Assembly: GCA_965153455.1 (NCBI GenBank)
Contig: OZ234493.1
Coordinates: 1,302,001 to 1,366,000 of the forward strand
DNA: 64,000 nt
Reading direction: 5' to 3'
From: Sphagnum compactum
Taxonomy: Eukaryota
Notes under the pieces: model-generated
What the model was told of the DNA's origin: nothing
What the model saw: only the letters and a program-made list of their open reading frames with translations
The model's database searches: none
In this document: positions 1-64,000 of the stretch, in pieces
How positions within the stretch are numbered: position 1 is the first letter of the stretch
Layout of the letters: each line of letters begins with the position of its first letter
Made by a program: the position numbers and the translations under genes

Positions 1-3000
1 TTAGCCTAGGATTAGTATTTAGTTTTAGCCTTTAGATTTAGTTTAGTTTTAACCTCCAGGTTTAACCTTGAGGTTTAGCTTAAGTGACCTAGTTTGACAT
101 AGTTTAACCTATTCTAGGTGTAGTTTAATTTAACCTAATTTGATTTAATTTAGCTTAAATGACCTTAAGTTATACTAAGTTAACCTAAAACCTAGTTTAA
201 CTTAATTTAATTTCCTTTAGCTTAAATAACCTAGTTTAGCATAATTTTACATAGGTTCACATAAGTAGCCTATTTTAACTTAGTTTAATATGAGTGTTTT
301 ACTTTATTTTAACTTAGTTTAGCACATGTAGCTTAAATAACCTTAGGTTTGGCTAAAGAGATTTAGGTTGGCCTATAGTACCTTAAGGAGGCCTAGGTTA
401 ACCCAGGTTAGAGTACTAGGTCGCCCATGTTAGTTTAAGCTTTAAAAAATATGTTTATATTTTTATGATAACTTCTTCTATTGCAAATAAATTATTATGC
501 AATAGTTAAAGATTTGAACTCCCAAAGTGAAAATGAATTTGGTTGAAATCCTCCCATTTGTAGTTTATATATTAAAGTTATGCATAAAGTAATCTTTAGT
601 TTGAACCTCATTTGATCTTGATTGGACCATTCATTTTCCTTTTTCAAGCTAGTTTTGAAGTCCTCAAAAGAGATTATCATACTCATTATTTTAATCATGC
701 ATTATGGTCTATTTACATTAAATTAAGGGGTTTACCTAGTAGGGGGTTAATTAAGTTAGGTGGACTTACTTACATGGGCTACCTACCCACCCATAGCCCA
801 CCTACTTACTTATCGGCTACCTACCTACCTATCCATGAATTATTCACCTAGGATAGGGGCTATTAAAAACCTAAATGGAGGGTCACATAGGGCCATTTTA
901 AGGGCTATTTAGGGGTTATTTAGAAGGCTACATAGGACCTACTGAAGGGGTTATAAAGGGATTTTCCTAAGTTGAGGGATACTTAGGGGCTACTTATTGG
1001 GTTACATAAAGGGCTATTTAGTGGCTACCTTGGGGGTTGGCTAGGGGGATATTTAGGGACTATCTAAAGGCATACCATGGTTAAAGGATAACTATTTAAG
1101 GGGCTATATAGGGCTTATTTGGGAGATTACCTAGGAACTTGCTAAGTTAGGGGATATCAAGGGGGTTACTTTTGGGGCAATTCAAGGATTACTTAAAGGA
1201 TTATTTAGGAAGCTACTTAGGGACTTCTTAATTTAGTGGATACTTTGGAGCCTACTTATGAGGTTACATAGGAGGTTATGTAGGAGCTACTTAAAAGGAT
1301 ATTTAAATATTATCTTAAGGTTTTATGTAACCCCTTACCATTAGGTATCCCATAACTTAGGTAGCCCCCAAATAGGCCTTAAGTAGTCCCTTAAGTAGCC
1401 TTTAAATAACAAATAACCCAAGTAGGACCCATGTGTCTTTACAAATAATGCATTAGGTAGGTTTTTGATAACTCCTAGGTAGGCTTTATGTAGCCCCTTA
1501 AGTAGCCCTTAAGTATCCCACAACTTAAGCAAAAATTTTAATGTTTCCTTGAATTCCCTAAGTAAGATCCTAAATAGTTCCCTTAATAATTTTTAAGTAT
1601 CATATAACTTGGGTAGATTTTCAAGTGTTTTCCCAAATAATTTTTAATGGACCTTAAATAGCCCTTTAATTTAATAAATGCCTAGCTAACCCCTTAAATA
1701 GGTTTTGTATAATTCCTAACTTCCTTTTAGATATAACCATAACATAATAAGTAGGCCCCTGGGTAAACACATAGGCACATGCAAAACACATGAAGCAAGA
1801 TTCTGAGTGGGCTCGAACAAATTTGCCACAGTGAAAATGTCCAACCCCTTAGTGATTAGGGATTAGTTGATATGGACAAATGAGTTAATTAATATCTAAT
1901 CAAATTCACTAATAATTGATCCATTAGACTAGCCTCTTAGTTCATATTAGGTTTAGTTAAACTATGAACCTTTGTTAAATTAGACACCTAAGACTTTAGG
2001 TTATCCTAGGCCACAAATGTGAAGGTTTGAACCCTCCACCTCCCTTCACCTCCTTAACCATTAAATCAATATGTAAATAAGTGAAATAATTTCTTATCAC
2101 ATATTATTATGCAAATTCTTTTCCTAACCTATGTGTAAATTACCATAGGCTAAAGTGTTATGCTAGTCTTACATTATTCTTAAGTTAGTGTAAATTACTT
2201 TAAGTTATTCCTACACTACCATAAAATATTTTAAATTATTTGTGGGGTACCATAGGTTAGGATTTAAAGTTAATCCTAGGCTAATATTTTACCTTAGGTT
2301 ATTTTCAACCATTCCATCATTGGCTATTTTAAATACCATATTTAAAATTTCTCCACCTTAAACTATTTTTGGATATTCTAGGTTATTCCACTTTAGGCTA
2401 TTATAAAGTATTTCACCCAAAGTTATTTTAGGCTATTATACCCTAAGCTTTTCTTAGTTTTTTTAATTATTTTGCCTTAGGTTTGTTTGTTAATTTTAAC
2501 TTATTATGACCTAAATTATTCTTTTACTATTATAGGTTAATCCACCATAGGTTATTCTAGGTTATTTAACCTAAAATATTATCAATTATTTTAATTTATT
2601 TCACCTTATGATATTTTAGGTTATTTTATTTTAGATTATTTTGGTTATTCTGCATTAGTACACCTTGAGTTATTTTTGGTTTTTAAAAATTATTCCACCC
2701 TAAGTTATTTATAAATTGTTATAAGTTATTCCACCTTATTTATTATAAGCGATTTTACCTATTTTAGGTTATTCCACCCAAAATTATTTTCACTTATTTT
2801 AATTTATTTCATCATAAATTATTTTAAATTATTTTACCCTAGGTTATTTTTGGTTATTTTAAGTTATTCCACATTATGTTATTTTAAGTTGTTCTCAACT
2901 GTTCCAAACAATTTTAGACTAAATTATTTTTTGCTATTTTAAGTAATTCCACCCTAAGTTATCCTACATTATTATCAATTAGTTTACCCTAGTCTATACT

Positions 3001-5399
3001 TTAGGTTATTCCAATTATTTTAAGTTATTTTGTTGTAGGTTATTATAAGGTATAACCTATAATAACTTACGGTATAGACTATGGTAAAATAATTAATAAT
3101 AACCTAGGGTAAAATAACCTAAAGTAATTTATAATGAAATAACTTAAGATAAGTAATAACATTAGAAGAAATCAAAATTTTTTCACTTCATTTTTGGGAT
3201 TAGTTTTTAGTCGTAAAGAACATTTGTAGCTATATTTCCTTTAGTTGCATTGGACAAGTTGCAAATGACAATCATTCATGGATAGAAAAAAAAATCAACA
3301 AAATACATCTTCATTTGTTAACCCACCCATTATATACAAATTGTCACTTGTGATTAATTTGCAACTAATTTGGTCAACCTTTTGTTTTTATGATATGCTA
3401 CCATGTGTCATTATTTTAATATCTTTTCCTAATTATTATTCTATTTATGAGAATTTGAAATAATTTGAGACTTCTAGTGAAGATCTTTGGATGGTTTTAG
3501 ATTGTGACATGTGGCATAATCAAAATGTGTCACATAACATATTAATTATAGAAAAATTATTATAAAATTCTAAAATCAGATTCAATATTAATAACTATAA
3601 ATTCTAAATCATGATTAACTGTGTTCAATGATAAATTATGAAATATCGTAATTAATATATAAACAATGTAATTATAGTTAGGTTATAGTAATTTGACATT
3701 AATTATAGAAATTAATTATTATTATTTTCAGCTTGTTAATTATTACTATAAAAATATATGTAGTAACAATAATTATTTATTTTAAATACATAATTATAAA
3801 TAGTAGATAAAATATTTTATTATAAATATTTTATTATATAGAATAATTACATCAATTTAAAAGTTTTATTAAGATAATGTTTTTTGAAATGATGTTTTTA
3901 CTTATGCATTATCAGTCTTAAATTATGAATACCAAGTTAAATTATGAATAATATAATTAATATATAAATTATCTAATTATTTATTTTGTTTATTTTTTAT
4001 TCGCAATATTAAATATTAGTGTAATCGTTCATGTTATAAGAGATTTATTTTTAAAAACTTTTATTGGATATAAATAAAATAAATAATTTCAATTCAATTA
4101 TTGTAATTATAGTATTACATCAAATTATTATTTTTAACAATAAAATTACTATGAATATTTTAAGTCACAATTCAAAAATTTAAAATTATGAATACTGAGT
4201 TCAATTATAAATTATGTAATTATTAAAATTATTGGGAGATTATTATATTTATAGTTATTTTACAATAATGTTACATTAATTGTAATATTAAGTTTTATTA
4301 TAATTATTGGATTTTTTATGAATGGAAAATAGTAATAATTTCTCAAAAAAAAAACCATTATCCATAACTTGTCGTATACACATGTACATTTTAGTATCCA
4401 CCCATATAGTAATGAGTAGAATTCTTATAATACACCATTATAAACCCAAACAACTTGAATATGCAAAATGCATTTTGAATACATAGAAGGTTGCAACTCA
4501 TTTGAACACATTTGTAACTAATGGGACATGGATGGGTATTTTTGGATGAAAACCATGTTAAAAATTGTCGAAATGGAAGCGTGAAGAAAACATTAGTCAC
4601 AAATTATTACAGTGTAATTGTAAACATAACTAAATGCAAAAAATAGTTGCCAAAATAATTAATGATAGTTGAAAATGACAAATAATTACAATTAGTTACA
4701 AATTGATTGGTTACAAAAACCCAATTTTTACTAATGTAATGACTTAAAATAATTTAAAATGGAATAATTTAAAACAACCTAGGGTGGAAAAATTAAAATA
4801 GTCATGAATAATTTAAAGTATAATGATTTCAAATAACCTAAGGTGGAATAACATAAAGTAATCGAAGATGGAATAACTTATAACAACCAAGAAATTCTTA
4901 GGGTAAATAACAAAAAATAACATAGGGTGGAATATCCTAAAATAAGTTATAATGGATTAAGTTAGAATAATTGAAAGTAACTTAGGATAGCTTAAGGTGG
5001 AATAACCTGGAATACCCAAAAATAGTCTAGGTTAGAATAATTTAAAATAACAAATAATAGCTTAGGGTATAATAGCCTAAAGTGGAATAATCGAGAATAA
5101 TTGAAAATTATACATGATAAAATAACTTAAAACAACCTGAAGTAAAATAACCTAGAATAACTTAAGGTATAATAACATAGGTATACTAGCCTACAATATT
5201 TAAAGCAACAACATAAAAAGAAACTTATTTATTATAGTGAATTAATTTAAATAAAATAAAAATAATTATGTTAATTAATAATGAAACATGATGATTGCAT
5301 AATGATGACATAATTTTATGCAAGGTGAAATGATCAGGGTGGAATGAATCTATTTCATTTTAAAGGTCCCAAAATGATTTAACTAATGAACTACACCCC

Positions 5400-7250
5400 A
5401 TTTTGGACTAATGGGATGACGTTGTTATTTATTTGAATGGATTACCAACAAGATGGATGAATTCAAATGCATGTTGGATAATTTTGCTTTGCTTTTGGAG
5501 CAAAAATTAAATGGGGTAAATTTGATGCCATATGGTCAACAAAGTAGCCAAAGGATTGTTAATGGGCTTGAATGCTAGGATTAAATGGATTATGCAAGGG
5601 GAAGGTGCGAAATATCTAGGTGTGCTAGTAGGTTCTCATTTCTTACTTATGTCCAATTTTGACAAGTTAATGGCTTCTCTTGAAGCGAAATGGAATACTA
5701 GGTATAATTGACCGTAATGTGCAATCTGAAGCACTCCTTGTTAACTTATTAGTTTGGGGCTTTGCTTTAATGAAAAACCTTGGAAAGATTTGATCATGTA
5801 TAGAGCAGAATAGGCCCAACCTCCTATGCATTGCATTCAACGATGCCAATGGATATAATTAATTGATTTTTGCTACTTCAAAGTTTCGCAAATTTGCCTT
5901 TCCTTTGTGAAATGACATTTCAAATAAGGATGTTTGGAAAAATGTAACAACTAGCTTGGAGAAATTTGAGCCTCAAAACCCATAAGAGGTAATGCAAAAA
6001 CCACTATTTGGACACCCCCTTATTTTCAATGAAAAGAATTTGTCGTTTGGCATTGGTGTTGTTAGTATAAGAAGGATGATGGCTGCTGCAAGTTGCACAA
6101 GAATGTGACACCTTTGGGATAACCAAACCCAATGCTAAAAGAACTTGCCAACATTACACATCATAAACCACCCAGTTAATATTACAACTAAAAATTCCAT
6201 GGTTTCCCAACTTCCTTGGGACACAACTTGTTGTAATTTGGTGATTGGGTTTGCCTTAAAGTTGTGAAGGAAAGCAAATTCCCTTCATGGATTTACAAAA
6301 TTTCAAAGGTTCATCCTAATTCCATTTCTACTCTTGAATTTAATAGATTTCTTTTTCGTAGGTTGACTTGTAGCAACTCACACATTGTCCAACTTCAATA
6401 AAAAAGATTAATGCATGTCATGGTGTTCATTCAAGACATGCACAAAACTCTTTTCAAAATGGACAACATTAACATTGATTTGGAATCAAAGGCCTTTGCG
6501 TGACATTTTGATCTTCACCTCATCGACCAATTGCGTTGGGATCTAGGCAAATGGCATTGGAAAACCATGTCTCACATTGGGGATGCACCATTTTTTGGAT
6601 ACATTACTAAGGGAGGTAATCTTTGTACCACAAGTCATCAACACACTACCCCTATTTTCATAACATTCATTTAACAACTTGAATCATGGGATATTTTTTC
6701 ATTCCTTGCTAGACTTTGGCATAGTTCAAGACCTCACAAGGTATCAACCCTCATTTGGTTCATTTTCACTCGAGGATTATCAATTGATTCTTGGCTAGAA
6801 TGCATGGTTGTTTATTCTTGCTACCAAATTTATAACATCAACTTCATTGAAACTTTATAGCATAACTTCATTACATGCCCAAAGTTGCGGTGGCTTAGGA
6901 TGCTTATTTTAAAGTATGGACTAAATGGGAAGCTCCTAAGAACTTCAGTGTTTTATGCCCTTTCATCTTGTTTCACTCTAGGTGAGAATGTTTTTAGGAA
7001 TGAAGAAGGTAATCCTCATACTCATAGGTTGCATGTTAGTGATTACATTTACATTACACTTACATTATATAACTATTGGATCTTCTTTTTAACTTTATCT
7101 TTTATTTTCTATGGGTTAAGTGCTATCACTTGCACTTTGATAATCATTATTTTAGTAACAAGACTTTTCATCATGCTTGGACCTCCATTGTGGAGGTTGG
7201 TATGGCCATTAACATTCTTAAGTAGATTAGGGATCATAACAAACAACTTT
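5400..7250 (+). mobile_element. Decayed non-LTR (L1-like LINE) retrotransposon fragment, 3' part of ORF2
   Basis: Hand translation gives AKYLGVLVG near 5608 (post-RT KYLG motif), LWHSSRPHKVSTLIWF..RGL at about 6715-6780, and a degenerate C...ET.*H.F..C zf-RVT-like motif at about 6819-6880. Many stops and frameshifts; boundaries approximate. Confidence 0.6.
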
Positions 7251-8819
7251 CATCAATGATGATTTTTTAATGTAATGTAGTTTTTTTTGCCTTTTCATTA
7301 TGGGATTTTGTTTATGAGGTATTCAAGAACTATCCTTCCCAATTATAGGTAATTAATGTTATTGTTTTTAAAAAATAGAATGAAGCTTCTTAACGTGAAA
7401 GAGGGATAGGTAGGAGGTCCATTAGATAACAACAAAAGAAAAACTAATCAAGAGAGTATGGTAACAAAAGAAAAGATAATCAAGAGAGTATGGTTTGATC
7501 ATGAGCACATAGTGCATGATCTTTGGTTACTAATCTAGGTCAAAACAAAATTTTAAATTCATACCTAAACACAAAAGCGATTTGTTATATGGATATGAAC
7601 TGAAAGTCCCATCCAATGAACTTACATTGTGGGTCAAAATAGAACTTGTAAAATTAGCATTGGTAAATCTTGACCTTGCAGTGAAATTGCAAACATAAAT
7701 CTCTCCCTCACAGGCTAATTTGATCCATGTGTGCACGACTCCCACAAGGGACATTTTGCAATGCAAGATTAGTACTTTTCCACATTTACGAACTTTTGTG
7801 TGTTTATGTAATCTAGCTCCTCATTAATATGAATATGGATTGCATTTTGAAAGAGTTGGTTCAAGTATTCAAACATTCTTATAACTCGTTTTTTACACCA
7901 TGTTCTTCAAATCCATTGTTGCTTTTCTTGTGTTTCTTCACATGTGCATAAATCCATGAAGATATCTCTTTTGAACTCTTTCAATAGTGAAAATGACCTT
8001 CCAAAGCTTAGATCTCTAAAGGTTTTAGGCCAAACATTGAGATTCATTTCATGCAGACATTTTTCAAAATCTTTTTTTTCCATTGACTATAATGTTCATG
8101 GTTCAACTACATGTTTAGGTCATCAAGCAAGGTGTGAATGCAAGTTTTGGAATACCTCTTCTAACTAGGGTTTCTATGTGAAGGGTAGCTTTAATTAAGA
8201 TTTGGACAATAAGGTTGGTATGGTGGCCACATAGGCTATATTCCCGATACTTGGCTTGAATAACTGGTGGCCTCAAGCTAGTTACTATAGGCATAATCTA
8301 TAGAATTGAAAAAATCTCTTTTCATCCATGAAGAGAGCGATTATTACATTTTCATCCAATAAGCGATAAGGTTTCAAGATCATTGGGCTAATGAGAGACT
8401 TTTGTACCTTGTGCTGAGTAGTGGGTCACTAATGAAACGATGGTCAGAGGCTTATCGTTTGTAACTTGTGACCTAATAGCCAATCAGGGTGTCGAGATTC
8501 TCATTATGGTCGATTACAGATTACATAACCAACAAGAGGGCACTGGTTAATGGACATAACTGGTGACCTTTACATCCATAACCTGTGCAATAGGTGGATG
8601 TGGACAGAACCTACTTCTCCGCACTTTTCATTCACAAGCAGCCTGAAATACATGAGCTTTAATATGTGAGACCTGATTGGGGACATGGAGGTCCAATCAG
8701 AAAAAGACACGTCAGCCCATGGAGCTGGTTTTTTGATACCCAAATACCCAAAGACAGAGCTGGTTCCATTGGGCACACCCCCAAATGAGCAAATCAGCTG
8801 TGGGTGTACCTTACCACTC

Positions 8820-8846
8820 AAACCCTAAACCCTAAACCCTAAACCC
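8820..8846. repeat. Short interstitial plant telomeric repeat (CCCTAAA)n
   Basis: aaaccctaaaccctaaaccctaaaccc. Confidence 0.8.
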
Positions 8847-8887
8847 ACACCACACAACAATAAACAAGGGGGTGTGTCACATTAAAA

Positions 8888-9112
8888 ATCCTCTAAAAGA
8901 AACCAAAAATCCTTCAAGATATTATAACTCTATAACTAAACTCAAGTTTCAACACAAGTCAAAATATCATGTTTTAAAAAAATCCTCAAACAAAAAATAA
9001 TAGACCTATTATTATTTATTTAGGGTCCAAAGTCCCCTTGAGCTACTTACTATATACTCTACAAATGAATCTCTAAACACAATATCCTTGCCTTGGTAGG
9101 CAAAGCCAACAA
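8888..9112 (+). repeat. Dispersed ~220-bp repeat, copy 1 (copy 2 at 44460-44661)
   Basis: Collinear similarity from atcctctaaaagaaacc...tccttcaagatatta through ccttggtaggcaaagccaacaa. Confidence 0.75.
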
Positions 9113-9807
9113 CATCATCTTCTGTCTTCTGTCACCAGCTTCAGCTTCAGCTTTTTTTTGTTGTGGAGCCTGACCAGGTTAGCCTAGAGGCATGATGAGG
9201 CAGAAAAAGCCTGCTCTCAGGAGTTTTTCCCAGCTTTCACTGCCACTGCAAAATGCCAGAAGGTAAGGGTAGGGTAGGGTAGGCAACTAGTGTCAAAGGA
9301 AATTGTCAATGCTTTTGGCACATTCAAGCTTATGGGTTTTGTAACAACAACCATCACTAGCCTAGCCTAGCCTAGCCTAGCTTGGGATCCACATTCAATG
9401 GCTCATTTTGGCCAGCCACTTGATTCAGGGAATCAGCATCACCACCACCCACAGCAACATGAAGTTTTTGTCTTTGCATCTGAGAATGGGATTATTCCAG
9501 AATTCAATGATGAGGGTGGTGGTGCAGGTTTAGTAGTAGTAGTACATGGAAACACTAGACCTCTATATAGATAGCCAAATTAACCAAATTAGGTAAATTA
9601 CAAATATTATAATTAAAGGACAGTATGTACTATGTACATTGGAATTTTTTGAAATAAATAAATATCTTAAATTAATTTAAAATGTCTTTTACATTTTTGA
9701 AACTAAAAGACATCCCAACATGATTTGTAATTGTGAAATCAACTTTCCCATGGAACTCTTTCACACTCCTTGAGTACCTTAAGAGCTCATAGATAGACTT
9801 TGGGTCG

Positions 9808-10053
9808 GAGGACCTTCAAATCTTCCAACCTTACATTGGAAGCCCTCATTTGAGGCGAGGACCTTCAAATCTTCGAACCTTACATTGGAAGCCCTCATGT
9901 GAGGCGAGGACCTTCAAATCTTTGAACCTTACATTGGAAGCCCTCATTTGAGGCGAGGATGTTCACAATCTTCGAACCTTACATTGGAAGCCCTCCTTTG
10001 AGGCGAGGACCTTCAAATCTTCGAACCTTACATTGGAAGCCCTCATTTGAGGC
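9808..10053 (+). repeat. Tandem minisatellite, 49-bp unit x5
   Basis: Unit aggaccttcaaatcttcgaaccttacattggaagccctcatttgaggcg recurs at 49-50 bp spacing (9811, 9860, 9909, 9958, 10008). Confidence 0.92.
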
Positions 10054-13000
10054 TCTGTCAATATCGACGGCATGTAACGTGCAAATGTTAGTTTTTCCCT
10101 CCCCCCAATCCTCACTCGCAAACTTGAACATTGAACAGTACAAAATGAGTGACAATTTGAAATCTCATCACTTGAGTCAATCATTATAGTTGGCCAATGA
10201 AAAACAATCATTTTCTACTGCTGCTGGTGCTCTTGCAGGGCACTGCTAAAGATGTGCACTTTTAGCAGCCCAAAGGAGTTGTTTCATGATGCTTAATTGC
10301 AAGACTTCATCCAAAAATTATATAGTCAGGAGTGCAAACCATTTCATTGCTGCTGTTGGGTACGATGCCTCTAAGCATATATATATACTAGTTTGAACCC
10401 CATGCCTAATGCACAGGTGTGTTATTTCAACAAGGTTTGGTTCATGTTTTAGTTTTTTTTACCCTAAAACTTTTATCTTTTTTATTTTTTATTTTATCCC
10501 GACGTCTGGATGGAAAGCTTCATTTCATCCCGAAGCTTCACGACCACGACGTCCTTTACTATATAGAATATGCCTATGCAAGGCTTTGTTACAAAACCCA
10601 TAAGGTTGCAGAGGAAAAATTACTCTAGTTAAGGTGCCCTCCGATTACACTGAAAAAAGCAGCGCGAAGAAGCGCTTCCGATTGTATTGTATGTTATTTG
10701 TAGGACCATCTTATTAAAGTTATGGGAAGATGCATATACCATAGTGAGTGGGTATACCTCCTCCTCCTATTGGTGTTGTGGGACTTTGCAAGAAGTTTAA
10801 CATCAATGCCACCATGCATGTGCACTAGATATGTGGCATAAGTGTTGGGTTAAAACTTTTTTGTCACATTTTTAAAATTGAAAAATTCATCCTAATGATT
10901 CTAAGAGCTTTTTTTGAATTTTTAATTGAAGGGTTTAATTCACTAAAATAAGAGGTAACTAAATTAATAAGGAATACTAAGAATCATAATTGAAACCTTT
11001 TGACATTAGTGGGAATGTATTTGGGACATTGGTGGGTTTTGTATTATTACCACATAATATTGAGTCCCAAGGTTTCTCTGCAAGAAGTCATCATGGTGTT
11101 TTCATTGACATTTTCAAATCTCCACCAACAATTTTTTTGTTTCCATCTATATTCCATAAATTTTTTCCTACCATGGTCACCAATGTTTAAATTTTAAAAT
11201 TTCTATTATAGCTTTTGCCTATTTATTGACAAGAAAATAGGAAAATTTCATTTTTCTAGTATAAATTCGACGAATTTTGAGAGACACCATTTTTTGTATT
11301 GCCCTCCCTTGATGTTGTTGGTGTGCAAAATTGATAATTCAAACAACAACAACAACCACCCTAAAAAAAATTAAAAATAATAAAAATAAAACAACCTGGG
11401 TATATCGCATGATATTTGAGGTTGGATGAGGTTGGATGGAGACCACTTAGAAGCTGATACTACTTCTTCGTCTCTTAACAATGAGGAAGGCCCTTTTTAG
11501 GGCCTCAAGTATCTCCTCCATTCAATTGCAGCATTGAGAAATTTTACTTGATGCACAAAAAAGCAATCTAATAACTCATAAACCAGACAAGGATAAATAG
11601 AAATATAAAAGAAATCGACATGCAAATAGTATATATTTTTTGCCGATATGTAAACAGCAACACACTCATTTTATTTAAATGGAATTAGGGTTTAAGGTTA
11701 AATTTGATCTATTTTGCCAAAAAAAAGAAAACAAAAAAAGAAAAACAGATTTTTTTCTGGAAGAACCATGTTTCTAGTGTAGCAAAAGAAACAACGAATT
11801 TTTCATTTTTTCAATTTTCAGGCAAACCCATGTTTTTGTAGTGTAATCCTAAATCCTAAAACCCTTCATGACACATGTTCTGCGAGTTACTCTTATCCCA
11901 CTGATCAATACACAACACGGGTCAGAATTTTCTCTTGTCTCCGGAATCTTTCTTTGTTGATCACAAGTTTGACAAATAGCAAACACCATTACTCTACCAC
12001 CCTAGTAAGTAGTAAAGTAAGTATATATATATATATATATATGTTGAATACTACTACTACTACTACTACTAATAATAATAATCAATTAATTTTGAAAAAA
12101 ATACACGTGAGGAAAAAGAAAACCTAAAAAATTCCTGAATATTATTCCATTTATTGCATTCTCTATTTTCCTTCACAAAATGTTGTTCTTTGAAATGAAG
12201 TATGTTTTGGAAATTAAAAAAACTAAAAAATAAAAAAATCAATTCTACAAATGATAATAATAATAATAATAATAATAATTTGTGTTGTCGAAGGTGGCCG
12301 ATTACAAACTATAGTAAATTTTTTTGCTCTACTCGGTTGGGTACACACAACCTCTTTTGTGTGTGGATGTGTGTTTGTGTTTTTGTCTCTTGCTTGCTTG
12401 CAGGTTAATAATCATCACCTTCACAATGTCAAAAGGTTTGCCTGGAAACACTGGCCTGCTGACTTAGTGCCTCAGCAGCAGCAGCTGTATACTAGTAAGT
12501 AACTAGTAGTCTAAAGTCTGAACTATGTCTGTCCAATGCATGGCCACTTATTTAGGTGACAATGATAATAATAATAATAATAATAATAATAATGTACTTT
12601 TAAAAAAAAGGGGCTATTTTTCCAGTGTTGTAAGTCGTTTACCCTGATATACCCTGCGGGTCAATATGGGCATCATACATGTATACCCACCCCTTTAATA
12701 TTATTATCAACATTCTTTTGGGGGGTTACCCTTCCATTACCCTACCTGGTGGGTAAATGTTTCAGACTTACCCTTCATTTACCCTACCCAGCTAGTATAT
12801 AATATATAAATTTTTTGAACTCCACCCTTTCCTATGGGAGAGGCATTTTTATTTATTTAAGCAGGTAAAAAAACAGAGAGGCTATAAATATAAAAATTAA
12901 ATTGAAATGTATGTATATAAATCCTTACAGAAAATATTAGTAAAAATTGCAAATACTTTGCATATTTCAATCAACTCCACATTTAACAAAAAATAATACT

Positions 13001-15980
13001 CTTAAAAAAGGTTTAAAAAAAAAAGTAGGCTATATATATATATATATATATATATATGCCAGGAATCCTTTATATACCACTAGTAGCACATATTTGCAAT
13101 TTCATATTCCAATGGGTTTTACACTGGGCCACATATACCCTCCGGGTAAAATGATAAAGTAGGGTATATAGGTACAAGTGGGCAACTGTTACCCTATTCA
13201 CATGGGTAAGGGTAAATGTCATACCCGCTTTTCCCCTTTCCCCCTGTTCTGGCTGTGTTTGTTTCATTGAGTACCTACTCTATTTAATGTTTTTTTTGGT
13301 GGCAGTCTTATTAGAAAGAAAGGGAGGCTGCTGCTCAGACCCTTTAAATCTGCACCCTCCTTTCTTCTTCCATAGTGTACAGAACTCAACATCATCACCT
13401 AATTCTGAAAAATCTTCGCATCTCTGACTTGTATGTACACCTTTGGGAATCATTATAGAAGGTCGAAAACAAAGGTTGACAAATTGTTGTAATCATCCCA
13501 TTTTCTCAACCTTCATATGTTTTTTTAAAAAATTAAAAAAATTAAAAAAAATTCTATAATAATAATAAGAATTATTATTATTATTATTGTTATTCAATTT
13601 TGTGATATTTGGAGTTGGGGATCATCCATAAGCTGATTTAGCAAAATTTGGCTATTGACAAAATATGAAAGAAGAAAAAATAAATCGTCATCTATATTTT
13701 GCAACCTACTTAAACCATGTATATAAATCTGGCATTTTTAAAATATTTTTTTGAAAAAAATGATTTTTGGAAAAAATATTTATTAGAATAATCATTGAAT
13801 TTGTGATAGAAAACTCCGAAAAGCCAATGTGTTGGGATGTTGAAGAAGGGATATGTACAATTTACGTATGGTGTATTATCATGTTGAAATGGGAAGAGTA
13901 CGAGTACGAGTTCGAATTAATCTTGAAATGTGACTGTGAAAATACACTAAACTTTGAAACAAGTATGAACCCAAGTATGGCAATGGATGGATTTGTGGAG
14001 GAAAAGTATGACCAAATGTCCTTTGATACTCAAATAGTCGATGAACTCAAAGGAAATTGATGTGGGAAAGTCACACAACGGATGAAAATGAAACTACTTG
14101 GGAAAAAACAAAAACACCAAGGGCTTGTGAACTTCTTGAGGTTCCTCCATTGTCCAACTTTCTTGATTTCATCCATTTCAAAAACTTTTTCCTAATTGCA
14201 TTTTCATCCATTTTCAAACTTTCCATCCAACCCTTCAAAGGCATTTTACACAAGTTGGCAATTGAGGGTAGTTGACCGATAAAGAAGATGAATAAGTGAT
14301 GAAATCATTTCCATCATATTCAATCCACATTCATTCCATTCAAAGGATCAATCCTCAAGCAATGCACAATATCTCTTCTTAAGCAATAATACACTATACG
14401 AATTCTATCCGTTCTTTAAGTAAAATTGAATACATGTTACACACGTCGAGAATCTCAAAAAATTAAAAGCATGTACCAAATTACAAAAGATCTAATAAAT
14501 TCGTTACATCACGTTTGTTTATTTTATATGGGCAAAAGTCAATGGAAAAATTATGTAACAAAAGTTGCACAAAACAAATTCTGAAAAAAACTAAGAACTA
14601 TTAAGTGCCTTTAGTGAAAATGAAAAAAAAGAGTAGCTTATTATGCATATAAAAAATATTGAAATTTCGAAATCATGAAAAATCTAATTAACTTTAAATT
14701 GCTTGAAAGGAAACCAATTAATAATTTTAAAACAAAAATCATTTGTTTTGTGATAGCTGAAACTGAGTGTGGTTTGCTATGGTTATATGGTATAAATTTA
14801 ATGCTGGAAAAAGGAAGGCTTTGAAAGTGTAAGCTTAGGTAGGAGGTATTATGACTTAAATTGAGTTTTTTAAAGGTGAATATTTGCAATTTTAAACCTG
14901 AAACATCTCATTTCCACCTACATATTAAGGTTTTTTTAAATGGAAGAAATTGTCCAGTATCACCAGATTTTGAAAAAATAAAAATAAAAATCACAAGTGG
15001 TCTATAATAGGTTCCAGTAGTAGCCAGCAAAATTGAAAAATAAAATAAAAAATAAAAATGATTATGAATATCACTTTTTTTTTCATTCATTTTTGGGTAT
15101 TTTTTTGACCTGGAAAATCTGATTTTAACTTATTCAAAAAAATTAAATTAAAAATGGCCAAAATTTTTCCATGCAAATGACCAAATGGCCAGAGTTTTTA
15201 CAGTAGATTTCTGTAAATAACCCACTATGCTATATAGAAGGATGCTTAGATTTCATGTGAGAGAAATGATCCCCACTCTGACCCTTTTGAAAAAATTAAA
15301 AAAAATGAAAATCACTAAAGCCATGAATTTTTTCATTAAAAAAAATTGCTCTGAAATTTTTATTTTTTTTTCCTAAATTTTTTCTCAAATTGTTTTATAC
15401 AAAATAATACCCAAAAAAATCACTACAAAAGCATTCCATGGTTCAACTACATCACAAAATTGAAAAGAAAAAAACATTGGTTAAGTACCTAGTAACTTTC
15501 GGATTTCGTGGTCTTTGGGAAATGTTTTGGTTACAAATATACCATCCTAAGAACGAATTCAAGGTCTCCGAGTCCAGATTTAACATTCATCCATAGGAGG
15601 CCTCACTCAAGGAAAATGAAGGTACCATTGTAGGACCTAAGTAGTCACCGGTGTTTTTTTTGGATGAAGTTTTGTCGAATTATGATGTGAAAAATGTGAT
15701 TTCAACCTATACAAAGGAATTTTCATGAAAAAAAAGGGCCCAAATTTGCCAGATTTCAAAGCAAAAAAATAATTCCAAATTCCCAGATTTTTGTGATAAG
15801 TTTTAGTAGGTAGCCAAGAATATAGAAGGATTTGTTTTTTTTTTCTTTTTTTTTCTACTTTCATATGTAGTACGTAGCGAAATCTGGCTAAATCATCTCA
15901 TGGAATTTTTTATTTTTTTTTGGGCACTTGAACACACAAGCCTACTCAACACCCTATGTATATTAGTACCCTAATACTCC

Positions 15981-16006
15981 AACCCTAACCCTAACCCTAA
16001 CCCTAA
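15981..16006. repeat. Short interstitial (CCCTAA)n telomere-like tract
   Basis: aaccctaaccctaaccctaaccctaa. Confidence 0.7.
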
Positions 16007-16289
16007 CCTATAACCCTGTGTAATACAGACAGGGTTAAAAAAAAAGCAGGTTATGGGGAGAAAAAGGTGCCCTGGGCAGCACGCAATTTGTGTTTGGGAA
16101 AATATTGAACGGGCCACTGGGCAGGCAGACCGACAGACAGACGGACATACAGGGTAAATAGTAAAATAGAATGTGGCAGTACTTTCGTACGTCTAGCATT
16201 AAAGAGCCCTTTTGGCGTAATTAAAATTTCCCGTGGTAAAAGTTAAACCTATCTACTTAACTGCCTTAAATTGTTGCTTGGTACAGACA

Positions 16290-16650
16290 GTAGGTAGGAA
16301 AAGAAGGTAGGTAAGTAGGTAGGTAGGTAGGTAAGTGTGAAAGGGAGGTAGGAAGGAGAGGCAGCCAGGTAGGTAGAAAAAGTGGGTAAGAAGACAAGGT
16401 AGGTAGGTAGGAAGGAGAGGCAGCCAGGTAGGTAGAAAAGATGGGTAGGGAGACAAGGTAGGTAGGTAGGAAGAAAGGAGAGCCAGCCAGGTAGGTGGAA
16501 TTGTGGGTAGGAAGACAAGGTAGGTAGGTAGGTAGGAAGGAAGGAGAGCCAGACAGGCAGGTAGAAAAGCAGGGTGAGAAGTCAAGGTAGGTAGGTAGGA
16601 AGGAGAGCGAACCAGGTAGGTAGGTAGGTAGGTAGGAGAGGCAGGTAGTT
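16290..16650 (+). repeat. AGGT-rich compound minisatellite (~60-bp degenerate unit) upstream of the LRR-RLK
   Basis: Repeated aagacaaggtaggtaggtaggaaggagaggcagccaggtaggtagaaaag-like units; this explains the LPTY-rich ORFs on the minus strand. Confidence 0.85.
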
Positions 16651-17486
16651 GAATACGGAGAGAGGGAAGGAGGAATGCGCAAGCGCCCTGCTCTCCTTCT
16701 CCTTCTTCTTCTTCTTCTTCTGTGTTTTCTGTCTTTCTTGTTGTTGGTGTCAGCGGAAGGAACGGAGGATGTGCATGTAATTTGTCCGCATGAAAAAGAA
16801 CAACGACGACAACTAAGTGGGAAGGCTGAGAGAGAGACGCTTTGAACTGTTGGAAAGGCTGTGAAATGCTGTGAAATGTGGAAGAAGAAGAACAAGTGCA
16901 ACATAGAAAAAAGCCTCACTAGAAAGTAACTTGAGAGATTGTGGCAAGTAAGAAAGTGTAGTTCGCTCACTCAACCATGGGCTGGTGCTCTCACAGAGAG
17001 AGAGAGAGAGAGAGAGGTGAAGTGCAGGTGATGTGGAATGAGTTGTGAACGTTGGTCAAGAACTTCAGAGTCACTGAGTTGTGATAACCATGTATGCTTT
17101 TTTTCTCTACAAAAAGCTCTTGGCGACAAGCCTGCCTGCCTGTATTCGAAGTTAATGGAGCAGCTTTAACTTCCAGTCCAGGTGAGCTACAGAAAATCAA
17201 GCACGTCTTGTTCTTCTCTCTCTCTCATGGACACACTGCATTTGCCCTCCTGGACAGCAGCTCCCAACTTCTAAGTTAGAAGCTGATCGGCAGCCACAGC
17301 TGCTGCACAGCTTGTCATCATGTAGTAGTAGAAGAAGAAGCAACAACAACAACAACACTCGGAGGAGCGTTTGATCCGTCACACATTATGAGGAGAACAA
17401 TGCAGAAGAAGAAGAAGAAGCTTCTCCTTCTCACATGTAGTAGAAGCAGCAGCAGCAGCAGCAGCAGCTTCTTCTTCCTCTGGGCA

Positions 17487-20400
17487 ATGGGTCTTGTTTG
17501 CTTCTTCTTCTTCTTCTTCTCTATGTTGCCAATGTCGGTGAGGGGGGCATCATCATCATCAGATGCCCAGCTGCTTCTACAGTTCAAGGCAGGAATAGTG
17601 GAGCTGGGAGCTTCACAAGTGCTAGCTGATTCTTGGGTAGCAGAGAATGTGGACTCTGCAGGTTGTCCTCAAGGATGGTACGGTGTCACCTTCTCCAACC
17701 CTGGCTGCAACGTGGTTGCTCTGTCTCTCCCGGGCCTCTCGCTCTCTGGAGAGATCAAACAGTACACACTAGGGAGCCTCTCTCACCTCAATTCTCTCTC
17801 CCTTGCTCTCAATTCTCTTAATGGGTCTCTTCCTGCGGATATTGGAGCCCTCTCCCAGCTGCAATCCTTGGACCTCTCCAACAACCACCTTGCAGGTACC
17901 ATACCCCAGAGCTTTGCCAATCTGCAGAGCTTGGTGAACCTGTCACTAGCCAACAATGTTCTGCTTTCAGGAAGTATTGTCTCTGTTCTTGAGCTTCCAG
18001 AGCTGGTTTCTCTCAATCTTTCGGGCAATGCCTTGACTGAAGGGCTTGCTTTCAGTGACAATCTTGTCGAACAAGCGAAGCTGGTGACACTTGACCTCAG
18101 CAACAACCAACTGTCAGGCTCCATTGATCCTCTTCTCACATGGCTCCCTTCCCTTGCTTTCCTCAACTTATCTGGGAATGCCTTCTCCGGCACCATTCCT
18201 CCAGAATTTGGGCAGTGCTGTACCACGCTCATGGCATTGGATTTGAGCAACAATGGATTGACAGGTCCCATTCCCACCATGGATCTTATGGAATCTCTTG
18301 TTTCACTCCGCCTTGCCGGCAATGGCCTCAGCAGCTCTGTTCCTTCTCAACTCTTGAATGACCTTGCTCCTCTTCTTCAAGAACTGGATCTCAGCAGCAA
18401 CAAGCTCACAGGTAGGTGATCAATGGATGGTGCCACCCACCTTTCCCTGTTTCTTTCTTTGGTTCCACCCTTTTGTCCCTTGCACGGCTTTCATATCAAG
18501 CATTCTTTGAGTACATACATACATCAAGCAGGTCTCGTGCCGGGTGGCTGTTGGGAGTTTTCTTTTTTCTTTTTTTGTTGTGGGTTTTGTGTGGCTATGG
18601 AGATTGATGGATTGGTTGGTTTTGCAGGTAGTCTGGAGCAGGTGACATCGAGCACCTTACAAGTATTGAATCTTTCATCCAATGAACTGGAAGGTGCACT
18701 CCCGAGCAGGCTCAAGTCATGTATGGTTGTAGATCTCAGCAGCAACTTGTTTTCAGGGGGGATTTCACTTGCAAGCTGGAGTCCTGGATTGGAGATCCTG
18801 GACCTGAGCCATAACCAGCTCAATGGTACACTTGATGATGAAGCTCTGATGCAGCCTTTTCGATTACAAGCTGTCGACTTGAGTTTCAACCAGCTCACAG
18901 GCTCCATCCCATTGAAGCTTCTTTCGTCACCCTCCATCTCTCAACTCAGCTTGTCAAACAATCAATTCTCCGGAGCTATTCTGATGCAACCGTTGGGAAC
19001 AACCGCAGCAGCAGCTCCTTCTCCTCCCCTTCGGTGGCTGGATCTCTCAACCAACAACTTATCTGGTCAAATCCCTGATGCGATTGCGAGCTATCCAAAC
19101 CTGGAAGCACTGCTTCTGGATGTAAATCAGCTCTCAGGAAGCATTCCAACACAACTTTCAAACTTGTCACTCCTTCGAGAACTTGATGTTTCCAGTAACT
19201 TGTTGACTGGTGCCATCCCTGCAGACCTTCCTGCCAGCCTCCACCTCTTGAACGTTTCGCACAACAATCTTTCTGGCACTCTTCCTCCAAATCTCATGAA
19301 GCTGTTCCCGAATGCGTCATTCTTTCCAGGAAATCCTAATCTGATGCTGCCGTTGACAAGTTCTTCTTCTGACCCAGGCATACAGGTAACACTGGGGAAC
19401 AGTAAGAAAAACTCAGGTTCAGTGATTCGAGTTGGACTCATAGGCGGATGCACAGTAGGTGCAGCACTCCTCATTGCAGCAGCCTTGCTTGTTGTTTACT
19501 TCCGCAACTCCTCCAATTACACAACTATCAAGACATCAGTAAAAGTGCCAACACCACTGCTGCCTCAGGATGCAAAAGCTGTCCCCCGTGATCTTCTTCA
19601 AATGGACTCAGTTCACCCAGAGACCATCCCAGCAATAGGCTTCGATTCTTCAAAGCCTCAGTATCATCATGACTCGGAGGCTTTGGATCTGCAAAAGAGT
19701 GCAGGAGATTCACCGATATGGACAAGGTTGCGATCAGCAGGAGGATTGCTATCTTCTGCTGCTGATGATAGCTCGTCTCTCTCATCAGAGCAGCATCAGA
19801 TGGTACTGAAAGTCCATTCACCTGATCGATTGGCAGGTGACCTTTTCTTTCTGGATGGCTCTTTACTGTTCACAGCTGAAGAGTTGTCACGTGCACCAGC
19901 TGAGGTTTTGGGTCGCAGCAGCCATGGCACCTCGTACAAAGCCACTCTCGATAACGGCCATGTGCTTACAGTCAAGTGGCTACGTGAAGGTCTTGCTAAA
20001 AACAAAAAGGACTTCACACGTGAAGCCAAGCGATTCGGTGGGATCAAGCATCCTCACGTGGTGCCGATGCGAGGATACTACTGGGGTCCTCGTGAGCACG
20101 AGAAGCTTTTGTTGTCGGATTATGTCAGCACAGGGAGCTTAGCAAGTCACTTGTATGAGAAGTCAGGTGGAGTGCGAACACATCCGACTCTGACTTGGGA
20201 GCAACGACTGCAAATTGCTATAGGTGTTGCTAGTGGGTTGACATACCTTCATGGGAAGCAAGGACTAGCACATGGCAATCTCAAAGCCAGTAATGTGTTA
20301 CTCCAGGGTCCACACTTACAGGCGCGGGTTGCTGATTACAGTCTTCATCGCCTCATGACGGCTGCAGGTACTGCCAACCATATCTTGAACGCAGGTGCTC

Positions 20401-20777
20401 TGGGCTACCGATCGCCTGAGCTGGCTGCCACTCGCAAACCCAAACCTTCACTTGCAGGTGATGTTTACGCTCTGGGTGTCATCCTCATGGAGCTTCTCAC
20501 TGGCAAGGGAGCTGGCGACATCATGTCTGGCAATTCTGGGGCTGTCGATTTGCCTGACTGGGTACGCCTCATGGCTTCTGAAGGACGACCTGTTGATTGC
20601 TTTGACCGAGCCCTCATTGGTCTTCATCGAGACCAAGAACCTCTGAAAGGAATGCACGAAGTGCTCAAAATTGCACTGTTGTGCATGTCTCCACATTCAA
20701 TGAGACCCAACATGCGAGTTGTATATGATCAACTCGTTGCACTCACTTCTTCTTCTTCTTCTTCTTCTTTTTCATGA
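17487..20777 (+). CDS. LRR receptor-like (pseudo)kinase, GHR1/SIRK1 (At4g20940/At5g10020)-like; exons 17487-18411 and 18628-20777
   Basis: Signal peptide MGLVCFFFFFFSMLPMSVRG (alternative in-frame ATG at 17388), LRR N-cap CPQGWYGVTF, many plant LRRs (LxxLDLSxNxLxGxIP), TM segment VGLIGGCTVGAALLIAAALLVVYF. Kinase domain has EELSRAPAEVLGRSSHGTSYKATL, LTVKWLREG and HGNLKASN. GT-AG intron 18412-18627 joins the two long ORFs in phase. Confidence 0.93.
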
Positions 20778-21028
20778 TATCCCTGGGCTGCTTTCCTCCT
20801 GCACCCCCATCTTCTCCACCTCTAGAGTACAATACCCAATGTATTCTAGCTTGACAAAACTGCTGCTAGAACCCTTGAACCCTTGAACACTAATTGAGTT
20901 TAGGAGTTTATAAGGTTCCAAGGAATCTATATGTCTACTACATGCAAAAGCAAATTTTTTTGGGGAATTTTCTTTCTTTCTTTCTTTTTCTCCATCTTGC
21001 ATATAGAAGTGATTCTTAAGGAACAAAC

Positions 21029-21327
21029 CAGTGTTGGACCAGTATCGACTTTTGGACAACACCGATCTGGTCCTGGTATTGGGTCCAATGCTGATTTTTG
21101 CTCTGGGTCCAATGAGTCAGTCAGGTATAAACCTCGTATTGGGATTGGTACAAGGCAGGTATCCCACCTGGTAATATTACCTCAGGTCCCTTACCATTCT
21201 GGTATTGGTATAAGGCTGCTGGCATTGCATCAGGTCATATCCGACTGGTATGTTCTTAAAAAAAACCAGTACTCATATCAGCAGTGCTGCATACCCAGGT
21301 TGTAGTCTATATACCAGTACAACACTG
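21029..21327. mobile_element. hAT-type MITE (299 bp)
   Basis: Imperfect TIRs cagtgttggaccagtat / ataccagtacaacactg; perfect 8-bp TSD GAACAAAC at 21021-21028 and 21328-21335. Confidence 0.88.
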
Positions 21328-21759
21328 GAACAAACATTTGAGAGCTCAAATCTGTTTTGCATATGAAATTGAGTGCAACTCTAAACCCTAAACCATGTCA
21401 CAACCTTTCTCGGTTTTGGATGCATCATCCCAAATTCTTTTGCGTTGATGGCTGAGTTGGGTACTAAGACATAGTTTCATGGTTGCTACTAGCTTGAATG
21501 GGTTGGTTGTTTGTGCTTGTTGTTAGCAGCACCTGGCTGAGTGTTGGTGGGTCGCTCTGCAAGCCAGGTCTAACCAATGGCCCATTATTTGATGTTATTA
21601 ATCAACACGAAAACTGTCTCATCATTCTAGTTCTGAGTCAATGCCAAGCATGAACTGATGTTCTAGGTAGAATGTTTTTGGAAGCTCAAGAACAAGCTAT
21701 ATAAAATTCTTACGCACTTTGGCTTATGGAAAAATTCCCTCTTTAGAGAGTTGAACTGC

Positions 21760-22285
21760 ATGCTAAAATGGTTAGACCATACACCAAAATGCTTAAGCTA
21801 CAAGTGTAGTCCATAATGATTAGACCAAGTGCTAAAAAATGCTCAAAACATAAGCCCAAATGCTTAAGAACCTTATAACCTTAGGCTGAAATGCTTAAAC
21901 CACAACTAAAAATGCTTTTGCTGCCTACCAAAATGCTCAAACCATAAGCCAAAAATGCTTAAATCACAATAAAATAAATGCTTGAACCATAAGCCAAAAT
22001 GCTTTAGACCATCACTAAAATGCTCAAGTTATAAGCTTAGTCTAAAAATGCTTAGAACACTTGCCAATGTGCTCAAAACATAAGTCAACATGCTTAAGAA
22101 TATTACAACTTTGAACCAAAATGCTGAGGCCACCTACCAAAATGCTCAAACCATAAGCCAAAATGCTCAAACCATAAGCTATGATGCTTAAACCATAAGC
22201 CAAAATGCTTGGACCATAAGCTATGATGCTTAAACCATAAGCCAAAGTGCTTGAGAATTTTATAACCTTAGGCTAAAATGCTTTA
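21760..22285 (+). repeat. Degenerate ~21-bp tandem repeat (aaaatgcttaaaccataagcc)
   Basis: About 20 diverged copies, most homogeneous at 22140-22250. Confidence 0.85.
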
Positions 22286-24754
22286 AAGGGGAACAAGGGG
22301 GTCACTTCTATATTATTTTTTAAAGCCATGATCAAAGGTTCTTCATAAAAGTAAGAACCACCCAAGACTCGTTTGGGTGCATTTGAAGTTGCTTCGGGGT
22401 TGGGCTGAAACTCTCAAGACAACCTGAATGCACCCAACTACTACCTCTGCGCATAAGATGTTCTTTTTTAAAAGAACCAATGTAACAATATTGGATGATG
22501 TTGTATCCAACTTGAATTGAATTAAAATTAAAATTCTTGAATTAAATTCAATTGAAGAAAAATGGAATGAAAATTAGTGCAAAACATATTCAAAATCCAC
22601 TTGTGACTATGATGTTAAATTTTTAAAAAATGAAGTTTTAAAAAAAAAAGACAAATCTTTAAAATAAAACATTTCCATTCTTTTTTATTTGAGAATTAGC
22701 TAAACAACATCTAGTTAAAAAATTTCATCCAAGATGATGACTTCTGGAACCTAAAGTTAATGAATAAATTATCAATTGCGAGACGATTTGATACAACCTT
22801 AGGAATACATGGTTAGTAATAGATGAAGCTTATTAGAACAACCAATGGTGCCTTCCACTCTTTTGGTTCATGAAGGCTAGTTCCAACATCCATGACCATG
22901 GTTGGCAATAGGCCAAGCTCATTTAGAAATTAAATTCCTTTCATGATTCAACCCATTGCTCACCCTAGATTAACCAACCAATTCTAACTAGAGCAACATT
23001 TGGAACCATTGTTCCGGAGCACATGTAAAGTATATCCTTAATTGCTTACCTAAGGTATTGTCATTTATTAATATTCTCATATTTAAAGTCAACAACGAGT
23101 GTTGTCCAAGTTTTAATATACTCAACAATTCCCATTATACATCCAATCACTAACCTAGTTACATTCTTAAAAAAAAGAAAAAAAGATTTCAAATGTAAAA
23201 AGGGGAAAAAAACATGTTCCATATTGCCTATATGGATGAAAGTAAGAGGCCCTCTTTACATTATACCGAGGAACTATGACCATGGAATTGTTGAGAGCCA
23301 TCAAAATGCATCCAATTGTGAAAATTTCAAGTATCTTGTTGCCTTCTTATTTACTCATGTAATCCTCCTAAAATCCTCTTGAAAGATCAACTTACAATCC
23401 CATAGATTAAGAAAGGGTATATTATGTCATGTCCCGCATTTGGATGTCCACCAAAATGAAGTCAAAGTTTTCCTTGTCTTTTATTCTTTTGTATTAGAGA
23501 TCTTTTGCTTCACACCATTCACGGAGTATTAGCATTGCACCATATTGTGAAAGCATTTTGGCATTGTAACTTTTGTATTACCTAATCATGTTGTCATCCA
23601 ACTATGTACAAACAATATATAACATGACCCAATATTTAAAATCGACTGGTATTCAATAATTGCTTTGGATTAATTTTCAAAACAAAATTAAGAAAAAAAT
23701 AATTTTATACTCGAAAAAACATTACTTTGCCCATAGAAAGTTAATATCATCAATATATTTAATTGTAGTCAAACCAAAAATTAACACAACTAGAAAAGGA
23801 AATCATAACCTTTGAGTGTTCTACAAGATTTTTTTCTTGATTTGATTGTTCCATGTAATTGCTTCCAACACAAAACAAAGTACAATGAGTGTTATTGAAA
23901 AAGGCCAAAAAATCACACAAGAAAGCAAACAAATTTTAATGAGAAATCACAAACCAAAATGCAATTTTTATGTGCCCATCCCCTATCCCCACCTAATTAT
24001 TAGGTATTGAAGGAAGTACCATAAGAACTACCTAAGAAATGTTAGCAATTACCTTACTAGTAAATAGGGCACTAAGTGGCTACTACTAAGTAGGCGTATT
24101 TGTATCACTAGTACATAGGTATTAGATAATTGTCCAACTCATAATTATCATTTTATTATTATCTAGTTTTTTAATATATACATATTAAAGCCACCTTATC
24201 TTAATTATAATTCATTATTTCATATTATTGCATATATTATATTATAATTAAATTGATTATTTGAATAAAGTGTACCCTCTTTTTAAACTAATTAGCTTAT
24301 AATTTTTACCCAATAACCAATATATTGCACCTTATATTTTTATTCACTTATTTTCTACTTTTTTTTCCTTAGTGTTCACACCCTTTTCAATATTGTAAGG
24401 AATGGAAACCATTTGGAGGAAGAGTTTCAACTATTTTCAAAAAAATAAAATTAAAATGGTTTTGTTGATGTGAGAGTCTATTTCTTGATTTTGCGAAAAA
24501 CATTGTGATAAAAGTTTTTTGATTTCTTCAATTATGGTTGTTTTTCTTTGTTTTATGATGTTACAAAATTGCAAGTATTATCTATATGTGGCATAAAAAA
24601 ACCCAATTGTGAAAAATAAAATTTTCTAAATATTTTAAGTTAACTTTCCAATAACAACAAATTATTACTCAAACTTAAAAATTTACAAACATTGGGGCAG
24701 GGCATTTCAAAAAGAAAAAATTGTCTTTGGCTTCCTCTTGGCCTATTGGCCTTC

Positions 24755-25258
24755 GATAAGGTACCTACTCAGATCCCAAAAGGTCCTCAAGATATAGGCC
24801 TTTTCCTCCTGGTTTTAGAGTCCCTTGGGGATTTTCAGTACCAAGTTCCACTTGGCCTATCGTCCTTTAGGTAGGTACCTACTCAGATCCCAGAAGGCTC
24901 TCAAGATAGGCCTTTCTCCTTGGTTTTAGAGTCCCTTGACTGGCTTAGGTAGTAGGTACCTACACACATCTCAGAAGGTTCTCAAGATAGGCCCTTCTAC
25001 TGGTTCTGGAGTCCCTTCACTGGCTTATGTTAGGTACCTACACAGATCCCAGAAGGTTCTCAAGATGGGCCCTTCTCCTGGGTCTTAGAGTCCGGTGGCT
25101 GGCACAGGTAGGTACCTACTCAGACCCAGAAGGTTCTCAAGATAGGCCCTTCTCCTGGGTCTTAGAGTCCCTTGGCTAGCTAAGATAGGTATGTACTCAG
25201 ATCCCGGAAGGTTCTCAAGATAGGCCCTTGTCCTGGGTCTTAAGAGTCCCTTGGCTGG
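24755..25258 (+). repeat. ~78-bp tandem repeat x6 upstream of SQD2
   Basis: Unit ggtacctactcagatcccagaaggttctcaagataggcccttctcctgggtcttagagtcccttggctggc with anchors at 24760, 24874, 24955, 25033, 25111 and 25188. Confidence 0.88.
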
Positions 25259-26307
25259 CGTTTGTGGGGCCTCCTCTCTCCCTCCATCCTTTCATTGTGT
25301 AAGCACGGCAGGAAAGCGCAAGCGTTTCTCGCCGCTTCTCGTTTTGCCGCTGAACTCAAGGTCCCCGCCCGCCCGCTCGCCCGCCTTCCCCCTCTTCCTT
25401 CCTCCCTCCCTTCCTCTCGCTGGTGGCCCGCCCTCGATGCGGCCGCATCATCACAGAAGCCCCGGGGTTCTAGTTTGCGGAGGCAGGAAGTGCACTAACA
25501 AAATGCCACAAAGCAGAGATCCGTGCACATTCCTAGTATATACTGCACTGCTGCAGTTGCAAGACCTGGACGCAGCATCTAGGATCGCCCCAGAATAATA
25601 TGCCCCTCCTTCACGCAAAGGTACGCTACTGTCTGTCCCGATCTACATCAATCCGTCTGAAAGGAAAGACAGCAAGAAAGGAATCAGGAATCATCGATCT
25701 TGTGCTTTTGTTTTTCCCACCTTCTGAGCAACAGTAACAACAATTTAAAAGCAGCTGAGAAATCTTGGGAAGTTGTAACTTCCACTGCAACACCAAGCTC
25801 TCTCTATCTCTCTCAAGGAATCGGCGCCGGGTTTCCCAAATTTCCCGCAAACTACAAATCGTAGAATCGAGTCATCGTGCACGACACGCACGCGATTGAT
25901 TCTGTCTTTGTGTGAGCGGAAATCTACCTGATTGCCGCGTTGGTGAACGAAGCTCATGATTCGCTGGCATATTGGTGAAGCAGGATCGATCCATTGCGTG
26001 ACTGACTTTGGAGTGATCGTGGAGATCGGTTGAGCAAGACAGCTTCGTGAACTTGCGCGTGCACTGCATTGAGAAAATGATTATACTTCAGGATTGGTGA
26101 AGGATATTTGAAAACTTTGGCGGAAGAGCTCGTTGAGGAAGACGACAATACGAATCTTGTGAATTGGTGAGTAAGAAGACGAAGGAACTGTACTATCTCA
26201 ATCTCTGGTGTGATAGATTTTGGAGCATTTCCGTTGCGGATTGAGGAGCTAGAAGCAGGATCTTGGTGAAGGATCAGACAACGGTTGTTCTGGAGGCGAA
26301 GTCCGAA

Positions 26308-29300
26308 ATGTCGATGTTGAGCGGGTCATGCGAACCGCCAAAAGTGTCTGCGGCGCCTCGAGGGATTCTGCATGGGAGCGCGGAAGCTGAGAGCAGCAGC
26401 AGCAGTTGTTTGAATCTATTGCCGGTTGACGGATATGCGAGCTCTAGTCGCACGGAATCTGCTCCTCGTGACAATTGCTCGCCGAGTACAAACTCCGGCT
26501 TCGACAACCGATTCTCGTCGTTCTGGTCCGAAGAAGGCGCCACAAAACCCGGATCATCATCGGCCGCACCGGAGTCTCTCCACGACAGAGCGACAGGAGA
26601 GGACGCAGTATTTAGCAGCGGTGAAACAATGGTTGTAGCCTCCGCGCAGCTGAGCGAGGAAGAGCAAAATGCCAGGGAGTGGGCGCACAAGCCTCGTCGC
26701 ATTGCACTGTTCGTGGAGCCATCGCCATTCGCGTATGCCTCTCGCCCCTCAATTTCCCCCTTCCAGAATTGGATCCGTCCTCCTGTAACAACGTGCTTGC
26801 CATATCCGACCTCAAGAAATTCAATGCACTCCACATATGCAAAACTTCAATGTCAGAATTCACGAGGCCTGCATGAACTGTTGCAATAATATCAGAGTCT
26901 TCAGCCATCATGGCCATGTGACTGACAACAAAGATGTAGTAGAGTCCTTCTTCTTCTTCTTCTTCTCTGTAGCTAAAACCAATCATGTTAGAGAGGATAA
27001 AGATAGCTAGCCTTCACCTTGACACTGTATCTTTCTTGTGCAGTGAGAAAGACACATATGTTATCTTTTTTGTTTCATAGCAAGTCTTGCATGCCCCTGG
27101 AGACCAGCTGACTGCTGTTGCCATGGGCACCCACAAGTGGCAATGGATTTTGATCTATTCTCTTCTGCAGGTATGTTTGTGGTTACAAGAACCGCTATCA
27201 AAACTTCATTCGGTATTTGCGGGAGCTTGGAGATGAGGTGAGGTGCTTCTTGGAGACTTGAAAGTATGTATAGACCATCATGTTGTCATCTGTTTAGAAA
27301 TTCAACATTTATGCCAAAGTGTCTAGCTTTGCATTGGAAAAAAAATTTCAAACGTGTCTTCTTCTCCATCAAACTCTTCCTGCAACTGGTACAATCTATT
27401 TCCTCATGTGTAGGTATATATTGTCTGAGTTTTGGTTGCTTTTGAGTACTTGGGTTTGCAGGTGCTGGTTGTGACTACACACATAGGTGTGCCTGCAGAA
27501 TTCTATGGTGCAAAAGTGATTGGTTCATGGAGGTGAGCATCAATTTAGAAGATTGTTCCTGAATTGAGTGTTCATTCCTTCCTGGCAGAAACTTACTTCT
27601 GTTGTAAGTGTCCAGGATCAGTGTGCAGGAAGCATCTCTATTGTTCCTTAATTCTGCCATGTTTTTTTTTGGGGGGGTTTTGACAGTCTCCCTTGTCCTT
27701 GGTATAAGCCACTTCCCTTGTCACTGGCTTTGAGCCCTCGCATCTACAAGGAGGTAGCCGACTTCAGACCTGACATCATTCATGCATCATCTCCTGGTCT
27801 AATGGTAATTTCCTTCCTCAAAGTCCAATATCCATTACGTATCTTTCTCATATTCTCTTCTACTTACCCAGTAGGCCCTCTCGCTATTGAAGATAGGCAC
27901 CATTCTCAATTTTCTGGAACAGGGCTCACATGATCAGCTCCATCACATTCACCAGGTTTGTGTAGTGGTGTTACTGGAACTTGTGAGCCAAGTCATGTCT
28001 TAAGGGTGACAGAAGAGCTCTTGTGTGGTCATGAAAGGGTTCATCGCATTGGTGAGCAAAGTATGTGTAATGGAGTGTTTGGAAATCAAGTAGGTGTTTG
28101 GAGCCCTGGTCATAGCCAAGCTTCTTAATGTTCCTGTGGTGATGGCTTACCACACTCATCTACCAATGTAAGTTTGGATTCTTCTTGAATATTTATTGTA
28201 AGGGACAGAATCTTTTAATATCACTAGGTCATCACTAGTGTGAGCTTTGTTGAACTATGCTCTGCTTATGTTCAATTCTTTGTTTTCAGTGTAAGGGGCA
28301 GAATCTTTGATATCAGACTAGGTCATCATTAGTATGCCAATTTTGTTGAACTATGGTCTGCTTTTGCTCTCTGTTATCCCTTCCAACTTGAGATCATCAT
28401 TGTAAAATAAGTTTTGTAATGTGCAGGTATATTCCTAAGTACACATTTAGTTGGCTTGTGCAACCCACATGGCTTATAATCAGTAAGTACCCTCCTGTCC
28501 TTTCTGAACCCTTTGTGTTCCATTCTTTGACAGGAATAGCATGGTTGTTGTGTATATAGTGCATAAACACAAGGTTTCTGCAAAGAGAGGATCTGAACTA
28601 GAACTGTTATACAAGCATTCAAAAATTTTCCTTGGAGAATCAGTGATGAGGACTTGAGAGAAACTAAATTAATGGGACCCTTGTTTTTGTGTGAAGAGTA
28701 TTTGCACAGGGCGGCAGATCTTACATTGGTCATGTCACAGGCACTTGGGAAGGAGATGAATGCTGTTGGAGCTTCAACAGGTAACTTGCTCTTGCAAAAT
28801 ACACAATGGACAGCTTGTGTTTGTGCTGGATGAGGTCTTTGTACTTTGAAAGGGCTGAATATACTGTTCAAACTTCTCTGAAGTTAATACCAAGCTGGAT
28901 CAGATGTCTTCATTGGCTCTTGGGTTGATATCCACAGCTGAACAAATCCGCATATGGCAAAAGGGTGTGGATTCAGACACCTTCCACCCACGCTTCAAGA
29001 GCTGGGAAATGCGCAATCGACTGACGTAAGTCCTCCTACTGCCTTTGTGTTGAGGAGAATTGTATTTGTTTTGCCTGTGCAAGAAAGAAGTTAGGATTAG
29101 AGTCTGGACATTTGCAAAAGACTTACCTGAACATTAATCTAGGTAAAGAGCTCAAAATATTGCCCTTGTGCAACAACCATCTTTGCACAACTTGTGTTCA
29201 CTGGTCAATAATTGAGTGAGATGCAAAATGACCCTCACAACAGTGGGAAATGAGTGTCTGGCAAAACCTGAACCTCATCAAGCCCTGCATTTGCATAGGC

Positions 29301-31812
29301 ACACGTGATTCAACATTAGGAAACAGCTCTTGAATCCGAGAGAATGCCATCCTCGTTATCTAAGCTGTGCTGTAAAGCTTTCCTTTACGAAGGACCGTTT
29401 CTATATTCTAAGCTGATGTGTTGGTATGTGATACATATGATTTGTTTCTGTCATGTGGCTGGCTTGCAGTGATGGGGTGCCCGATACACCTGTAATTGTA
29501 CATGTAGGGAGACTGGGGGCTGAAAAAAATCTTGATTTTCTCAAAAGGTGGGTTCTATCAATTGGACCATTCTCATGTTTGTTGTCCATGACACCTAATC
29601 ACATGACACCAAAAGACATGAAGTCACTCACATCTACTGGCTGGATAATAGTAGAAGCAGAGTATGGACATCAGCCTGTATTTCTGGTTGGGGTGGAGCT
29701 AGAGTGGAAAACTTGTGAATCCTCAGTATGATGGGATTTGGGTTAATACAGACTGACTAAGTTCCACTAGTTTTCTTTCTGAGTTGCAGGGTTATGGAGC
29801 GAATACCAGAGGTGCGCCTGGCATTCATAGGCGATGGTCCTTACAGGTGAGCTGAGCTGTATTCTGCAATATAATTATTTAATCAAGGGTTAAGTATACC
29901 TGAGCTGATGTTAGAACAGAAGTTTTAAGTTGAATTGTACCAGTGGCATGTACCTGAACTATGCCTTGGTATATTGATAATACAATCCAGCTCACAATGC
30001 AAGAGGAACACCACAGAGGTGATATCAAAGCTGTCTTAAATTTACTTCAGGCACCCTCAAGATCCCATATCTGTAGCAGGCCCTGATGTGTAAGCTTGTT
30101 AGAACAAGTACTTTTGAAGGATAAACTTGTGAGCAATGAGAACTCACATGTGAGAAACAGGTAGACTGACGAGAGACAAGTCTTTCTGTTGATGTAAATA
30201 GGTTCCAGTCATGTGCAACTAAGCCATGAAACCAAGTGATCAATGCCAAACAGGCAGGGATCACCATGCTGACAAGTTTACTGTTGTGCAAATATAATTT
30301 GGTATGGTTAGAGCATCCCCAGCAGTGCTCAATATGCGACCCTGCACATTAAAACTGGATGAAGAAAAATCAAAACATGCCAGTTTGGCTCCGCAAAATG
30401 CTTTCACCCAGCATTTTTGCACAGTTTGCTGAGACTAGTAAAAGGCACAGCAAAGCTGTGTACCTGCGAGAGAAGAGTAATAAATATGATCTGACTGCTC
30501 CTCCCTGTTTCTGATTGATCAATCATAACAATTGGTTGAGATGGTTTGCAATTACTCTCCCACCTATTTACTGTCCTAGTTTTATGGTGGGATTGCAAAA
30601 AAGTAAATAACTAAACTCGGATGTGAGAAACATTTTTGCAGGGTCACATACTGAGCATCACTGCTGGGGATGCTCTTAGTTGTGTATAGACTGTTCCTAA
30701 GGACAAGTTCTCTACTGTTGCAGCATTTGGAAGGTCTCATGGTGCATCAAGCATTTCTTACCTTGTCAGTGGAAAGGACGAGAATTGGAACTGTGGCTAC
30801 TATCCTGAGATGACAGTAGTCAAGAGTTAGAGCCATCTAAGCATCTCACGGACATTTTGATGACATCTTGATAAGGATGTAAGCCTTTCATTCTAAACAG
30901 TAGTGGCCTATATGTTTTTTTCACAGTGATCATGGAATTGGTGTCAATGCAGGGCTGACTTAGAGCAGATGTTTCAAGGGATGAATGTCACCTTCACAGG
31001 CATGCTACAAGGCGAGGAACTATCACAGGCATATGCAAGTGGGGACATCTTCATCACTCCCTCTGAGACTGAAACTCTAGGGTTTGTGGTCCTAGAGGCT
31101 ATGGCCTCTGGAGTACCAGTTGTTGCTGCCAGGGCAGGTGGGATTCCTGATATTGTAACCCAGGATGGGGAGGCAGGATTTCTCTACACACCAGGTGACC
31201 TTGATGATTGCCTGAGCAAGATAAAGCCCCTGTTGGAGTCTTCTGAGCTAAGGCAAAAGATTGGTGTGGCAGGTATAGCTCATTTCTAGGCCTCTGTGCT
31301 GATTGATAAGAGCTGCAAATGTTGTGCTTGAATGAGCTTTGCTGGCTCTGCAACCTCAACATTGATGCATTTTGGTTCAGAGTGAGCAGGGTCTTGGAGT
31401 CTCAATAAACTCTCATATAATTAGTTTCCATCTGTTAAGTTACTTTTGTATTTAAAACACTGGTTTTGCTCATCTTAGACTACTCCTAGCTCTTCCATGT
31501 CAGTGTTTCAGGTTTAACATATTGTCTCCAATGTACTGGGGCTACCTAACCTTCAGGAAGGGAGAGGAACCCTTTTGTCTCTTTGGGTAATTTACAAGTA
31601 GTACCAATATCATGAAATTTCTAACACACAAAGGAGTTCCTCTTGCAGGTCGTGCTGAGGTGGAGAAATTTGACTGGCGGGCAAGTACCAGGCAAGTGCG
31701 AAATGAGCAGTACAGTGCTGCAATCTGGTTCTGGCAGAGGAGGCAAGAGCAGTTGGCAAGTGGATTCTCGGGATGGTTCAATTTCCAGCCGGCACCAGCA
31801 CAGAATCTGTAA
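26308..31812 (+). CDS. SQD2: Sulfoquinovosyltransferase (SQDG synthase, GT4 family), 12 exons: 26308-26732, 27171-27237, 27462-27532, 27687-27804, 28094-28167, 28427-28482, 28697-28780, 28938-29025, 29470-29547, 29790-29846, 30953-31272, 31649-31812
   Basis: Spliced translation gives KPRRIALFVEPSPFAYVCGYKNRYQNFIRYLRELGDEVLVVTTH...FRPDIIHASSPG...YHTHLP...VGRLGAEK...GDGPYR...PSETETLGFVVLEAMASGVPVV...FDWRAST. All introns are GT-AG and in phase. Ser-rich N-terminus is consistent with a plastid transit peptide; the start ATG is less certain. Confidence 0.93.
30311..30675. mobile_element. PIF/Harbinger (Tourist-like) MITE in SQD2 intron 10
   Basis: Long TIRs gagcatccccagcagtgctcaatatgcgaccctgca / tgcagggtcacatactgagcatcactgctggggatgctc; TSD TTA at 30308-30310 and 30676-30678. 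Confidence 0.88.
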
Positions 31813-32366
31813 ATTTGTTGTAATCTTCCAATCAAAAGTCCTGAGCCCTTTGTACATGTAAGCACCTCTTCCGCTTCTGAGCTCTGTTCATTTTACTTGC
31901 CTTATCAGCTCTAATCCATCCCTCTGAACATCTCTTGAACTGTACATGTGACAAATGCTCAGATGTCAGCTTGGTTTCCCTTTTAGCTACTGAGCTTAGA
32001 TCTAAATTAATTGCAGCCCATGCTGAAGCCCCCCTTGTTGTCTCTGTTTCTGGTGGCTTGACATACTGATTCAATTCTTTTCCATTCTTTTTCTTGTTCA
32101 CATGTGATGTTCATAGTGGGATTTAGAAGCTTACAGTGGAAGCATAATAGTGAGCACGTGTGTAGAACTTCTATTTGCAAATGTCATTTGACTGATTTGT
32201 AAAGAAGATTTGTCTTTACTGTACATTTGTTTGTGCATCCTTTTGAGAAGCTCTTTGCTTAGACAACTAGAGTGGTCATGCTTTTTGCTAAACCTTGCAA
32301 TCTCTTTTGCTTAGACAACTAGGGCGGTCATCTTTTAGATAAATCATGCAAACTCTTCTCCATTAA

Positions 32367-32741
32367 TAGCAGCTCCAGTCGTGCTCAGTATGTGACCCTG
32401 CAAAAATATTTCTCTCATCCAAGTTTTACTTTTTTCCAACCCCGCCCATAAAAACTGAAACTGGTACTGCTGATAGGTGGGGAGACTACTAATAGCAACC
32501 CACCAGGACGAGTTCTTATGAATGGCAAATCAGAAACAGGGAGCAGCAGTCAGATCATATTTATTACACTCTTCTCTGGCAGGTGTTAGGCTTTTTTGCT
32601 GTTCCTTTTACCAGCCTCAGCAAACTGTGCAAAAATGCAGGGCCAAAACCATTTTGCAGAGCCAAAAACCAACGTGTTTCAACTTTTGTTCATCCAATTT
32701 TAATTTGCAGGGTCACATACTGAGCACCACTGGAGCTGCTC
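32367..32741. mobile_element. PIF/Harbinger (Tourist-like) MITE, same family as 30311-30675, opposite orientation
   Basis: TIRs tagcagctccagtcgtgctcagtatgtgaccctgca / tgcagggtcacatactgagcaccactggagctgctc; TSD TAA at 32364-32366 and 32742-32744. The interior resembles the reverse complement of copy 1. Confidence 0.87.
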
Positions 32742-33025
32742 TAAGGACCATCTTATTATATTAACCAACAAATCCACAAGGTCCAGAATGTACAGACCCG
32801 AAGGTCTGGTTGCAGCAACATGAGGAATGTGTTTCTTGTTGTTGACAAAGAATCGAAAAACTATCATTGCAGCAATACCTCAGCATCCACTACACCTAAA
32901 AAGAATGCTCACAAATGTGCTCTCGTGTTTTTGAGTCCTCTTCCCATAGTGTTGTCCAATTCATTCGTGAACTCTACTTTAGTTTGTGTAAAATTGTGAC
33001 ATTGGTAGCACAGAATTTTGTGCAG

Positions 33026-33727
33026 TTACTTGTCTCCACTCTTCTCTATGTCTCCACTTTCATTTCTTGGATCTTTGAGGTTTCTTAGAACACCCCAAGC
33101 CTCAAGTCTTGCTAAAGGGCATCCACATGGAGCACGGAAATTGAGTATTGCTCGTCCATTAGGTGGTGGTGCTATTCTTCGCAGCTCTAACTCCAACTCC
33201 TTGGGATCTTGGCCAAGCTCTACACTGCCATTCCAAGGAAGCTCATCAACAATCGGAGTCGACAATGTCCTCACACATTGCTCTGTCGCAAGCTGAATAT
33301 CCAGCTCCATGGCTTTACCGAGGCCATGGCACTGAGGATTGTCACACCATCGTAACTTGTACTTGTAAACTGTGCACATAACTATGACAGACACTCAACA
33401 AATTAAGAGTCCAGACGCATATGTGATAGGTGCTTGATAAATGACCTCTCCAATCAACATGAACGGCCCTGGCAAAACTTCTCCCATTTGGCTGAATATA
33501 AATGTAAAGTAAGGTGTGATGAGAAAACCACAGGAACCTAGAACCAAGATCAAAATTACAATATCAATCACTGCTCCCGATGATGTGATCTGGTCACAGA
33601 AGGCTGGCATTGAGGTTGCCAATGAGGGCCTCTGCTTCCCGGGTCGTTGGTGCTGGTGCTGGTGCTGATGCTGATACCGCTGTGAATGGGCCATGATTTG
33701 ATCAGTAGGTGTGACTGTGTTGGCCAT
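33026..33727 (-). pseudogene. At5g19025-like plant membrane protein (annotated in plants as 'ribosomal protein L34e superfamily') with one in-frame TGA at 33395-33397
   Basis: ORFs 33395-33874 and 33026-33394 are in the same frame, separated only by TGA. Family-like motifs: CD...AVIDIVILILVLGSCGFL, CDNPQCHGLGKAMELDIQLATEQCV, ELELELRRIAPPPNGRAILNFRAPCGCPLARLEAWG. Probable start MANTV at 33727. Confidence 0.72.
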
Positions 33728-35634
33728 GCTGTGATGGCAATCTAGTGCTCTACACAATGAAGCACCCCCAGCCTCGGCAATCCTCCATCCCCAAATTTTG
33801 GCTGCACTTTGATGCTCTTGAGTTGTATGTCGGTTCTGGGAATCAAACCAAGTTGTTGAATGACTGATCATCACAAAACACCCACAGAGAAGTAATTAGT
33901 TACTTTGCAGCCAAACCATCATATAAAATCTGCATTCTGAGTTTCTGCCTAATCCAAGAGTAAAATAATATCCTCATTCTGCAACAAGCTGCAACAAGCT
34001 TTTGAAGGTAAGCTTCATTTCATTTTACCTTGCCCTTGTACAGGAGCATCTAAGTGTAAGAGGACTACATGAAGAGGTAGTTGTTGGGTCCTCCTGCAAC
34101 CTGAACATATTCTTGAAGCACGCACCCAGTGGTGACTAGGTGGACGCAGTACAATCCACTTTAACCACTAGAAACACACATCTATAAGATTGCAGAGAAA
34201 ACTCCACAATGGCACTTGGAAGGTACCTTTTGAAGGTCAACAACTGTGTGAGGCAGTTCAAGCCAAACCAAAACGAACACACACCAGATTGGCGTGCTCG
34301 TAGATTTGACCTTGGGAGTGTGGATCACAAAGTGTCAGGCCATCACCTGCATCATGAATCCCTCCGATAGCTGCCATTACTAAGTAGGCATGTAAACCAT
34401 GTAAAGTTGGACATGACAAAATGCACATGTTGTGCACAGATCTAGCTTGTTCCAAAATTCCACAACTTGCACCCAGGCAACAATCACACACAACAGTAAA
34501 ATTAGTGCAGATCAAGTGCATACTTCAATTCCAAATCTACACAAAAAACCCAAACACCACAACAAATCCTTCTCCATCAAGGAATTTCAAATCTAATCAC
34601 TTCTACACAAGCCTCCTCTAATGCCAAAAATACATAAATAAATAAATAAATAAAAATCACACATACCCACCCTGGCCAGAAGACCCATTTCCAAAAAAAC
34701 ACACACACAAATTCCAAACACAACAAGAATGTGCCCATCACTACAAATTGAGTGGTTGAAGGAAGAACATCCAAGGGGCGATTGGCGGATCATCAAATAA
34801 CTGATCTCAGAATGATAATAATAGACAATCCAAAAATCACATAATAATGTGTACTTACCCCATAAAACCAACTCACCCACAAATCAAAACTCAACACCCC
34901 AAAAAACCAAGAATGCTCAATGAAATGAAATGCTTATATACTACCAAAGGGACCCAAAAAAAAAGTATGGTGTGAAAAAAGATGACAAAAAATTCCTATG
35001 TAAACATATACATTTATATATACTACTTACCTCCTCCTCCTCCTCCTCTTCTCCTCTAGTTGTTGTCCTTTTCAAGGATGATCTACCAAACACTACAACC
35101 AACAGGAAACAAAGGAAGCAAAAGAAGCAGAACTGGTATAAGAAGAAGAAACAGAGAGTTTGCCCATGAATGAGCATATACACCGTAGATTTGAGGATTA
35201 CAGGGGCAATGGTGGCAGAGTAAGATGGAAATGTGACGGGTTGTTGCACATGCTTGATCTGTGGTTTTTTAGACAACCCAATTGTTTGTTTTTGGGGGGA
35301 TCACAATAGTGAATGAATGGTGGTCTAGAGTAAAGAGGCATCTCGGTCATGTTTAGTTGTGTAACTTTACATGGTTTCAAAATTTCCTCTCTTTTTTGAA
35401 GTCATTGGGGGGAACTCCAAACTTTGTCAATGTGAATGAATGCAAAAGTGAAAGGAAAAAGAAAAAGGTACCCAATTTCCCCCCCCTACCGTTGTACCCT
35501 TGTGTCACGTAGCTTGTTGACTTATTACTACCACTTTCGGTTTTACAATATTTCATAGTTTCTTTGTATTATAGGCACAACAAGAGCTCTTGTTTAGAAT
35601 AACTTGTGTTTCCGCAACAAGAAAAAAGGATGCC

Positions 35635-35665
<31 letters not shown>

Positions 35666-36476
35666 CTGGGCACATTTTCAATTTCACTATTCCTCATCCA
35701 AATGACATGAGATATTTGTTATTCAAATACACTTTGTTCACTTAGTAAAAGCCTGCCAATTGACATTAACTAGTACATCTTACAATACAAATGTTGGCAT
35801 TATTAAGTCACTTATTGAAATACTGATGATTTTTGGGACCCATGTTTTAGGGTTTACCAAAGATGATGCCCACCCCAAGGTCAACTACCTATCTACTAGT
35901 TTGGTATCCACACCAATGGGTGGACATATGGTTTGGTTATACACATAGGTATATAGAAATGGGGTTTTGGTGATTCATAATTACGAGAAAAAGAATTGTG
36001 GAGAGAGAAAATGTGACCCAAATGAAAGTTTTACTTTGCCCATTCAGGCCATCCCTTTGAAGCCACCAAATTGAATTTGCTTACTTATACTATGCAAAAA
36101 AATTGCCATTGTCATCCTATAGACATTGGGTTAAAAAAAGGAGCCTACTATTTACAAGGAGTTTTACACTTTACCACTTGGAAATTTAGAAGATTACATT
36201 AGGTGGGTGAACTTACACAAATGTATGAATACTTGAGGTGAAAGTCATGCCTATTTTTTTAGGGGAAATATGACTTTGTGCCTAGGTACACCTTTTCTAC
36301 CAAAAGAACTTCCATTGTATACCTTCTTCTTATTTCCAATCTTAACAAAATAAAAACCTTAATTCTACAATCAACTTGCTTTAGCATAGATAAAAAGTTT
36401 TAGCTACTAGCCAAAATTAAGGAGGGAATTTCCACCATCAAACTGAAAATAACAAAGGTTACAAGTGGTGAACTAA

Positions 36477-39400
36477 GAAGTGCCTAGGTCTAGATGTGGC
36501 TAATTTAGTTATTTGTATTTCAAAAAATGACAAAAATTTTCCTTAAAATTCATAAACTTTTTGTGTTTTTTTCTTTTCTTTCAATTTCTTTCAATTTCTT
36601 TTGTCAAGTTGCAAAAATTTGCCCAAAAAAACACTGGGCATGTGACCCTGCAAACATATTTTTTGGGACAAATTCTAGATTTGCATATGTTAATCCATGT
36701 TACGTTACACAACTAAGGTCAAATGCTAAACAATCAAGAGTTAAACTTTGTGCATTATATATGTTATATGTCGCTATTAATTGAATTTCTATGAGAAGGA
36801 TTATTTCTTATTTGTATTTTAGTGATTTATTTTGTGTTCAATTGATATCCATGTTTTGTCAAGTGTTGGGAATTCTCCATAAATGTGTGATTTTTAGTTC
36901 GTCTGTTGAATCCAACTTGAGGATTGTGAAATTTTATCCATATTAACAATTTTGGAAAAGTATTTGTGTGATCTTGAATTAAAAGTTCCATCTAGACCAT
37001 TAACAAGATCATCTAATGTTGCATAATTCCTTGAAAATAATTGTACTAACATATTTTCCATATGATAATTCATAACGAAAATTAGTAGTTTGATTTGGAT
37101 TAATTGATCATTTAAAATGAAAAGGACATGTGTCAAAATGGACTTCCTCTTATCAAATTGTGAATGTTTCATTTAGTATTTTTTCAAATACACTTTTGTT
37201 ATGTATTAACAATTTTAACGTTTTTGTAAAACACTGATGATAATATATAATCCAAGTTGTAATGGTTTCAAACAACATTGGCTTAAAAAATCTATATCAT
37301 CAATGGTTTGTAATAAGGTTCAAAATATTTGTTTTAAATTAGGAGGAAATTTATATCATTTTGCTTCATAATAGTAATAGAAATCTTAAAAAAATGTAAC
37401 CATTCTATTTGTGACTACATACAACTAAATGTTGTCTCTAATTATTAACTTGGTCATTTTGTAACTATTTCATCAACTTTGAAAAAAATTGGTCATTATT
37501 ACTATTGTGTTGTGATTATGTTTTCTACATTTTATAGGCTAAATTATTTTTGAAATTATTTTCATCTAATAAATAGGCCTTTATGTCCCATTAATTGGAA
37601 TTGCCAACCAAAATTAATCACACCTTAGAAGTATACTACTTAGAAATATAAATACATCTTTAGCTATTTATATAGCTACAACCTATACCTATCTACTTAC
37701 TTGTAAGTGGGTAGGAATGCAATTAGGTAATTAGGTAGGAACTAGTGTTGGGCGGATATCCAAAAAATTAGGATACCCACCTTGGATATTTGACAGATAT
37801 CAAAAATGATATCTAGCTTAGATATCGGATCTAGGGCCGAATATCAATGTTAGTAGTTATTAAGTAGGTTAGGTTACTAATTAGGTTAAGTTCGTAACAT
37901 TAGTTGTCTTTTTTTGGTCATTTTCGTGATGCATCTAGGGTGACAAGAATCCCTACACAAATTAAAATTATTTTGGGGACATATTTTCAGAAGTTTTTTC
38001 AAAGTTGTAGTTAGTAATAATTTTTTTTAAAATTCGAATATTTTTTAGAAAAAAAAACATTTGTGACAAAATATTCCTTTTTTAAAAAAAATAATGTTGC
38101 GCCTTTTGGAGATTTTTCACCCCAAAAAAAAAGTCTCGTAAAAAGGATGTTACTTTTCACACATATATTTCGTGAGCATATAATTGGCAAGTGAATTTTT
38201 GAATTTTTTGATATCTGGATATGCTGATATCCAACTAATATATAAATGGCAGATATTTGAGAACACTAATATCTATTTTTGAATTAAAAATGTGAAAAAT
38301 CTGATATCCGACCCGGATATCTAAATTTTTAAAAATAATAATAAAAATGTAATACTCTTATCTAGTACACAAAAGAAAGGTGGATATCCTCAACCAACAT
38401 ATATCCCAAAAAAGTGATATCCACCCAACACGGGTAGGAACCTAAATAGGTAATTAAGTGGGTGAATAAGTAAGTAAATAAATAGGTATGATAGATAGGT
38501 TAGGTGAGTGGGTAGGTTAATTGCACGGGTATTAAGTAAGTAGGTACCTACCTAACAAACCAAATGCTTATTTTGAAATATATTTTGATCCAAATTCAAT
38601 GAGTATGTCATGTAGTAGGGTTTAGGGTTTAGGGTTTAGGCCTAAACCCTAAACCCACGTATCATGATTGAAACCCATCCAAGAAGGATGATGCAAATAT
38701 TTTTAATATTACATTTTTTTGACAAATGTTACCAAGTTAATCACATGGTCATCACAAATGGCAATACATAATATATGATTCATATACACAAAGTTGCATA
38801 CTAATATAACGTAGCATATTTTTGAGTCATATAGGAATTAAAACAATTTTTACGTTGACATGTAAATTGTAATTATAAGAATATTTTTTCATGAATGGTC
38901 AATCATATTTTGACATGTCATTTTGATTAGACTACCAACTCCTTATGAAAAATTCAATCAAGTGTTGTGTGTGATTCCTTTTAATATGAATGCACTTGTG
39001 CCCAATAATGTAAAATTAATGTTATCTTTTTTTTCTATATAAACTAATTTCAGAAAAAAAATATTTTTAAAAAGTGAACATCTATCATGTTTAAATGTGA
39101 TATCGTAACATGTTTTTAAATGAAACACGTAATTGTAAAAGTTTTCCTAAAGCTCACACCTCCTATTAAAAAAATAAAAATGTAAAGGCTTACTCTAACC
39201 TTTCTAACCTTTACATAACTCCCATTTATTCTTTTTATGAAAAATATCATCAAGGATAATATAGCTCATGTTCATTAATAAGTTCTCTTATATGTGAAAA
39301 TAATATTTTATATAAAACATGTCCATCCATTTCTTGACAAAAATCATGAATTAATCTTTTTTTTTTTTCAACAACTCTTGTTTGATTAAATTGAGTATTC

Positions 39401-42400
39401 ATATGTTAAATTGTACGGTTCAATTTCTTTTGTTTTCATGAATAGCACGTTTTTACATGGACCAATAGTCAAATAATGATCAAACATGACATTTTCACTA
39501 ACATTTTCAGCAGTTGTTTGCAAAAAAAATTAATTTAATCAAGAATTTATAATTTGGCATCAAGATTTTAATTCTAACAGTTTCAACATAAAAAGAATAT
39601 ATTTAATAAAATGACCATTTAAACCGTACGCATTTTTTTCGTGAAACATGATTAGCCTTTAGATGAATTTTTTATTCTTTGAAAATTCTAAATAAAAGAA
39701 ATAATCCTCTTTGATATTTTTTTGAATATTTACGAAGGTTGAATGAAACCCAGCAAAGAATCTTATCATACTTTTGTTTTTTTACATTTCTTTTGTATAT
39801 TCCTAAGTAGCTATACATTTTGCTAAACATAAATAAGGGATTTGAAAATTTGGGTCTTTTTTTAAATTTCTGAATAAAACAATTCAAATGAATATCAGTT
39901 GAGATTATGTCACAAAAAATGTTGGAGGTTCAAATTATTGAATCATAGCAAAAAATATTTTGTGAAAAAAATTGAAAGTCTCAAGAGATATTCTTATATG
40001 TCATAATAATTCCTTTGTAATTTAAATCATATTTTTAAAATTTATCCAAATTTACATAATTATTTAGTACATCTTTAGTTGGGAGGACGCAACCCAATAA
40101 TTTTTTTAATTATTTTTTCAAAAACACATTGATAAAGAAATTGTCATATAACATTCATGGTAACAATTTTTGCACTAAATTTAAATTGTTGGAGCATTAA
40201 CAATACTTCCATGGATATCATATTGTCCATACCCTTTCAATTGGAAAATTTGTGTAAATGCAAGGCGTGACACAATGAAAGATTGTTTTATTTTGTTGAA
40301 CATGGAAACAAATTTCATATAAGATTTATCATTGATAAGACTAGAAAGATCTATATTATTTAATAATTTGTGAAAATCAATATTCTTTCCACATTTGCAA
40401 ATGATTTTTGAAGTCTATAATTTTTATGATTTCTAAAAAAGTTTCAACGTATGATTTAGATGCATGACAAATTTAAAATGCAAAACACAATCTTCCACAA
40501 CAATGACATATGTATTTAACAATATCTTCCATATCTTTTTTATATTTCAAAATATGTTTGTCATCAAATGGATTTAAATTCTAATTTTGTCAAAAAATCA
40601 TGTGCTTGGATCTTTGAGATGTGTTTGCATTTAAAAATTCACTATGTTGTCATTTTTAACATCTTTAATGATATAAGGACTTTTATCAATATTATTTTAT
40701 TATTTGGCAATAAATGTTTCATTCTATTTTTTTTGCATGAACAAAAAAACTTTGCATCATTTTTTGACATTGGTTTGTTTTCTTCTTTCAAAACATTACT
40801 ATTTTTGTTTTGTTTCCACTAAAGGCATTTCGTATATGGTTTTAAGATTTTGATACCCTTAAATTAAATATGGATGATTTTAATTAATTTTAATGAAATC
40901 CTTTTGAGTGTCCATGTAAATTCATTAATTTTAGTAAAAATTCAATTAATGAATATTTCCCCCCCGCCCCCCCCCCCCCCCCCCCCAAATATTTACTTTG
41001 AACTTCACATTGTTCTTTCTTGAAATTCATCAAATTTTTTGAAATTTCATTGTAATTTATTAGCAAGCCAAAATGATTATTATTATATACCAAATATAAA
41101 ATTGCGATTCGACATTCATGTCCTACTATTACCATTACTTGACCATTACTTATGTTTCAAACATGAATAGGATGTTACGGATATTGTGACATCTCCACCC
41201 CATATAGTTGGCATCAACATTGGTGTAATGTACATGTCTCTTCATCATTTGCTCACCCATGATGTGAATCATGTGAGAAATTCAAAGGTTAAGTCATGTC
41301 TATGACATAAGGCTTTTGAATGTGCCAACATTTAAACAATCTCGCAAATAGAACATACATATTTTTCCAAATATTAATTGACGATTCTAAATATTTAAAC
41401 AAGCATGCAATTGCGACCAACAAACAATTCATCTTCATTATAATAGAAATTTTCTACTAATTTTAGACCAACTTTTGCCAGTTCAACATTTAAATTTGCT
41501 CTTTTTTTCCCTTAACCTTATAATAATTTTGTTTAATCAAGCATTAGATTATACGACTAAGTTGTTACATTAGGTTGGAACGAACAAGGCTAGTAGGGTT
41601 AAACTAGGTTGTGAGTTAAGTTAGATTGGATTACCAAACAAATCCTTGGCCTAAGTGGGGCGAGAAAATAGTACCCAAATGGCCTAAAAAAAATTTTATC
41701 TCACGAACAAAACACAAAATATAATTTTGCTTGTGTGTCGGTGATTAAGAAAACCGAATGCAAGGTTTTTGTGACTAGTTTGGGTTAGGGTTTAGGGATT
41801 AGGGTTTAGGGTTTTAGTGATGGGTATGTGTTTGCACAGACCCCGTGAACCAGCACCCAGCAGTGCACCATGAAGGATGAATGATTAAATGATCAGGAAA
41901 CAGTTTTCTGTTGGGTTTCAGTTCCCAAGCTAACCATGGTGGTTAGCTCAGTTGCCTTTTTTTTTTTTTTTTTTCTACCTACCTACTAACAACCCACAAG
42001 CAGGTCGTTACTAAGTAGGTAGTAAAAACCAGCTCTTACATATGTATAAACCATCTATATACCTAGTAATTACCTATTTTTCTACCTACCTACCTACCTA
42101 TGTATGAGACCTATATATTTCCTACAGAATTGGTTAACCAAGGTGAAACCAAATCTTAACTCAGTTGAGGGTTCATCCACAACTGCGTAATAAGGGGGCC
42201 ATCCAGTGGAAAATGAAAAGATTAGGGTTTAGAAAAAAATTCTGATGCTATGAAAATTGTATCTAAATTTTGACAATGAATGATTTATGGATGATATCAA
42301 TAATTGTTTTTTTTTTGGTACAAATATTTAGAAATATTAATTGTTAAACAAAAAAAATTTCAAAAGTGGTGAATTATAAGTTATTATTAACATAATTTGT

Positions 42401-42771
42401 ATGTTTAATACAGGTAATTTTTTTAAATTTTATGTATTTAGAATACACGAAAGGCAAATGAACGAATGAAGTATTGGAGGAGGTCATCCATGTAAAAATG
42501 AAAATGAGACAACTTCAATCAAGGCAGGTAGTCAGATGAGAACCCAATTTAATAAATTCAAAGTAATAAATTCAATACAACTTTTTTTTAAAATTTTTTT
42601 TGGCTCTTGGATTATGCTGTGCATTTTGGTTAGACTAATCCAAGAGCCAAAAGTTGTTTTTAAAAAAAGTTTTATTGAATTTATTCTTATATGTAGAAAA
42701 TTTTGGGATTTTTCGTCATTAATTTTTAATGTAAAAAAATTAAATTAGTCACATCTAGACCTAGGCACTTC
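36477..42771. mobile_element. Decayed ~6.3-kb TIR DNA transposon (possibly PIF/Harbinger)
   Basis: 31-bp inverted termini gaagtgcctaggtctagatgtggctaattta (36477) and taaattagtcacatctagacctaggcacttc (ends 42771), one mismatch. Flanks are taa / caa. Interior is very AT-rich with no intact ORF. Confidence 0.6.
37743..38433. mobile_element. hAT-type non-autonomous element (691 bp) nested in the larger TIR element
   Basis: TIRs tagtgttgggcggatatc / gatatccacccaacacgg; perfect 8-bp TSD GTAGGAAC at 37735-37742 and 38434-38441; many subterminal GATATC motifs. Confidence 0.88.
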
Positions 42772-43439
42772 CAAGGTTGTCAATTGTACCACCAGCACTT
42801 TTGTAAAAATGCAACTACAGCTCACCCATGACAGTCGCCATTTAATGCAGGGGATCCTCACCAGTGGATCTACTTAAGAAATTTGAATAAAAAACCCTAG
42901 TACCCACCAGTGCACATCATCCATTGGAAACCCAAATGTTATGACTCAGTTTTGGATGAAACGCAATTGAGTTGCCAAGGTTTAGGGTTTAGGAGGGTTA
43001 ACTAACACTTCTTTTCCCCCCCTCCTCCCGCCCCCCTTCACACTACCTAAGTGACTTCCAACTTGCCCTAAGTAAGTGGGTAAGTATCATAGGGAAGTAA
43101 GTAGGCAGGGAGTGCAATTGGTGGTTGTATAAGTGGGTGAGGCACTTGGTGGCTAGAAGATGGGTAGATGCATTTGGATAGTTAGTAGAAAGCTAACCAT
43201 TGTGGTTAGGTAAGGGACACAAATACAATGAAAAAGTGTTTCCTATCCACACACCATCTATCTTGCACCGTATGAATGAGGGTTGGTGTTCATTTTCTCT
43301 GTCCAGGAATTTAAGCTTTTTAGTTCTCACCCACAATTCCTTCTCGCAGTTGTAGTTAGAGGGGGGCACACGCAGCCTTCTTAAGGGCCTCTTAGTCCAG
43401 ACCACTTGAAACAAAATCCAAGAATATCCAAAGAAAGAG

Positions 43440-43935
43440 GGGTAAATTTGGTGTGAAATGGCTTCTTCTTGATCTGGCCCTAAAAGACTCTATATAACAA
43501 AAGTTGGGTTTACCCCTCCAACTGGGACCATGTTGTTGTTTTTTGGGCATTAAATGGATCCTTAATCTGGCCCTAAGGGACCCTACATAACAAAAGAGGG
43601 GTGTATCCATCTATCTAACTGGGACCCTGTTGTTTTTTGGGTGTGAAACGGCCTCTTTCTTGATCTGGTCCTAAGAGACCGTATATAGTAAGAGAGGGGT
43701 GTACCCATCTAGCTGGGACCATGTAGTTGTTTTTTGATGTTAAATGGCTCCTTTCTCGATCTGGTCCTAAGGGACCACATATAACAAGAGAGGGGTGTAC
43801 CCATCTAACTTGGACCATGTTGTTGTTTTTCGGCGTTAAATGGATCCTTTCCTGATCTGAGCCTCAGAGAAGAGACCGCATATAACAAAAGAGAGTGGTA
43901 CCCATCTAACTGGGACCATCATGTTGTTGTTGTTT
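43440..43935 (+). repeat. ~96-bp tandem repeat x5
   Basis: Unit gatctggccctaagggacc.catataacaagagaggggtgtacccatctaactgggaccatgttgttgtttt recurs near 43471, 43565, 43662, 43758 and 43854. Confidence 0.85.
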
Positions 43936-44459
43936 TAAAAAAGAAAAAGTCTGACAAGCTACCTAATAATGCCTTGTACACATCTTTCTTGATCTAGTTG
44001 CTTGCTCTCCTGGTCCCAGTGCTTTACTTTTTGAGCTTTGTGATGTAGACTAAGTGGCAATCATCTACCTATATAACAAGGGGTCTGTCACTCTTTTTGG
44101 CCTTGCCATTTACAATCAAAAGTATCTTAGATCATGTATTTAGTTGATTTTGGACTTTTGACAAGTTTAGAATTAACAAGTGATCATTTTGAAGATTAAA
44201 AATTTGAAGAGAAACTTTGATTTGGCAATCACCATGTGATGTAATAATATATATTAATAATGTTTTGTCTCATTAATGTTTTAACAATAAATGTTTTCAA
44301 TGTTTTGGCTCAAATTCAATAGAAAACTTAATTTTAACAACCAAATTAAAAAAGTTCAAAATTAACAATTAAATCCAAAATTAATTAAATACATGTTTTT
44401 TTAATTATTTTTTTAATGAAAAGTCAAATATTTCACCATGCAAATATTATGTTCAAAAG

Positions 44460-44661
44460 ATCCGCTAAAAGAAACCAAAATCCTTCAAGATATTACAACT
44501 CTGTAACTAATCTCAAGTTCCAGCACAAACCAAAATATCATGGTTCAAAAATCCTCATATAAAAATAAACCTATAACATAGGGGGCCAATATCTCTTAAG
44601 CTACTATACTCTATAATGAATCTAAACACAATATTCTTACCTTGGTAAGCAAGGCCAACAA
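44460..44661 (+). repeat. Dispersed ~200-bp repeat, copy 2 (copy 1 at 8888-9112)
   Basis: atccgctaaaagaaaccaaaatccttcaagatattac...ccttggtaagcaaggccaacaa. Confidence 0.75.
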
Positions 44662-47600
44662 ATTGGAGCAAACAATATCCCTCATTTACAACAATAGAAG
44701 CATCCTTTTTCAATATTGACTGCCTCATTTAGAAAACAAAAAGGCTAATTTCTTTGTGAAAAATATTTCAAATTTTAGCAACCAAAAAAGTTCAAAATCA
44801 GTGAATTTTAGCACTTTGAATTTTAAAACTTGTCATAGTGTAAAATTTTGCACCAGAAAACAACCACTGGCTGGTGCTCCATTTCTTTAGCACTTCATCT
44901 ACTTCCTTGTAAGCCTCACCTGGTCTGTATCAGAATCATAATTTTGGACATTCATAGGATTCCTGTTCATAGGATTCATACAATGACAAATTGAGGGTTG
45001 GGATTCAGGGTAAGGGTGAACACTAACATTGTTCACTGACATTTTCCACTGCTCCAACAATAAGCAGGTTTGGTTAGAAGCTGGAAAGAGTTGGATGGGT
45101 ATTGGAGCTTTGGTGGATCTAGTTTGGATTGCAGCTTCAGGTCCATGTTTTAGTTGGGGATCAAGCAAATCATACGTTTATGGTTAGTGATTGCATTCCA
45201 TTATAGTAGGCAATCTTTCTGGTTTATTGAAAGCTGTGAGTATTGTATGTTACAGTATTTTATATTTTTTGACTCACCTTGGTGGTGTTTCCAGAGTTGG
45301 AATGTAGGTGGGGAAATTTTGGTGGTGTTTGTCCATAGTGTTAGGTTAAGTATGGAGTGTCTGTTGACAAGTAGGTTCATTAGAGTTAGCAAAGAGAGAT
45401 GTTATGCATTACTAAACGGATGCTCAACAGTAAAGAACTAACAAAGTTGCTCATATAATAACATGAACCAAAGATCAGGATTCGAGGACACCTAAGAGGA
45501 CAAAGTCCCAAACACCAAAAAAAACTAAAACCTTGTTCACATTGAACTGGGTTTCAACAACAAATAACTACACACACAAAATAAAACACTAATATTTTGC
45601 AATGAACACCTAATAGGGATTCTATGTCTAAGAGATGTCGTGTTGATCTCTTCTTCAGTTCAACATTGTGAACTATCAGCCTGACCTGACCTGTAAACAA
45701 GAAGAAACAATTTATGTCAGGTCAGGCTTTGCTTTTCTCCACCATCCCATGCTATGCTTACTAGTCTTTTATCTTTTAAAAAAATCTGCCAACAAACTGG
45801 TCCTTCTGCATTTTCCAAGTACATATCATCAGCTTCTGTGATTTTTTGCATTTGTTTTGAACATATTTTTGGAGGTGATGGAAAACAAAAGAGCATGTTT
45901 TACATCAAAGTATTTGGCAAAACAACTCATATCAACTCCAAAATCTACTCCAAGTAAGGTTATCGCTTTACCTTGACTTTTACTTTAGCATGGTAGTTTG
46001 CTTTGCAAAGTTGAAGAATGAGTACTAAACTACCATGCTAATGTAAAAGTGCAAAGTGGGCATTGCTCATTCTTCAACTTTTCTTAGGTCCTTGGTGCCA
46101 TATAGTGAAGTGCACAGCTGAAGCCTAAGAGTACTTAATAGTGTACTTTGAAAGACTTTTGGGCTTGTACCCAACTGTCTTGCTGGTGGTCTTTATACCC
46201 TTTCATGTGTTGTATTTCACAGAAAGTCATCAACAAGCCCAAGTACATGAATGACATGGTCATCAATTCGAGTCAGTCACAAACAGGCAGGGTGGAGCTT
46301 GTACCTACAAAACTTCATCAATGATAGAAAACTTGGGTGGTCAAATTATCCATTCATCCATTCATGCATTCCATTAGTCATTCATACATTTGTGCCTGAC
46401 GGTGTGAGTGGGTTGATTTGTTTTAATATTGGTTAATTAACTTGTTTCAAATTTTCTCCTCAATGAGAATTCACATGGTAATTAACTCCTAGGCCTATCG
46501 AGGTTGTCCCAACTATGGTCAAATGGATAAAATAAAAAGAGGCTCTCGGGTTGTGTTTAGGCAGCCTTTAGTTCATCAGTTCGTGTCAAGGATGTTCATT
46601 CACTTCCTTGTTCTTTTCTCTTTCTCTGCTTTGTTAGTTCTAGATCCATGGTAGGTTAAGCAAGATGTTGAGATAGATTCCTACTGACCTGGCTAAACAT
46701 TGAGCTGATGAAATCAAAACTCAACTAGGGAGTGAAAATAAATAAATACTTCGGTTGATGAACATGAGAGAAACAAAATATTAACCTAAAGCTCCACAAA
46801 ATGAATACCCTTGAAGATTACAAGGGCAAAGTAGAATGAGGAACAGAATCATGAAATCCTGGCAGGACTTATTAAAAGGATGAAGCTAGTGGGCAGCCCC
46901 AGCTACTAGTACACACCTTGGTACTAACAAGTCAGCCAAAGTCACCTCTGTGTGAAAGATGGGTTGGGCTGGCAATGGCTGCTAGCATTAAGTAACACTC
47001 CACACCAACTGTACAAACAGCAAACCATGCCCATCTCAGTTGATCAACTTTGCCAGACTCTGCACAGGACACTACCTATGCAGAGATGTTGTAAGACCCA
47101 AACAGAAAAGGCGTGTTGCAAAGTCATTGTGCTTTTTCTTCATTGTTTCCCAAATTTTATGGGATAAGAAACAGAGCTTTACTTGTCTCTAGCATGCAAG
47201 CTTTCTTTTTTACAAAATTAAAATTAAAATTATTAATTTTTAAATAAATTTTTAAAGAATGTAGTTGACATAGGTGGGCACTTTCATTGGTTGTACAATG
47301 CTAGTAATTAGAAAATTTTCAGTTTTGGGTATGCATAGGTTTCTACTGGATCTGGTGTCAAACCAGACCTGCCTGGGAATTTATTTTTTCCAAAACCCAT
47401 GAACCAAGAGTCTTGAAGAAAATTTAAGAACCAGGTTTGGAACTAGACCAGAGTTTCTATGGGATTAAAAAGATCCTTGAACCAGTACCAAGGGCTCTTT
47501 CAGATTAAAGAAAAAAGTTGGAACTAGGACTAAAGGTCCTCTTGTTGAAATATAAGAACTGGACAACATTGATATTGAAACTGATATAAAATTGGTACAA

Positions 47601-47874
47601 AGCTGATATTGCCTTGGGTGATAAGTCCCTATCAGCATTGCTCTAATATATAGGGTTTTGATGAACTCGGGTATGCACCTTGATATGTAAAACTGGAATC
47701 AATTGGTATGATTTTATGAAAACCCTAAGGCATACCTGAGGTTGACGTTTGCCTTGCCTCCATGGACACTACCATTGCACTTACCCATACCCATAGTTTT
47801 TCTCTTTTGAGATATTCTTATGCATATATGTTCTGTGAAAAATCTCTAAACCCCTCTCTAGTTGCATCCCCCTA

Positions 47875-48186
47875 TGTCATGCCCGTATGCACGGCCTCAT
47901 ACATGATGGTCAGCTACGGGCATGCCCATCATGTCTTTTGAGGGTTAATGTACGTTTGTAGGGTTAATGTGCGCTCATAAGTGACTGTACGCTATTAGGT
48001 ATTTAGGGTTTCAGCTTTGGTGGCTGTATAAAAGGGCCAAGCTCTACCCTTCTCCTTTAGTTTTTCTAGAATTCCTTTGTCAGGTGATTTCTCCATCATA
48101 AGCTAGGATTTCTAGATGCTCACGGCGGCCATTGCACGACCACCGTCTACATACATTTCATTTCTTTCTTGCTTTGCATTTACAAT
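47875..48186 (+). repeat. Terminal repeat A1 (312 bp)
   Basis: Matches 57038-57349 and 57527-57838 apart from three G/A differences seen by eye. Confidence 0.95.
48027..48033 (+). promoter_or_regulatory. Probable TATA box of the retrotransposon promoter
   Basis: TATAAAA within repeat A, 32 nt upstream of the predicted transcript start at 48059. Confidence 0.65.
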
Positions 48187-48198
48187 TCTAGAAAAACT
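48187..48198 (+). other. Putative self-priming primer-binding site
   Basis: tctagaaaaact lies immediately after A1 and is the exact reverse complement of agtttttctaga at 48059-48070; no TGG-type tRNA PBS is present. Confidence 0.75.
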
Positions 48199-48469
48199 CT
48201 ATTCCCTGTTGCTTCATGTTGAAAGCAACAGATTTCTTGTGCTTTTGAAATTCTTGAGTTGTTGCTACTCGTGTTGTTGCTGCCGGAAGGAGCGCGTTAC
48301 TACTGTTGCTACTGGTGTTGTTGGAGGGAGCTTTGCATTTCTTACAACCAACCAAGCAGGGACAAACGAAGTCAGGACATTAGAGATCAGGTGTCAAAAC
48401 TTCTCTCTTTCTCCCATTCTTTTTCTCTCTTCAAGTTGTCGAAAAAAAAAAAAAAAAAAAAACAAGAAT

Positions 48470-49235
48470 CGCGGCGGCGGCCGCTTGCCATCGCTGTAGA
48501 GCAGCGTAGCGCCGCCTGCCATCACTGCGCAGCAGCGAGCTCTAGCGCCGCAGGGCGTTGCGTTCCGCCGTTGCCGCAAGCTGCAACGTCGTAGCGCTGC
48601 AGCAGCACCGCCGTCGCAACAGCGCTGCATCAGCGCTCGCAGCAGCACCGCCGCAGCAAGAGCGCCGCGGCAGCACCGCCGTCGCAACAGCGCTGCACCA
48701 GCGCTCGCAGTAGCACCGCCGCAGCAAGAGCGCCGCGGCAGCACCGCCGCAGCGCCATCGCTGCACTAGCATTGCAGTGCCATCGCTGCCGTAGCGCTGC
48801 AGCGCCATCGCTGCAGCAGCGCCACAGCAACAGCGCCGCAGCGCCATCGCTGCAGCAACAATGCAGTGCCGCGGCAACATTCCAGCAGCGTCGCAACGTT
48901 GCGAGCTGCAACGCCATCGCTGCGACCTTGGTCCGTCCGACTTCCGTCGACGGTCGTCGGACTGTCCTGCGTCACTGCTGACGTCATCGTGCTGCCGTCC
49001 TGCCTGCGTCACTGCTGACGTCATCGTATTGTCATCCTGCTTGCGTCACTGCTGACGTCACCGTACTGCCGTCCTGCGTCACTGCTGACGTCATCGTGTT
49101 GCCGTCCTGCGTCCTGCCTACGTCATTGCTGACATCACCGTCCTGCCCGTCCTGCGCTTTGCCGTCCTACGTCCTGCCTACGTCACTGTTGACATCACCG
49201 TACTGCCGTCCTGCGTCCTACGTACTACTGTACTG
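48470..49235 (+). repeat. GC/CpG-rich tandem repeat arrays in the retrotransposon 5' leader
   Basis: gcagcaccgccg / agcgccatcgctgca units at about 48540-48925, then gtcactgctgacgtcatcgt units at about 48970-49200. Confidence 0.85.
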
Positions 49236-49422
49236 CAGTCCTGTTTCCTGTGTTCTTCGCACTGTGGTCGTGCATTGTGTGGTCTTGTGTCTTGTAGCTT
49301 ATCTTGCTGCATTCTGCCATATTATCGTCCTGCAATTAGGGATATTCAAACCATACATTGTGTTAGAATTTTGTAATTGAAGGATTATATTAGTACAAAA
49401 TTTTGGGGCATGGGACAACACC

Positions 49423-52400
49423 ATGTCCTCGGATGATGAAAGTAGCATTACTCATCCAGAGCCAAGGTATCAATTACGAAGTAACACACAACCCTTTGAA
49501 CCAATATCTTTGAGTTCACGATCCTCACGACGATACCACCAAGCATCCACAGCACCATCATCATCTAGTACAAGTCCTATTAAGAATTCAGGTTTGGGTT
49601 ACACTACATCAACAACACACCAGAGCCCATTTGGAGGGGTTAATCAGTGGGCTACACCTATTACTGCACCTGCTTTCACACCATCACCATATACTCCGTT
49701 GCAAGCTGTGACTTCAACACCCATATACACCATGGAGGTCAGCAGTTCCTCTGGGAGAATAGAGAAGTTCAGCGGAAGGCCAGGTACTATTTCGTTGAGG
49801 GAGTTCAAGGCAACTTTCTCAACAGTCTGTGAGTTGGAGCTGAAGTATGGTGCTAATTACACCGAAGCGTTTGCATTTAAGCAATTGGCCCGTTATGTGC
49901 ATTATGAGGCATTGGATGTCTACGAGCAACATTCTGCAAGGATTTTGGGTGTCACCCAAGCCCCCAATCCAGCTTACGCCATAGCCATCGCCACCGCCTC
50001 TCAAGCTGCAATTGCACATCACGGGACTGTGCCGAATAATCCAGACCCGGTACCTACCTCGGTAAACCTCTCTCCTTAAAAACTCATTGCTGCTACTGCA
50101 AACATTCCTCCCACCATTGATGCGCCAGCTTTTGTTGATCCAGTGGGGGAATTCTTTCGAATTCTTTAGCTGGAATTTCCAGTCAAAAGTTCTGAAAAAA
50201 TTCTGCAGCTCGCCACCTTCTCTCGGCAGAAGGATGAAACCCTCAAGATGCTTTACAGGAGGCTTCTCAAACTCAAAGAGGATACCCAGAGCATCACCGA
50301 CTTGGAAGCTGCCCATCGGTATCTTTGTTCTTTGGAAGGTACTCCAACACTCCACGCACAGGTTTTGCAACGAATCTTTGCAGAATTTGGAGACTCGTAC
50401 ACGTTGCTGGATGTGTACAACATTTCCGAAAAGCTAGAACTGGCTCATGCACATTATGAGGCCAGTACTATGAGGCCTCCATCACGTTCAAGGCCTCAAC
50501 CTACAACAGCTGCACCAACTAGATCATCACATTCTTCTTCAAGGACTAAAGCGGTGCACTCGGCTACACCCATCCTACCTTCTTGCAACTACTGTGGCAA
50601 TCCTGCCCACAAAGCTAGTGAGTGCAACATTCCTTCCGAGGATCTCTTTTGTGATTATTGTGGGAAAGAGGGACATCATGAATCTGTCTGTTTTGCCAAG
50701 TTCCCAGAGCGGAAGCAACTCCGGTTACAACGGCAAAATCTGCCAGCATCTTCCACTATCCCTCAACCAAAAGCCAAGGCACCTCAGCATTCCACTCAGG
50801 CTTTGCCCACCAAGGGTAATTCCAACAAGAATGCTAAGAAGAAGGAGCACAATGCTGATAAGAGGGAGGTGCTTCAAGCCCATGCAATTCAAGTTCAGAC
50901 TTTACAAAATGAACTCGAATCATTGAGGGCTCAACTTGCGAATCTAAAAGGCAAGTCCTCCCAATCAGCTAGTCATGCCCAACCTGTACAAGGTTCAGGA
51001 TCACGCGAGGGACCTCCTAGGTCGTTCTATGGCCTTCCACACGATGCAATGGTTGGGGAGTATGTTCTTTCCACTCCACACAATTCTAGTCTCACACCAG
51101 AATTGGCTACTTCTTTTTGCCCTTCCTTTGTCGCAGCACAAGAAGCTAGTGTGGCACCCAGAGTTTCTGCCACTAGGCAGGTAATTCAGACTGATGGACT
51201 CGCATCTGGTTCAAGTCCTATTACCAGGGCTAGAGGAGCTCGAGCAGTCATGCCACAATCTTTTCGTCCTCTCAACATGGAAGAAGAAGGCACCTTGTTG
51301 GCGAGGGGGGAGGAGACTACTACACCACAAGTTGTTAGGGCATCAAATTCTCATGTCCCAGGAGTACATGTACATCAGGAAAACACACAATTTTCCACTG
51401 ATCAGCTTATGGAATGCCAACTTCAAATGCATGAAGTGGCGCAAAAGCTTGTGAGTACACCATTGTTTAGTTTTCAAGATTTGAAGCTAAGCACCAGGGA
51501 CATAATTGCAATCTTAGAGGATACCTTGAACACTACATCAAGTCCTCTACCAACCCCTAATCCACATGCTACAGAGGTCCCATCCAACACCTTGGAGAGA
51601 CATTCGATTGGTTCACGTGTTGCAGATGGCGTTCGTAATCTAGTCACTAGTTCTGGCATGGCTAAACTAGTGAGCTTTCCTACCTCTGATGCTACATTCA
51701 CATATCAGAAGGGAGTTAAGAACACCTCACTTGTGGATTTGTTACTCAGCAAAGGCGTTGTGGATAGCCATTCTCTCCACAAAGTCTCTCATTCATTTCC
51801 GAAGGTGGTGCCTAGTGAGAGAACTTCCATCGCCACCGGAGTTGCCATTGTCGACAATACTAAGTCAGCAATCCAGGTGGGAGGACATACACCCAGAGTG
51901 GTTCTTCTTGATACAGGTGCCCAACCAGTGATTCTTGGAGTTCAATTCGCCAAGAAGATGGGCATGTTCGACTCCAAACTACGAAAATCTATGTGGCACA
52001 TTCGCACCGCTAGTGGGAGCGTAGAGGAGGTACTTGGGGAGAGCTCGGATTTTATTGCACTTAATTTCAATGAAGGTACAGATCAGGAGCTTTGCTTACA
52101 GGTCAGATGTTTAGTCACCAATGCCACAAGTTATGATGTGCTCATTGGGCAAGAGGCCCTGTTTCCACCAGGTTTTACAATTGACAATTGGTTCGAACAT
52201 GCGTACTACCGAGTGGATTGGGAGACTGATGGCCACCACCTGGGATACATACCCCTTGATTTACATGGGAACCATAGTCCTATGGCTCACCATTGTATGC
52301 TCAAGGAAGCACACACCATTTCCTACATCCAACAAGCTAGCCACGAATGGATAGAGGGAGATGAAGAGGAGATAGCTTACGCTCAAGCTACTGAAAGCTT

Positions 52401-55400
52401 GAGGGTGGTTCCTACTGACATTCAACATGGACCAGAGGTTTTACAAAGGTTCAAAGTAGCCTACAAGCCCTTGGTCAAAGCTTTGTCTAGTTTTGAAAGC
52501 ATGGAGAGCCATGGCGAACCGATTAAGCCATTACTCCGTCAGCTAATCACTTGGACACCACCTAAGGAAGGGATTACATTACTAGAGCTCTTTGGTGGTA
52601 TTGGTACAGGTCTCGAAGCCCTACTACAGTCAGGGATGGTGGTCCGAAGGTATTTCTACGTAGACATTGATCCTATTGCAAGGCAAGTGGCAGCATCGAG
52701 AATGATGGAGCTCACAACCAGATTTCCACAACAGTTTACAACCACTGCATGGAAGGCCAGTTTCACTTTCTTGCCCCCTGACATACAATTAATTCAGAAT
52801 AAGCATATGGAATTACTTGGCCCCGTGGACCTCATCATTTCAGGTTGGGAGTGTCAAGGATTTTCAGCAACTGGATTTGGAGAAGGCTTGAGTGACACAA
52901 GATCCGGTCTCTTCACGGACGTGGTACGATTGATTACCTGGGCTCAATCCATTTCCCCTACGCTTGGTTATGTAATTGAGAACACCCCTTCTCAGCTTGA
53001 CCAGAGGGAGAAAGTCCAGGAGCACTACACACTTGTCAAACATTACCTTGGAGAGCCACTCCTACTCGATGCGGCACAATGCGGTTCCTATGCGCACCGG
53101 TTGCGCAACTGGTGGACCAACCTTGCACCACTTTCAATTCTGCAGTTGGCTCTGAGATACACCATCAGAGACCACAACCTGCAGGTTTCTCACATATTGG
53201 ATGATCAGAGCTCTTGCCAACCAGTTACAAGGCAAGAGAAACCTCCTTGGTTTCCTGCGAATACGATAGGAAAACCAAGAGGTGCTTGGCCCACCTTTGT
53301 CTCCTTCCCTGGAGCACACGCCTTTCAGGGAGATGGACCAGGCTTGGTGTATCGTCATGCTTCAGCCACTTGGGATGAACCAAGCCCAGAAGAAAGAGAA
53401 AGGGCTATGGGGTTCCAAACTGGCACTACTAGTCACACCAAGGTGACTAGATTGGAGCGTAACGCTCTACTCGGGAGAAGCATGGACCTGAACTCCCTTA
53501 CATGGTTATTGGTAACCTGTGTACTCTTTCAAATGTACACAACACCAACACTGACTCAATCAGCTTGCAGCTCTGACGATGCAACCACATGGCACCCCGA
53601 CCAAGTACACTTGCCTATCTTCAACACTCTACATTTCACTCTCAGTGTTGGGGGGGAGGAGGTACCATGTAATTTGACTCAAGTTATGTCCAATACACCT
53701 GGAGGTACATCAGCTTCTGGAGAAACAATTACAACCTTCTACGAATCTACGGAGTTGGATAATGGAAAACCCAATACATCAGGTTCTTCAAACACACTTT
53801 CCAACTCCATTCCATGTGTTTCCAACTACCCTTTTGTTATGGGGAACCAGCTCACCAAGAAGGAGAGAGACCAGGTCACAGACTTGCTAATTAAGTATGA
53901 GAATGTGTTCGCATTCTCAATGAAAGACTTAGGTAGGTGTAAGACCATGCAGTTCTCTATAGACCTTACAGATGAGACACCCGTTTATCGAAGGAGGCAT
54001 AGGTTGAGCAAACATGAATGGGAATTGGTAGATGAAAGATGCAAAGAGCTCCATGAGGCCGGTCTCATTCAGCCATCAAGTTCTGATTTCGCAGCCGCTA
54101 CAGTAATGCCAGCAAAGAAGGATTCAGCTGGATTATGGACTGAGAAAAGGATGTGCGGGGATTATAGGCCTTTGAACCTGGTTACACCTCAGGACAGGTA
54201 CCCCATGCCCATCCCTGAAGAACTGTTTGATAGCATTGGAGACTCAAACATCTTCACAATTGTGGATCTGAGGCAAGGCTTCAACCAGATTGTGCTCGTT
54301 GCAAAAGATCGCAAGAAAACAGCATTCCATGGAAGCAATAAGTTGTGGGAATGGCTTGTGATGCCTTTTGGATTGAAGAATGCACCTGTCTTCTTTCAAC
54401 GAGTCATGGACCAGGTTCTCGAAGGGGCAGATTTCCTGAAATGCTACATAGATGATGTCCTAGTGCATAGCAAGGGACTCCTACATCACTTGGCTCATCT
54501 TGAGGAGTTATTCAAGAGGCTCCACGAAGTCAATATGAAGATCCATCCTAAAAAGTGTGAGTTTGCTGTCACCTCAGTAGTTTACCTTGGACACAGAATT
54601 TTGCCAAATGGTATTATGGCTCATTGGGCCAAAGTAGTAGCCATTTTGGAGATGCCCGATCCTACTGATGTTCACACTTTGAGGAGCTTCATCGGACTAT
54701 GTAATTACTACAGGATTTATGTCCAAGACTTCAGTACTATTGCTCATCCTCTCTATGCATTGTTAAAGAAGGATGTTGCTTGGACATGGAGTGAAGAGGC
54801 TCGGGAAGCTTTCAACACACTCAAGGAAAAGCTTTCAGAGTTTCTGAGAAGACCTGATTTCAGCAAGGTCTTCATTCTACACACTGACTGGAGTGCTCTT
54901 GGTATTGGAGTTATTCTTGGCCAACTTGATGAGGAAGGCAAGGAATATGTTATCGCCTATGCATCTCGAAGCAACAACAAGGCTGAGAGCAACTACTCTT
55001 CATACGAGGGGGAGTGCCTTGCTGTTGTATGGGCCGTCATACATTTCAGGCCCTATCTTTATGGCACCAATTTCACTCTGTATACGGACCACCAGCCTAT
55101 CAAGTGGTTGATGACCAACGATAAGCTTACTGGTAAGTTAGCTCGTTGGGCGCTGATACTTCAAGAGTATGAGTTCAAGGTTATTCACCGACCAGGTATT
55201 ACACATCAGAATGCAGATACCATGTCACGAAGACCCCTCACTACCTCTGAAGATTTTTCAGAAGCCAGGCAAGATTTTGACCAGATCCCAGCAATACATG
55301 TATCTGAGGCATCTAGTTATCTTGCATTACTGCAATGTAACCTGGTTGAGCATCCCATTCTGGATATATGGGAGGACTTGGACACTCTGGGGTTTCTTCA

Positions 55401-56811
55401 ACATGGGGAATACCCTCCCCAAGTTACATCAAGTCAGCGGGATCGCATACAACAGCAATCCAAACGCTACTCATGGAGGGACAATCACCTCGTCCGATGC
55501 TTACCACAAGGCGACAGAGTGGTTCCACCACCACATGAACGCCCTGGTCTTATTCAGAAGGTACACTCGGAGTTTGGACATTTTGGAGTTAAGCGTACTT
55601 ATAGCCTTATCGCTCCTCATTACCATTGGAGAGGTATGTATGCTCAAGTCCGAGACGTCATTGCTAGGTGTGAACAATGTGATAGAGTGAGAACTTCCTT
55701 CTCCTCTCGACAGCTCACTCTTTCTCCACTACCTATTCAGGGCATGTTCTATCGCTGGTCATGTGATTTAGCTGGAGAATTACCACAGACCTCCAGGGGT
55801 AATGTCTACATCATGATTATGATTGAACATTTTTCAAAGTGGGTCGAACTTGTTGCGCTACCGGACAAGTCATCACACAGCACTAGCCAGGCTTTCTTAC
55901 AACAGGTTCTAAGTAGGTTTGGGGCTTGTGCTGAGTGCCTTACTGATCAAGGATCAGAATTCAGGGGAGAATTCCAAGACCTACTTGACCATGCTCTCAT
56001 TGACCATCGTCGGACTTCAAGAGATCATCCCCAAGCTGATGGCCTTGCAGAAAGGATGGTTCAAACATGCAAGAAGGGTCTTCGGAAGATTTGCCTCACT
56101 AAGAACAAAGAGGATTGGGACCTGGCCCTCTCTTACATCGCCATGGGTTACAGGATGTCCAAACACGCCTCTTTATCTCATTTCTCCCCTTACTTTTTAC
56201 TTTTTGGGAGACATCCCATTCCACCCTCTTCCATTGCTGCTCAAATGGACCAAGTTGTGGACTTGGACTCCCCAACCATTTGGGCTAAGGTCATTGCAGA
56301 AAGGGCCGCTCTATTCAGGAGGGTTATGCCCATGGCCATGGAAAACCTGTCCATTGCACAACATCGAGACACCTTACGGTATGCACACACACGAGGTGGT
56401 AGTTACAAACCTAAGGTGAGACAATTTGATGTTGGTGATTTTGTGTATTTTCAGCGACAACCCAATGATACTTTAGACACTTCTTCCGGTCGCACCATCT
56501 TGAGGATTAAGGCGATCAGGCCTTCAGGTGTGTTGGAGCTACAAGGAGCTGACGGACGCACAATTCGGGATCATTCCAAAAATTGTGCGCCTTGCCACCT
56601 GCCAAACTTGGACCCTACCATCAGCACATCGACTTGGATTCCTCCACTTGATTATCCATGTCAGGTATGTCAGAGGATGGACGATGCTGATCAGATGCTG
56701 CTTTGCGACAACTGTAATGGTGGATACCATCTCTTCTGCCTCAAGCCGGAGCTCACTCAAGTTCCCGTTGGCAATTGGTACTGTTCATCATGTTCTCCTA
56801 CAGCACCTTGA
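49423..56811 (+). CDS. Gag-Pol polyprotein (gag, two Zn knuckles, aspartic protease, C5-DNA methyltransferase, RT, RNase H, integrase, PHD), interrupted by in-frame stops at 50077-50079 and 50167-50169
   Basis: ORFs 49423-50079 and 50248-56811 share a frame. Motifs: CNYCGNPAHKASEC, CDYCGKEGHHESVC, LLDTGA, RMCGDYRPLN, MPFGLKNAP, YIDDVLV, FILHTDWS, YTDHQPI, HSEFGH..CEQC, WSCDLAG / LTDQGSEF / DGLAERMVQ (D,D,E triad). Confidence 0.93.
52573..53511 (+). other. DNMT3-like C5 cytosine methyltransferase domain within pol
   Basis: Motif I LELFGGIG, II VDID, IV DLIISGWECQGFS, VI VIENT, VIII DAAQCGSYAHRLRNWWTNL, IX ERERAMGF, X RNALLGRSM. Confidence 0.9.
56659..56793 (+). other. PHD finger (C4HC3) at the integrase C-terminus
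   Basis: CQVCQRMDDADQMLLCDNCNGGYHLFCLKPELTQVPVGNWYCSSC. Confidence 0.93.
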
Positions 56812-56852
56812 TTCCTACTCAGACCATGCCATGCTTTTCCCGGCTCAGGTCT

Positions 56853-56860
56853 GGGGGGGG
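56853..56860 (+). other. Polypurine tract (G8) directly before repeat B1
   Basis: ctgggggggg|atacatgaga; the G run abuts the first base of the 3' repeat array. Confidence 0.7.
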
Positions 56861-58013
56861 ATACATGAGAATTTCATCTCAGTCTCATGTGTGCATTGTA
56901 TATATATGTGTGCATGTATCTCTTTTTAGTTGATTAGTTTATATCTTTGACTGGCTTTAGTCTTTTTGTTTAGTAGAGTTTCTTATGAATGTACACCTTA
57001 CGACACTGTATGTCACGACACTACACGTCACGACAGCTGTCATGCCCGTATGCACGGCCTCATACATGATGGTCGGCTACGGGCATGCCCATCATGTCTT
57101 TTGAGGGTTAATGTACGTTTGTAGGGTTAATGTGCGCTCATAAGTGACTGTACGCTATTAGGTATTTAGGGTTTCAGCTTTGGTGGCTGTATAAAAGGGC
57201 CAAGCTCTGCCCTTCTCCTTTAGTTTTTCTAGAATTCCTTTGTCAGGTGATTTCTCCATCATAAGCTAAGATTTCTAGATGCTCACGGCGGCCATTGCAC
57301 GACCACCGTCTACATACATTTCATTTCTTTCTTGCTTTGCATTTACAATATACATGAGAATTTCATCTCAGTCTCATGTGTGCATTGTATATATATGTGT
57401 GCATGTATCTCTTTTTAGTTGATTAGTTTATATCTTTGACTGGCTTTAGTCTTTTTGTTTAGTAGAGTTTCTTATGAATGTACACCTTACGACACTGTAT
57501 GTCACGACACTACACGTCACGACAGCTGTCATGCCCGTATGCACGGCCTCATACATGATGGTCGGCTACGGGCATGCCCATCATGTCTTTTGAGGGTTAA
57601 TGTACGTTTGTAGGGTTAATGTGCGCTCATAAGTGACTGTACGCTATTAGGTATTTAGGGTTTCAGCTTTGGTGGCTGTATAAAAGGGCCAAGCTCTGCC
57701 CTTCTCCTTTAGTTTTTCTAGAATTCCTTTGTCAGGTGATTTCTCCATCATAAGCTAAGATTTCTAGATGCTCACGGCGGCCATTGCACGACCACCGTCT
57801 ACATACATTTCATTTCTTTCTTGCTTTGCATTTACAATATACATGAGAATTTCATCTCAGTCTCATGTGTGCATTGTATATATATGTGTGCATGTATCTC
57901 TTTTTAGTTGATTAGTTTATATCTTTGACTGGCTTTAGTCTTTTTGTTTAGTAGAGTTTCTTATGAATGTACACCTTACGACACTGTATGTCACGACACT
58001 ACACGTCACGACA
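56861..58013 (+). repeat. 3' terminal repeat array: B1 (56861-57035), gc, A2 (57038-57349), B2 (57350-57524), gc, A3 (57527-57838), B3 (57839-58013)
   Basis: 489-bp periodicity; the copies look identical by eye. Confidence 0.95.
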
Positions 58014-60279
58014 CCTATCTTCCTCATTTTGTGTGTGTGTGTGTTTTTTTCAGGGAAACAAATGGAAAAATTCATTGCAAAGAAATATTTTTAGTGCGTT
58101 TTGAATGGTTAAAACATAATGGGTGCGCCAACTAGGGCTTTATAAAATTTCTTTGTATTCCAAAAGGCAAATACGCAACAATCAAAGATCTTAAACTTGA
58201 AATCCTATTGTGTTTTAATTCACCTGTCACTGAACACTGTACCCATTATACCGAACACCTCATATCTTGTCCATTCCTTTATTGAATTGAGATATTTTTG
58301 CAGTGTTGGGCAGCGCTAGGTGGAGGGCTAAGATACCTACCTACTTTGCACAACAAAGCACAAGTTGTTGCCCACAACATAATTTAATGAGTGTCTCTAC
58401 CATGGAAAACTAGAGGTGAATAATGAAAGTTTGAAGATCATAGCAAAATCATGCCCAATAAAGAAATATAGGCTCTAGCACGCCAAACAAGCAAAATCAA
58501 TATGCAGCAGATTGGAGACAATAAGAGTATAATTGCTTACTTTTTGCAAGAATGACAGAAGTCCATAGTCCATACAATATTACCCCATACCTGGGATCCT
58601 GAAATGAGTAGCAAGGGAATGAATAATTAATTGCTAAGTTGCTCCTCACTAATCCATACACCAATGTGCAATGAGTAGCAGCAAATGTAAAGCACAAGCA
58701 GAACATTTCAGTATATTTGGAGGACACACTATCAAGTGAAATCTGTCACCATGTACATGTACACCAAGAGTACCCTTGCACACATTATACCCAAGATTGC
58801 TTTTTCATTTGACAAAACCCAATTGCTCTTGTCAAAGGATAGGAAACGCTAGTGTGCGACCATAGTGTTTTTGTGTGCAAGGATAGGGAACAACAGTGCG
58901 ATGATGGGGGAATTGGTGTGTGATGTTAGAGGATTCGCAACAAATAGGTCCCTTTACTCTACACCAGATTACACTTGTGTTTGATTGAGGTCAACAAACA
59001 TCATGATCCTATTCCAGCATTGGTGTTTTTTCTTCATAAAACCAAGGATATGGGCTTGCCTGCAATGGTCTACTTTATCTTCAGAGGAGCCCATCAATTG
59101 CATCTGGATTCTGGATGCATTAGGTTCTCTGAAATTGATTTTTATTGTTATCATGGTTGTTGCAATGTGTACTTTCAAGGTTGACCCCAATTGCTACTTG
59201 CCTACCATTTGAAAATTTAGTACAAACCAGTGTTGGTCTAGTATCAAAGAATATTACCTATATAGCAGGCTGGTATGGTCTTCAATACCTTGTCAATGCC
59301 AGGCATAAGCCTATACACCAGAGCACTGAATTATTTGGTGGTGAGTTTTTGCCATTTTATCATTTTCTTTCTTTTTTGGTTCAAATGAAAAAAATCATTG
59401 CAAAGAAAAAGGCTTTTAAAAATATTTTGAAAACAGAATATTTGATCACCAATTCTCTTTTTTGAAAACAATTGCCAAAAATTGTCACAACTGCCTACAA
59501 CATGAAAAAGGCATTTCAGATCCTTTTTACATTCATAATCTGAACTAGTGTGTAACTTGTGCCGTTTGGCCCAAGTGTGAACACATTCTTTATTTTTCAC
59601 ATTTTCAGAATTGAAAATTTCTAAATTCAACAATGTGAACACATTGAGGGCTCAACTGATTTTTCCTCCTAAACCCAATTTTTGAAATTTGTTTGAATTT
59701 CCAGCAACAAAATCCACTCAAAAAGTCAATATCTTCCACACCTTAGCTCCAAAATTTGTGAATAAACTTTGAGCATTCCGAAGATACCAAGAGCACAGCA
59801 TGAAGCACTCTGGTTTGGGAGATCCCAGCATGACAAAACAAAACAAAACAAAACAAACTACAAAAGATGTCACAAAATTTGGCTAAATATTCTTATGGAT
59901 GATTGCCAATTGAGCAACATCACAAAATTGGGAAAGAAAAAACATTGTACCAGAGTTCAGGCAAACACTTACACAAACTCCAATTGTGCCCATCATTTTG
60001 GGCTTACCAAACCTCCTTTTTTTGGGCATACAAAACCTTTAATCTTCGTAGAAATTAGGGCATGTTTGGGCATCACCTGTACATCATCATTTTTGTTTTT
60101 CAAGATTATGCAGCCAAATTGGGAAGGCTCTCAAATGTGCAATGTGTGGTGGATTGAATGTTTTTCCTTAGTCAATGGCCAACAAGAGTGTTTGTGCAAT
60201 TATACAATTAGGTAACCGGTGAGAGCATGCAAGTAACCAGTGTGCTCAAGCGAGTCGCTGGACATAAGCATCCCTTGTG

Positions 60280-60510
60280 GGAATCGAGATGCTCATGGAG
60301 AGAGAGAGATTATGAACTCTTCATCCAAGTACCAAAGGGCTATGGAATCATTGGGCCAATGAGAGCCCGGTGTGATACCATGTGCTAACTAGTAAGTCCC
60401 TAATGAACCGGAGGTTGAAGGTTATGGGCTTAACTTGTGACCGGACACCCAACTCGAGTGCCAAGATTCTCATGAGGGATGGTTAGGGTTACCAATAAGT
60501 AATACCAATC
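60280..60510 (+). repeat. Diverged dispersed repeat related to about 8300-8540
   Basis: Shared collinear blocks: tcatcca..., cattggg[ct]caatgagag, ctaatgaa, taacttgtgacc, agattctcat. Confidence 0.5.
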
Positions 60511-63500
60511 TTCAACGAGAAGACTATGTGAGATGTAGGGGGCCACTCCTCCGAGGCCTGGTTTGGCAAAATGTGATTACTTTGGAAAGTGCTCAAATTT
60601 AAATCCTATAAATTATTTTGCCTAAAATGTTTAATTAGTAAAAGAACTATGTTTGGAAACAAAGGGAAGCATTCAATAAATGCTACAACATGAAATCAAT
60701 AATAGTCACGTATATCATTCACCTGAGATTGGAGTTCAATAAAATTTCAACTTTCTTGATTTTGAAGGGCTCCATTGAGGATTAAATTTTGAACTAGACT
60801 TCACATGGCCTTGTCCCCTTATTTTGGTAATGCCCTCAATTAGGGTTTTACCCTACACAGAAAATATTTCCAAGCTCTTTTACCCATCCAGAGGGCCCAG
60901 GGTGAACCAGTGGTCCAGCACCTACTCTGGTACCTCCACCTTCTTGAGCGAGGTTTCTTATAGGCTATAATAAAAGTGGGAAAAGTCAAAATTGGACTCT
61001 AAACCCTGATTTGGTCTTAAGATGGTAGAGTTATCGTAAAGTCACGCTGTCTTCACTCTCTCTTTCACCCCCTATCCCCTCTTTCAGTGGTATCTACAAA
61101 GTAAGGAAATTTTATTAAATCTCAGTATGAAATGCTGAAACTCAACATTTAATGCACAAGGTTCGAGAGTAATTATAGTAGTTGTACAGGTAAGAGCAGT
61201 GAAAATATATGTAGCAGCAGTGGAGGCGCTCAGGAAAAAGGAAAGACAGGATGAAACTGAGTTTACCACCAAAATTGGTGGAAAAACTAGTTTGGGATCC
61301 TGTTATTTCGTTTTGTAAAATTTTCATTCCCAGTCACGCGTGTGAGGCCCTATTATGCCAAAATTGGCCATTCTCGCCCCCTAGTCGCGGGACTTTACAG
61401 ATAACTATGGTCTATACATAATGTTTGAGCAATCCAAAAACATTTGAGGTTTTCAATTTTTACCATAGTACCCAGTCTAGGTGCTAGTTCACCCAAGGCT
61501 GAAGAGGTACTTGCAGGAACCAGGCCCTTTAGGTACAGCTATTTGTGTTTTGCATCCAGAGATTGCTGTCCTGACACAATACAGCTGTGGAGTTGTACTC
61601 ATGGTAGTGAACATAAGTTGTTATGCAGTTTCCAAAGCCAAGTCAGTGAAAGTAATCAACATAGTGAAAAGGGGACACTGAGAGTGGCCTTTTGTTGAAG
61701 TCCAGGCTCAATCATCCTTTAGCATTCAGTGTCTAATGATCGTCACCTCTTGAAGCTACCAAGCTAAAACACCCTGTTTTTACCAAGAAGCCTTTTAAAA
61801 TTGAAGCCCTAATTGCCTTTCAAAAGGTGTCTAAAGTTTGAACCCTGTCCTTAAACTCTAATTTAGTTGTTCTTCAAATCTAAATCACAATAATTCAGTC
61901 AACCTTTCAATTCAATGAGTACTTAAAAAGAGTTGCCTAAAACCCTAAACACTAATTAAATGTTTCATTCAAACCAAAGAACACTAATTCAATTAGCCTT
62001 TCAATTAAAAGGGTATTTAAGAAAAGAGTTTTCCTTCAATAATTCTCAGTGCAGAACAATTTTTCTGCAAAATTCATTGTGGGTTATTTTTTGCTGTGTG
62101 ATAAACAAAGTACTTCTCACTTTGAATAGCAAGGCTGACAGTATTCCTTACCTTTGAGGTTACAAGCTTAGTACATTCTTGGAGGAGGAGGGACTCTCTG
62201 GGGATGTCATATAAAAAAAATGTAGAAAAACAAAAAAAATAAATTGTTAGAGCTCACACAAATGATGCAAACCTGTCAAATATGTTTGATCACCATTGTC
62301 AAGTATTTCTCAGAGAACATTAGTTTTCTGTAGTTAATTTGTTGTTGGAACCAAGTTCAATGTCAACAAAGTTCCTAGTTGTTTTTTTTTTCTCCTTTTC
62401 TTTTTGGGTTTTAATTTCAAGGACTATTTCTGGAGTCTATTTATGCGAATATTTTTATATGTGTGTGACTTTGTTAGTTTTGATCATGTTGGCCGTCTAT
62501 GTAATAGCATAAGACACAATTGAGAACACACACATAAGATGCTAGAAATGAAACAAGAAAGAAAAAAGAGACTTAAAAAATTGCTGATGAGAGTGGGCAA
62601 CAATTAGTAACAAAATCAGATGTGTGATATCTCCAGTACTACGGTGTCACAGACAATATCAAAGCTTTCCATAAGTGTCCAACTAAATAGGACTTAGAAG
62701 TTGCAAAGTCTGAGTGAGCATCTCTTGCTTACAATCCACTCTTGATAATTAGCTGCTGCTGCCCACACTAACTTGGTGTTTTATTTTTCTGTTTTTTTGC
62801 GCTAGGAATTACTTTGATTGGCTATCACAAAAAAAATATTGAAGCATTGGGCATACCCAGAATAGAATCACACACCAACTTTGTTTTGGTAGCTCTACTA
62901 TATAGATAAGCATTTGGTCAATTTCATCAGCCTACTGCAACAGTACTTACTACAGACATCCTTGATTTGCAGCCCCCATGTGCTTGCTCTTTAACTGGGT
63001 TTAAGTATTATTACTTGAGAAAAGAAACAAGTGGGAAATGATGTAAACAAGGAAAAAGCCTGCACTTCACTTGAGTGATGATTTTACAATAAAGATGATT
63101 CTTAACTTGCTACTGTTAAAGCATTGACACACACCCATTGCAGCTGGATTATGAGATCTTTTTTGAAGCTATTAAGCTGATGAGGCTGGAGGGAGTGACT
63201 GACTGAGAACCTCTTTCCATTGCCCATATGCACTTTTTTTTTCCAGGAGACTTACAGAAGTCTGTTGCTGCCAGAGAAAACACCTGTCCAAAAATCTAGA
63301 CTTGGTTAGTGTAGTACCCTTGGCGGCCTTCGACAACAATTATGTTATGTGTAGAAATGTTGAAATTTTCCCCAAAATTTATTGCAAAGAGCAAAATCTC
63401 GCAAACGAATGTGTAGAATCTTTTGGAATATTCAGTAATATTCGGTTTTCCACATGGAATCTTCAAAATTAATTAATTATATAACAGACATGTGTTGAAG

Positions 63501-64000
63501 CTGCCTCTGTAGCTAGCACCTTAAGTAGAGAAACAAGGTTGGTGTTGTGAGAATGGTGTCCCACATGAGAAATCTCGTGGGAGGGGGTGTGTTAATGGGT
63601 TGGGCTTTTATCTTCATAATAGAGATCATCAACCTTTAACTTTGGTACATACTTCACCTAATCCCATCCCAACAAAATCACCAACTACATTAGTGGTGAG
63701 AAGAGGAAGGCAAAGCTTCAAAAGTCTTGGCAACTTGCTAATGATGTTTCATTAATTGAAAAAATAAATCGAGTGACAAGGTTGAAAAAGAAAACAAATG
63801 GTGATACTTGTACCATGTGGAAGAGATTGCGTACCCTGTCGGTACCCCTGTCGCCAATAATTTTTTTTAAAAAAAAAAGAAAAAGTAGTGCAAGTTGAAA
63901 GGGATGTATAACACAAAAAAGTCTTCTGCTGGGGTGGGGTACTGGTGACCACCGTACGCGAGAGAGAGAGAGAGGGGGCGAGAATCGGTAATTGTGTCGG

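Follow-up and report, generated by a model that had tools for sequence, protein, structure and literature searches.

We describe a Ty3/gypsy retrotransposon family, found in Sphagnum compactum and, as related loci, in metagenome contigs, in which the recognition ends of the integrase probably lie away from the termini of the cDNA and instead stand back to back within U3 (CACGACA-NN-TGTCATG), 175 bp from the start of the long terminal repeat (LTR). On the textbook view, retroviruses and LTR retrotransposons insert as linear molecules via the tips of their LTRs, with circles seen as dead ends; Panganiban and Temin reportedly took the circle junction for the att site, a route long abandoned. The integrated copies of this family appear to record another route, in which the cDNA tips are joined inside the element and the ends of the insertion fall at an internal joint.

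Within the window, the whole 64-kb stretch of Sphagnum compactum DNA that was analysed, the element occupies positions 47875-58013 in the order A-body-B-GC-A-B-GC-A-B (Table 1), with repeats as originally described. A (312 bp) and B (175 bp) are each present three times, both 3′ copies of A being 99% identical to A1 and the three copies of B 100% identical to one another. The element starts with TGTCATG, ends with CACGACA and is flanked on both sides by a 4-bp duplication (CCTA), and its internal B/A joint reads CACGACA-GC-TGTCATG, containing the 10-bp palindrome GACAGCTGTC. Gag and pol are separated by in-frame stops at 50077-79 and 50167-69, and with two in-frame stops in gag the window copy may therefore be non-autonomous.

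Table 1. Features of the retrotransposon in the window (positions are those of the window; A and B are the two parts of the LTR, J1 and J2 the joints between them).
Feature	Position	Strand
Left copy of the target-site duplication (CCTA), end of left flank	47871-47874	.
A1, 3′ part of the RT-defined LTR (end of U3, R, U5); its TGTCATG start is the integration end	47875-48186	+
TATAAAA box within A	48027-48033	+
Predicted RNA 5′ end and self-primer, exactly complementary to the PBS (putative transcription start)	48059-48073	+
Self-priming PBS, 15 nt, overlapping the final 3 nt of A1	48184-48198	+
GC-rich tandem repeats in the leader	48593-49225	+
gag-like ORF, in the same frame as pol	49423-50079	+
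pol ORF, 2187 aa	50248-56811	+
Protease in pol	51871-52161	+
Dnmt3-like C5 methyltransferase in pol	about 52570-53580	+
RT in pol	54139-54600	+
RNase H in pol	54787-55170	+
H2C2 and DDE integrase in pol (E1935 codon at 56050-52)	55525-56031	+
PHD finger in pol	56659-56793	+
Polypurine tract (PPT), 8 G, directly before B1	56853-56860	+
B1, 5′ part of the RT-defined LTR (start of U3), CACGACA at its end	56861-57035	+
J1, B/A joint with 2-nt spacer GC; proposed internal integrase site	57036-57037	.
A2	57038-57349	+
J2, U5 terminus ...CAAT fused blunt to U3 terminus ATACATG... (joint 57349/57350)	57346-57356	+
B2	57350-57524	+
Second GC spacer between B and A	57525-57526	.
A3, within the extra unit unique to the window copy	57527-57838	+
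Second J2, between A3 and B3	57838/57839	
B3, CACGACA at its end being the integration end	57839-58013	+
Right copy of the target-site duplication (CCTA), start of right flank	58014-58017	.

Eighty related loci were retrieved from metagenome contigs, and loci with identical right flanks were merged to give independent insertions. B-A-B follows the ORF in 30 of the 80 loci, representing 23 independent insertions, and this recurrence in independent copies lifts the permuted pattern far above chance. Of the independent copies classified at the 3′ end, 23 read B-NN-A-B there, 20 have only B, and in three B-A runs on into other sequence. At the 5′ end, neither B nor a second A lies upstream of A1 (0/23 independent 5′ ends), so that no ordinary 5′ LTR, and no full-LTR family member at odds with the permuted layout, was found among them. 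Termini of the form TGTCATG...CACGACA recur across family copies; of the 16 copies with both ends, 10 carry identical 4-nt flanks and another five agree at three of four bases, each mismatch among those five being a transition, and as a control no perfect match (0/16) was obtained at any of 18 offsets. Shared termini and a 4-bp duplication that map to the internal B/A joint, as first proposed for the window element, thus hold family-wide. With A1/A2 identities of 86.5-92.7%, the metagenome copies are old, so some of the junction differences among them may be later mutations; the window element is a young family member.

No other copy among the 46 independent ones classified at the 3′ end has as many B-GC-A units as the window copy, which carries one extra. 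This third unit, unique among 47 such copies, together with the identity of the window's two units, such as a tandem repeat collapsed or expanded during assembly could show, would suit a one-off rearrangement or mis-assembly of the locus as the origin of the permuted order. We give that explanation almost no credence, as the permuted order is present in 23 independent B-A-B copies from other assemblies, with flanks and duplications of their own, and its recurrence refutes a one-off source for the layout.

By sequence comparison, the polyprotein is Ty3-like, with predicted protease, Dnmt3-like methyltransferase, RT, RNase H, DDE integrase and PHD finger. Pfam domains follow the order RVT_1, RT_RNaseH, Integrase_H2C2, rve in pol, the closest solved structure to pol is Ty3 Gag-Pol (7q5b, E = 8.4e-89), and the integrase triad (D1840, D1900, E1935) is unchanged across an 11-sequence alignment of relatives. 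The gag-asp_proteas match reached 23.8 bits against a Pfam cut-off of 28.2, and two motifs of the zinc-knuckle form CX2CX4HX4C can be seen in the translated sequence, though absent from the Pfam output at E ≤ 0.01. The methyltransferase was recognised through PF00145 (C5 methyltransferase, E = 1.6e-07), with DNMT3A, 3C and 3B as top PDB matches; a Closterium protein (E = 3.6e-30) was the only named relative. No Phage_integrase match was found in P0001, P0002 or 10 further ORFs of at least 100 aa, and Pfam gave no chromodomain match in pol, the C-terminus of which is a PHD finger. Ty3-type domains and the lack of a recombinase domain in these ORFs bear out the expectation of a DDE integrase rather than a tyrosine recombinase.

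As in Ty3/gypsy elements, the order is RT-RNase H-integrase, similarity is to Ty3, and a DDE triad goes with TG...CA ends and a 4-bp duplication, within the 4-5 bp of such elements; the family departs from them in lacking identical full LTRs at both ends, the 5′ end consisting of A only and the 3′ end of B-NN-A-B. With the DIRS order (PAT/Ngaro) it shares split direct repeats (A1...B1-A2-B2), but not the tyrosine recombinase that replaces the DDE integrase there. To our knowledge, tyrosine-recombinase retrotransposons insert without target-site duplications. Since split direct repeats are otherwise linked to tyrosine recombinases (PMC4157794), insertion by an agent other than the element's own DDE integrase, whether a host pathway or a recombinase acting in trans, was also considered; it is very improbable, because TG...CA ends flanked by a constant 4-bp duplication are a hallmark of DDE strand transfer, the triad is conserved in relatives and no recombinase domain was found in the element.

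The primer-binding site (48184-48198) is the exact reverse complement of 48059-48073, itself 32 nt after the TATAAAA box, and pairing between the two forms the outer stem in both the MFE and the centroid fold (z = -3.0). An exact complement of at least 10 nt is kept at the homologous place in 10 of 23 A1 copies, paired changes in PBS and self-primer are seen in L020, L031 and L038, and nearly every B1 is preceded by a G-run. A TGG-type PBS is absent and the 64-kb window holds no tRNA gene. Judged by this complementarity, the PBS is a Tf1-like self-priming site rather than one of tRNA type, paired with a predicted RNA start. The original positions, with the PPT adjoining B and the PBS adjoining A, stand, the PBS being a 15-nt self-complement. 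Tf1, Sushi and Tcn1 (the last present in mosses and club-mosses) are self-priming Ty3/gypsy elements with a PBS complementary to their own RNA start (PMC6317226), and the Sphagnum family resembles them in a PBS that pairs with its own predicted RNA 5′ end without a tRNA, but has permuted LTRs and a PHD finger where they have ordinary LTRs and a chromodomain.

The spacer at J1 is 2 nt long in 27 of 27 junctions and its dinucleotide is of seven different types, so that the central GC is not conserved and a perfect palindrome is not required. The constant length is weak evidence of constraint, as few indels would fall within any stretch of 2 nt; in L005 and L036, two assemblies of one insertion, the spacer itself differs (GC vs AC). 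At J2, comparison with each copy's own A1/PBS and PPT/B1 boundaries in the 11 full copies gave six blunt joints (CAAT/ATACATG), four short by 2 nt and one with a larger deletion, the loss of 2 nt being expected from joining on a shared AT. Where A is 17 nt longer (the subfamily of L062), J2 is displaced together with the PBS, and the type of J2 differs between sister copies (L016/L035, L020/L058, L039/L054) and is scattered across the tree. On this sequence pattern, J2 represents a fusion of the termini predicted for U5 and U3, its blunt or 2-nt-overlap form being a signature of end-joining; the head-to-tail fusion of cDNA ends at the A/B joint, as originally proposed, is upheld by a joint that moves with the PBS and varies between sisters as end-joined junctions do.

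These junctions also bear on whether the layout could be templated, as has been proposed for tyrosine-recombinase elements with such split repeats, with an RNA spanning A1 to B2, an unusual RT route copying the parental J2 and B2, and the integrase inserting a linear cDNA that starts with A and ends with B. Such a scheme would need no further assumption to account for the one-sided permutation and finds a precedent in PAT, Ngaro and VIPER, which have the same A1-B1-A2-B2 order (PMC4157794), but we consider it quite unlikely: a PBS adjoining A1 and a PPT adjoining B1 in every copy place the RT termini at the start of B and the end of A, J2 coincides exactly with those predicted termini, no route was identified for copying RNA 3′ of R in A2, and neither the scatter of J2 types over the tree nor their differences between sisters would be expected of a copied joint.

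The sequence gives layout, termini, duplications and junctions, and from the integrated copies we infer the following life cycle. The RNA would start ~32 nt past the TATA box in A1 and end in A2; its 5′ end would fold back onto the PBS, priming the minus strand as in Tf1, and the plus strand would be primed by the G-run, giving a cDNA of the form (B-NN-A)-body-(B-NN-A) with termini ATACATG... and ...CAAT. End-to-end joining of both termini would create J2, and the DDE integrase would nick the joint within the PBS-proximal LTR 3′ of each CA, producing CA-3′OH ends with 2-nt 5′ overhangs that would be inserted with a 4-bp stagger. In the resulting A-body-B-NN-A-J2-B, and in no other arrangement, U3-R would stay downstream of the body, allowing further replication. 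Joining could precede cutting, by way of a circle, or follow it; the cut-first order fits equally well, and the termini would then be sealed later by host end-joining or by an end-to-end jump of RT.

A stricter version, in which a free, covalently closed 2-LTR circle is obligatory and the integrase opens whichever internal palindrome it meets, would account for the blunt or 2-nt-overlap mark of joined cDNA termini at J2, and the integrases of PFV and HIV-1 are documented to cut 2-LTR junction palindromes (PMC1180852, PMC1905944). However, two identical palindromes should yield both permutations, and opening is seen only in the PBS-proximal LTR: the other permutation, A-J2-B-NN-A-body-B, occurs at 0/23 independent 5′ ends, and the duplicated unit lies 3′ of the body in 27 copies (23 B-A-B, three B-A plus other sequence, and the window's B-A-B-A-B). 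As random opening of a symmetric 2-LTR circle predicts no such bias, one-sided opening needs an extra assumption, and the free circle could be rescued only if all A-B-A forms had collapsed to B-only while few B-A-B forms did. A 2-LTR circle also predicts two B units, where the window copy has three. We therefore regard an obligatory free circle as doubtful. The originally proposed mechanism, integration through an internal att site, is largely supported in its internal ends, joined termini and DDE integrase; opening at either palindrome and a strict 2-LTR unit number are not supported. The strict one-sidedness hints at an integrase engaging a reverse-transcription intermediate double-stranded at the PBS-proximal LTR only. 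The 20 B-only copies could be dead-end products of another route, through cuts in both LTRs of linear cDNA or through 1-LTR circles, and not later B x B deletions. Overall, we incline towards a DDE lineage in which the att sites have moved inside U3, each productive insertion would need both the joining of the termini and the opening of the internal joint, and split repeats would have arisen convergently without a tyrosine recombinase.

The layout, originally thought undescribed for Gypsy elements, has a precedent in KnitGypsy-Dnmt3 of Klebsormidium nitens, for which the legend to Fig. 4c of de Mendoza et al. 2018 notes a DIRS-element repeat structure, A-coding-B-A-B (PMC5890265); as described there, it is given without termini, duplications, PBS/PPT positions, junction analysis or mechanism. 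That element is an LTR Gypsy with a Dnmt3-type methyltransferase inside Pol, and by its published description its layout is also that of the Sphagnum family (PMC5890265); the hosts differ, Klebsormidium in one case and the land-plant window with its metagenome relatives in the other. PAT, Ngaro and VIPER likewise have split direct repeats with internal repeats 3′ of the coding region, but they encode a tyrosine recombinase and no DDE integrase, whereas the Sphagnum family has a Ty3-like integrase, TG...CA ends and 4-bp duplications (PMC4157794). A further parallel lies in the palindromic LTR-LTR junctions of 2-LTR circles cut by retroviral integrases (PFV, PMC1180852; HIV-1, PMC1905944), where integrase end-sites also stand back to back in a palindrome and an internal cut yields 3′-processed ends. 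In the retroviral circles so described, the palindrome is the ligation junction and the route accessory at most; in the Sphagnum family, the back-to-back sites, 2 nt apart, are templated within U3, J2 rides along as a passenger and the route seems obligatory. In bacterial elements of the IS3, IS911 and IS30 type, a circle junction with abutted ends a few bp apart is cleaved and inserted by a DDE transposase related to integrases. These elements share with the life cycle proposed for the Sphagnum family back-to-back ends with a short spacer opened by a DDE enzyme, but they are DNA-only and make the junction anew from their ends, whereas the Sphagnum family carries it inside a reverse-transcribed LTR.

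If this reading is true, the abandoned circle-junction att route would be an obligatory natural pathway, and DIRS-like split direct repeats would have evolved convergently, with no need of a tyrosine recombinase. Confirmation would (i) provide a natural system for integrase internal cleavage and the fate of 2-LTR-type junctions; (ii) explain the origin of split direct repeats without a tyrosine recombinase; (iii) mean that annotation tools based on LTR pairs will miss or mis-call such elements; and (iv) give streptophyte Gypsy-Dnmt3 elements a concrete, testable life cycle. The third unit of the window copy is not required by the life-cycle model. The family combines permuted LTRs with a Dnmt3-like methyltransferase and a PHD finger.

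Repeat finding and a BLAST search of the window against itself bore out the predicted repeat map of the Gypsy-type element, which runs A-body-B-GC-A-B-GC-A-B, where A and B are split direct repeats (numbered A1 to A3 and B1 to B3 along the element) and the body is the coding part between A1 and B1. The element starts with TGTCATG and ends with CACGACA; A1 and A2 differ at 3 of 312 positions, and all three B copies are identical. Two other readings of the locus were rejected: a 5-bp target duplication, with which the flanks (CCCTA and CCTAT) are incompatible, and a pair of separate insertions in tandem, with an autonomous A-body-B element beside a small unit of A joined directly to B, because a mere 2 nt would lie between them and a single 4-bp duplication surrounds the whole. 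The leader between the primer-binding site (PBS) and gag contains GC-rich tandem repeats with units of ~37-68 nt, as well as a long A run.

Positions of the element's features and of neighbouring sequences in the window
Feature	Positions	Basis or location
A copies, 312 bp	47875-48186, 57038-57349, 57527-57838	Repeat finding and self-BLAST
B copies, 175 bp	56861-57035, 57350-57524, 57839-58013	Repeat finding and self-BLAST
GC spacers between B and A	57036-37, 57525-26	Sequence
CCTA on both sides of element	47871-74, 58014-17	Sequence
A run, 20 nt	48444-48462	Leader
GC-rich tandem repeats	48593-49225	Leader
gag-like ORF	49423-50079	Element body
Large ORF, 2187 aa	50248-56811	Element body
Dnmt3-like C5 methyltransferase	52570-53580	Large ORF
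PHD finger	56659-56793	Large ORF
Run of eight Gs	56853-60	Immediately 5' of B1
High-copy repeat	58109-58331	Right flank
Two adjacent ORFs, LRR receptor-like kinase	17388-20777	

A protein search returned relatives that share the element's domain set, including a named Closterium protein, and a scan of metagenome contigs confirmed at least 476 relatives, the best 80 of which (loci L001-L080, 44-93% amino-acid identity) were kept and may derive from several related hosts. A scan of viral contigs for relatives gave 38 pattern matches, none of which was confirmed. We located A, B and the ORF in each of the 80 loci, using the window repeats as queries and then 138 copies in a second round, and loci with identical right flanks were merged into independent insertions. 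Set against these best 80 of at least 476 relatives, the order B-A-B-A-B is found in the window copy only. Relatives with ordinary full LTRs at both ends, the outcome against which the original prediction had been staked, did not appear: neither B nor a second A precedes A1 at any of the 23 independent 5' ends with upstream sequence, window included. The distant relatives L019 and L057 (44-46% identity) lack direct repeats of at least 40 nt, on contigs too short for their layout to be decided. At L059:403-797, an A-B unit runs directly into family body sequence from residue 245; this is not the other permutation, and its simplest reading is a copy whose 3' end is nested in a second copy.

Order of repeats after the ORF in the 80 loci
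Order	Loci	Independent insertions
B-A-B	30	23
B-A, then other sequence	3	3
B alone, canonical end	24	20
Truncated B	2	1
Contig end inside B	3	Not classified
No B found, or contig end after ORF	10	Not classified
ORF 3' end absent	8	Not classified

The run of Gs that precedes B1 in the window is also present, with few exceptions, ahead of B1 in the related loci; it is missing ahead of B2. A tRNA-type PBS was ruled out, as no TGG follows A1 and the window holds no tRNA gene. Positions 48184-48198 match the reverse complement of 48059-48073 exactly. The latter stretch lies 32 nt downstream of a TATAAAA box, and in RNA folded from 48059 it pairs with the former as the outer stem of the minimum-energy structure and of the centroid structure (z = -3.0). 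An exact complement of at least 10 nt occurs at the homologous place in 10 of 23 A1 copies; in the aligned table, 12-15 of the 15 positions pair in the 13 scorable copies (the ten with alignment gaps being unscored), and in L020, L031 and L038 changes on both sides preserve the pairing. The self-priming elements Tf1, Sushi and Tcn1, as the relevant passages of PMC6317226 describe them, have the same arrangement of a PBS matching the element's own RNA. With the G-run, this self-complementary PBS would place the RNA start near 48059, the end of U5 (...CAAT) at the end of A and the start of U3 (ATACATG) at the start of B, in agreement with the LTR of B-NN-A (NN being the 2-nt spacer) that had been predicted as the product of reverse transcription.

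The A-B joint (J2), proposed to represent fused cDNA termini, was compared with each copy's own A1/PBS and PPT (polypurine tract)/B1 boundaries in 11 full copies. It is a blunt fusion, CAAT/ATACATG, in six, 2 nt shorter in four, as predicted by joining on the AT common to both termini, and reduced by a larger deletion in one; in L062, from a subfamily whose A is 17 nt longer, the position of J2 shifts together with the PBS. Of all 24 J2 junctions of B-A-B copies, 8 are blunt and 10 are 2 nt shorter (one of these also has a substitution); the remainder comprise 4 with a one-base difference, 1 complex and 1 deleted junction. Sister copies on the tree have unlike J2 types (L016/L035, L020/L058 and L039/L054) and indels are rare in the surrounding repeats, so that J2 looks to be remade at each insertion, as one would predict for an RNA terminating upstream of the joint. 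At two independent loci (L045:3985-3986 and L070:2833-2834), A2 stops precisely at ...CAAT, the predicted end of U5, and is followed not by B but by an inverted fragment of the family body (window-equivalent 53364-52722 and 50930-50775, respectively); these joins could reflect a mis-joined cDNA terminus, an autointegration-like event or an assembly chimera.

At the B-NN-A joint (J1), the proposed internal integrase site, the spacer between ...ACA and TGT... is exactly 2 nt in 27 of 27 junctions, with the dinucleotides GC (8), GT (7), AC (6), AT (3), AA (1), TA (1) and CT (1), the variants being mostly transitions of GC. L005 and L036, which are one insertion in two assemblies (flanks one base apart), carry GC and AC; the variation thus post-dates insertion at least in part. 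As the dinucleotide varies, the perfect palindrome of the window is not a requirement; what stands of the palindrome originally envisaged at the B/A boundary is the conserved pair of back-to-back TG/CA ends with their 2-nt spacer. Nicks after each CA of J1 would yield two ends with CA-3'OH and 2-nt 5' overhangs, the standard strand-transfer substrate.

The original prediction also called for a test of whether independent insertions share the termini TGTCATG and CACGACA and are flanked by 4-bp duplications, and in 16 independent copies with both ends present (L035 and L009/L074, in which the last B is damaged, were excluded) the 4 nt ahead of TGTCATG and the 4 nt past CACGACA are identical in 10, one transition apart in 5 and unrelated in 1 (L002), with 0/16 perfect matches at each of 18 shifted offsets. 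The metagenome copies are old (A1/A2 identity 86.5-92.7%, ORFs broken), hence the decayed duplications. Four of the 16 have B alone after the ORF; L033, L043 and L067 show perfect duplications and L013 matches at three of four positions.

The large ORF encodes, in order, an aspartic protease (weak match), a C5 DNA methyltransferase, reverse transcriptase (RT), RNase H, an H2C2 and DDE integrase and a C-terminal PHD finger. Over RT, RNase H and integrase its product most resembles Ty3 Gag-Pol (7q5b, E = 8.4e-89), the integrase residues D1840, D1900 and E1935 are invariant across 11 relatives, and no tyrosine-recombinase domain was found in the gag-like ORF, the 2187-aa ORF or ten further ORFs of at least 100 aa. 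The nearest solved structures to the methyltransferase are DNMT3A/3C/3B; it lies between protease and RT here, but after RNase H in most aligned relatives from the protein search (alignment consensus), and the position of the domain thus differs within the wider group. The PHD finger, whose best solved relatives are the histone-reading PHD fingers of WSTF, KDM5 and ATXR5, occupies the integrase C-terminus, the site of the chromodomain in chromoviruses. gag and pol share one frame and are separated by two in-frame stops, 50077-50079 and 50167-50169, at which 33/35 and 36/36 aligned relatives, respectively, carry sense codons; a single gag-pol frame of ~2460 aa is probable for the ancestral element. 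The window copy is young but, with stops where most relatives have sense codons, perhaps not autonomous.

Drawing entirely on integrated copies, most of them old, we consider it probable that the termini left by reverse transcription are joined and that J1 is opened by integrase. Starting from (B-NN-A)-body-(B-NN-A), the integrated order can be reached only in two steps: (i) the two RT termini are joined to each other, creating J2; and (ii) the molecule is opened at J1 of one LTR. For the element's own DDE integrase as the opener, the invariant DDE triad, the TG...CA ends, the 4-bp duplications and the absence of a recombinase all argue. Retroviral integrases cleave the palindromic LTR-LTR junctions of 2-LTR circles (PMC1180852, PMC1905944), yet a strict version of the model, in which a free 2-LTR circle is opened at random, seems unlikely: the PBS-proximal LTR alone is opened and the other permutation is absent from all 23 independent 5' ends, the duplicated unit being kept 3' of the body in 27 copies and never 5' of it, and copies with B alone are common. 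These B-only copies were ruled out as a self-propagating subfamily, since on the tree they fall among the B-A-B copies and form no separate lineage (the labels change 14 times, shuffled labels 15.4 times on average, and 307 of 1000 shuffles gave 14 changes or fewer). They may be dead-end primary products or later B x B deletions; on the second view, unequal exchange would have left the additional unit of the window copy as its reciprocal product. For joining of termini with integrase opening at J1, one-sidedness could, speculatively, arise if the integrase engaged J1 while the PBS-proximal LTR alone was double-stranded, the termini being sealed later.

A full-text literature search for earlier descriptions of the layout found PMC5890265 alone (de Mendoza et al. 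2018), which reports Klebsormidium Gypsy elements with a Dnmt3 domain and whose Fig. 4c legend gives the repeat structure as that of a DIRS element, A-coding-B-A-B. A templated, DIRS-like route strikes us as very unlikely for the window family. By that legend the layout as such was already known, and the supposition that it was undescribed for Gypsy elements falls to that extent. Section 9 and the Fig. 4c legend of PMC5890265 do not treat the element's termini, target-site duplications, priming sites or junctions, nor do they propose a mechanism. Streptophyte Gypsy-DNMT3 elements are mentioned in a 2026 preprint on adenine methyltransferases, with no repeat layout in the passages concerned. 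What appears to be new is the evidence for the layout as a circular permutation of self-primed Ty3-type cDNA, for end-joined termini inside the element, for integrase-type insertion at an internal joint and for one-sided opening.

Contigs from four sequencing runs (Logan) were aligned to window 57600-58400, a stretch picked for containing the A end, J2, B and the flank once each. Several of the runs in which the window sequence occurs carry the label 'moss metagenome'. The contigs are ~100-200 nt long and break at the end of A (57838) and at the start (57839) and end (58013) of B, too short to follow RNA across J2, to place transcript ends or to span the three-unit array. Contigs from RNA libraries align to A and B with a likeness of at least 85%, which is not proof of transcription. 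Summed over A and B, contig depth exceeds that of the unique flank by about two orders of magnitude, a ratio not to be read as copy number. In both DNA runs the repeat in the right flank reaches tens of times the depth of the unique flank, with many loose contig ends at 58109 and 58162. Elsewhere in the window, the receptor-like kinase, whose presence marks the host as a land plant, is encoded in two ORFs (LRR repeats and protein kinase) with either a stop codon or an intron between them.

Follow-up and report, generated by a model that had tools for sequence, protein, structure and literature searches.

How does an element that carries an integrase come to resemble a recombinase element, and from which primer is it reverse transcribed? 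This question is raised by a Ty3/gypsy-type retrotransposon of 10.1 kb, which spans positions 47875-58013 of a 64,000-nucleotide stretch of Sphagnum compactum DNA (GCA_965153455.1 OZ234493.1:1302001-1366000), hereafter called the window. The features of the element described below lie on the plus strand, apart from the palindrome, which is assigned to neither strand. The element shows the order gag-PR-DNMT-RT-RNaseH-integrase-PHD and is bounded by TG...CA termini (TGTCATG...CACGACA), which are adjoined on the left (47871-47874) and on the right (58014-58017) by identical copies of the 4-bp target-site duplication CCTA. Its repeats are arranged in the order A1-internal-B1-A2-B2-A3-B3. Repeat A1 (47875-48186; 312 nt, TGTCATG...ACAAT) forms the left end of the integrated element and holds both the TATA box and the predicted RNA start. 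The right-hand part consists of B1 (56861-57037; 175 nt to GACA, plus the 2-nt spacer GC), A2 (57038-57349), B2 (57350-57526), A3 (57527-57838) and B3 (57839-58013), the last of which ends in GACA and forms the right end. A1 is 99% identical to A2 and A3 and differs from them at 3 of 312 sites; since, in addition, A2 and A3 as well as B1 and B2 are identical to each other, the third unit looks like a later tandem duplication, and A3 probably stems from the duplication of a 489-nt A-B unit. An LRR receptor kinase gene is also located within the window.

The internal part begins with a leader (48199-49732), which contains GC-rich tandem repeats from about 48480 to 49230 and whose open frames gave no Pfam match. 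It is followed by the gag-pol frame (49733-56811), encoding gag with CCHC knuckles, protease, C5-DNA methyltransferase, RT, RNase H, integrase and PHD. In the Pfam annotation, the single open frame of 2213 codons at 50170-56811 comprises PF00145 (C5-DNA methyltransferase), PF00078, PF17917, PF00665 and PF17921, with a PHD finger at the C-terminus (residues 2164-2208). The integrase consists of a zinc-binding domain and a DDE core, and an aspartic protease and the gag zinc knuckles are located upstream. Pfam revealed no chromodomain at E values up to 0.01, and no tyrosine recombinase (PF00589 or similar) was detected in the polyprotein or in five upstream frames. Gag starts with the ATG at 49733 and is interrupted in the window copy by two in-frame stops (50077-50079 and 50167-50169), positions at which 20/22 and 22/22 aligned relatives, respectively, possess sense codons. 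Although young, the window copy is probably non-autonomous because of these stops.

With regard to the primer, a first-pass annotation of the window had claimed that no tRNA-type primer binding site starting with TGG follows A1 and that the element instead primes itself with about 12 nt of its own RNA. The first TGG past A1 is indeed found at 48313, 127 nt downstream, and no TGG follows A in the aligned stretch of 9 of 10 family 5' ends, the tenth having gained its TGG through a point change inside the 12-mer. A search of Rfam with positions 47500-48700 returned nothing at the gathering score. What is present at the end of A1 is the 15-nt segment AATTCTAGAAAAACT (48184-48198), the exact reverse complement of AGTTTTTCTAGAATT (48059-48073). 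This match, also part of the first-pass annotation, was verified in the sequence and by script, and it cannot be extended by one base on either side. Of its 15 downstream bases, 48184-48186 are the last three of A and 48187-48198 the first 12 past A; these 12 nt directly 3' of A1, TCTAGAAAAACT, represent the proposed self-primer binding site. The 15-mer of 48059 occurs three times in the window, once per A copy, while its complement occurs a single time, straddling the end of A1. As had likewise been annotated, position 48059 lies 32 nt after the TATAAAA box at 48027 (48027-48033), which is present in all 10 aligned family 5' ends. From this offset and from the point at which the pairing stops we infer that the pairing partner is the RNA 5' end (48059-48073), all 15 nt of which pair with 48184-48198; its first 12 nt (48059-48070) would constitute the proposed self-primer.

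The public RNA data are contigs, as are all four runs examined, and contigs are unable to show RNA ends. A 152-nt RNA contig of run X15 that covers exactly 48059-48209 was considered as a record of the RNA start and rejected: DNA contigs of X14 and X2 break at 48057-48059 too, and RNA and DNA contigs both end at 48076, so that these ends reflect branching of the assembly graph, not a transcription start. Among the variants listed for the public-run contigs, none lies inside either complementary segment.

A perfect complement of this length could in principle be a chance inverted repeat without function in AT-rich, low-complexity DNA. A count across the whole window shows that 12-mers with a perfect reverse complement no more than 350 nt upstream start at 106 of 63,638 positions (0.17%). 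Given this background, a match at the one position that is fixed by the repeat boundary is unlikely, albeit not impossible in AT-rich DNA; moreover, its partner is located precisely at TATA+32. Part of the match is the self-complementary TTCTAGAA, which leaves the statistical weight unchanged but allows alternative pairings.

The boundary itself is recorded independently in the junctions between the repeats. A1 and A2 diverge exactly at 48186/48187, and at both A/B junctions of the window, including the one between A2 and B2, the last base of A is followed directly by the base that stands 3' of a run of eight G (56853-56860), a proposed polypurine tract immediately 5' of B1. A survey of B starts in the window and 80 family loci yielded 94 cases, of which 64 are preceded by the G-run (43 distinct contexts) and 27 by the end of A (18 distinct contexts), the remaining three being degenerate or unclear; the first base of B is constant across all B starts surveyed. 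In the A/B junctions, the usual last bases of A are ...AAT, the same as those preceding TCTAGAAAAACT, and a few junctions are off by 1-3 bases. An A/B junction thus connects the last base before the proposed primer site with the first base after the proposed polypurine tract, which matches the two ends of a linear cDNA. By this comparison, the end of A and the start of B appear to behave as the two cDNA ends, in agreement with the first-pass annotation, which had taken the end of A to be the true one; the reverse-transcribed LTR would then be B+A. We regard the agreement of the junctions as the strongest single argument for a putative start of the minus strand at 48187-48198.

The best reading of these data, and one that we consider likely, is self-priming, with the initial 12 nt of the element's RNA in place of a tRNA. 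The RNA would start at 48059 or close to it, about 32 nt past the TATA box of A, and its first 12 nt would fold back onto 48187-48198, directly 3' of A1. A cut after base 12 would free a 3'-OH, from which reverse transcriptase would copy A back to the RNA 5' end, as in Tf1. The resulting strong-stop DNA would be transferred to the A copy near the RNA 3' end (A2), and the G-run before B would prime the plus strand, so that the product would carry the LTR B+A at both ends.

Conservation of the pairing was evaluated in relatives of the element. A scan of metagenome contigs provided 80 loci, most of which belong to the same family (69-93% protein identity), with L055 and L075 at about 47%; no relative was found in viral contigs. 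All family loci have broken frames, the longest ORF being at most 397 aa. In an alignment of the window with nine independent 5' ends, standard pairs occupy 92.9% of 141 pair cells, a share that falls to 39-61% if the 3' partner is displaced by 1-3 columns, and A differs by 15-27% among the copies that keep the pairing. At L065 (= L066) 15/15 positions are paired, with a G:C pair replaced by A:T through changes on both sides; L054 (= L080) retains 13 Watson-Crick and two G-U pairs, L015 and L036 show one mismatch each, L043 and L033 one or two mismatches plus a G-U pair, and the pairing is badly degraded in L024, L051 and L077. All nine of these independent 5' ends derive from copies with broken frames, and 8/9 contain at least one non-Watson-Crick pair. 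At the loci where both A1 and A2 are readable (L015, L036, L033/L045), every mismatch goes back to a change that only one copy of the segment carries, namely transitions and one deleted T in A2 of L033; the state at insertion was thus presumably fully paired at these loci. Among 48 TATA-anchored rows, three of which are spurious matches, the 15-mer starts 32 nt past the TATA box in 37, and the window's own 15-mer is the commonest (10 rows).

This pattern is conservation, not covariation. Within the family, covariation does not exceed chance (266/500 shuffles reach the observed score), a point that speaks for an inverted repeat without function. The sole pair with both sides changed (2 cells) also has 4 unpaired cells, and both changes in L065 are transitions, the type that dominates decay in the family. 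The compensatory changes that the first-pass annotation had suggested to look for did not reach significance within the family; between lineages, the same arrangement is built from different sequences.

Three distant lineages (38-54% protein identity), in which no repeat sequence can be aligned to the window, show the same layout. Besides L055, these derive from a scan of genome contigs, which returned L081-L087, eukaryotic contigs binned into prokaryote assemblies (38-54% identity); no further copies were found in the source assemblies of L081-L087. The three lineages exhibit matches of 11/12 to 13/13 nt, directly after A in L055 and L081/L082 and about 30 nt past the TATA box in two of them, and a G-run is found 5' of B in L055, L081, L083, L084 and L087. 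L055 (47% protein identity) is arranged as A1...B1-A2-B2, with a G-run before B1, the junction GACA-AT-TGTC and the target duplication TCTC. Its first 12 nt past A1, ACTCAAAGAACT, match AGTTCTTTAAGT in A2 at 11/12 positions, and this partner site starts 32 nt after a TATAAA. A1 of this dead copy is devoid of a 29-nt piece that holds the complementary segment, which counts against reliance on the L055 copy alone. L075 was considered as a further independent lineage and rejected, as it has the same 3' end as L055.

L081, assembled as a circle with a terminal overlap of 127 nt, contains a G-run, the palindrome CACGACAGCTGTCACG and a TATA-like box at 7210. In L081/L082 (38-54% identity) a perfect 13-nt match connects 7239-7251, 29 nt past the TATA-like box, with 7415-7427, and the sister contig L082 switches from A to B within 1 nt of the start of the match in L081. 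L083 (47% identity) shows a G-run, a perfect 16-nt palindrome and a perfect 12-nt match of 4711-4722 with 5061-5072, inside A, the end of A not being fixed independently in this contig. The background of such 12-mers amounts to 3 of 8923 positions in L081, two of which are the proposed site, to 2 of 7049 in L083, one of which is the proposed site, and, when up to one mismatch is allowed, to 8 of 11,317 in L055. L084 possesses the G-run and the palindrome but displays no clear long-range complement, the end of A not being located there, and the contig of L087 stops at the palindrome, before A.

That the pairing is kept across copies differing by 15-27% in A and that the arrangement recurs in three unrelated repeat sequences is not what a fortuitous repeat would give. 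The evidence is strongly against a chance inverted repeat, and we consider this explanation the least probable. The same comparison bears on the possibility that a host RNA other than a tRNA 3' end, such as an internal tRNA fragment or a small RNA, primes at 48187-48198 and that the match to A is secondary. Half-tRNA primers are used by some LTR elements (PMC6317226). Furthermore, the comparison with host tRNAs made here consists in the absence of TGG, and neither the window nor 41 related loci yielded a tRNA gene. The proposed site, however, differs wholly between the lineages (TCTAGAAAAACT, ACTCAAAGAACT, ACTTGACAAAGAT, TTCTATAAGAAC) and nevertheless matches the respective own A, about 30 nt past the TATA box in those lineages that show one. 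If the lineages shared a host primer, the site should have stayed constant, so that this variation argues against such a primer and renders priming by a host RNA quite improbable. Self-priming with about 12 nt, the central proposal of the first-pass annotation, is in turn supported by the recurrence of the complementarity, with different sequences, in three distant lineages, which shows the arrangement to be maintained in relatives.

A further explanation is that the pairing represents a selected RNA stem-loop which closes the A-derived leader and serves in packaging, in dimerisation via TTCTAGAA, in translation control or as an aid to strand transfer, the primer being something else. When the RNA 48059-48215 is folded, all 15 base pairs persist in the minimum-energy as well as the centroid structure (z = -2.05), which is compatible with such a stem-loop and speaks for self-priming too. 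Likewise compatible with it are the conservation of both arms, the self-complementarity of TTCTAGAA and the local hairpins of L055 and L081/L082, which likewise include the upstream arm. A stem-loop, however, has no reason to abut the end of A in three lineages in which that end is fixed (in the fourth the match lies inside A), whereas the duplex observed here adjoins the cDNA end, as recorded in the A/B junctions, to the base. In addition, there is no other candidate primer site, with no TGG for 127 nt. We therefore judge a stem-loop with a separate primer to be unlikely, though somewhat less so than a host RNA, and retain self-priming as the preferred reading.

In Tf1 of Schizosaccharomyces pombe, about 11 nt after the LTR are complementary to the start of the element's own RNA, and experiments have established both the RNase H cut and the position at which the RNA begins. 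A chromodomain is the hallmark of the Tf1/sushi chromoviruses. The window element shares with Tf1/Tf2 and the Tf1/sushi group the missing tRNA primer site and a stretch after the 5' repeat that is complementary to the start, here a predicted one, of its own RNA (about 11 nt in Tf1, 12 nt here); as regards Tf1/Tf2, self-folding of the RNA is possible in the window element. In contrast to Tf1, the cut and the RNA start are here deduced from the sequence. In contrast to the Tf1/sushi group, the element possesses a PHD finger in place of a chromodomain, a DNA methyltransferase in pol, and repeats that are split and permuted, not two equal LTRs. The designation as Tf1-like in the first-pass annotation thus stands for the presumed mechanism and fails for the clade, the chromodomain being absent: the relation is an analogy to Tf1, not membership of the Tf1 clade.

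Within plants, self-priming has been predicted from sequence for the Tcn1 clade, i.e. chromoviruses of mosses and club-mosses, and for TAR elements of the Ty1/copia type, by Neumann et al. 2019 (PMC6317226). Common to those and to the window element is that they are plant LTR elements, moss included, devoid of a tRNA-type primer binding site; Tcn1 and TAR, however, have the usual two LTRs, and chromodomains are present in Tcn1. The text of PMC6317226 makes no mention of PHD or methyltransferase.

The second part of the question, i.e. how the split repeats arise, is addressed by the ends of the inserted DNA. All 13 family 5' ends (9 independent) begin at the identical TGTCATG, with unrelated DNA upstream and no B before A, while the right end of family copies is always ...GACA, the end of B. 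Exact 4-bp duplications flank the copies of the window (CCTA), L015 (ATGT), L036 (TATT), L077 (ATAA) and L055 (TCTC), whereas the duplication of L024 is inexact (TTTA vs TCTA, 3/4 bases); 5/6 two-ended copies are thus exact. Two equal LTRs at the integrated ends are absent, the left end being A only and the right end B. Both the 4-bp duplications and the lack of a tyrosine recombinase domain fit a DDE integrase. To judge from these ends, insertion is of the integrase type, with A at the start of the inserted DNA and B at its end, and the permuted-LTR model favoured in the first-pass annotation is supported by 9/9 independent 5' ends. An ordinary element with a truncated 5' LTR was rejected as an explanation, since the independent 5' ends all coincide to the base and target duplications occur; an endogenous pararetrovirus was rejected on account of the integrase and the target duplications. 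The 3' ends are more variable: among 59 loci with sufficient room, 31 show B only, 20 B-A-B and 8 B-A followed by other DNA. As B-only forms could result from collapse in short-read assembly or from recombination between B1 and B2, no inference is drawn from these counts.

At the B1/A2 junction the element contains the palindrome GACAGCTGTC (57032-57041), a second copy of which is found at 57521-57530. Its form GACA-NN-TGTC recurs at B/A in L055, L081/L082, L083 and L084 and is cut off by the contig end in L087; it is hence kept across lineages with 38-54% protein identity. In sequence, GACA-NN-TGTC at B/A looks like an integrase recognition site, the halves of which correspond to the ends of the integrated element. 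We propose that the integrase would act at this site, located mid-LTR at B/A, so that the insert would begin with A, end with B and generate a 4-bp duplication. The palindrome would then correspond to both termini of the insert, linked by a spacer of 2 nt. Cutting after each CA would leave either end with a recessed CA-3'-OH and a 5' overhang of 2 nt, the form in which integrases usually accept their substrate. The genomic copy would thereby be a circular permutation of the reverse-transcription product, to which the extra A-B could be added via a 2-LTR circle, a concatemer or template switching. From a randomly cut 2-LTR circle, A-B-A would be expected at the 5' end; this form was observed at 0/9 independent 5' ends.

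Retrotransposons with a tyrosine recombinase make, to our knowledge, no target duplications. The window element shares with DIRS, Ngaro and PAT-like elements the layout A1-internal-B1-A2-B2 and a B/A junction that repeats the joined element ends, but it encodes a DDE integrase (rve, zinc-binding) and no tyrosine recombinase, and it produces 4-bp duplications. Retroviral integrases, in turn, can cut the palindromic LTR-LTR junction of 2-LTR circles, as reported in work on foamy virus (PMC1180852) and on HIV-1 (PMC1905944). Common to both cases are the palindrome of two joined CA/TG ends and the DDE integrase. In retroviruses, however, cleavage of the palindrome is a side or salvage route, and the palindrome is confined to circles, whereas that of the window element is a fixed internal part with a 2-nt spacer and appears to be the regular integrase site.

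A comparable repeat layout has been described by de Mendoza et al. 2018 (PMC5890265) for KnitGypsy-Dnmt3 of Klebsormidium nitens, a Gypsy element with Dnmt3 in pol that belongs to the Gypsy-DNMT3 elements of streptophytes and whose order A-coding-B-A-B was equated there with that of a DIRS retrotransposon. The main text of that paper contains no 'primer binding' and does not explain how the repeats arise. The K. nitens protein KFL_009030040 (P0078) matches the window element with 39% identity (E 2.5e-174, 90% coverage of query residues 780-1700), and the nearest named protein matches are from Closterium, Klebsormidium, Haematococcus and animal elements. Both elements share the order DNMT-RT-RH-INT, with the DNMT inside the Gypsy pol; they differ in that the host of the window element is a moss-type plant, not a charophyte, and in that the window copy has one extra A-B unit. 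On the basis of these protein and layout comparisons, the window element is to be placed with the Gypsy-DNMT3 elements of Klebsormidium.

Our literature search found no paper that combines self-priming with DNA methyltransferase-carrying Gypsy retrotransposons. What appears to be new here is the putative primer site together with the way in which the junctions agree with it, as well as the conserved palindrome; jointly these amount to the first concrete mechanism proposed for the split repeats of Gypsy-DNMT3 elements. The DIRS-like repeats of methyltransferase-carrying Gypsy elements, published in 2018 as an unexplained oddity, are thereby provided with a testable mechanism. More tentatively, and with a probability that we place slightly below even, an entire clade of Ty3/gypsy elements with a DDE integrase, present in mosses, charophytes and green algae and often equipped with DNMT and PHD, may integrate without the ends of linear cDNA. 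The palindrome inside the B+A LTR, which would result from self-priming after A and the G-run before B, would then be cut, probably on circular, concatemeric or template-switched cDNA, to give processed CA ends, a 4-bp duplication and the DIRS-like order A...B-A-B. If true, this would be a convergent, integrase-based route to split direct repeats, which have so far been tied to tyrosine recombinases.

The public sequencing runs that contain the element include moss metagenomes, in keeping with a moss or a near relative of mosses as host. In the contigs of public runs, the family reaches a depth in the thousands compared to about 35-100 in the flank, and C>T and G>A changes dominate. The window family is high-copy and was recently active in moss.

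At the proposed 5' end of the RNA a local hairpin is found in two distant lineages, represented by the sister contigs L081 (7228-7255) and L082 (2591-2618) and by the metagenome locus L055 (approximately 10655-10683). Hereby, the right arm of the hairpin is the proposed RNA 5'-end segment itself, while the left arm, which is similar to the primer site, is located just 5' of the predicted RNA start. Since the left arm is thus placed upstream of the predicted start, it would be present only in the 3' RNA copy, which it could mask. The 5' repeat of L055 has lost the 29-nt hairpin.

The A|B junctions, in which the end of A is joined to the start of B and which are read as two cDNA ends, are heterogeneous. 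In some of them, A runs one to three bases beyond its usual end (e.g. ...CAATTC), and in others its terminal AT is missing; junctions with a variant A end are located at position 1784 of L070, 3483 of L071 and 4881 of L018, all three loci from metagenome contigs. Such variant ends are what imprecise primer removal at the cDNA end would leave.

Between the primer site and gag lies a GC-rich leader of 1.5 kb, which is composed of several families of short tandem repeats (D3, D5, D6 and D8), with the GC-rich repeats extending from about 48480 to 49230. Several open frames are present on both the plus and the minus strand of the leader, and a scan of five plus-strand frames yielded no Pfam match. 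Repeats of a similar GC-rich kind are located downstream of A in L083 and at both contig ends in L087, both eukaryotic contigs from prokaryote-labelled genome bins. The gag gene starts with the ATG at 49733 and is interrupted by two in-frame stops (50077-50079 and 50167-50169), both located 5' of the 2213-codon open frame. The aligned relatives possess sense codons at these sites, namely 20 of 22 at the first and all 22 at the second. Among the differences between family copies, determined from contigs aligned to 47400-48440 of the window, C>T and G>A prevail (53 and 48, respectively, among the 196 places listed in run X11), an excess that would be expected from the decay of methylated DNA. 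This pattern is found in an element which itself encodes a cytosine methyltransferase.

Comparison of the related polyproteins P0004, P0078 and P0036 with P0033, P0050 and P0044 reveals two alternative positions of the DNMT domain. The order is protease-DNMT-RT in the window, Klebsormidium and Closterium, and RNase H-DNMT-integrase in P0033 and P0050; Haematococcus P0044 gave no DNMT match and contains about 600 residues without assignment between RNase H and integrase. The two positions suggest separate DNMT captures or domain shuffling.

L081, a contig of 9285 nt filed under a cyanobacterial bin, holds a whole element of the retrotransposon's clade; its assembly is circular, the two termini overlapping exactly over 127 nt (1-127 identical to 9159-9285). 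Comparable eukaryotic retrotransposon contigs occur in bins labelled Mollicutes, Halorubrum, Halanaerobiaceae and Minisyncoccia, and their presence, like that of L081, is bin contamination.

Elsewhere in the window, an LRR receptor-like kinase is encoded on the plus strand (17280-20777) by a 379-aa and a 785-aa open frame that adjoin each other and are parted by a single stop at 18417-18419; this interruption could reflect a sequencing error, an intron or the decay to a pseudogene. A tandem repeat (D4, D7) at 43443-43931 comprises about five units of about 96 nt that are 66-87% alike. The AT-rich inverted repeat I1 (42565-42685), a possible small foldback or MITE-like element, has 50-nt arms that are 88% complementary and spaced by 21 nt.

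What the first reader, a model, noticed from the sequence alone, without database searches (positions are those of the whole stretch)
52573..53511. Retrotransposon carries its own DNMT3-like cytosine methyltransferase between protease and RT
Seen: an uninterrupted domain of about 310 aa with C5-MTase motifs in canonical order, in frame inside pol. Motifs VIII-X (DA....AHRxRxWWxNL, ER.MGF, R..LLGRS) resemble DNMT3 rather than MET1, CMT or the permuted DRM. Established: DNMT-carrying retrotransposons have been reported in dinoflagellates and charophyte algae, and mosses retain host DNMT3 de novo methylases that flowering plants lost. Inference: this is a land-plant element that could methylate its own cDNA or new insertions (camouflage, self-regulation or protecting a circular intermediate), or alter host chromatin.
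Basis: partly seen in the sequence, partly recalled or inferred. Interest (0 to 1): 0.9.

Follow-up and report, generated by a model that had tools for sequence, protein, structure and literature searches.

The report
Moss retrotransposon with DNMT3-like methylase
A young Ty3/Gypsy-type jumping gene in a moss genome encodes its own DNMT3-like DNA cytosine methyltransferase, which extends to land plants a kind of element so far described only in algae.

Summary
Window 52573-53511 encodes a 313-aa C5-methyltransferase domain. It lies in frame in a 2213-codon gag-pol ORF (50170-56811), between protease and RT. Sequence, profile and fold searches all rank DNMT3A/B/C first.

- **Host:** a moss. A neighbouring LRR kinase gene is 69% identical to Sphagnum proteins.
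- **Element:** 47875-58013, with TG..CA ends, a 4-bp target duplication and split direct repeats.
- **Family size:** at least 574 related copies in metagenome contigs.
- **State of the copies:** most are dead; 53 of 54 ungapped DNMT copies carry stops.
- **Selection:** shared substitutions are mostly synonymous (omega 0.25 against 0.65 for singletons, p=9e-6). Window against L002 gives dN/dS 0.11 in DNMT, against 0.08 in RT-RH.
- **This copy:** young, but it has two stops in gag.

The architecture matches KnitGypsy-Dnmt3 of the alga Klebsormidium (PMC5890265). Relatives also occur in Closterium, Haematococcus and Monoraphidium. I found no report from a land plant. Verdict: a new member of a known kind. 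Catalytic activity is inferred, not shown.

The parts
47871..47874 (.). Left copy of the 4-bp target-site duplication (CCTA)
   Evidence: Same 4 bases at 58014-58017. Of 8 elements with both ends readable, 5 have perfect 4-bp duplications and 2 more have 3 of 4.
47875..48186 (+). 5' terminal repeat segment 'B' (312 bp). It starts with TG and holds a TATA-like box, TATAAAAG, at 48027-48034.
   Evidence: 99.0% identical (3 transitions) to 57038-57349 and to 57527-57838. No 'A' segment lies upstream of it, here or in 18 of 18 related loci that have a 5' B.
48187..49422 (+). Leader: a 9-bp-stem hairpin at 48206-48231 and GC-rich tandem repeats at 48593-49242. No primer-binding site was identified.
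   Evidence: The tRNA and PBS searches were negative.
49423..50169 (+). N-terminal part of gag, in the same frame as the long ORF. It is interrupted by in-frame stops at 50077-50079 and 50167-50169.
   Evidence: Translation. At these two codons 44 of 51 and 38 of 51 related copies carry one and the same sense codon.
50170..56811 (+). Open 2213-codon gag(NC)-pol frame
50584..50691 (+). Two CX2CX4HX4C zinc knuckles (nucleocapsid)
   Evidence: Pattern search on the translation.
51871..52161 (+). Aspartyl protease
   Evidence: PF13975, E 6.9e-5, residues 568-664. This is below Pfam's cut-off (23.8 against 28.2 bits).
52573..53511 (+). DNMT3-like C5 cytosine methyltransferase domain (residues 802-1114). 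Motifs I-X are in canonical order; the catalytic Cys lies in WECQ.
54139..55170 (+). Reverse transcriptase and RNase H
   Evidence: PF00078 6.9e-28, PF17917 2.7e-38, PF17919 9.6e-31.
55525..56031 (+). Integrase: H2C2 zinc finger and DDE core
   Evidence: PF17921 3.1e-15, PF00665 2.8e-12.
56659..56793 (+). C-terminal PHD finger on the integrase
   Evidence: PF00628 3.2e-11. Best solved relatives are WSTF, KMT2D, CHD4, KDM5, ATXR5, BAZ2A/B, KAT6A, UHRF1 and AIRE PHD fingers.
56847..56860 (+). Polypurine-like tract (AGGTCTGGGGGGGG), directly before the 3' repeats
   Evidence: Read from the sequence.
56861..58013 (+). 3' repeat block A-B-A-B-A. A is 175-177 bp and B is 312 bp; the block is 2.36 tandem units of 489 bp and ends with CA. 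The A|B junctions read ..CACGACA-GC-TGTCATG.. (palindrome GACAGCTGTC).
   Evidence: The family's usual form is A-B-A (14 of 33 loci). The junction keeps two bases between CA and TG in 13 of 13 loci.
58014..58017 (.). Right copy of the target-site duplication (CCTA)

Best explanation
Window 47875-58013 is a recently inserted copy of a high-copy Ty3/Gypsy-type retrotransposon family in a moss genome.

Shown:
- The gag-pol polyprotein reads NC, protease, DNMT3-like C5 cytosine methyltransferase, RT, RNase H, DDE integrase, PHD finger.
- The ends are split direct repeats (B ... A-B-A).
- The element ends are TG..CA, flanked by 4-bp target duplications.
- The methyltransferase domain keeps every residue that is invariant across 166 homologues.
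- In the lineage that produced the copies, the domain has been under purifying selection as strong as that on RT and integrase.
- The architecture is the one described for KnitGypsy-Dnmt3 of the streptophyte alga Klebsormidium.
- Named relatives occur in Closterium, Haematococcus and Monoraphidium.

Inferred:
- The domain is a working, SAM-dependent de novo DNA methyltransferase, made as part of Pol.
- It acts in or near the reverse-transcription and integration complex, on the element's own cDNA or fresh insertion.
- The integrase PHD finger steers integration by reading unmodified histone H3 tails.

What the element gains from methylating itself is not known. This particular copy cannot make full-length Gag, because two stops interrupt gag.
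For: Domain order and identity:
- Pfam on the ORF.
- phmmer against the PDB, best DNMT3A at 6.6e-9.
- Family profile against the PDB: DNMT3A 1.2e-22, 3C 1.5e-19, 3B 5.5e-19, DRM 5.8e-13, HhaI 4e-9, and no DNMT1 or CMT.
- AF2 model with pLDDT 95.6. The top 50 Foldseek hits are all DNMT3A/B/C.

Catalytic set, in 166 full-length homologous domains: G9 (motif I), C94 (catalytic), S98, E136 (ENV-type motif VI), R176, N183, G280 and D305 are invariant in 166 of 166. R178 is present in 164 of 166. The window copy has all of them.

Selection:
- Among 71 non-duplicate related copies, variants shared by 20-80% of copies give N=51, S=63 in DNMT (omega 0.25). Singletons give N=271, S=126 (omega 0.65). Fisher p=8.8e-6.
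- The same contrast holds in RT, RH and IN pooled, where shared variants at over 20% frequency were set against singletons (p=7.7e-9).
- Window against L002 gives dN/dS 0.109 in DNMT (22 N, 52 S), 0.077 in RT-RH and 0.131 in IN.

Thousands of contigs from three DNA runs with different organism labels lie on all 30 bins of the ORF.

Real insertion in a moss:
- TG..CA ends and a CCTA duplication.
- A moss LRR kinase gene in the same window.

Youth: the 5' and 3' B segments differ at 3 of 312 bases, while other copies differ from this one by 8-12%.

Precedent: KnitGypsy-Dnmt3 has a Dnmt3-type domain in Pol, Gypsy domains, DIRS-like repeats and Ka/Ks<0.2 (PMC5890265, section read).

Tree: the moss DNMT falls in a group (SH-aLRT 94) with Closterium, apart from the group holding Haematococcus and Monoraphidium (SH-aLRT 81).
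Against: - No activity was measured.
- The Pro of the near-universal Pro-Cys catalytic dipeptide is Glu here. In the family, 91 of 166 have Glu and 63 of 166 have Pro. I know of no test of an E-C enzyme.
- The Klebsormidium domain gave no methylation when expressed in yeast. The authors call this inconclusive, because human DNMT3B also failed in that assay.
- This copy has two in-frame stops in gag.
- 53 of 54 ungapped related DNMT copies carry 1-7 stops. Present-day activity of the family is therefore not shown.
- Among the 40 best-supported differences between this copy and the copies in sequencing runs, the DNMT domain has 3 non-synonymous and 3 synonymous changes. The RT-to-IN stretch has 1 and 18.
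- RNA evidence is weak. Contigs from one moss metatranscriptome cover all 30 bins, but the tool warns that DNA can be present in such a library.
- No tree with host DNMT3 or DRM sequences could be made, and no Klebsormidium sequence could be fetched. DNMT3 ancestry and identity with the Klebsormidium family therefore rest on rankings and shared architecture.
- Copies show a very high C-to-T rate in all contexts. The family does not escape methylation-linked decay.
Confidence: 0.65

Rival explanations
1. The domain is conserved but no longer methylates DNA. It would serve as a DNA- or RNA-binding or scaffolding module of Pol, or it would methylate RNA, much as DNMT2 acts on tRNA.
For: - Glu replaces the Pro before the catalytic Cys, here and in 91 of 166 family members.
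- The Klebsormidium domain gave no DNA methylation in yeast.
- The authors themselves raise RNA methylation for another TE-borne DNMT.
Against: - The catalytic Cys, the motif VI Glu, the motif VIII Arg and the motif I Gly are invariant in 166 of 166. That is not expected of a pure scaffold.
- The fold is DNMT3-like along its full length.
- DNMT2 is a far weaker match (3e-4) than DNMT3A (1.2e-22).
- The yeast result was called inconclusive by its authors.
Confidence: 0.2
2. The moss family is extinct, and this copy is only a well-preserved fossil. Its open DNMT frame would reflect youth, not present function, and nothing is made from it today.
For: - Two stops in gag in this copy.
- 53 of 54 related DNMT copies have stops.
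- The C-to-T rate per site and copy is 0.18 at CG, 0.20 at CHG and 0.07 at CHH, against 0.010-0.011 for the reverse transitions.
- No full-length stop-free copy was seen among the 80 loci. The best, L002, has 5 stops in 2048 codons.
Against: - The terminal repeats of this copy differ at only 3 of 312 bases, and its tandem units are identical over 664 bases. Insertion was therefore recent compared with the 8-12% divergence between copies.
- Contigs at 99% or more identity exist in all three DNA runs laid (994, 5402 and 3116 contigs).
- An RNA library holds contigs over the whole ORF.
- The 80 loci come from metagenomes, not from this genome, which was not available.
Confidence: 0.15
3. The element does not belong to the moss. 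It would be an algal contaminant or an assembly chimera, or the DNMT would be a host gene fused to a transposon by chance in this one locus.
For: Named relatives are all algal: Haematococcus, Monoraphidium and Closterium. Mosses carry algal epiphytes.
Against: - The element is flanked by a target duplication inside AT-rich DNA (28-38% GC), in the same window as a moss LRR kinase gene and a glycosyltransferase exon.
- The same architecture recurs in at least 574 loci, on contigs of up to 131 kb.
- The nearest algal DNMT domains are only 29-38% identical, whereas the other copies are 81-95% identical.
- 14 DNA runs under five organism labels hold 49-62% of the sampled words.
Confidence: 0.02

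Closest known systems
KnitGypsy-Dnmt3 of Klebsormidium nitens (de Mendoza et al. 2018, PMC5890265)
   Same: - A Dnmt3-type, non-permuted methyltransferase inside the Pol ORF of an element with Gypsy domain composition.
- Repeats arranged as in DIRS-like elements rather than as plain LTRs.
- An intronless, multi-copy family.
- Purifying selection on the DNMT (Ka/Ks<0.2 there; 0.11-0.25 here).
- A streptophyte host.
(Section and figure legend read; here.)
   Different: - The host is a land plant (a moss), not an alga.
- Copy number is far higher: at least 574 loci and thousands of contigs, against 'fewer copies' in K. nitens.
- A C-terminal PHD finger is present; the word PHD does not occur in the paper's main text.
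- No direct sequence comparison was possible. No Klebsormidium protein appeared among the named hits, and the paper's supplements were not available.
SymbioDIRS-Dnmt3 and SymbioLINE-Dnmt of Symbiodinium (same paper)
   Same: A cytosine methyltransferase encoded inside a retrotransposon ORF. The DIRS-borne Dnmt3 domains methylate CG de novo in yeast.
   Different: The backbones are unrelated (tyrosine-recombinase DIRS and LINE). The authors consider these acquisitions independent. The host is a dinoflagellate.
Cellular DNMT3 enzymes (mammalian DNMT3A/B/C; moss PpDNMT3b)
   Same: Best sequence, profile and fold match, with canonical motif order. PpDNMT3b performs de novo CG and CHH methylation in a moss (abstract of PMC6453930).
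   Different: - Only 21-23% identity to the solved DNMT3 chains.
- No PWWP or ADD reader domain next to the catalytic domain.
- Glu-Cys instead of Pro-Cys.
- Embedded in a polyprotein, with no introns.
PAT/Ngaro-type DIRS-like elements with split direct repeats
   Same: The repeat geometry is one segment at the 5' end and the order other-same-other at the 3' end (B ... A-B-A). The definition of split direct repeats is recalled, and is supported by the legend quoted.
   Different: Those elements use a tyrosine recombinase and give no target duplication (recalled). This one has a DDE integrase, TG..CA ends and 4-bp duplications.
Chromoviruses (Ty3/Gypsy elements with a chromodomain on the integrase)
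   Same: A chromatin-reader domain is fused to the C-terminus of the integrase (PHD here). The comparison is recalled.
   Different: It is not a chromodomain.

Membership tests
C5 cytosine methyltransferase, DNMT3 type | C5-MTase fold with motifs I, IV (catalytic Cys), VI (ENV), VIII (RxR), IX and X in canonical, non-permuted order | tested here: met
   PF00145 E 7.7e-9. Collinear alignment to DNMT3A over three blocks. Model TM 0.72-0.75 to DNMT3A/B/C. DRM matches only part of the profile, against the C-terminal part of the chain, as expected for a permuted enzyme.
C5 cytosine methyltransferase, DNMT3 type | Closer to DNMT3 than to DNMT1/MET1, CMT, DNMT2 or bacterial enzymes | tested here: met
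   Profile against the PDB: DNMT3A 83.8 bits, DNMT3C 73.7, DNMT3B 71.8, DRM 51.9, HhaI 39.1, DNMT2 22.6. No DNMT1 or CMT chain at E<=1. This is a ranking, not a phylogeny.
C5 cytosine methyltransferase, DNMT3 type | Placement inside the DNMT3/DRM clade in a tree with host enzymes | not tested
   No host DNMT3 or DRM sequence could be obtained through the tools. The 2018 paper places the Klebsormidium TE copies in a divergent Dnmt3-related clade.
C5 cytosine methyltransferase, DNMT3 type | Pro-Cys catalytic dipeptide | tested here: not met
   Glu-Cys in this copy. The family has Glu in 91, Pro in 63 and other residues in 12 of 166. The Cys itself is invariant.
C5 cytosine methyltransferase, DNMT3 type | PWWP and/or ADD chromatin-reader domains N-terminal to the catalytic domain | tested here: not met
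   Pfam finds none. The only reader domain is a PHD finger 1050 residues downstream, on the integrase.
C5 cytosine methyltransferase, DNMT3 type | De novo DNA methylation activity | not testable with these tools
   Needs expression and bisulfite or enzymatic methyl-sequencing.
DNMT3-encoding Gypsy retrotransposons (KnitGypsy-Dnmt3 kind) | Dnmt3-type domain in frame in Pol of an element with PR-RT-RH-IN order | tested here: met
   The same architecture is seen in most of the hits (precomputed Pfam columns).
DNMT3-encoding Gypsy retrotransposons (KnitGypsy-Dnmt3 kind) | DIRS-like (split) arrangement of terminal repeats | tested here: met
   B ... A-B-A-B-A here. B ... A-B-A in 14 of 33 related loci, and A only in 16 of 33. 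The legend of Fig. 4c was read.
DNMT3-encoding Gypsy retrotransposons (KnitGypsy-Dnmt3 kind) | Sequence relatedness to the Klebsormidium copies themselves | not tested
   No Klebsormidium protein appeared among 67 hits or 97 hits. Supplements of PMC5890265 were not seen.
Ty3/Gypsy LTR retrotransposon | PR-RT-RH-IN order with a DDE integrase, TG..CA ends and a short target duplication | tested here: met
Ty3/Gypsy LTR retrotransposon | Two identical long terminal repeats, with a tRNA primer-binding site next to the 5' LTR | tested here: not met
   The 5' end carries only segment B, and the 3' end carries A-B-A(-B-A). No PBS was found. A polypurine-like tract precedes the 3' block.

The most novel reading that the evidence does not exclude
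A DNMT3-encoding retrotransposon lineage is ancient in green plants and has persisted from algae into land plants, where it reached hundreds to thousands of copies in a moss.

Its split repeats would mean that it replicates through a circular or concatemeric cDNA. The palindromic A|B junction (GACAGCTGTC) would be opened by the DDE integrase, giving the TG..CA ends. The Pol-borne DNMT3 would methylate that cDNA or the fresh insertion, so that it is read as already-marked self DNA. The PHD finger would guide integration to chromatin with unmodified H3 tails.

If so, a transposon would be writing part of a land plant's methylome.
Probability: 0.15. Interest if true: 0.85.

Novelty: new member of a known kind. 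Interest (0 to 1): 0.55.

Why it matters
Cytosine methylation is the main weapon of plants against transposons, so a transposon that carries its own de novo methyltransferase is a paradox. Its function is still unknown, and the only streptophyte example so far, from an alga, gave no activity in the single assay tried.

- **A land-plant case.** A high-copy family with a young, nearly open copy in a moss brings the question into land plants. The host still has its own DNMT3, so host and element enzymes can be compared side by side.
- **Age of the capture.** Named relatives in Chlorophyceae and Zygnematophyceae suggest that the capture is old and widespread in green plants, not a curiosity of one alga.
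- **Replication.** The family combines a DDE integrase with split direct repeats, a replication puzzle worth solving in its own right.
- **Annotation.** Counts of 'DNMT3 genes' in bryophyte genomes may be inflated by such elements.

Tried and rejected
- **Whole genome:** none is held for this window. Copy number, insertion polymorphism and host DNMT3 could not be studied in the genome itself.
- **Earlier notes of the scan:** none for this genome.
- **ESM Atlas:** it returned only generic PF00145 clusters labelled viral. This gave no information on range.
- **Organism names for the nearest outside relatives:** two look-ups of 10 proteins each returned no organism names. The nearest non-moss relatives (45-47% identity) therefore stay unplaced.
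- **Klebsormidium sequences:** none appeared, so no direct comparison was made.
- **Homodimer prediction of the DNMT domain:** no verdict, score 0.00. It is evidence neither way.
- **Primer-binding site:**
  - A recalled initiator-tRNA PBS motif has 2 matches with 2 mismatches. Both lie outside the element, and 3.84 were expected by chance.
  - ARAGORN found no tRNA gene in the window or in 20 loci.
  - My own ARAGORN script returned no records.
- **Promoter and terminator scan of the leader:** it uses bacterial consensus patterns and found nothing beyond chance apart from the hairpin.
- **Junction script:** a regex version timed out. A BLAST version replaced it.
- **RNA runs:** six RNA runs hold only 9-14% of the sampled words. 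The one laid (X15) shows contigs on all bins but cannot prove transcription.
- **Depth:** depth figures were not used as copy numbers, as the tool warns.
- **Considered and rejected:**
  - A plain LTR reading with LTR = A+B. The 5' end lacks A in 18 of 18 loci, and the target duplications flank B-start and A-end.
  - Chance fusion or contamination (see the rival explanations).
Full report
**1. What is there**

The stretch 52573-53511 (+) reads as 313 residues without a stop. It is part of one 2213-codon open frame, 50170-56811. Pfam places the following along that frame:
- a retroviral-type aspartyl protease, residues 568-664 (below Pfam's own cut-off)
- DNA_methylase PF00145, inside 802-1114
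- reverse transcriptase, 1324-1477
- RNase H, 1540-1667
- integrase zinc finger and DDE core, 1786-1954
- a PHD finger, 2164-2208

Two CX2CX4HX4C knuckles lie at residues 139-174.

**2. What kind of methyltransferase**

- The domain alone, searched against all PDB sequences, finds DNMT3A best (6.6e-9), then DNMT3C and DNMT3B. M.HhaI and the permuted plant DRM are near 0.01, and no DNMT1 or chromomethylase appears at E<=1.
- A profile of the domain with 24 homologues sharpens the ranking: DNMT3A 1.2e-22, DNMT3C 1.5e-19, DNMT3B 5.5e-19, tobacco DRM 5.8e-13 (part of the profile only), M.HhaI 4e-9, DNMT2 3e-4.
- An AlphaFold2 model built on that alignment is very confident (pLDDT 95.6, pTM 0.92). 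Its 50 best Foldseek matches among solved structures are all DNMT3A, 3B or 3C (E 2.6e-18 and up, TM 0.67-0.75 on the query, 21-23% identity).
- In 166 homologous domains that cover the query end to end, these are invariant and present here: the motif I glycine, the catalytic cysteine, the serine after it, the motif VI glutamate, the first motif VIII arginine, N183, G280 and D305. The second motif VIII arginine (R178) is in 164 of 166.
- One departure: the residue before the catalytic Cys is Glu (WECQ), not Pro. This is a family trait (Glu 91, Pro 63, other 12 of 166), not a private lesion.

**3. The host**

No genome is held for the window. The window itself carries an LRR receptor kinase gene (17280-20777). 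Its best named relatives are Sphagnum (69%), Physcomitrium (62%) and Ceratodon (61%), followed by other land plants. It also carries a glycosyltransferase exon. The background DNA is AT-rich (28-38% GC), against 46-50% in the element. The host is a moss.

**4. The element**

The first 312 bases (47875-48186, 'B') recur at 99.0% identity twice in a 3' block. That block is 2.36 tandem units of 489 bp (56861-58013), so the order is B ... A-B-A-B-A.
- The element begins with TG and ends with CA. It is flanked by CCTA on both sides.
- In related loci the usual form is B ... A-B-A. After the 3' end of the ORF, 14 of 33 loci show it, 16 of 33 show only A, 2 show A-B, and 1 is rearranged.
- None of 18 loci with a 5' B has an A before it.
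- Of 8 elements with both ends readable, 5 have perfect 4-bp duplications, 2 have 3 of 4, and 1 has none.
- The internal A|B junction keeps exactly two bases between CA and TG in 13 of 13 loci. In this copy it forms the palindrome GACAGCTGTC.
- A G-rich polypurine-like tract abuts the 3' block. No primer-binding site was found.

This is not a plain LTR structure. It is the split-repeat geometry that the legend of Fig. [quoted passage not shown] The extra tandem unit here, and the A-only forms elsewhere, are most simply explained by unequal recombination after insertion. That is inference.

**5. State of this copy**

Upstream of the long ORF, and in the same frame, lies the N-terminal part of gag (from the ATG at 49423). 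It is cut by stops at 50077 and 50167, where 44 of 51 and 38 of 51 related copies carry one and the same sense codon. The copy is therefore young (3 differences in 312 bases between its B segments) but not fully intact.

**6. The family**

- The DNMT domain has 2190 cluster representatives at E<=1e-3 and 251 at E<=1e-30, among 1.84 billion.
- Long relatives mostly carry RT, RNase H, integrase and PHD as well.
- Named ones are from Haematococcus lacustris, Monoraphidium neglectum and three Closterium strains. One is labelled as a bacterial MAG. All are 29-38% identical to the query.
- The nearest non-moss relatives (45-47%) are unnamed.
- In an unrooted tree of 44 domains, the moss pair sits in a group with Closterium (SH-aLRT 94), apart from a group holding the two chlorophycean genera (SH-aLRT 81). 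Four partial rows were left out. This fits long residence in streptophytes, but it does not prove it.

**7. Close copies**

Of these, 574 were confirmed and 80 were kept, at 81-95% protein identity, on contigs of up to 131 kb.
- Fourteen DNA runs under five organism labels hold 49-62% of the sampled words, and six RNA runs hold 9-14%.
- Laid on 49300-56860, three DNA runs gave 5110, 48972 and 28827 contigs, and one moss metatranscriptome gave 1135. All 30 bins were covered in each.

**8. Decay and selection**

- Of 54 loci whose DNMT stretch aligns without gaps, 1 has no stop and 53 have 1-7 stops.
- Differences from the window are dominated by C-to-T. Per site and copy the rates are 0.176 at CG, 0.205 at CHG and 0.067 at CHH, against 0.010-0.011 for T-to-C and A-to-G. 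Two of the three DNA runs show the same excess. This is the footprint expected of methylated cytosines deaminating in all contexts (inference).
- After 9 duplicate loci were dropped (71 kept), variants were classed by how many copies share them.
  - Singletons, which reflect decay after insertion, give omega 0.65-1.2 in all parts of the ORF.
  - Variants shared by 20-80% of copies, which were inherited from replicating ancestors, give 0.25 in DNMT. The figures elsewhere are 0.37 in RT, 0.35 in RH and 0.50 in IN.
  - The contrast in DNMT is significant (51:63 against 271:126, p=8.8e-6).
- Window against L002, the one locus with a stop-free DNMT, gives dN/dS 0.109 in DNMT, 0.077 in RT-RH and 0.131 in IN.
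- Against this, the 40 best-supported differences listed include 3 non-synonymous and 3 synonymous changes in DNMT, but 1 and 18 between RT and IN. That sample is small and selected.

**9. How it most likely works**

Shown: the domain is a complete DNMT3-type catalytic domain that has been kept by selection as part of Pol.

Inferred: it is translated with Pol. Whether or not the protease releases it, it is present where the cDNA is made and integrated, and it methylates that DNA or the new insertion.

The PHD finger's best solved relatives are WSTF, KMT2D, CHD4, KDM5, ATXR5, BAZ2A/B, KAT6A, UHRF1 and AIRE. As far as I recall, these are readers of unmodified H3 tails. I therefore infer that integration is steered away from H3K4-methylated promoters.

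The benefit to the element is unknown. The 2018 authors list several possibilities (Discussion read): masking of cDNA as self, protection from deaminases, an effect on chromatin at the insertion site, or self-restraint.

The Klebsormidium domain gave no methylation in yeast. This is inconclusive, because DNMT3B also failed in that assay.

**10. What is known and what is new**

I read these parts of the literature:
- PMC5890265: abstract and sections 9, 10, 11 and 15
- PMC12344493: passages
- PMC6453930: abstract and passages
- PMC11982613: two passages

Other titles were seen only in search listings. Supplements were not available. They may list which land plants were surveyed in 2018.

Seven searches found no report of a DNMT-encoding retrotransposon in a moss or any other land plant. 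A 2025 paper still cites only 'streptophytes and dinoflagellates' after the 2018 work.

The finding is therefore a new member, in a new host group and at high copy number, of a known kind.

Noticed in passing
window 47875-48186 and 56861-58013; loci L002, L004, L008, L013, L014, L023, L029, L043, L065, L073: A DDE-integrase element with split direct repeats (B ... A-B-A) instead of LTRs. The ends are TG..CA with 4-bp target duplications. The internal A|B junction looks like an LTR-LTR circle junction (CA-GC-TG, palindrome GACAGCTGTC). The window copy has one extra tandem A-B unit that is 100% identical over 664 bases.
   Followed up: partly
L001-L080 against window 50170-56808: There is an extreme excess of C-to-T over the reverse transitions in family copies. 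Per site and copy: CG 0.18, CHG 0.20 and CHH 0.07, against 0.010-0.011. This generates most of the stop codons. It looks like deamination of cytosines methylated in all three contexts.
   Followed up: partly
window 17280-20777 (+): A GHR1-like LRR receptor kinase gene lies here as two adjoining open frames in one frame, probably split by an intron. It is 97% identical to an unnamed JGI protein and 69% to Sphagnum proteins.
   Followed up: partly
window 30930-31289 (+): An exon-sized ORF with a group 1 (GT4) glycosyltransferase domain (PF13692, 6.6e-23). It is presumably part of a multi-exon host gene in the GC-richer stretch at 24-36 kb.
   Followed up: no
window 48593-49242: GC-rich tandem repeats (periods 68, 37 and 60) fill the leader between the 5' repeat and the start of gag. 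A 9-bp-stem hairpin lies at 48206-48231, just after segment B.
   Followed up: no
protein P0338: A 1974-aa RT-RNase H-integrase-PHD polyprotein with the DNMT domain is labelled in NCBI as from a 'Minisyncoccia bacterium' MAG. It groups with Monoraphidium (SH-aLRT 100), so the bin most likely contains green-algal DNA.
   Followed up: partly
proteins P0003-P0009, P0011-P0013, P0370, P0374: The nearest relatives outside the moss clade (41-47% identity) are proteins of about 1230-1450 aa. Their only precomputed Pfam hit is DNA_methylase, sometimes with a protease, and no RT or integrase. These are perhaps elements with gag-PR-DNMT and RT-IN in separate frames. The organism is unknown.
   Followed up: no
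proteins P0022, P0340, P0347: Some family members carry a G-patch domain (PF01585) in addition to the DNMT and integrase-PHD.
   Followed up: no
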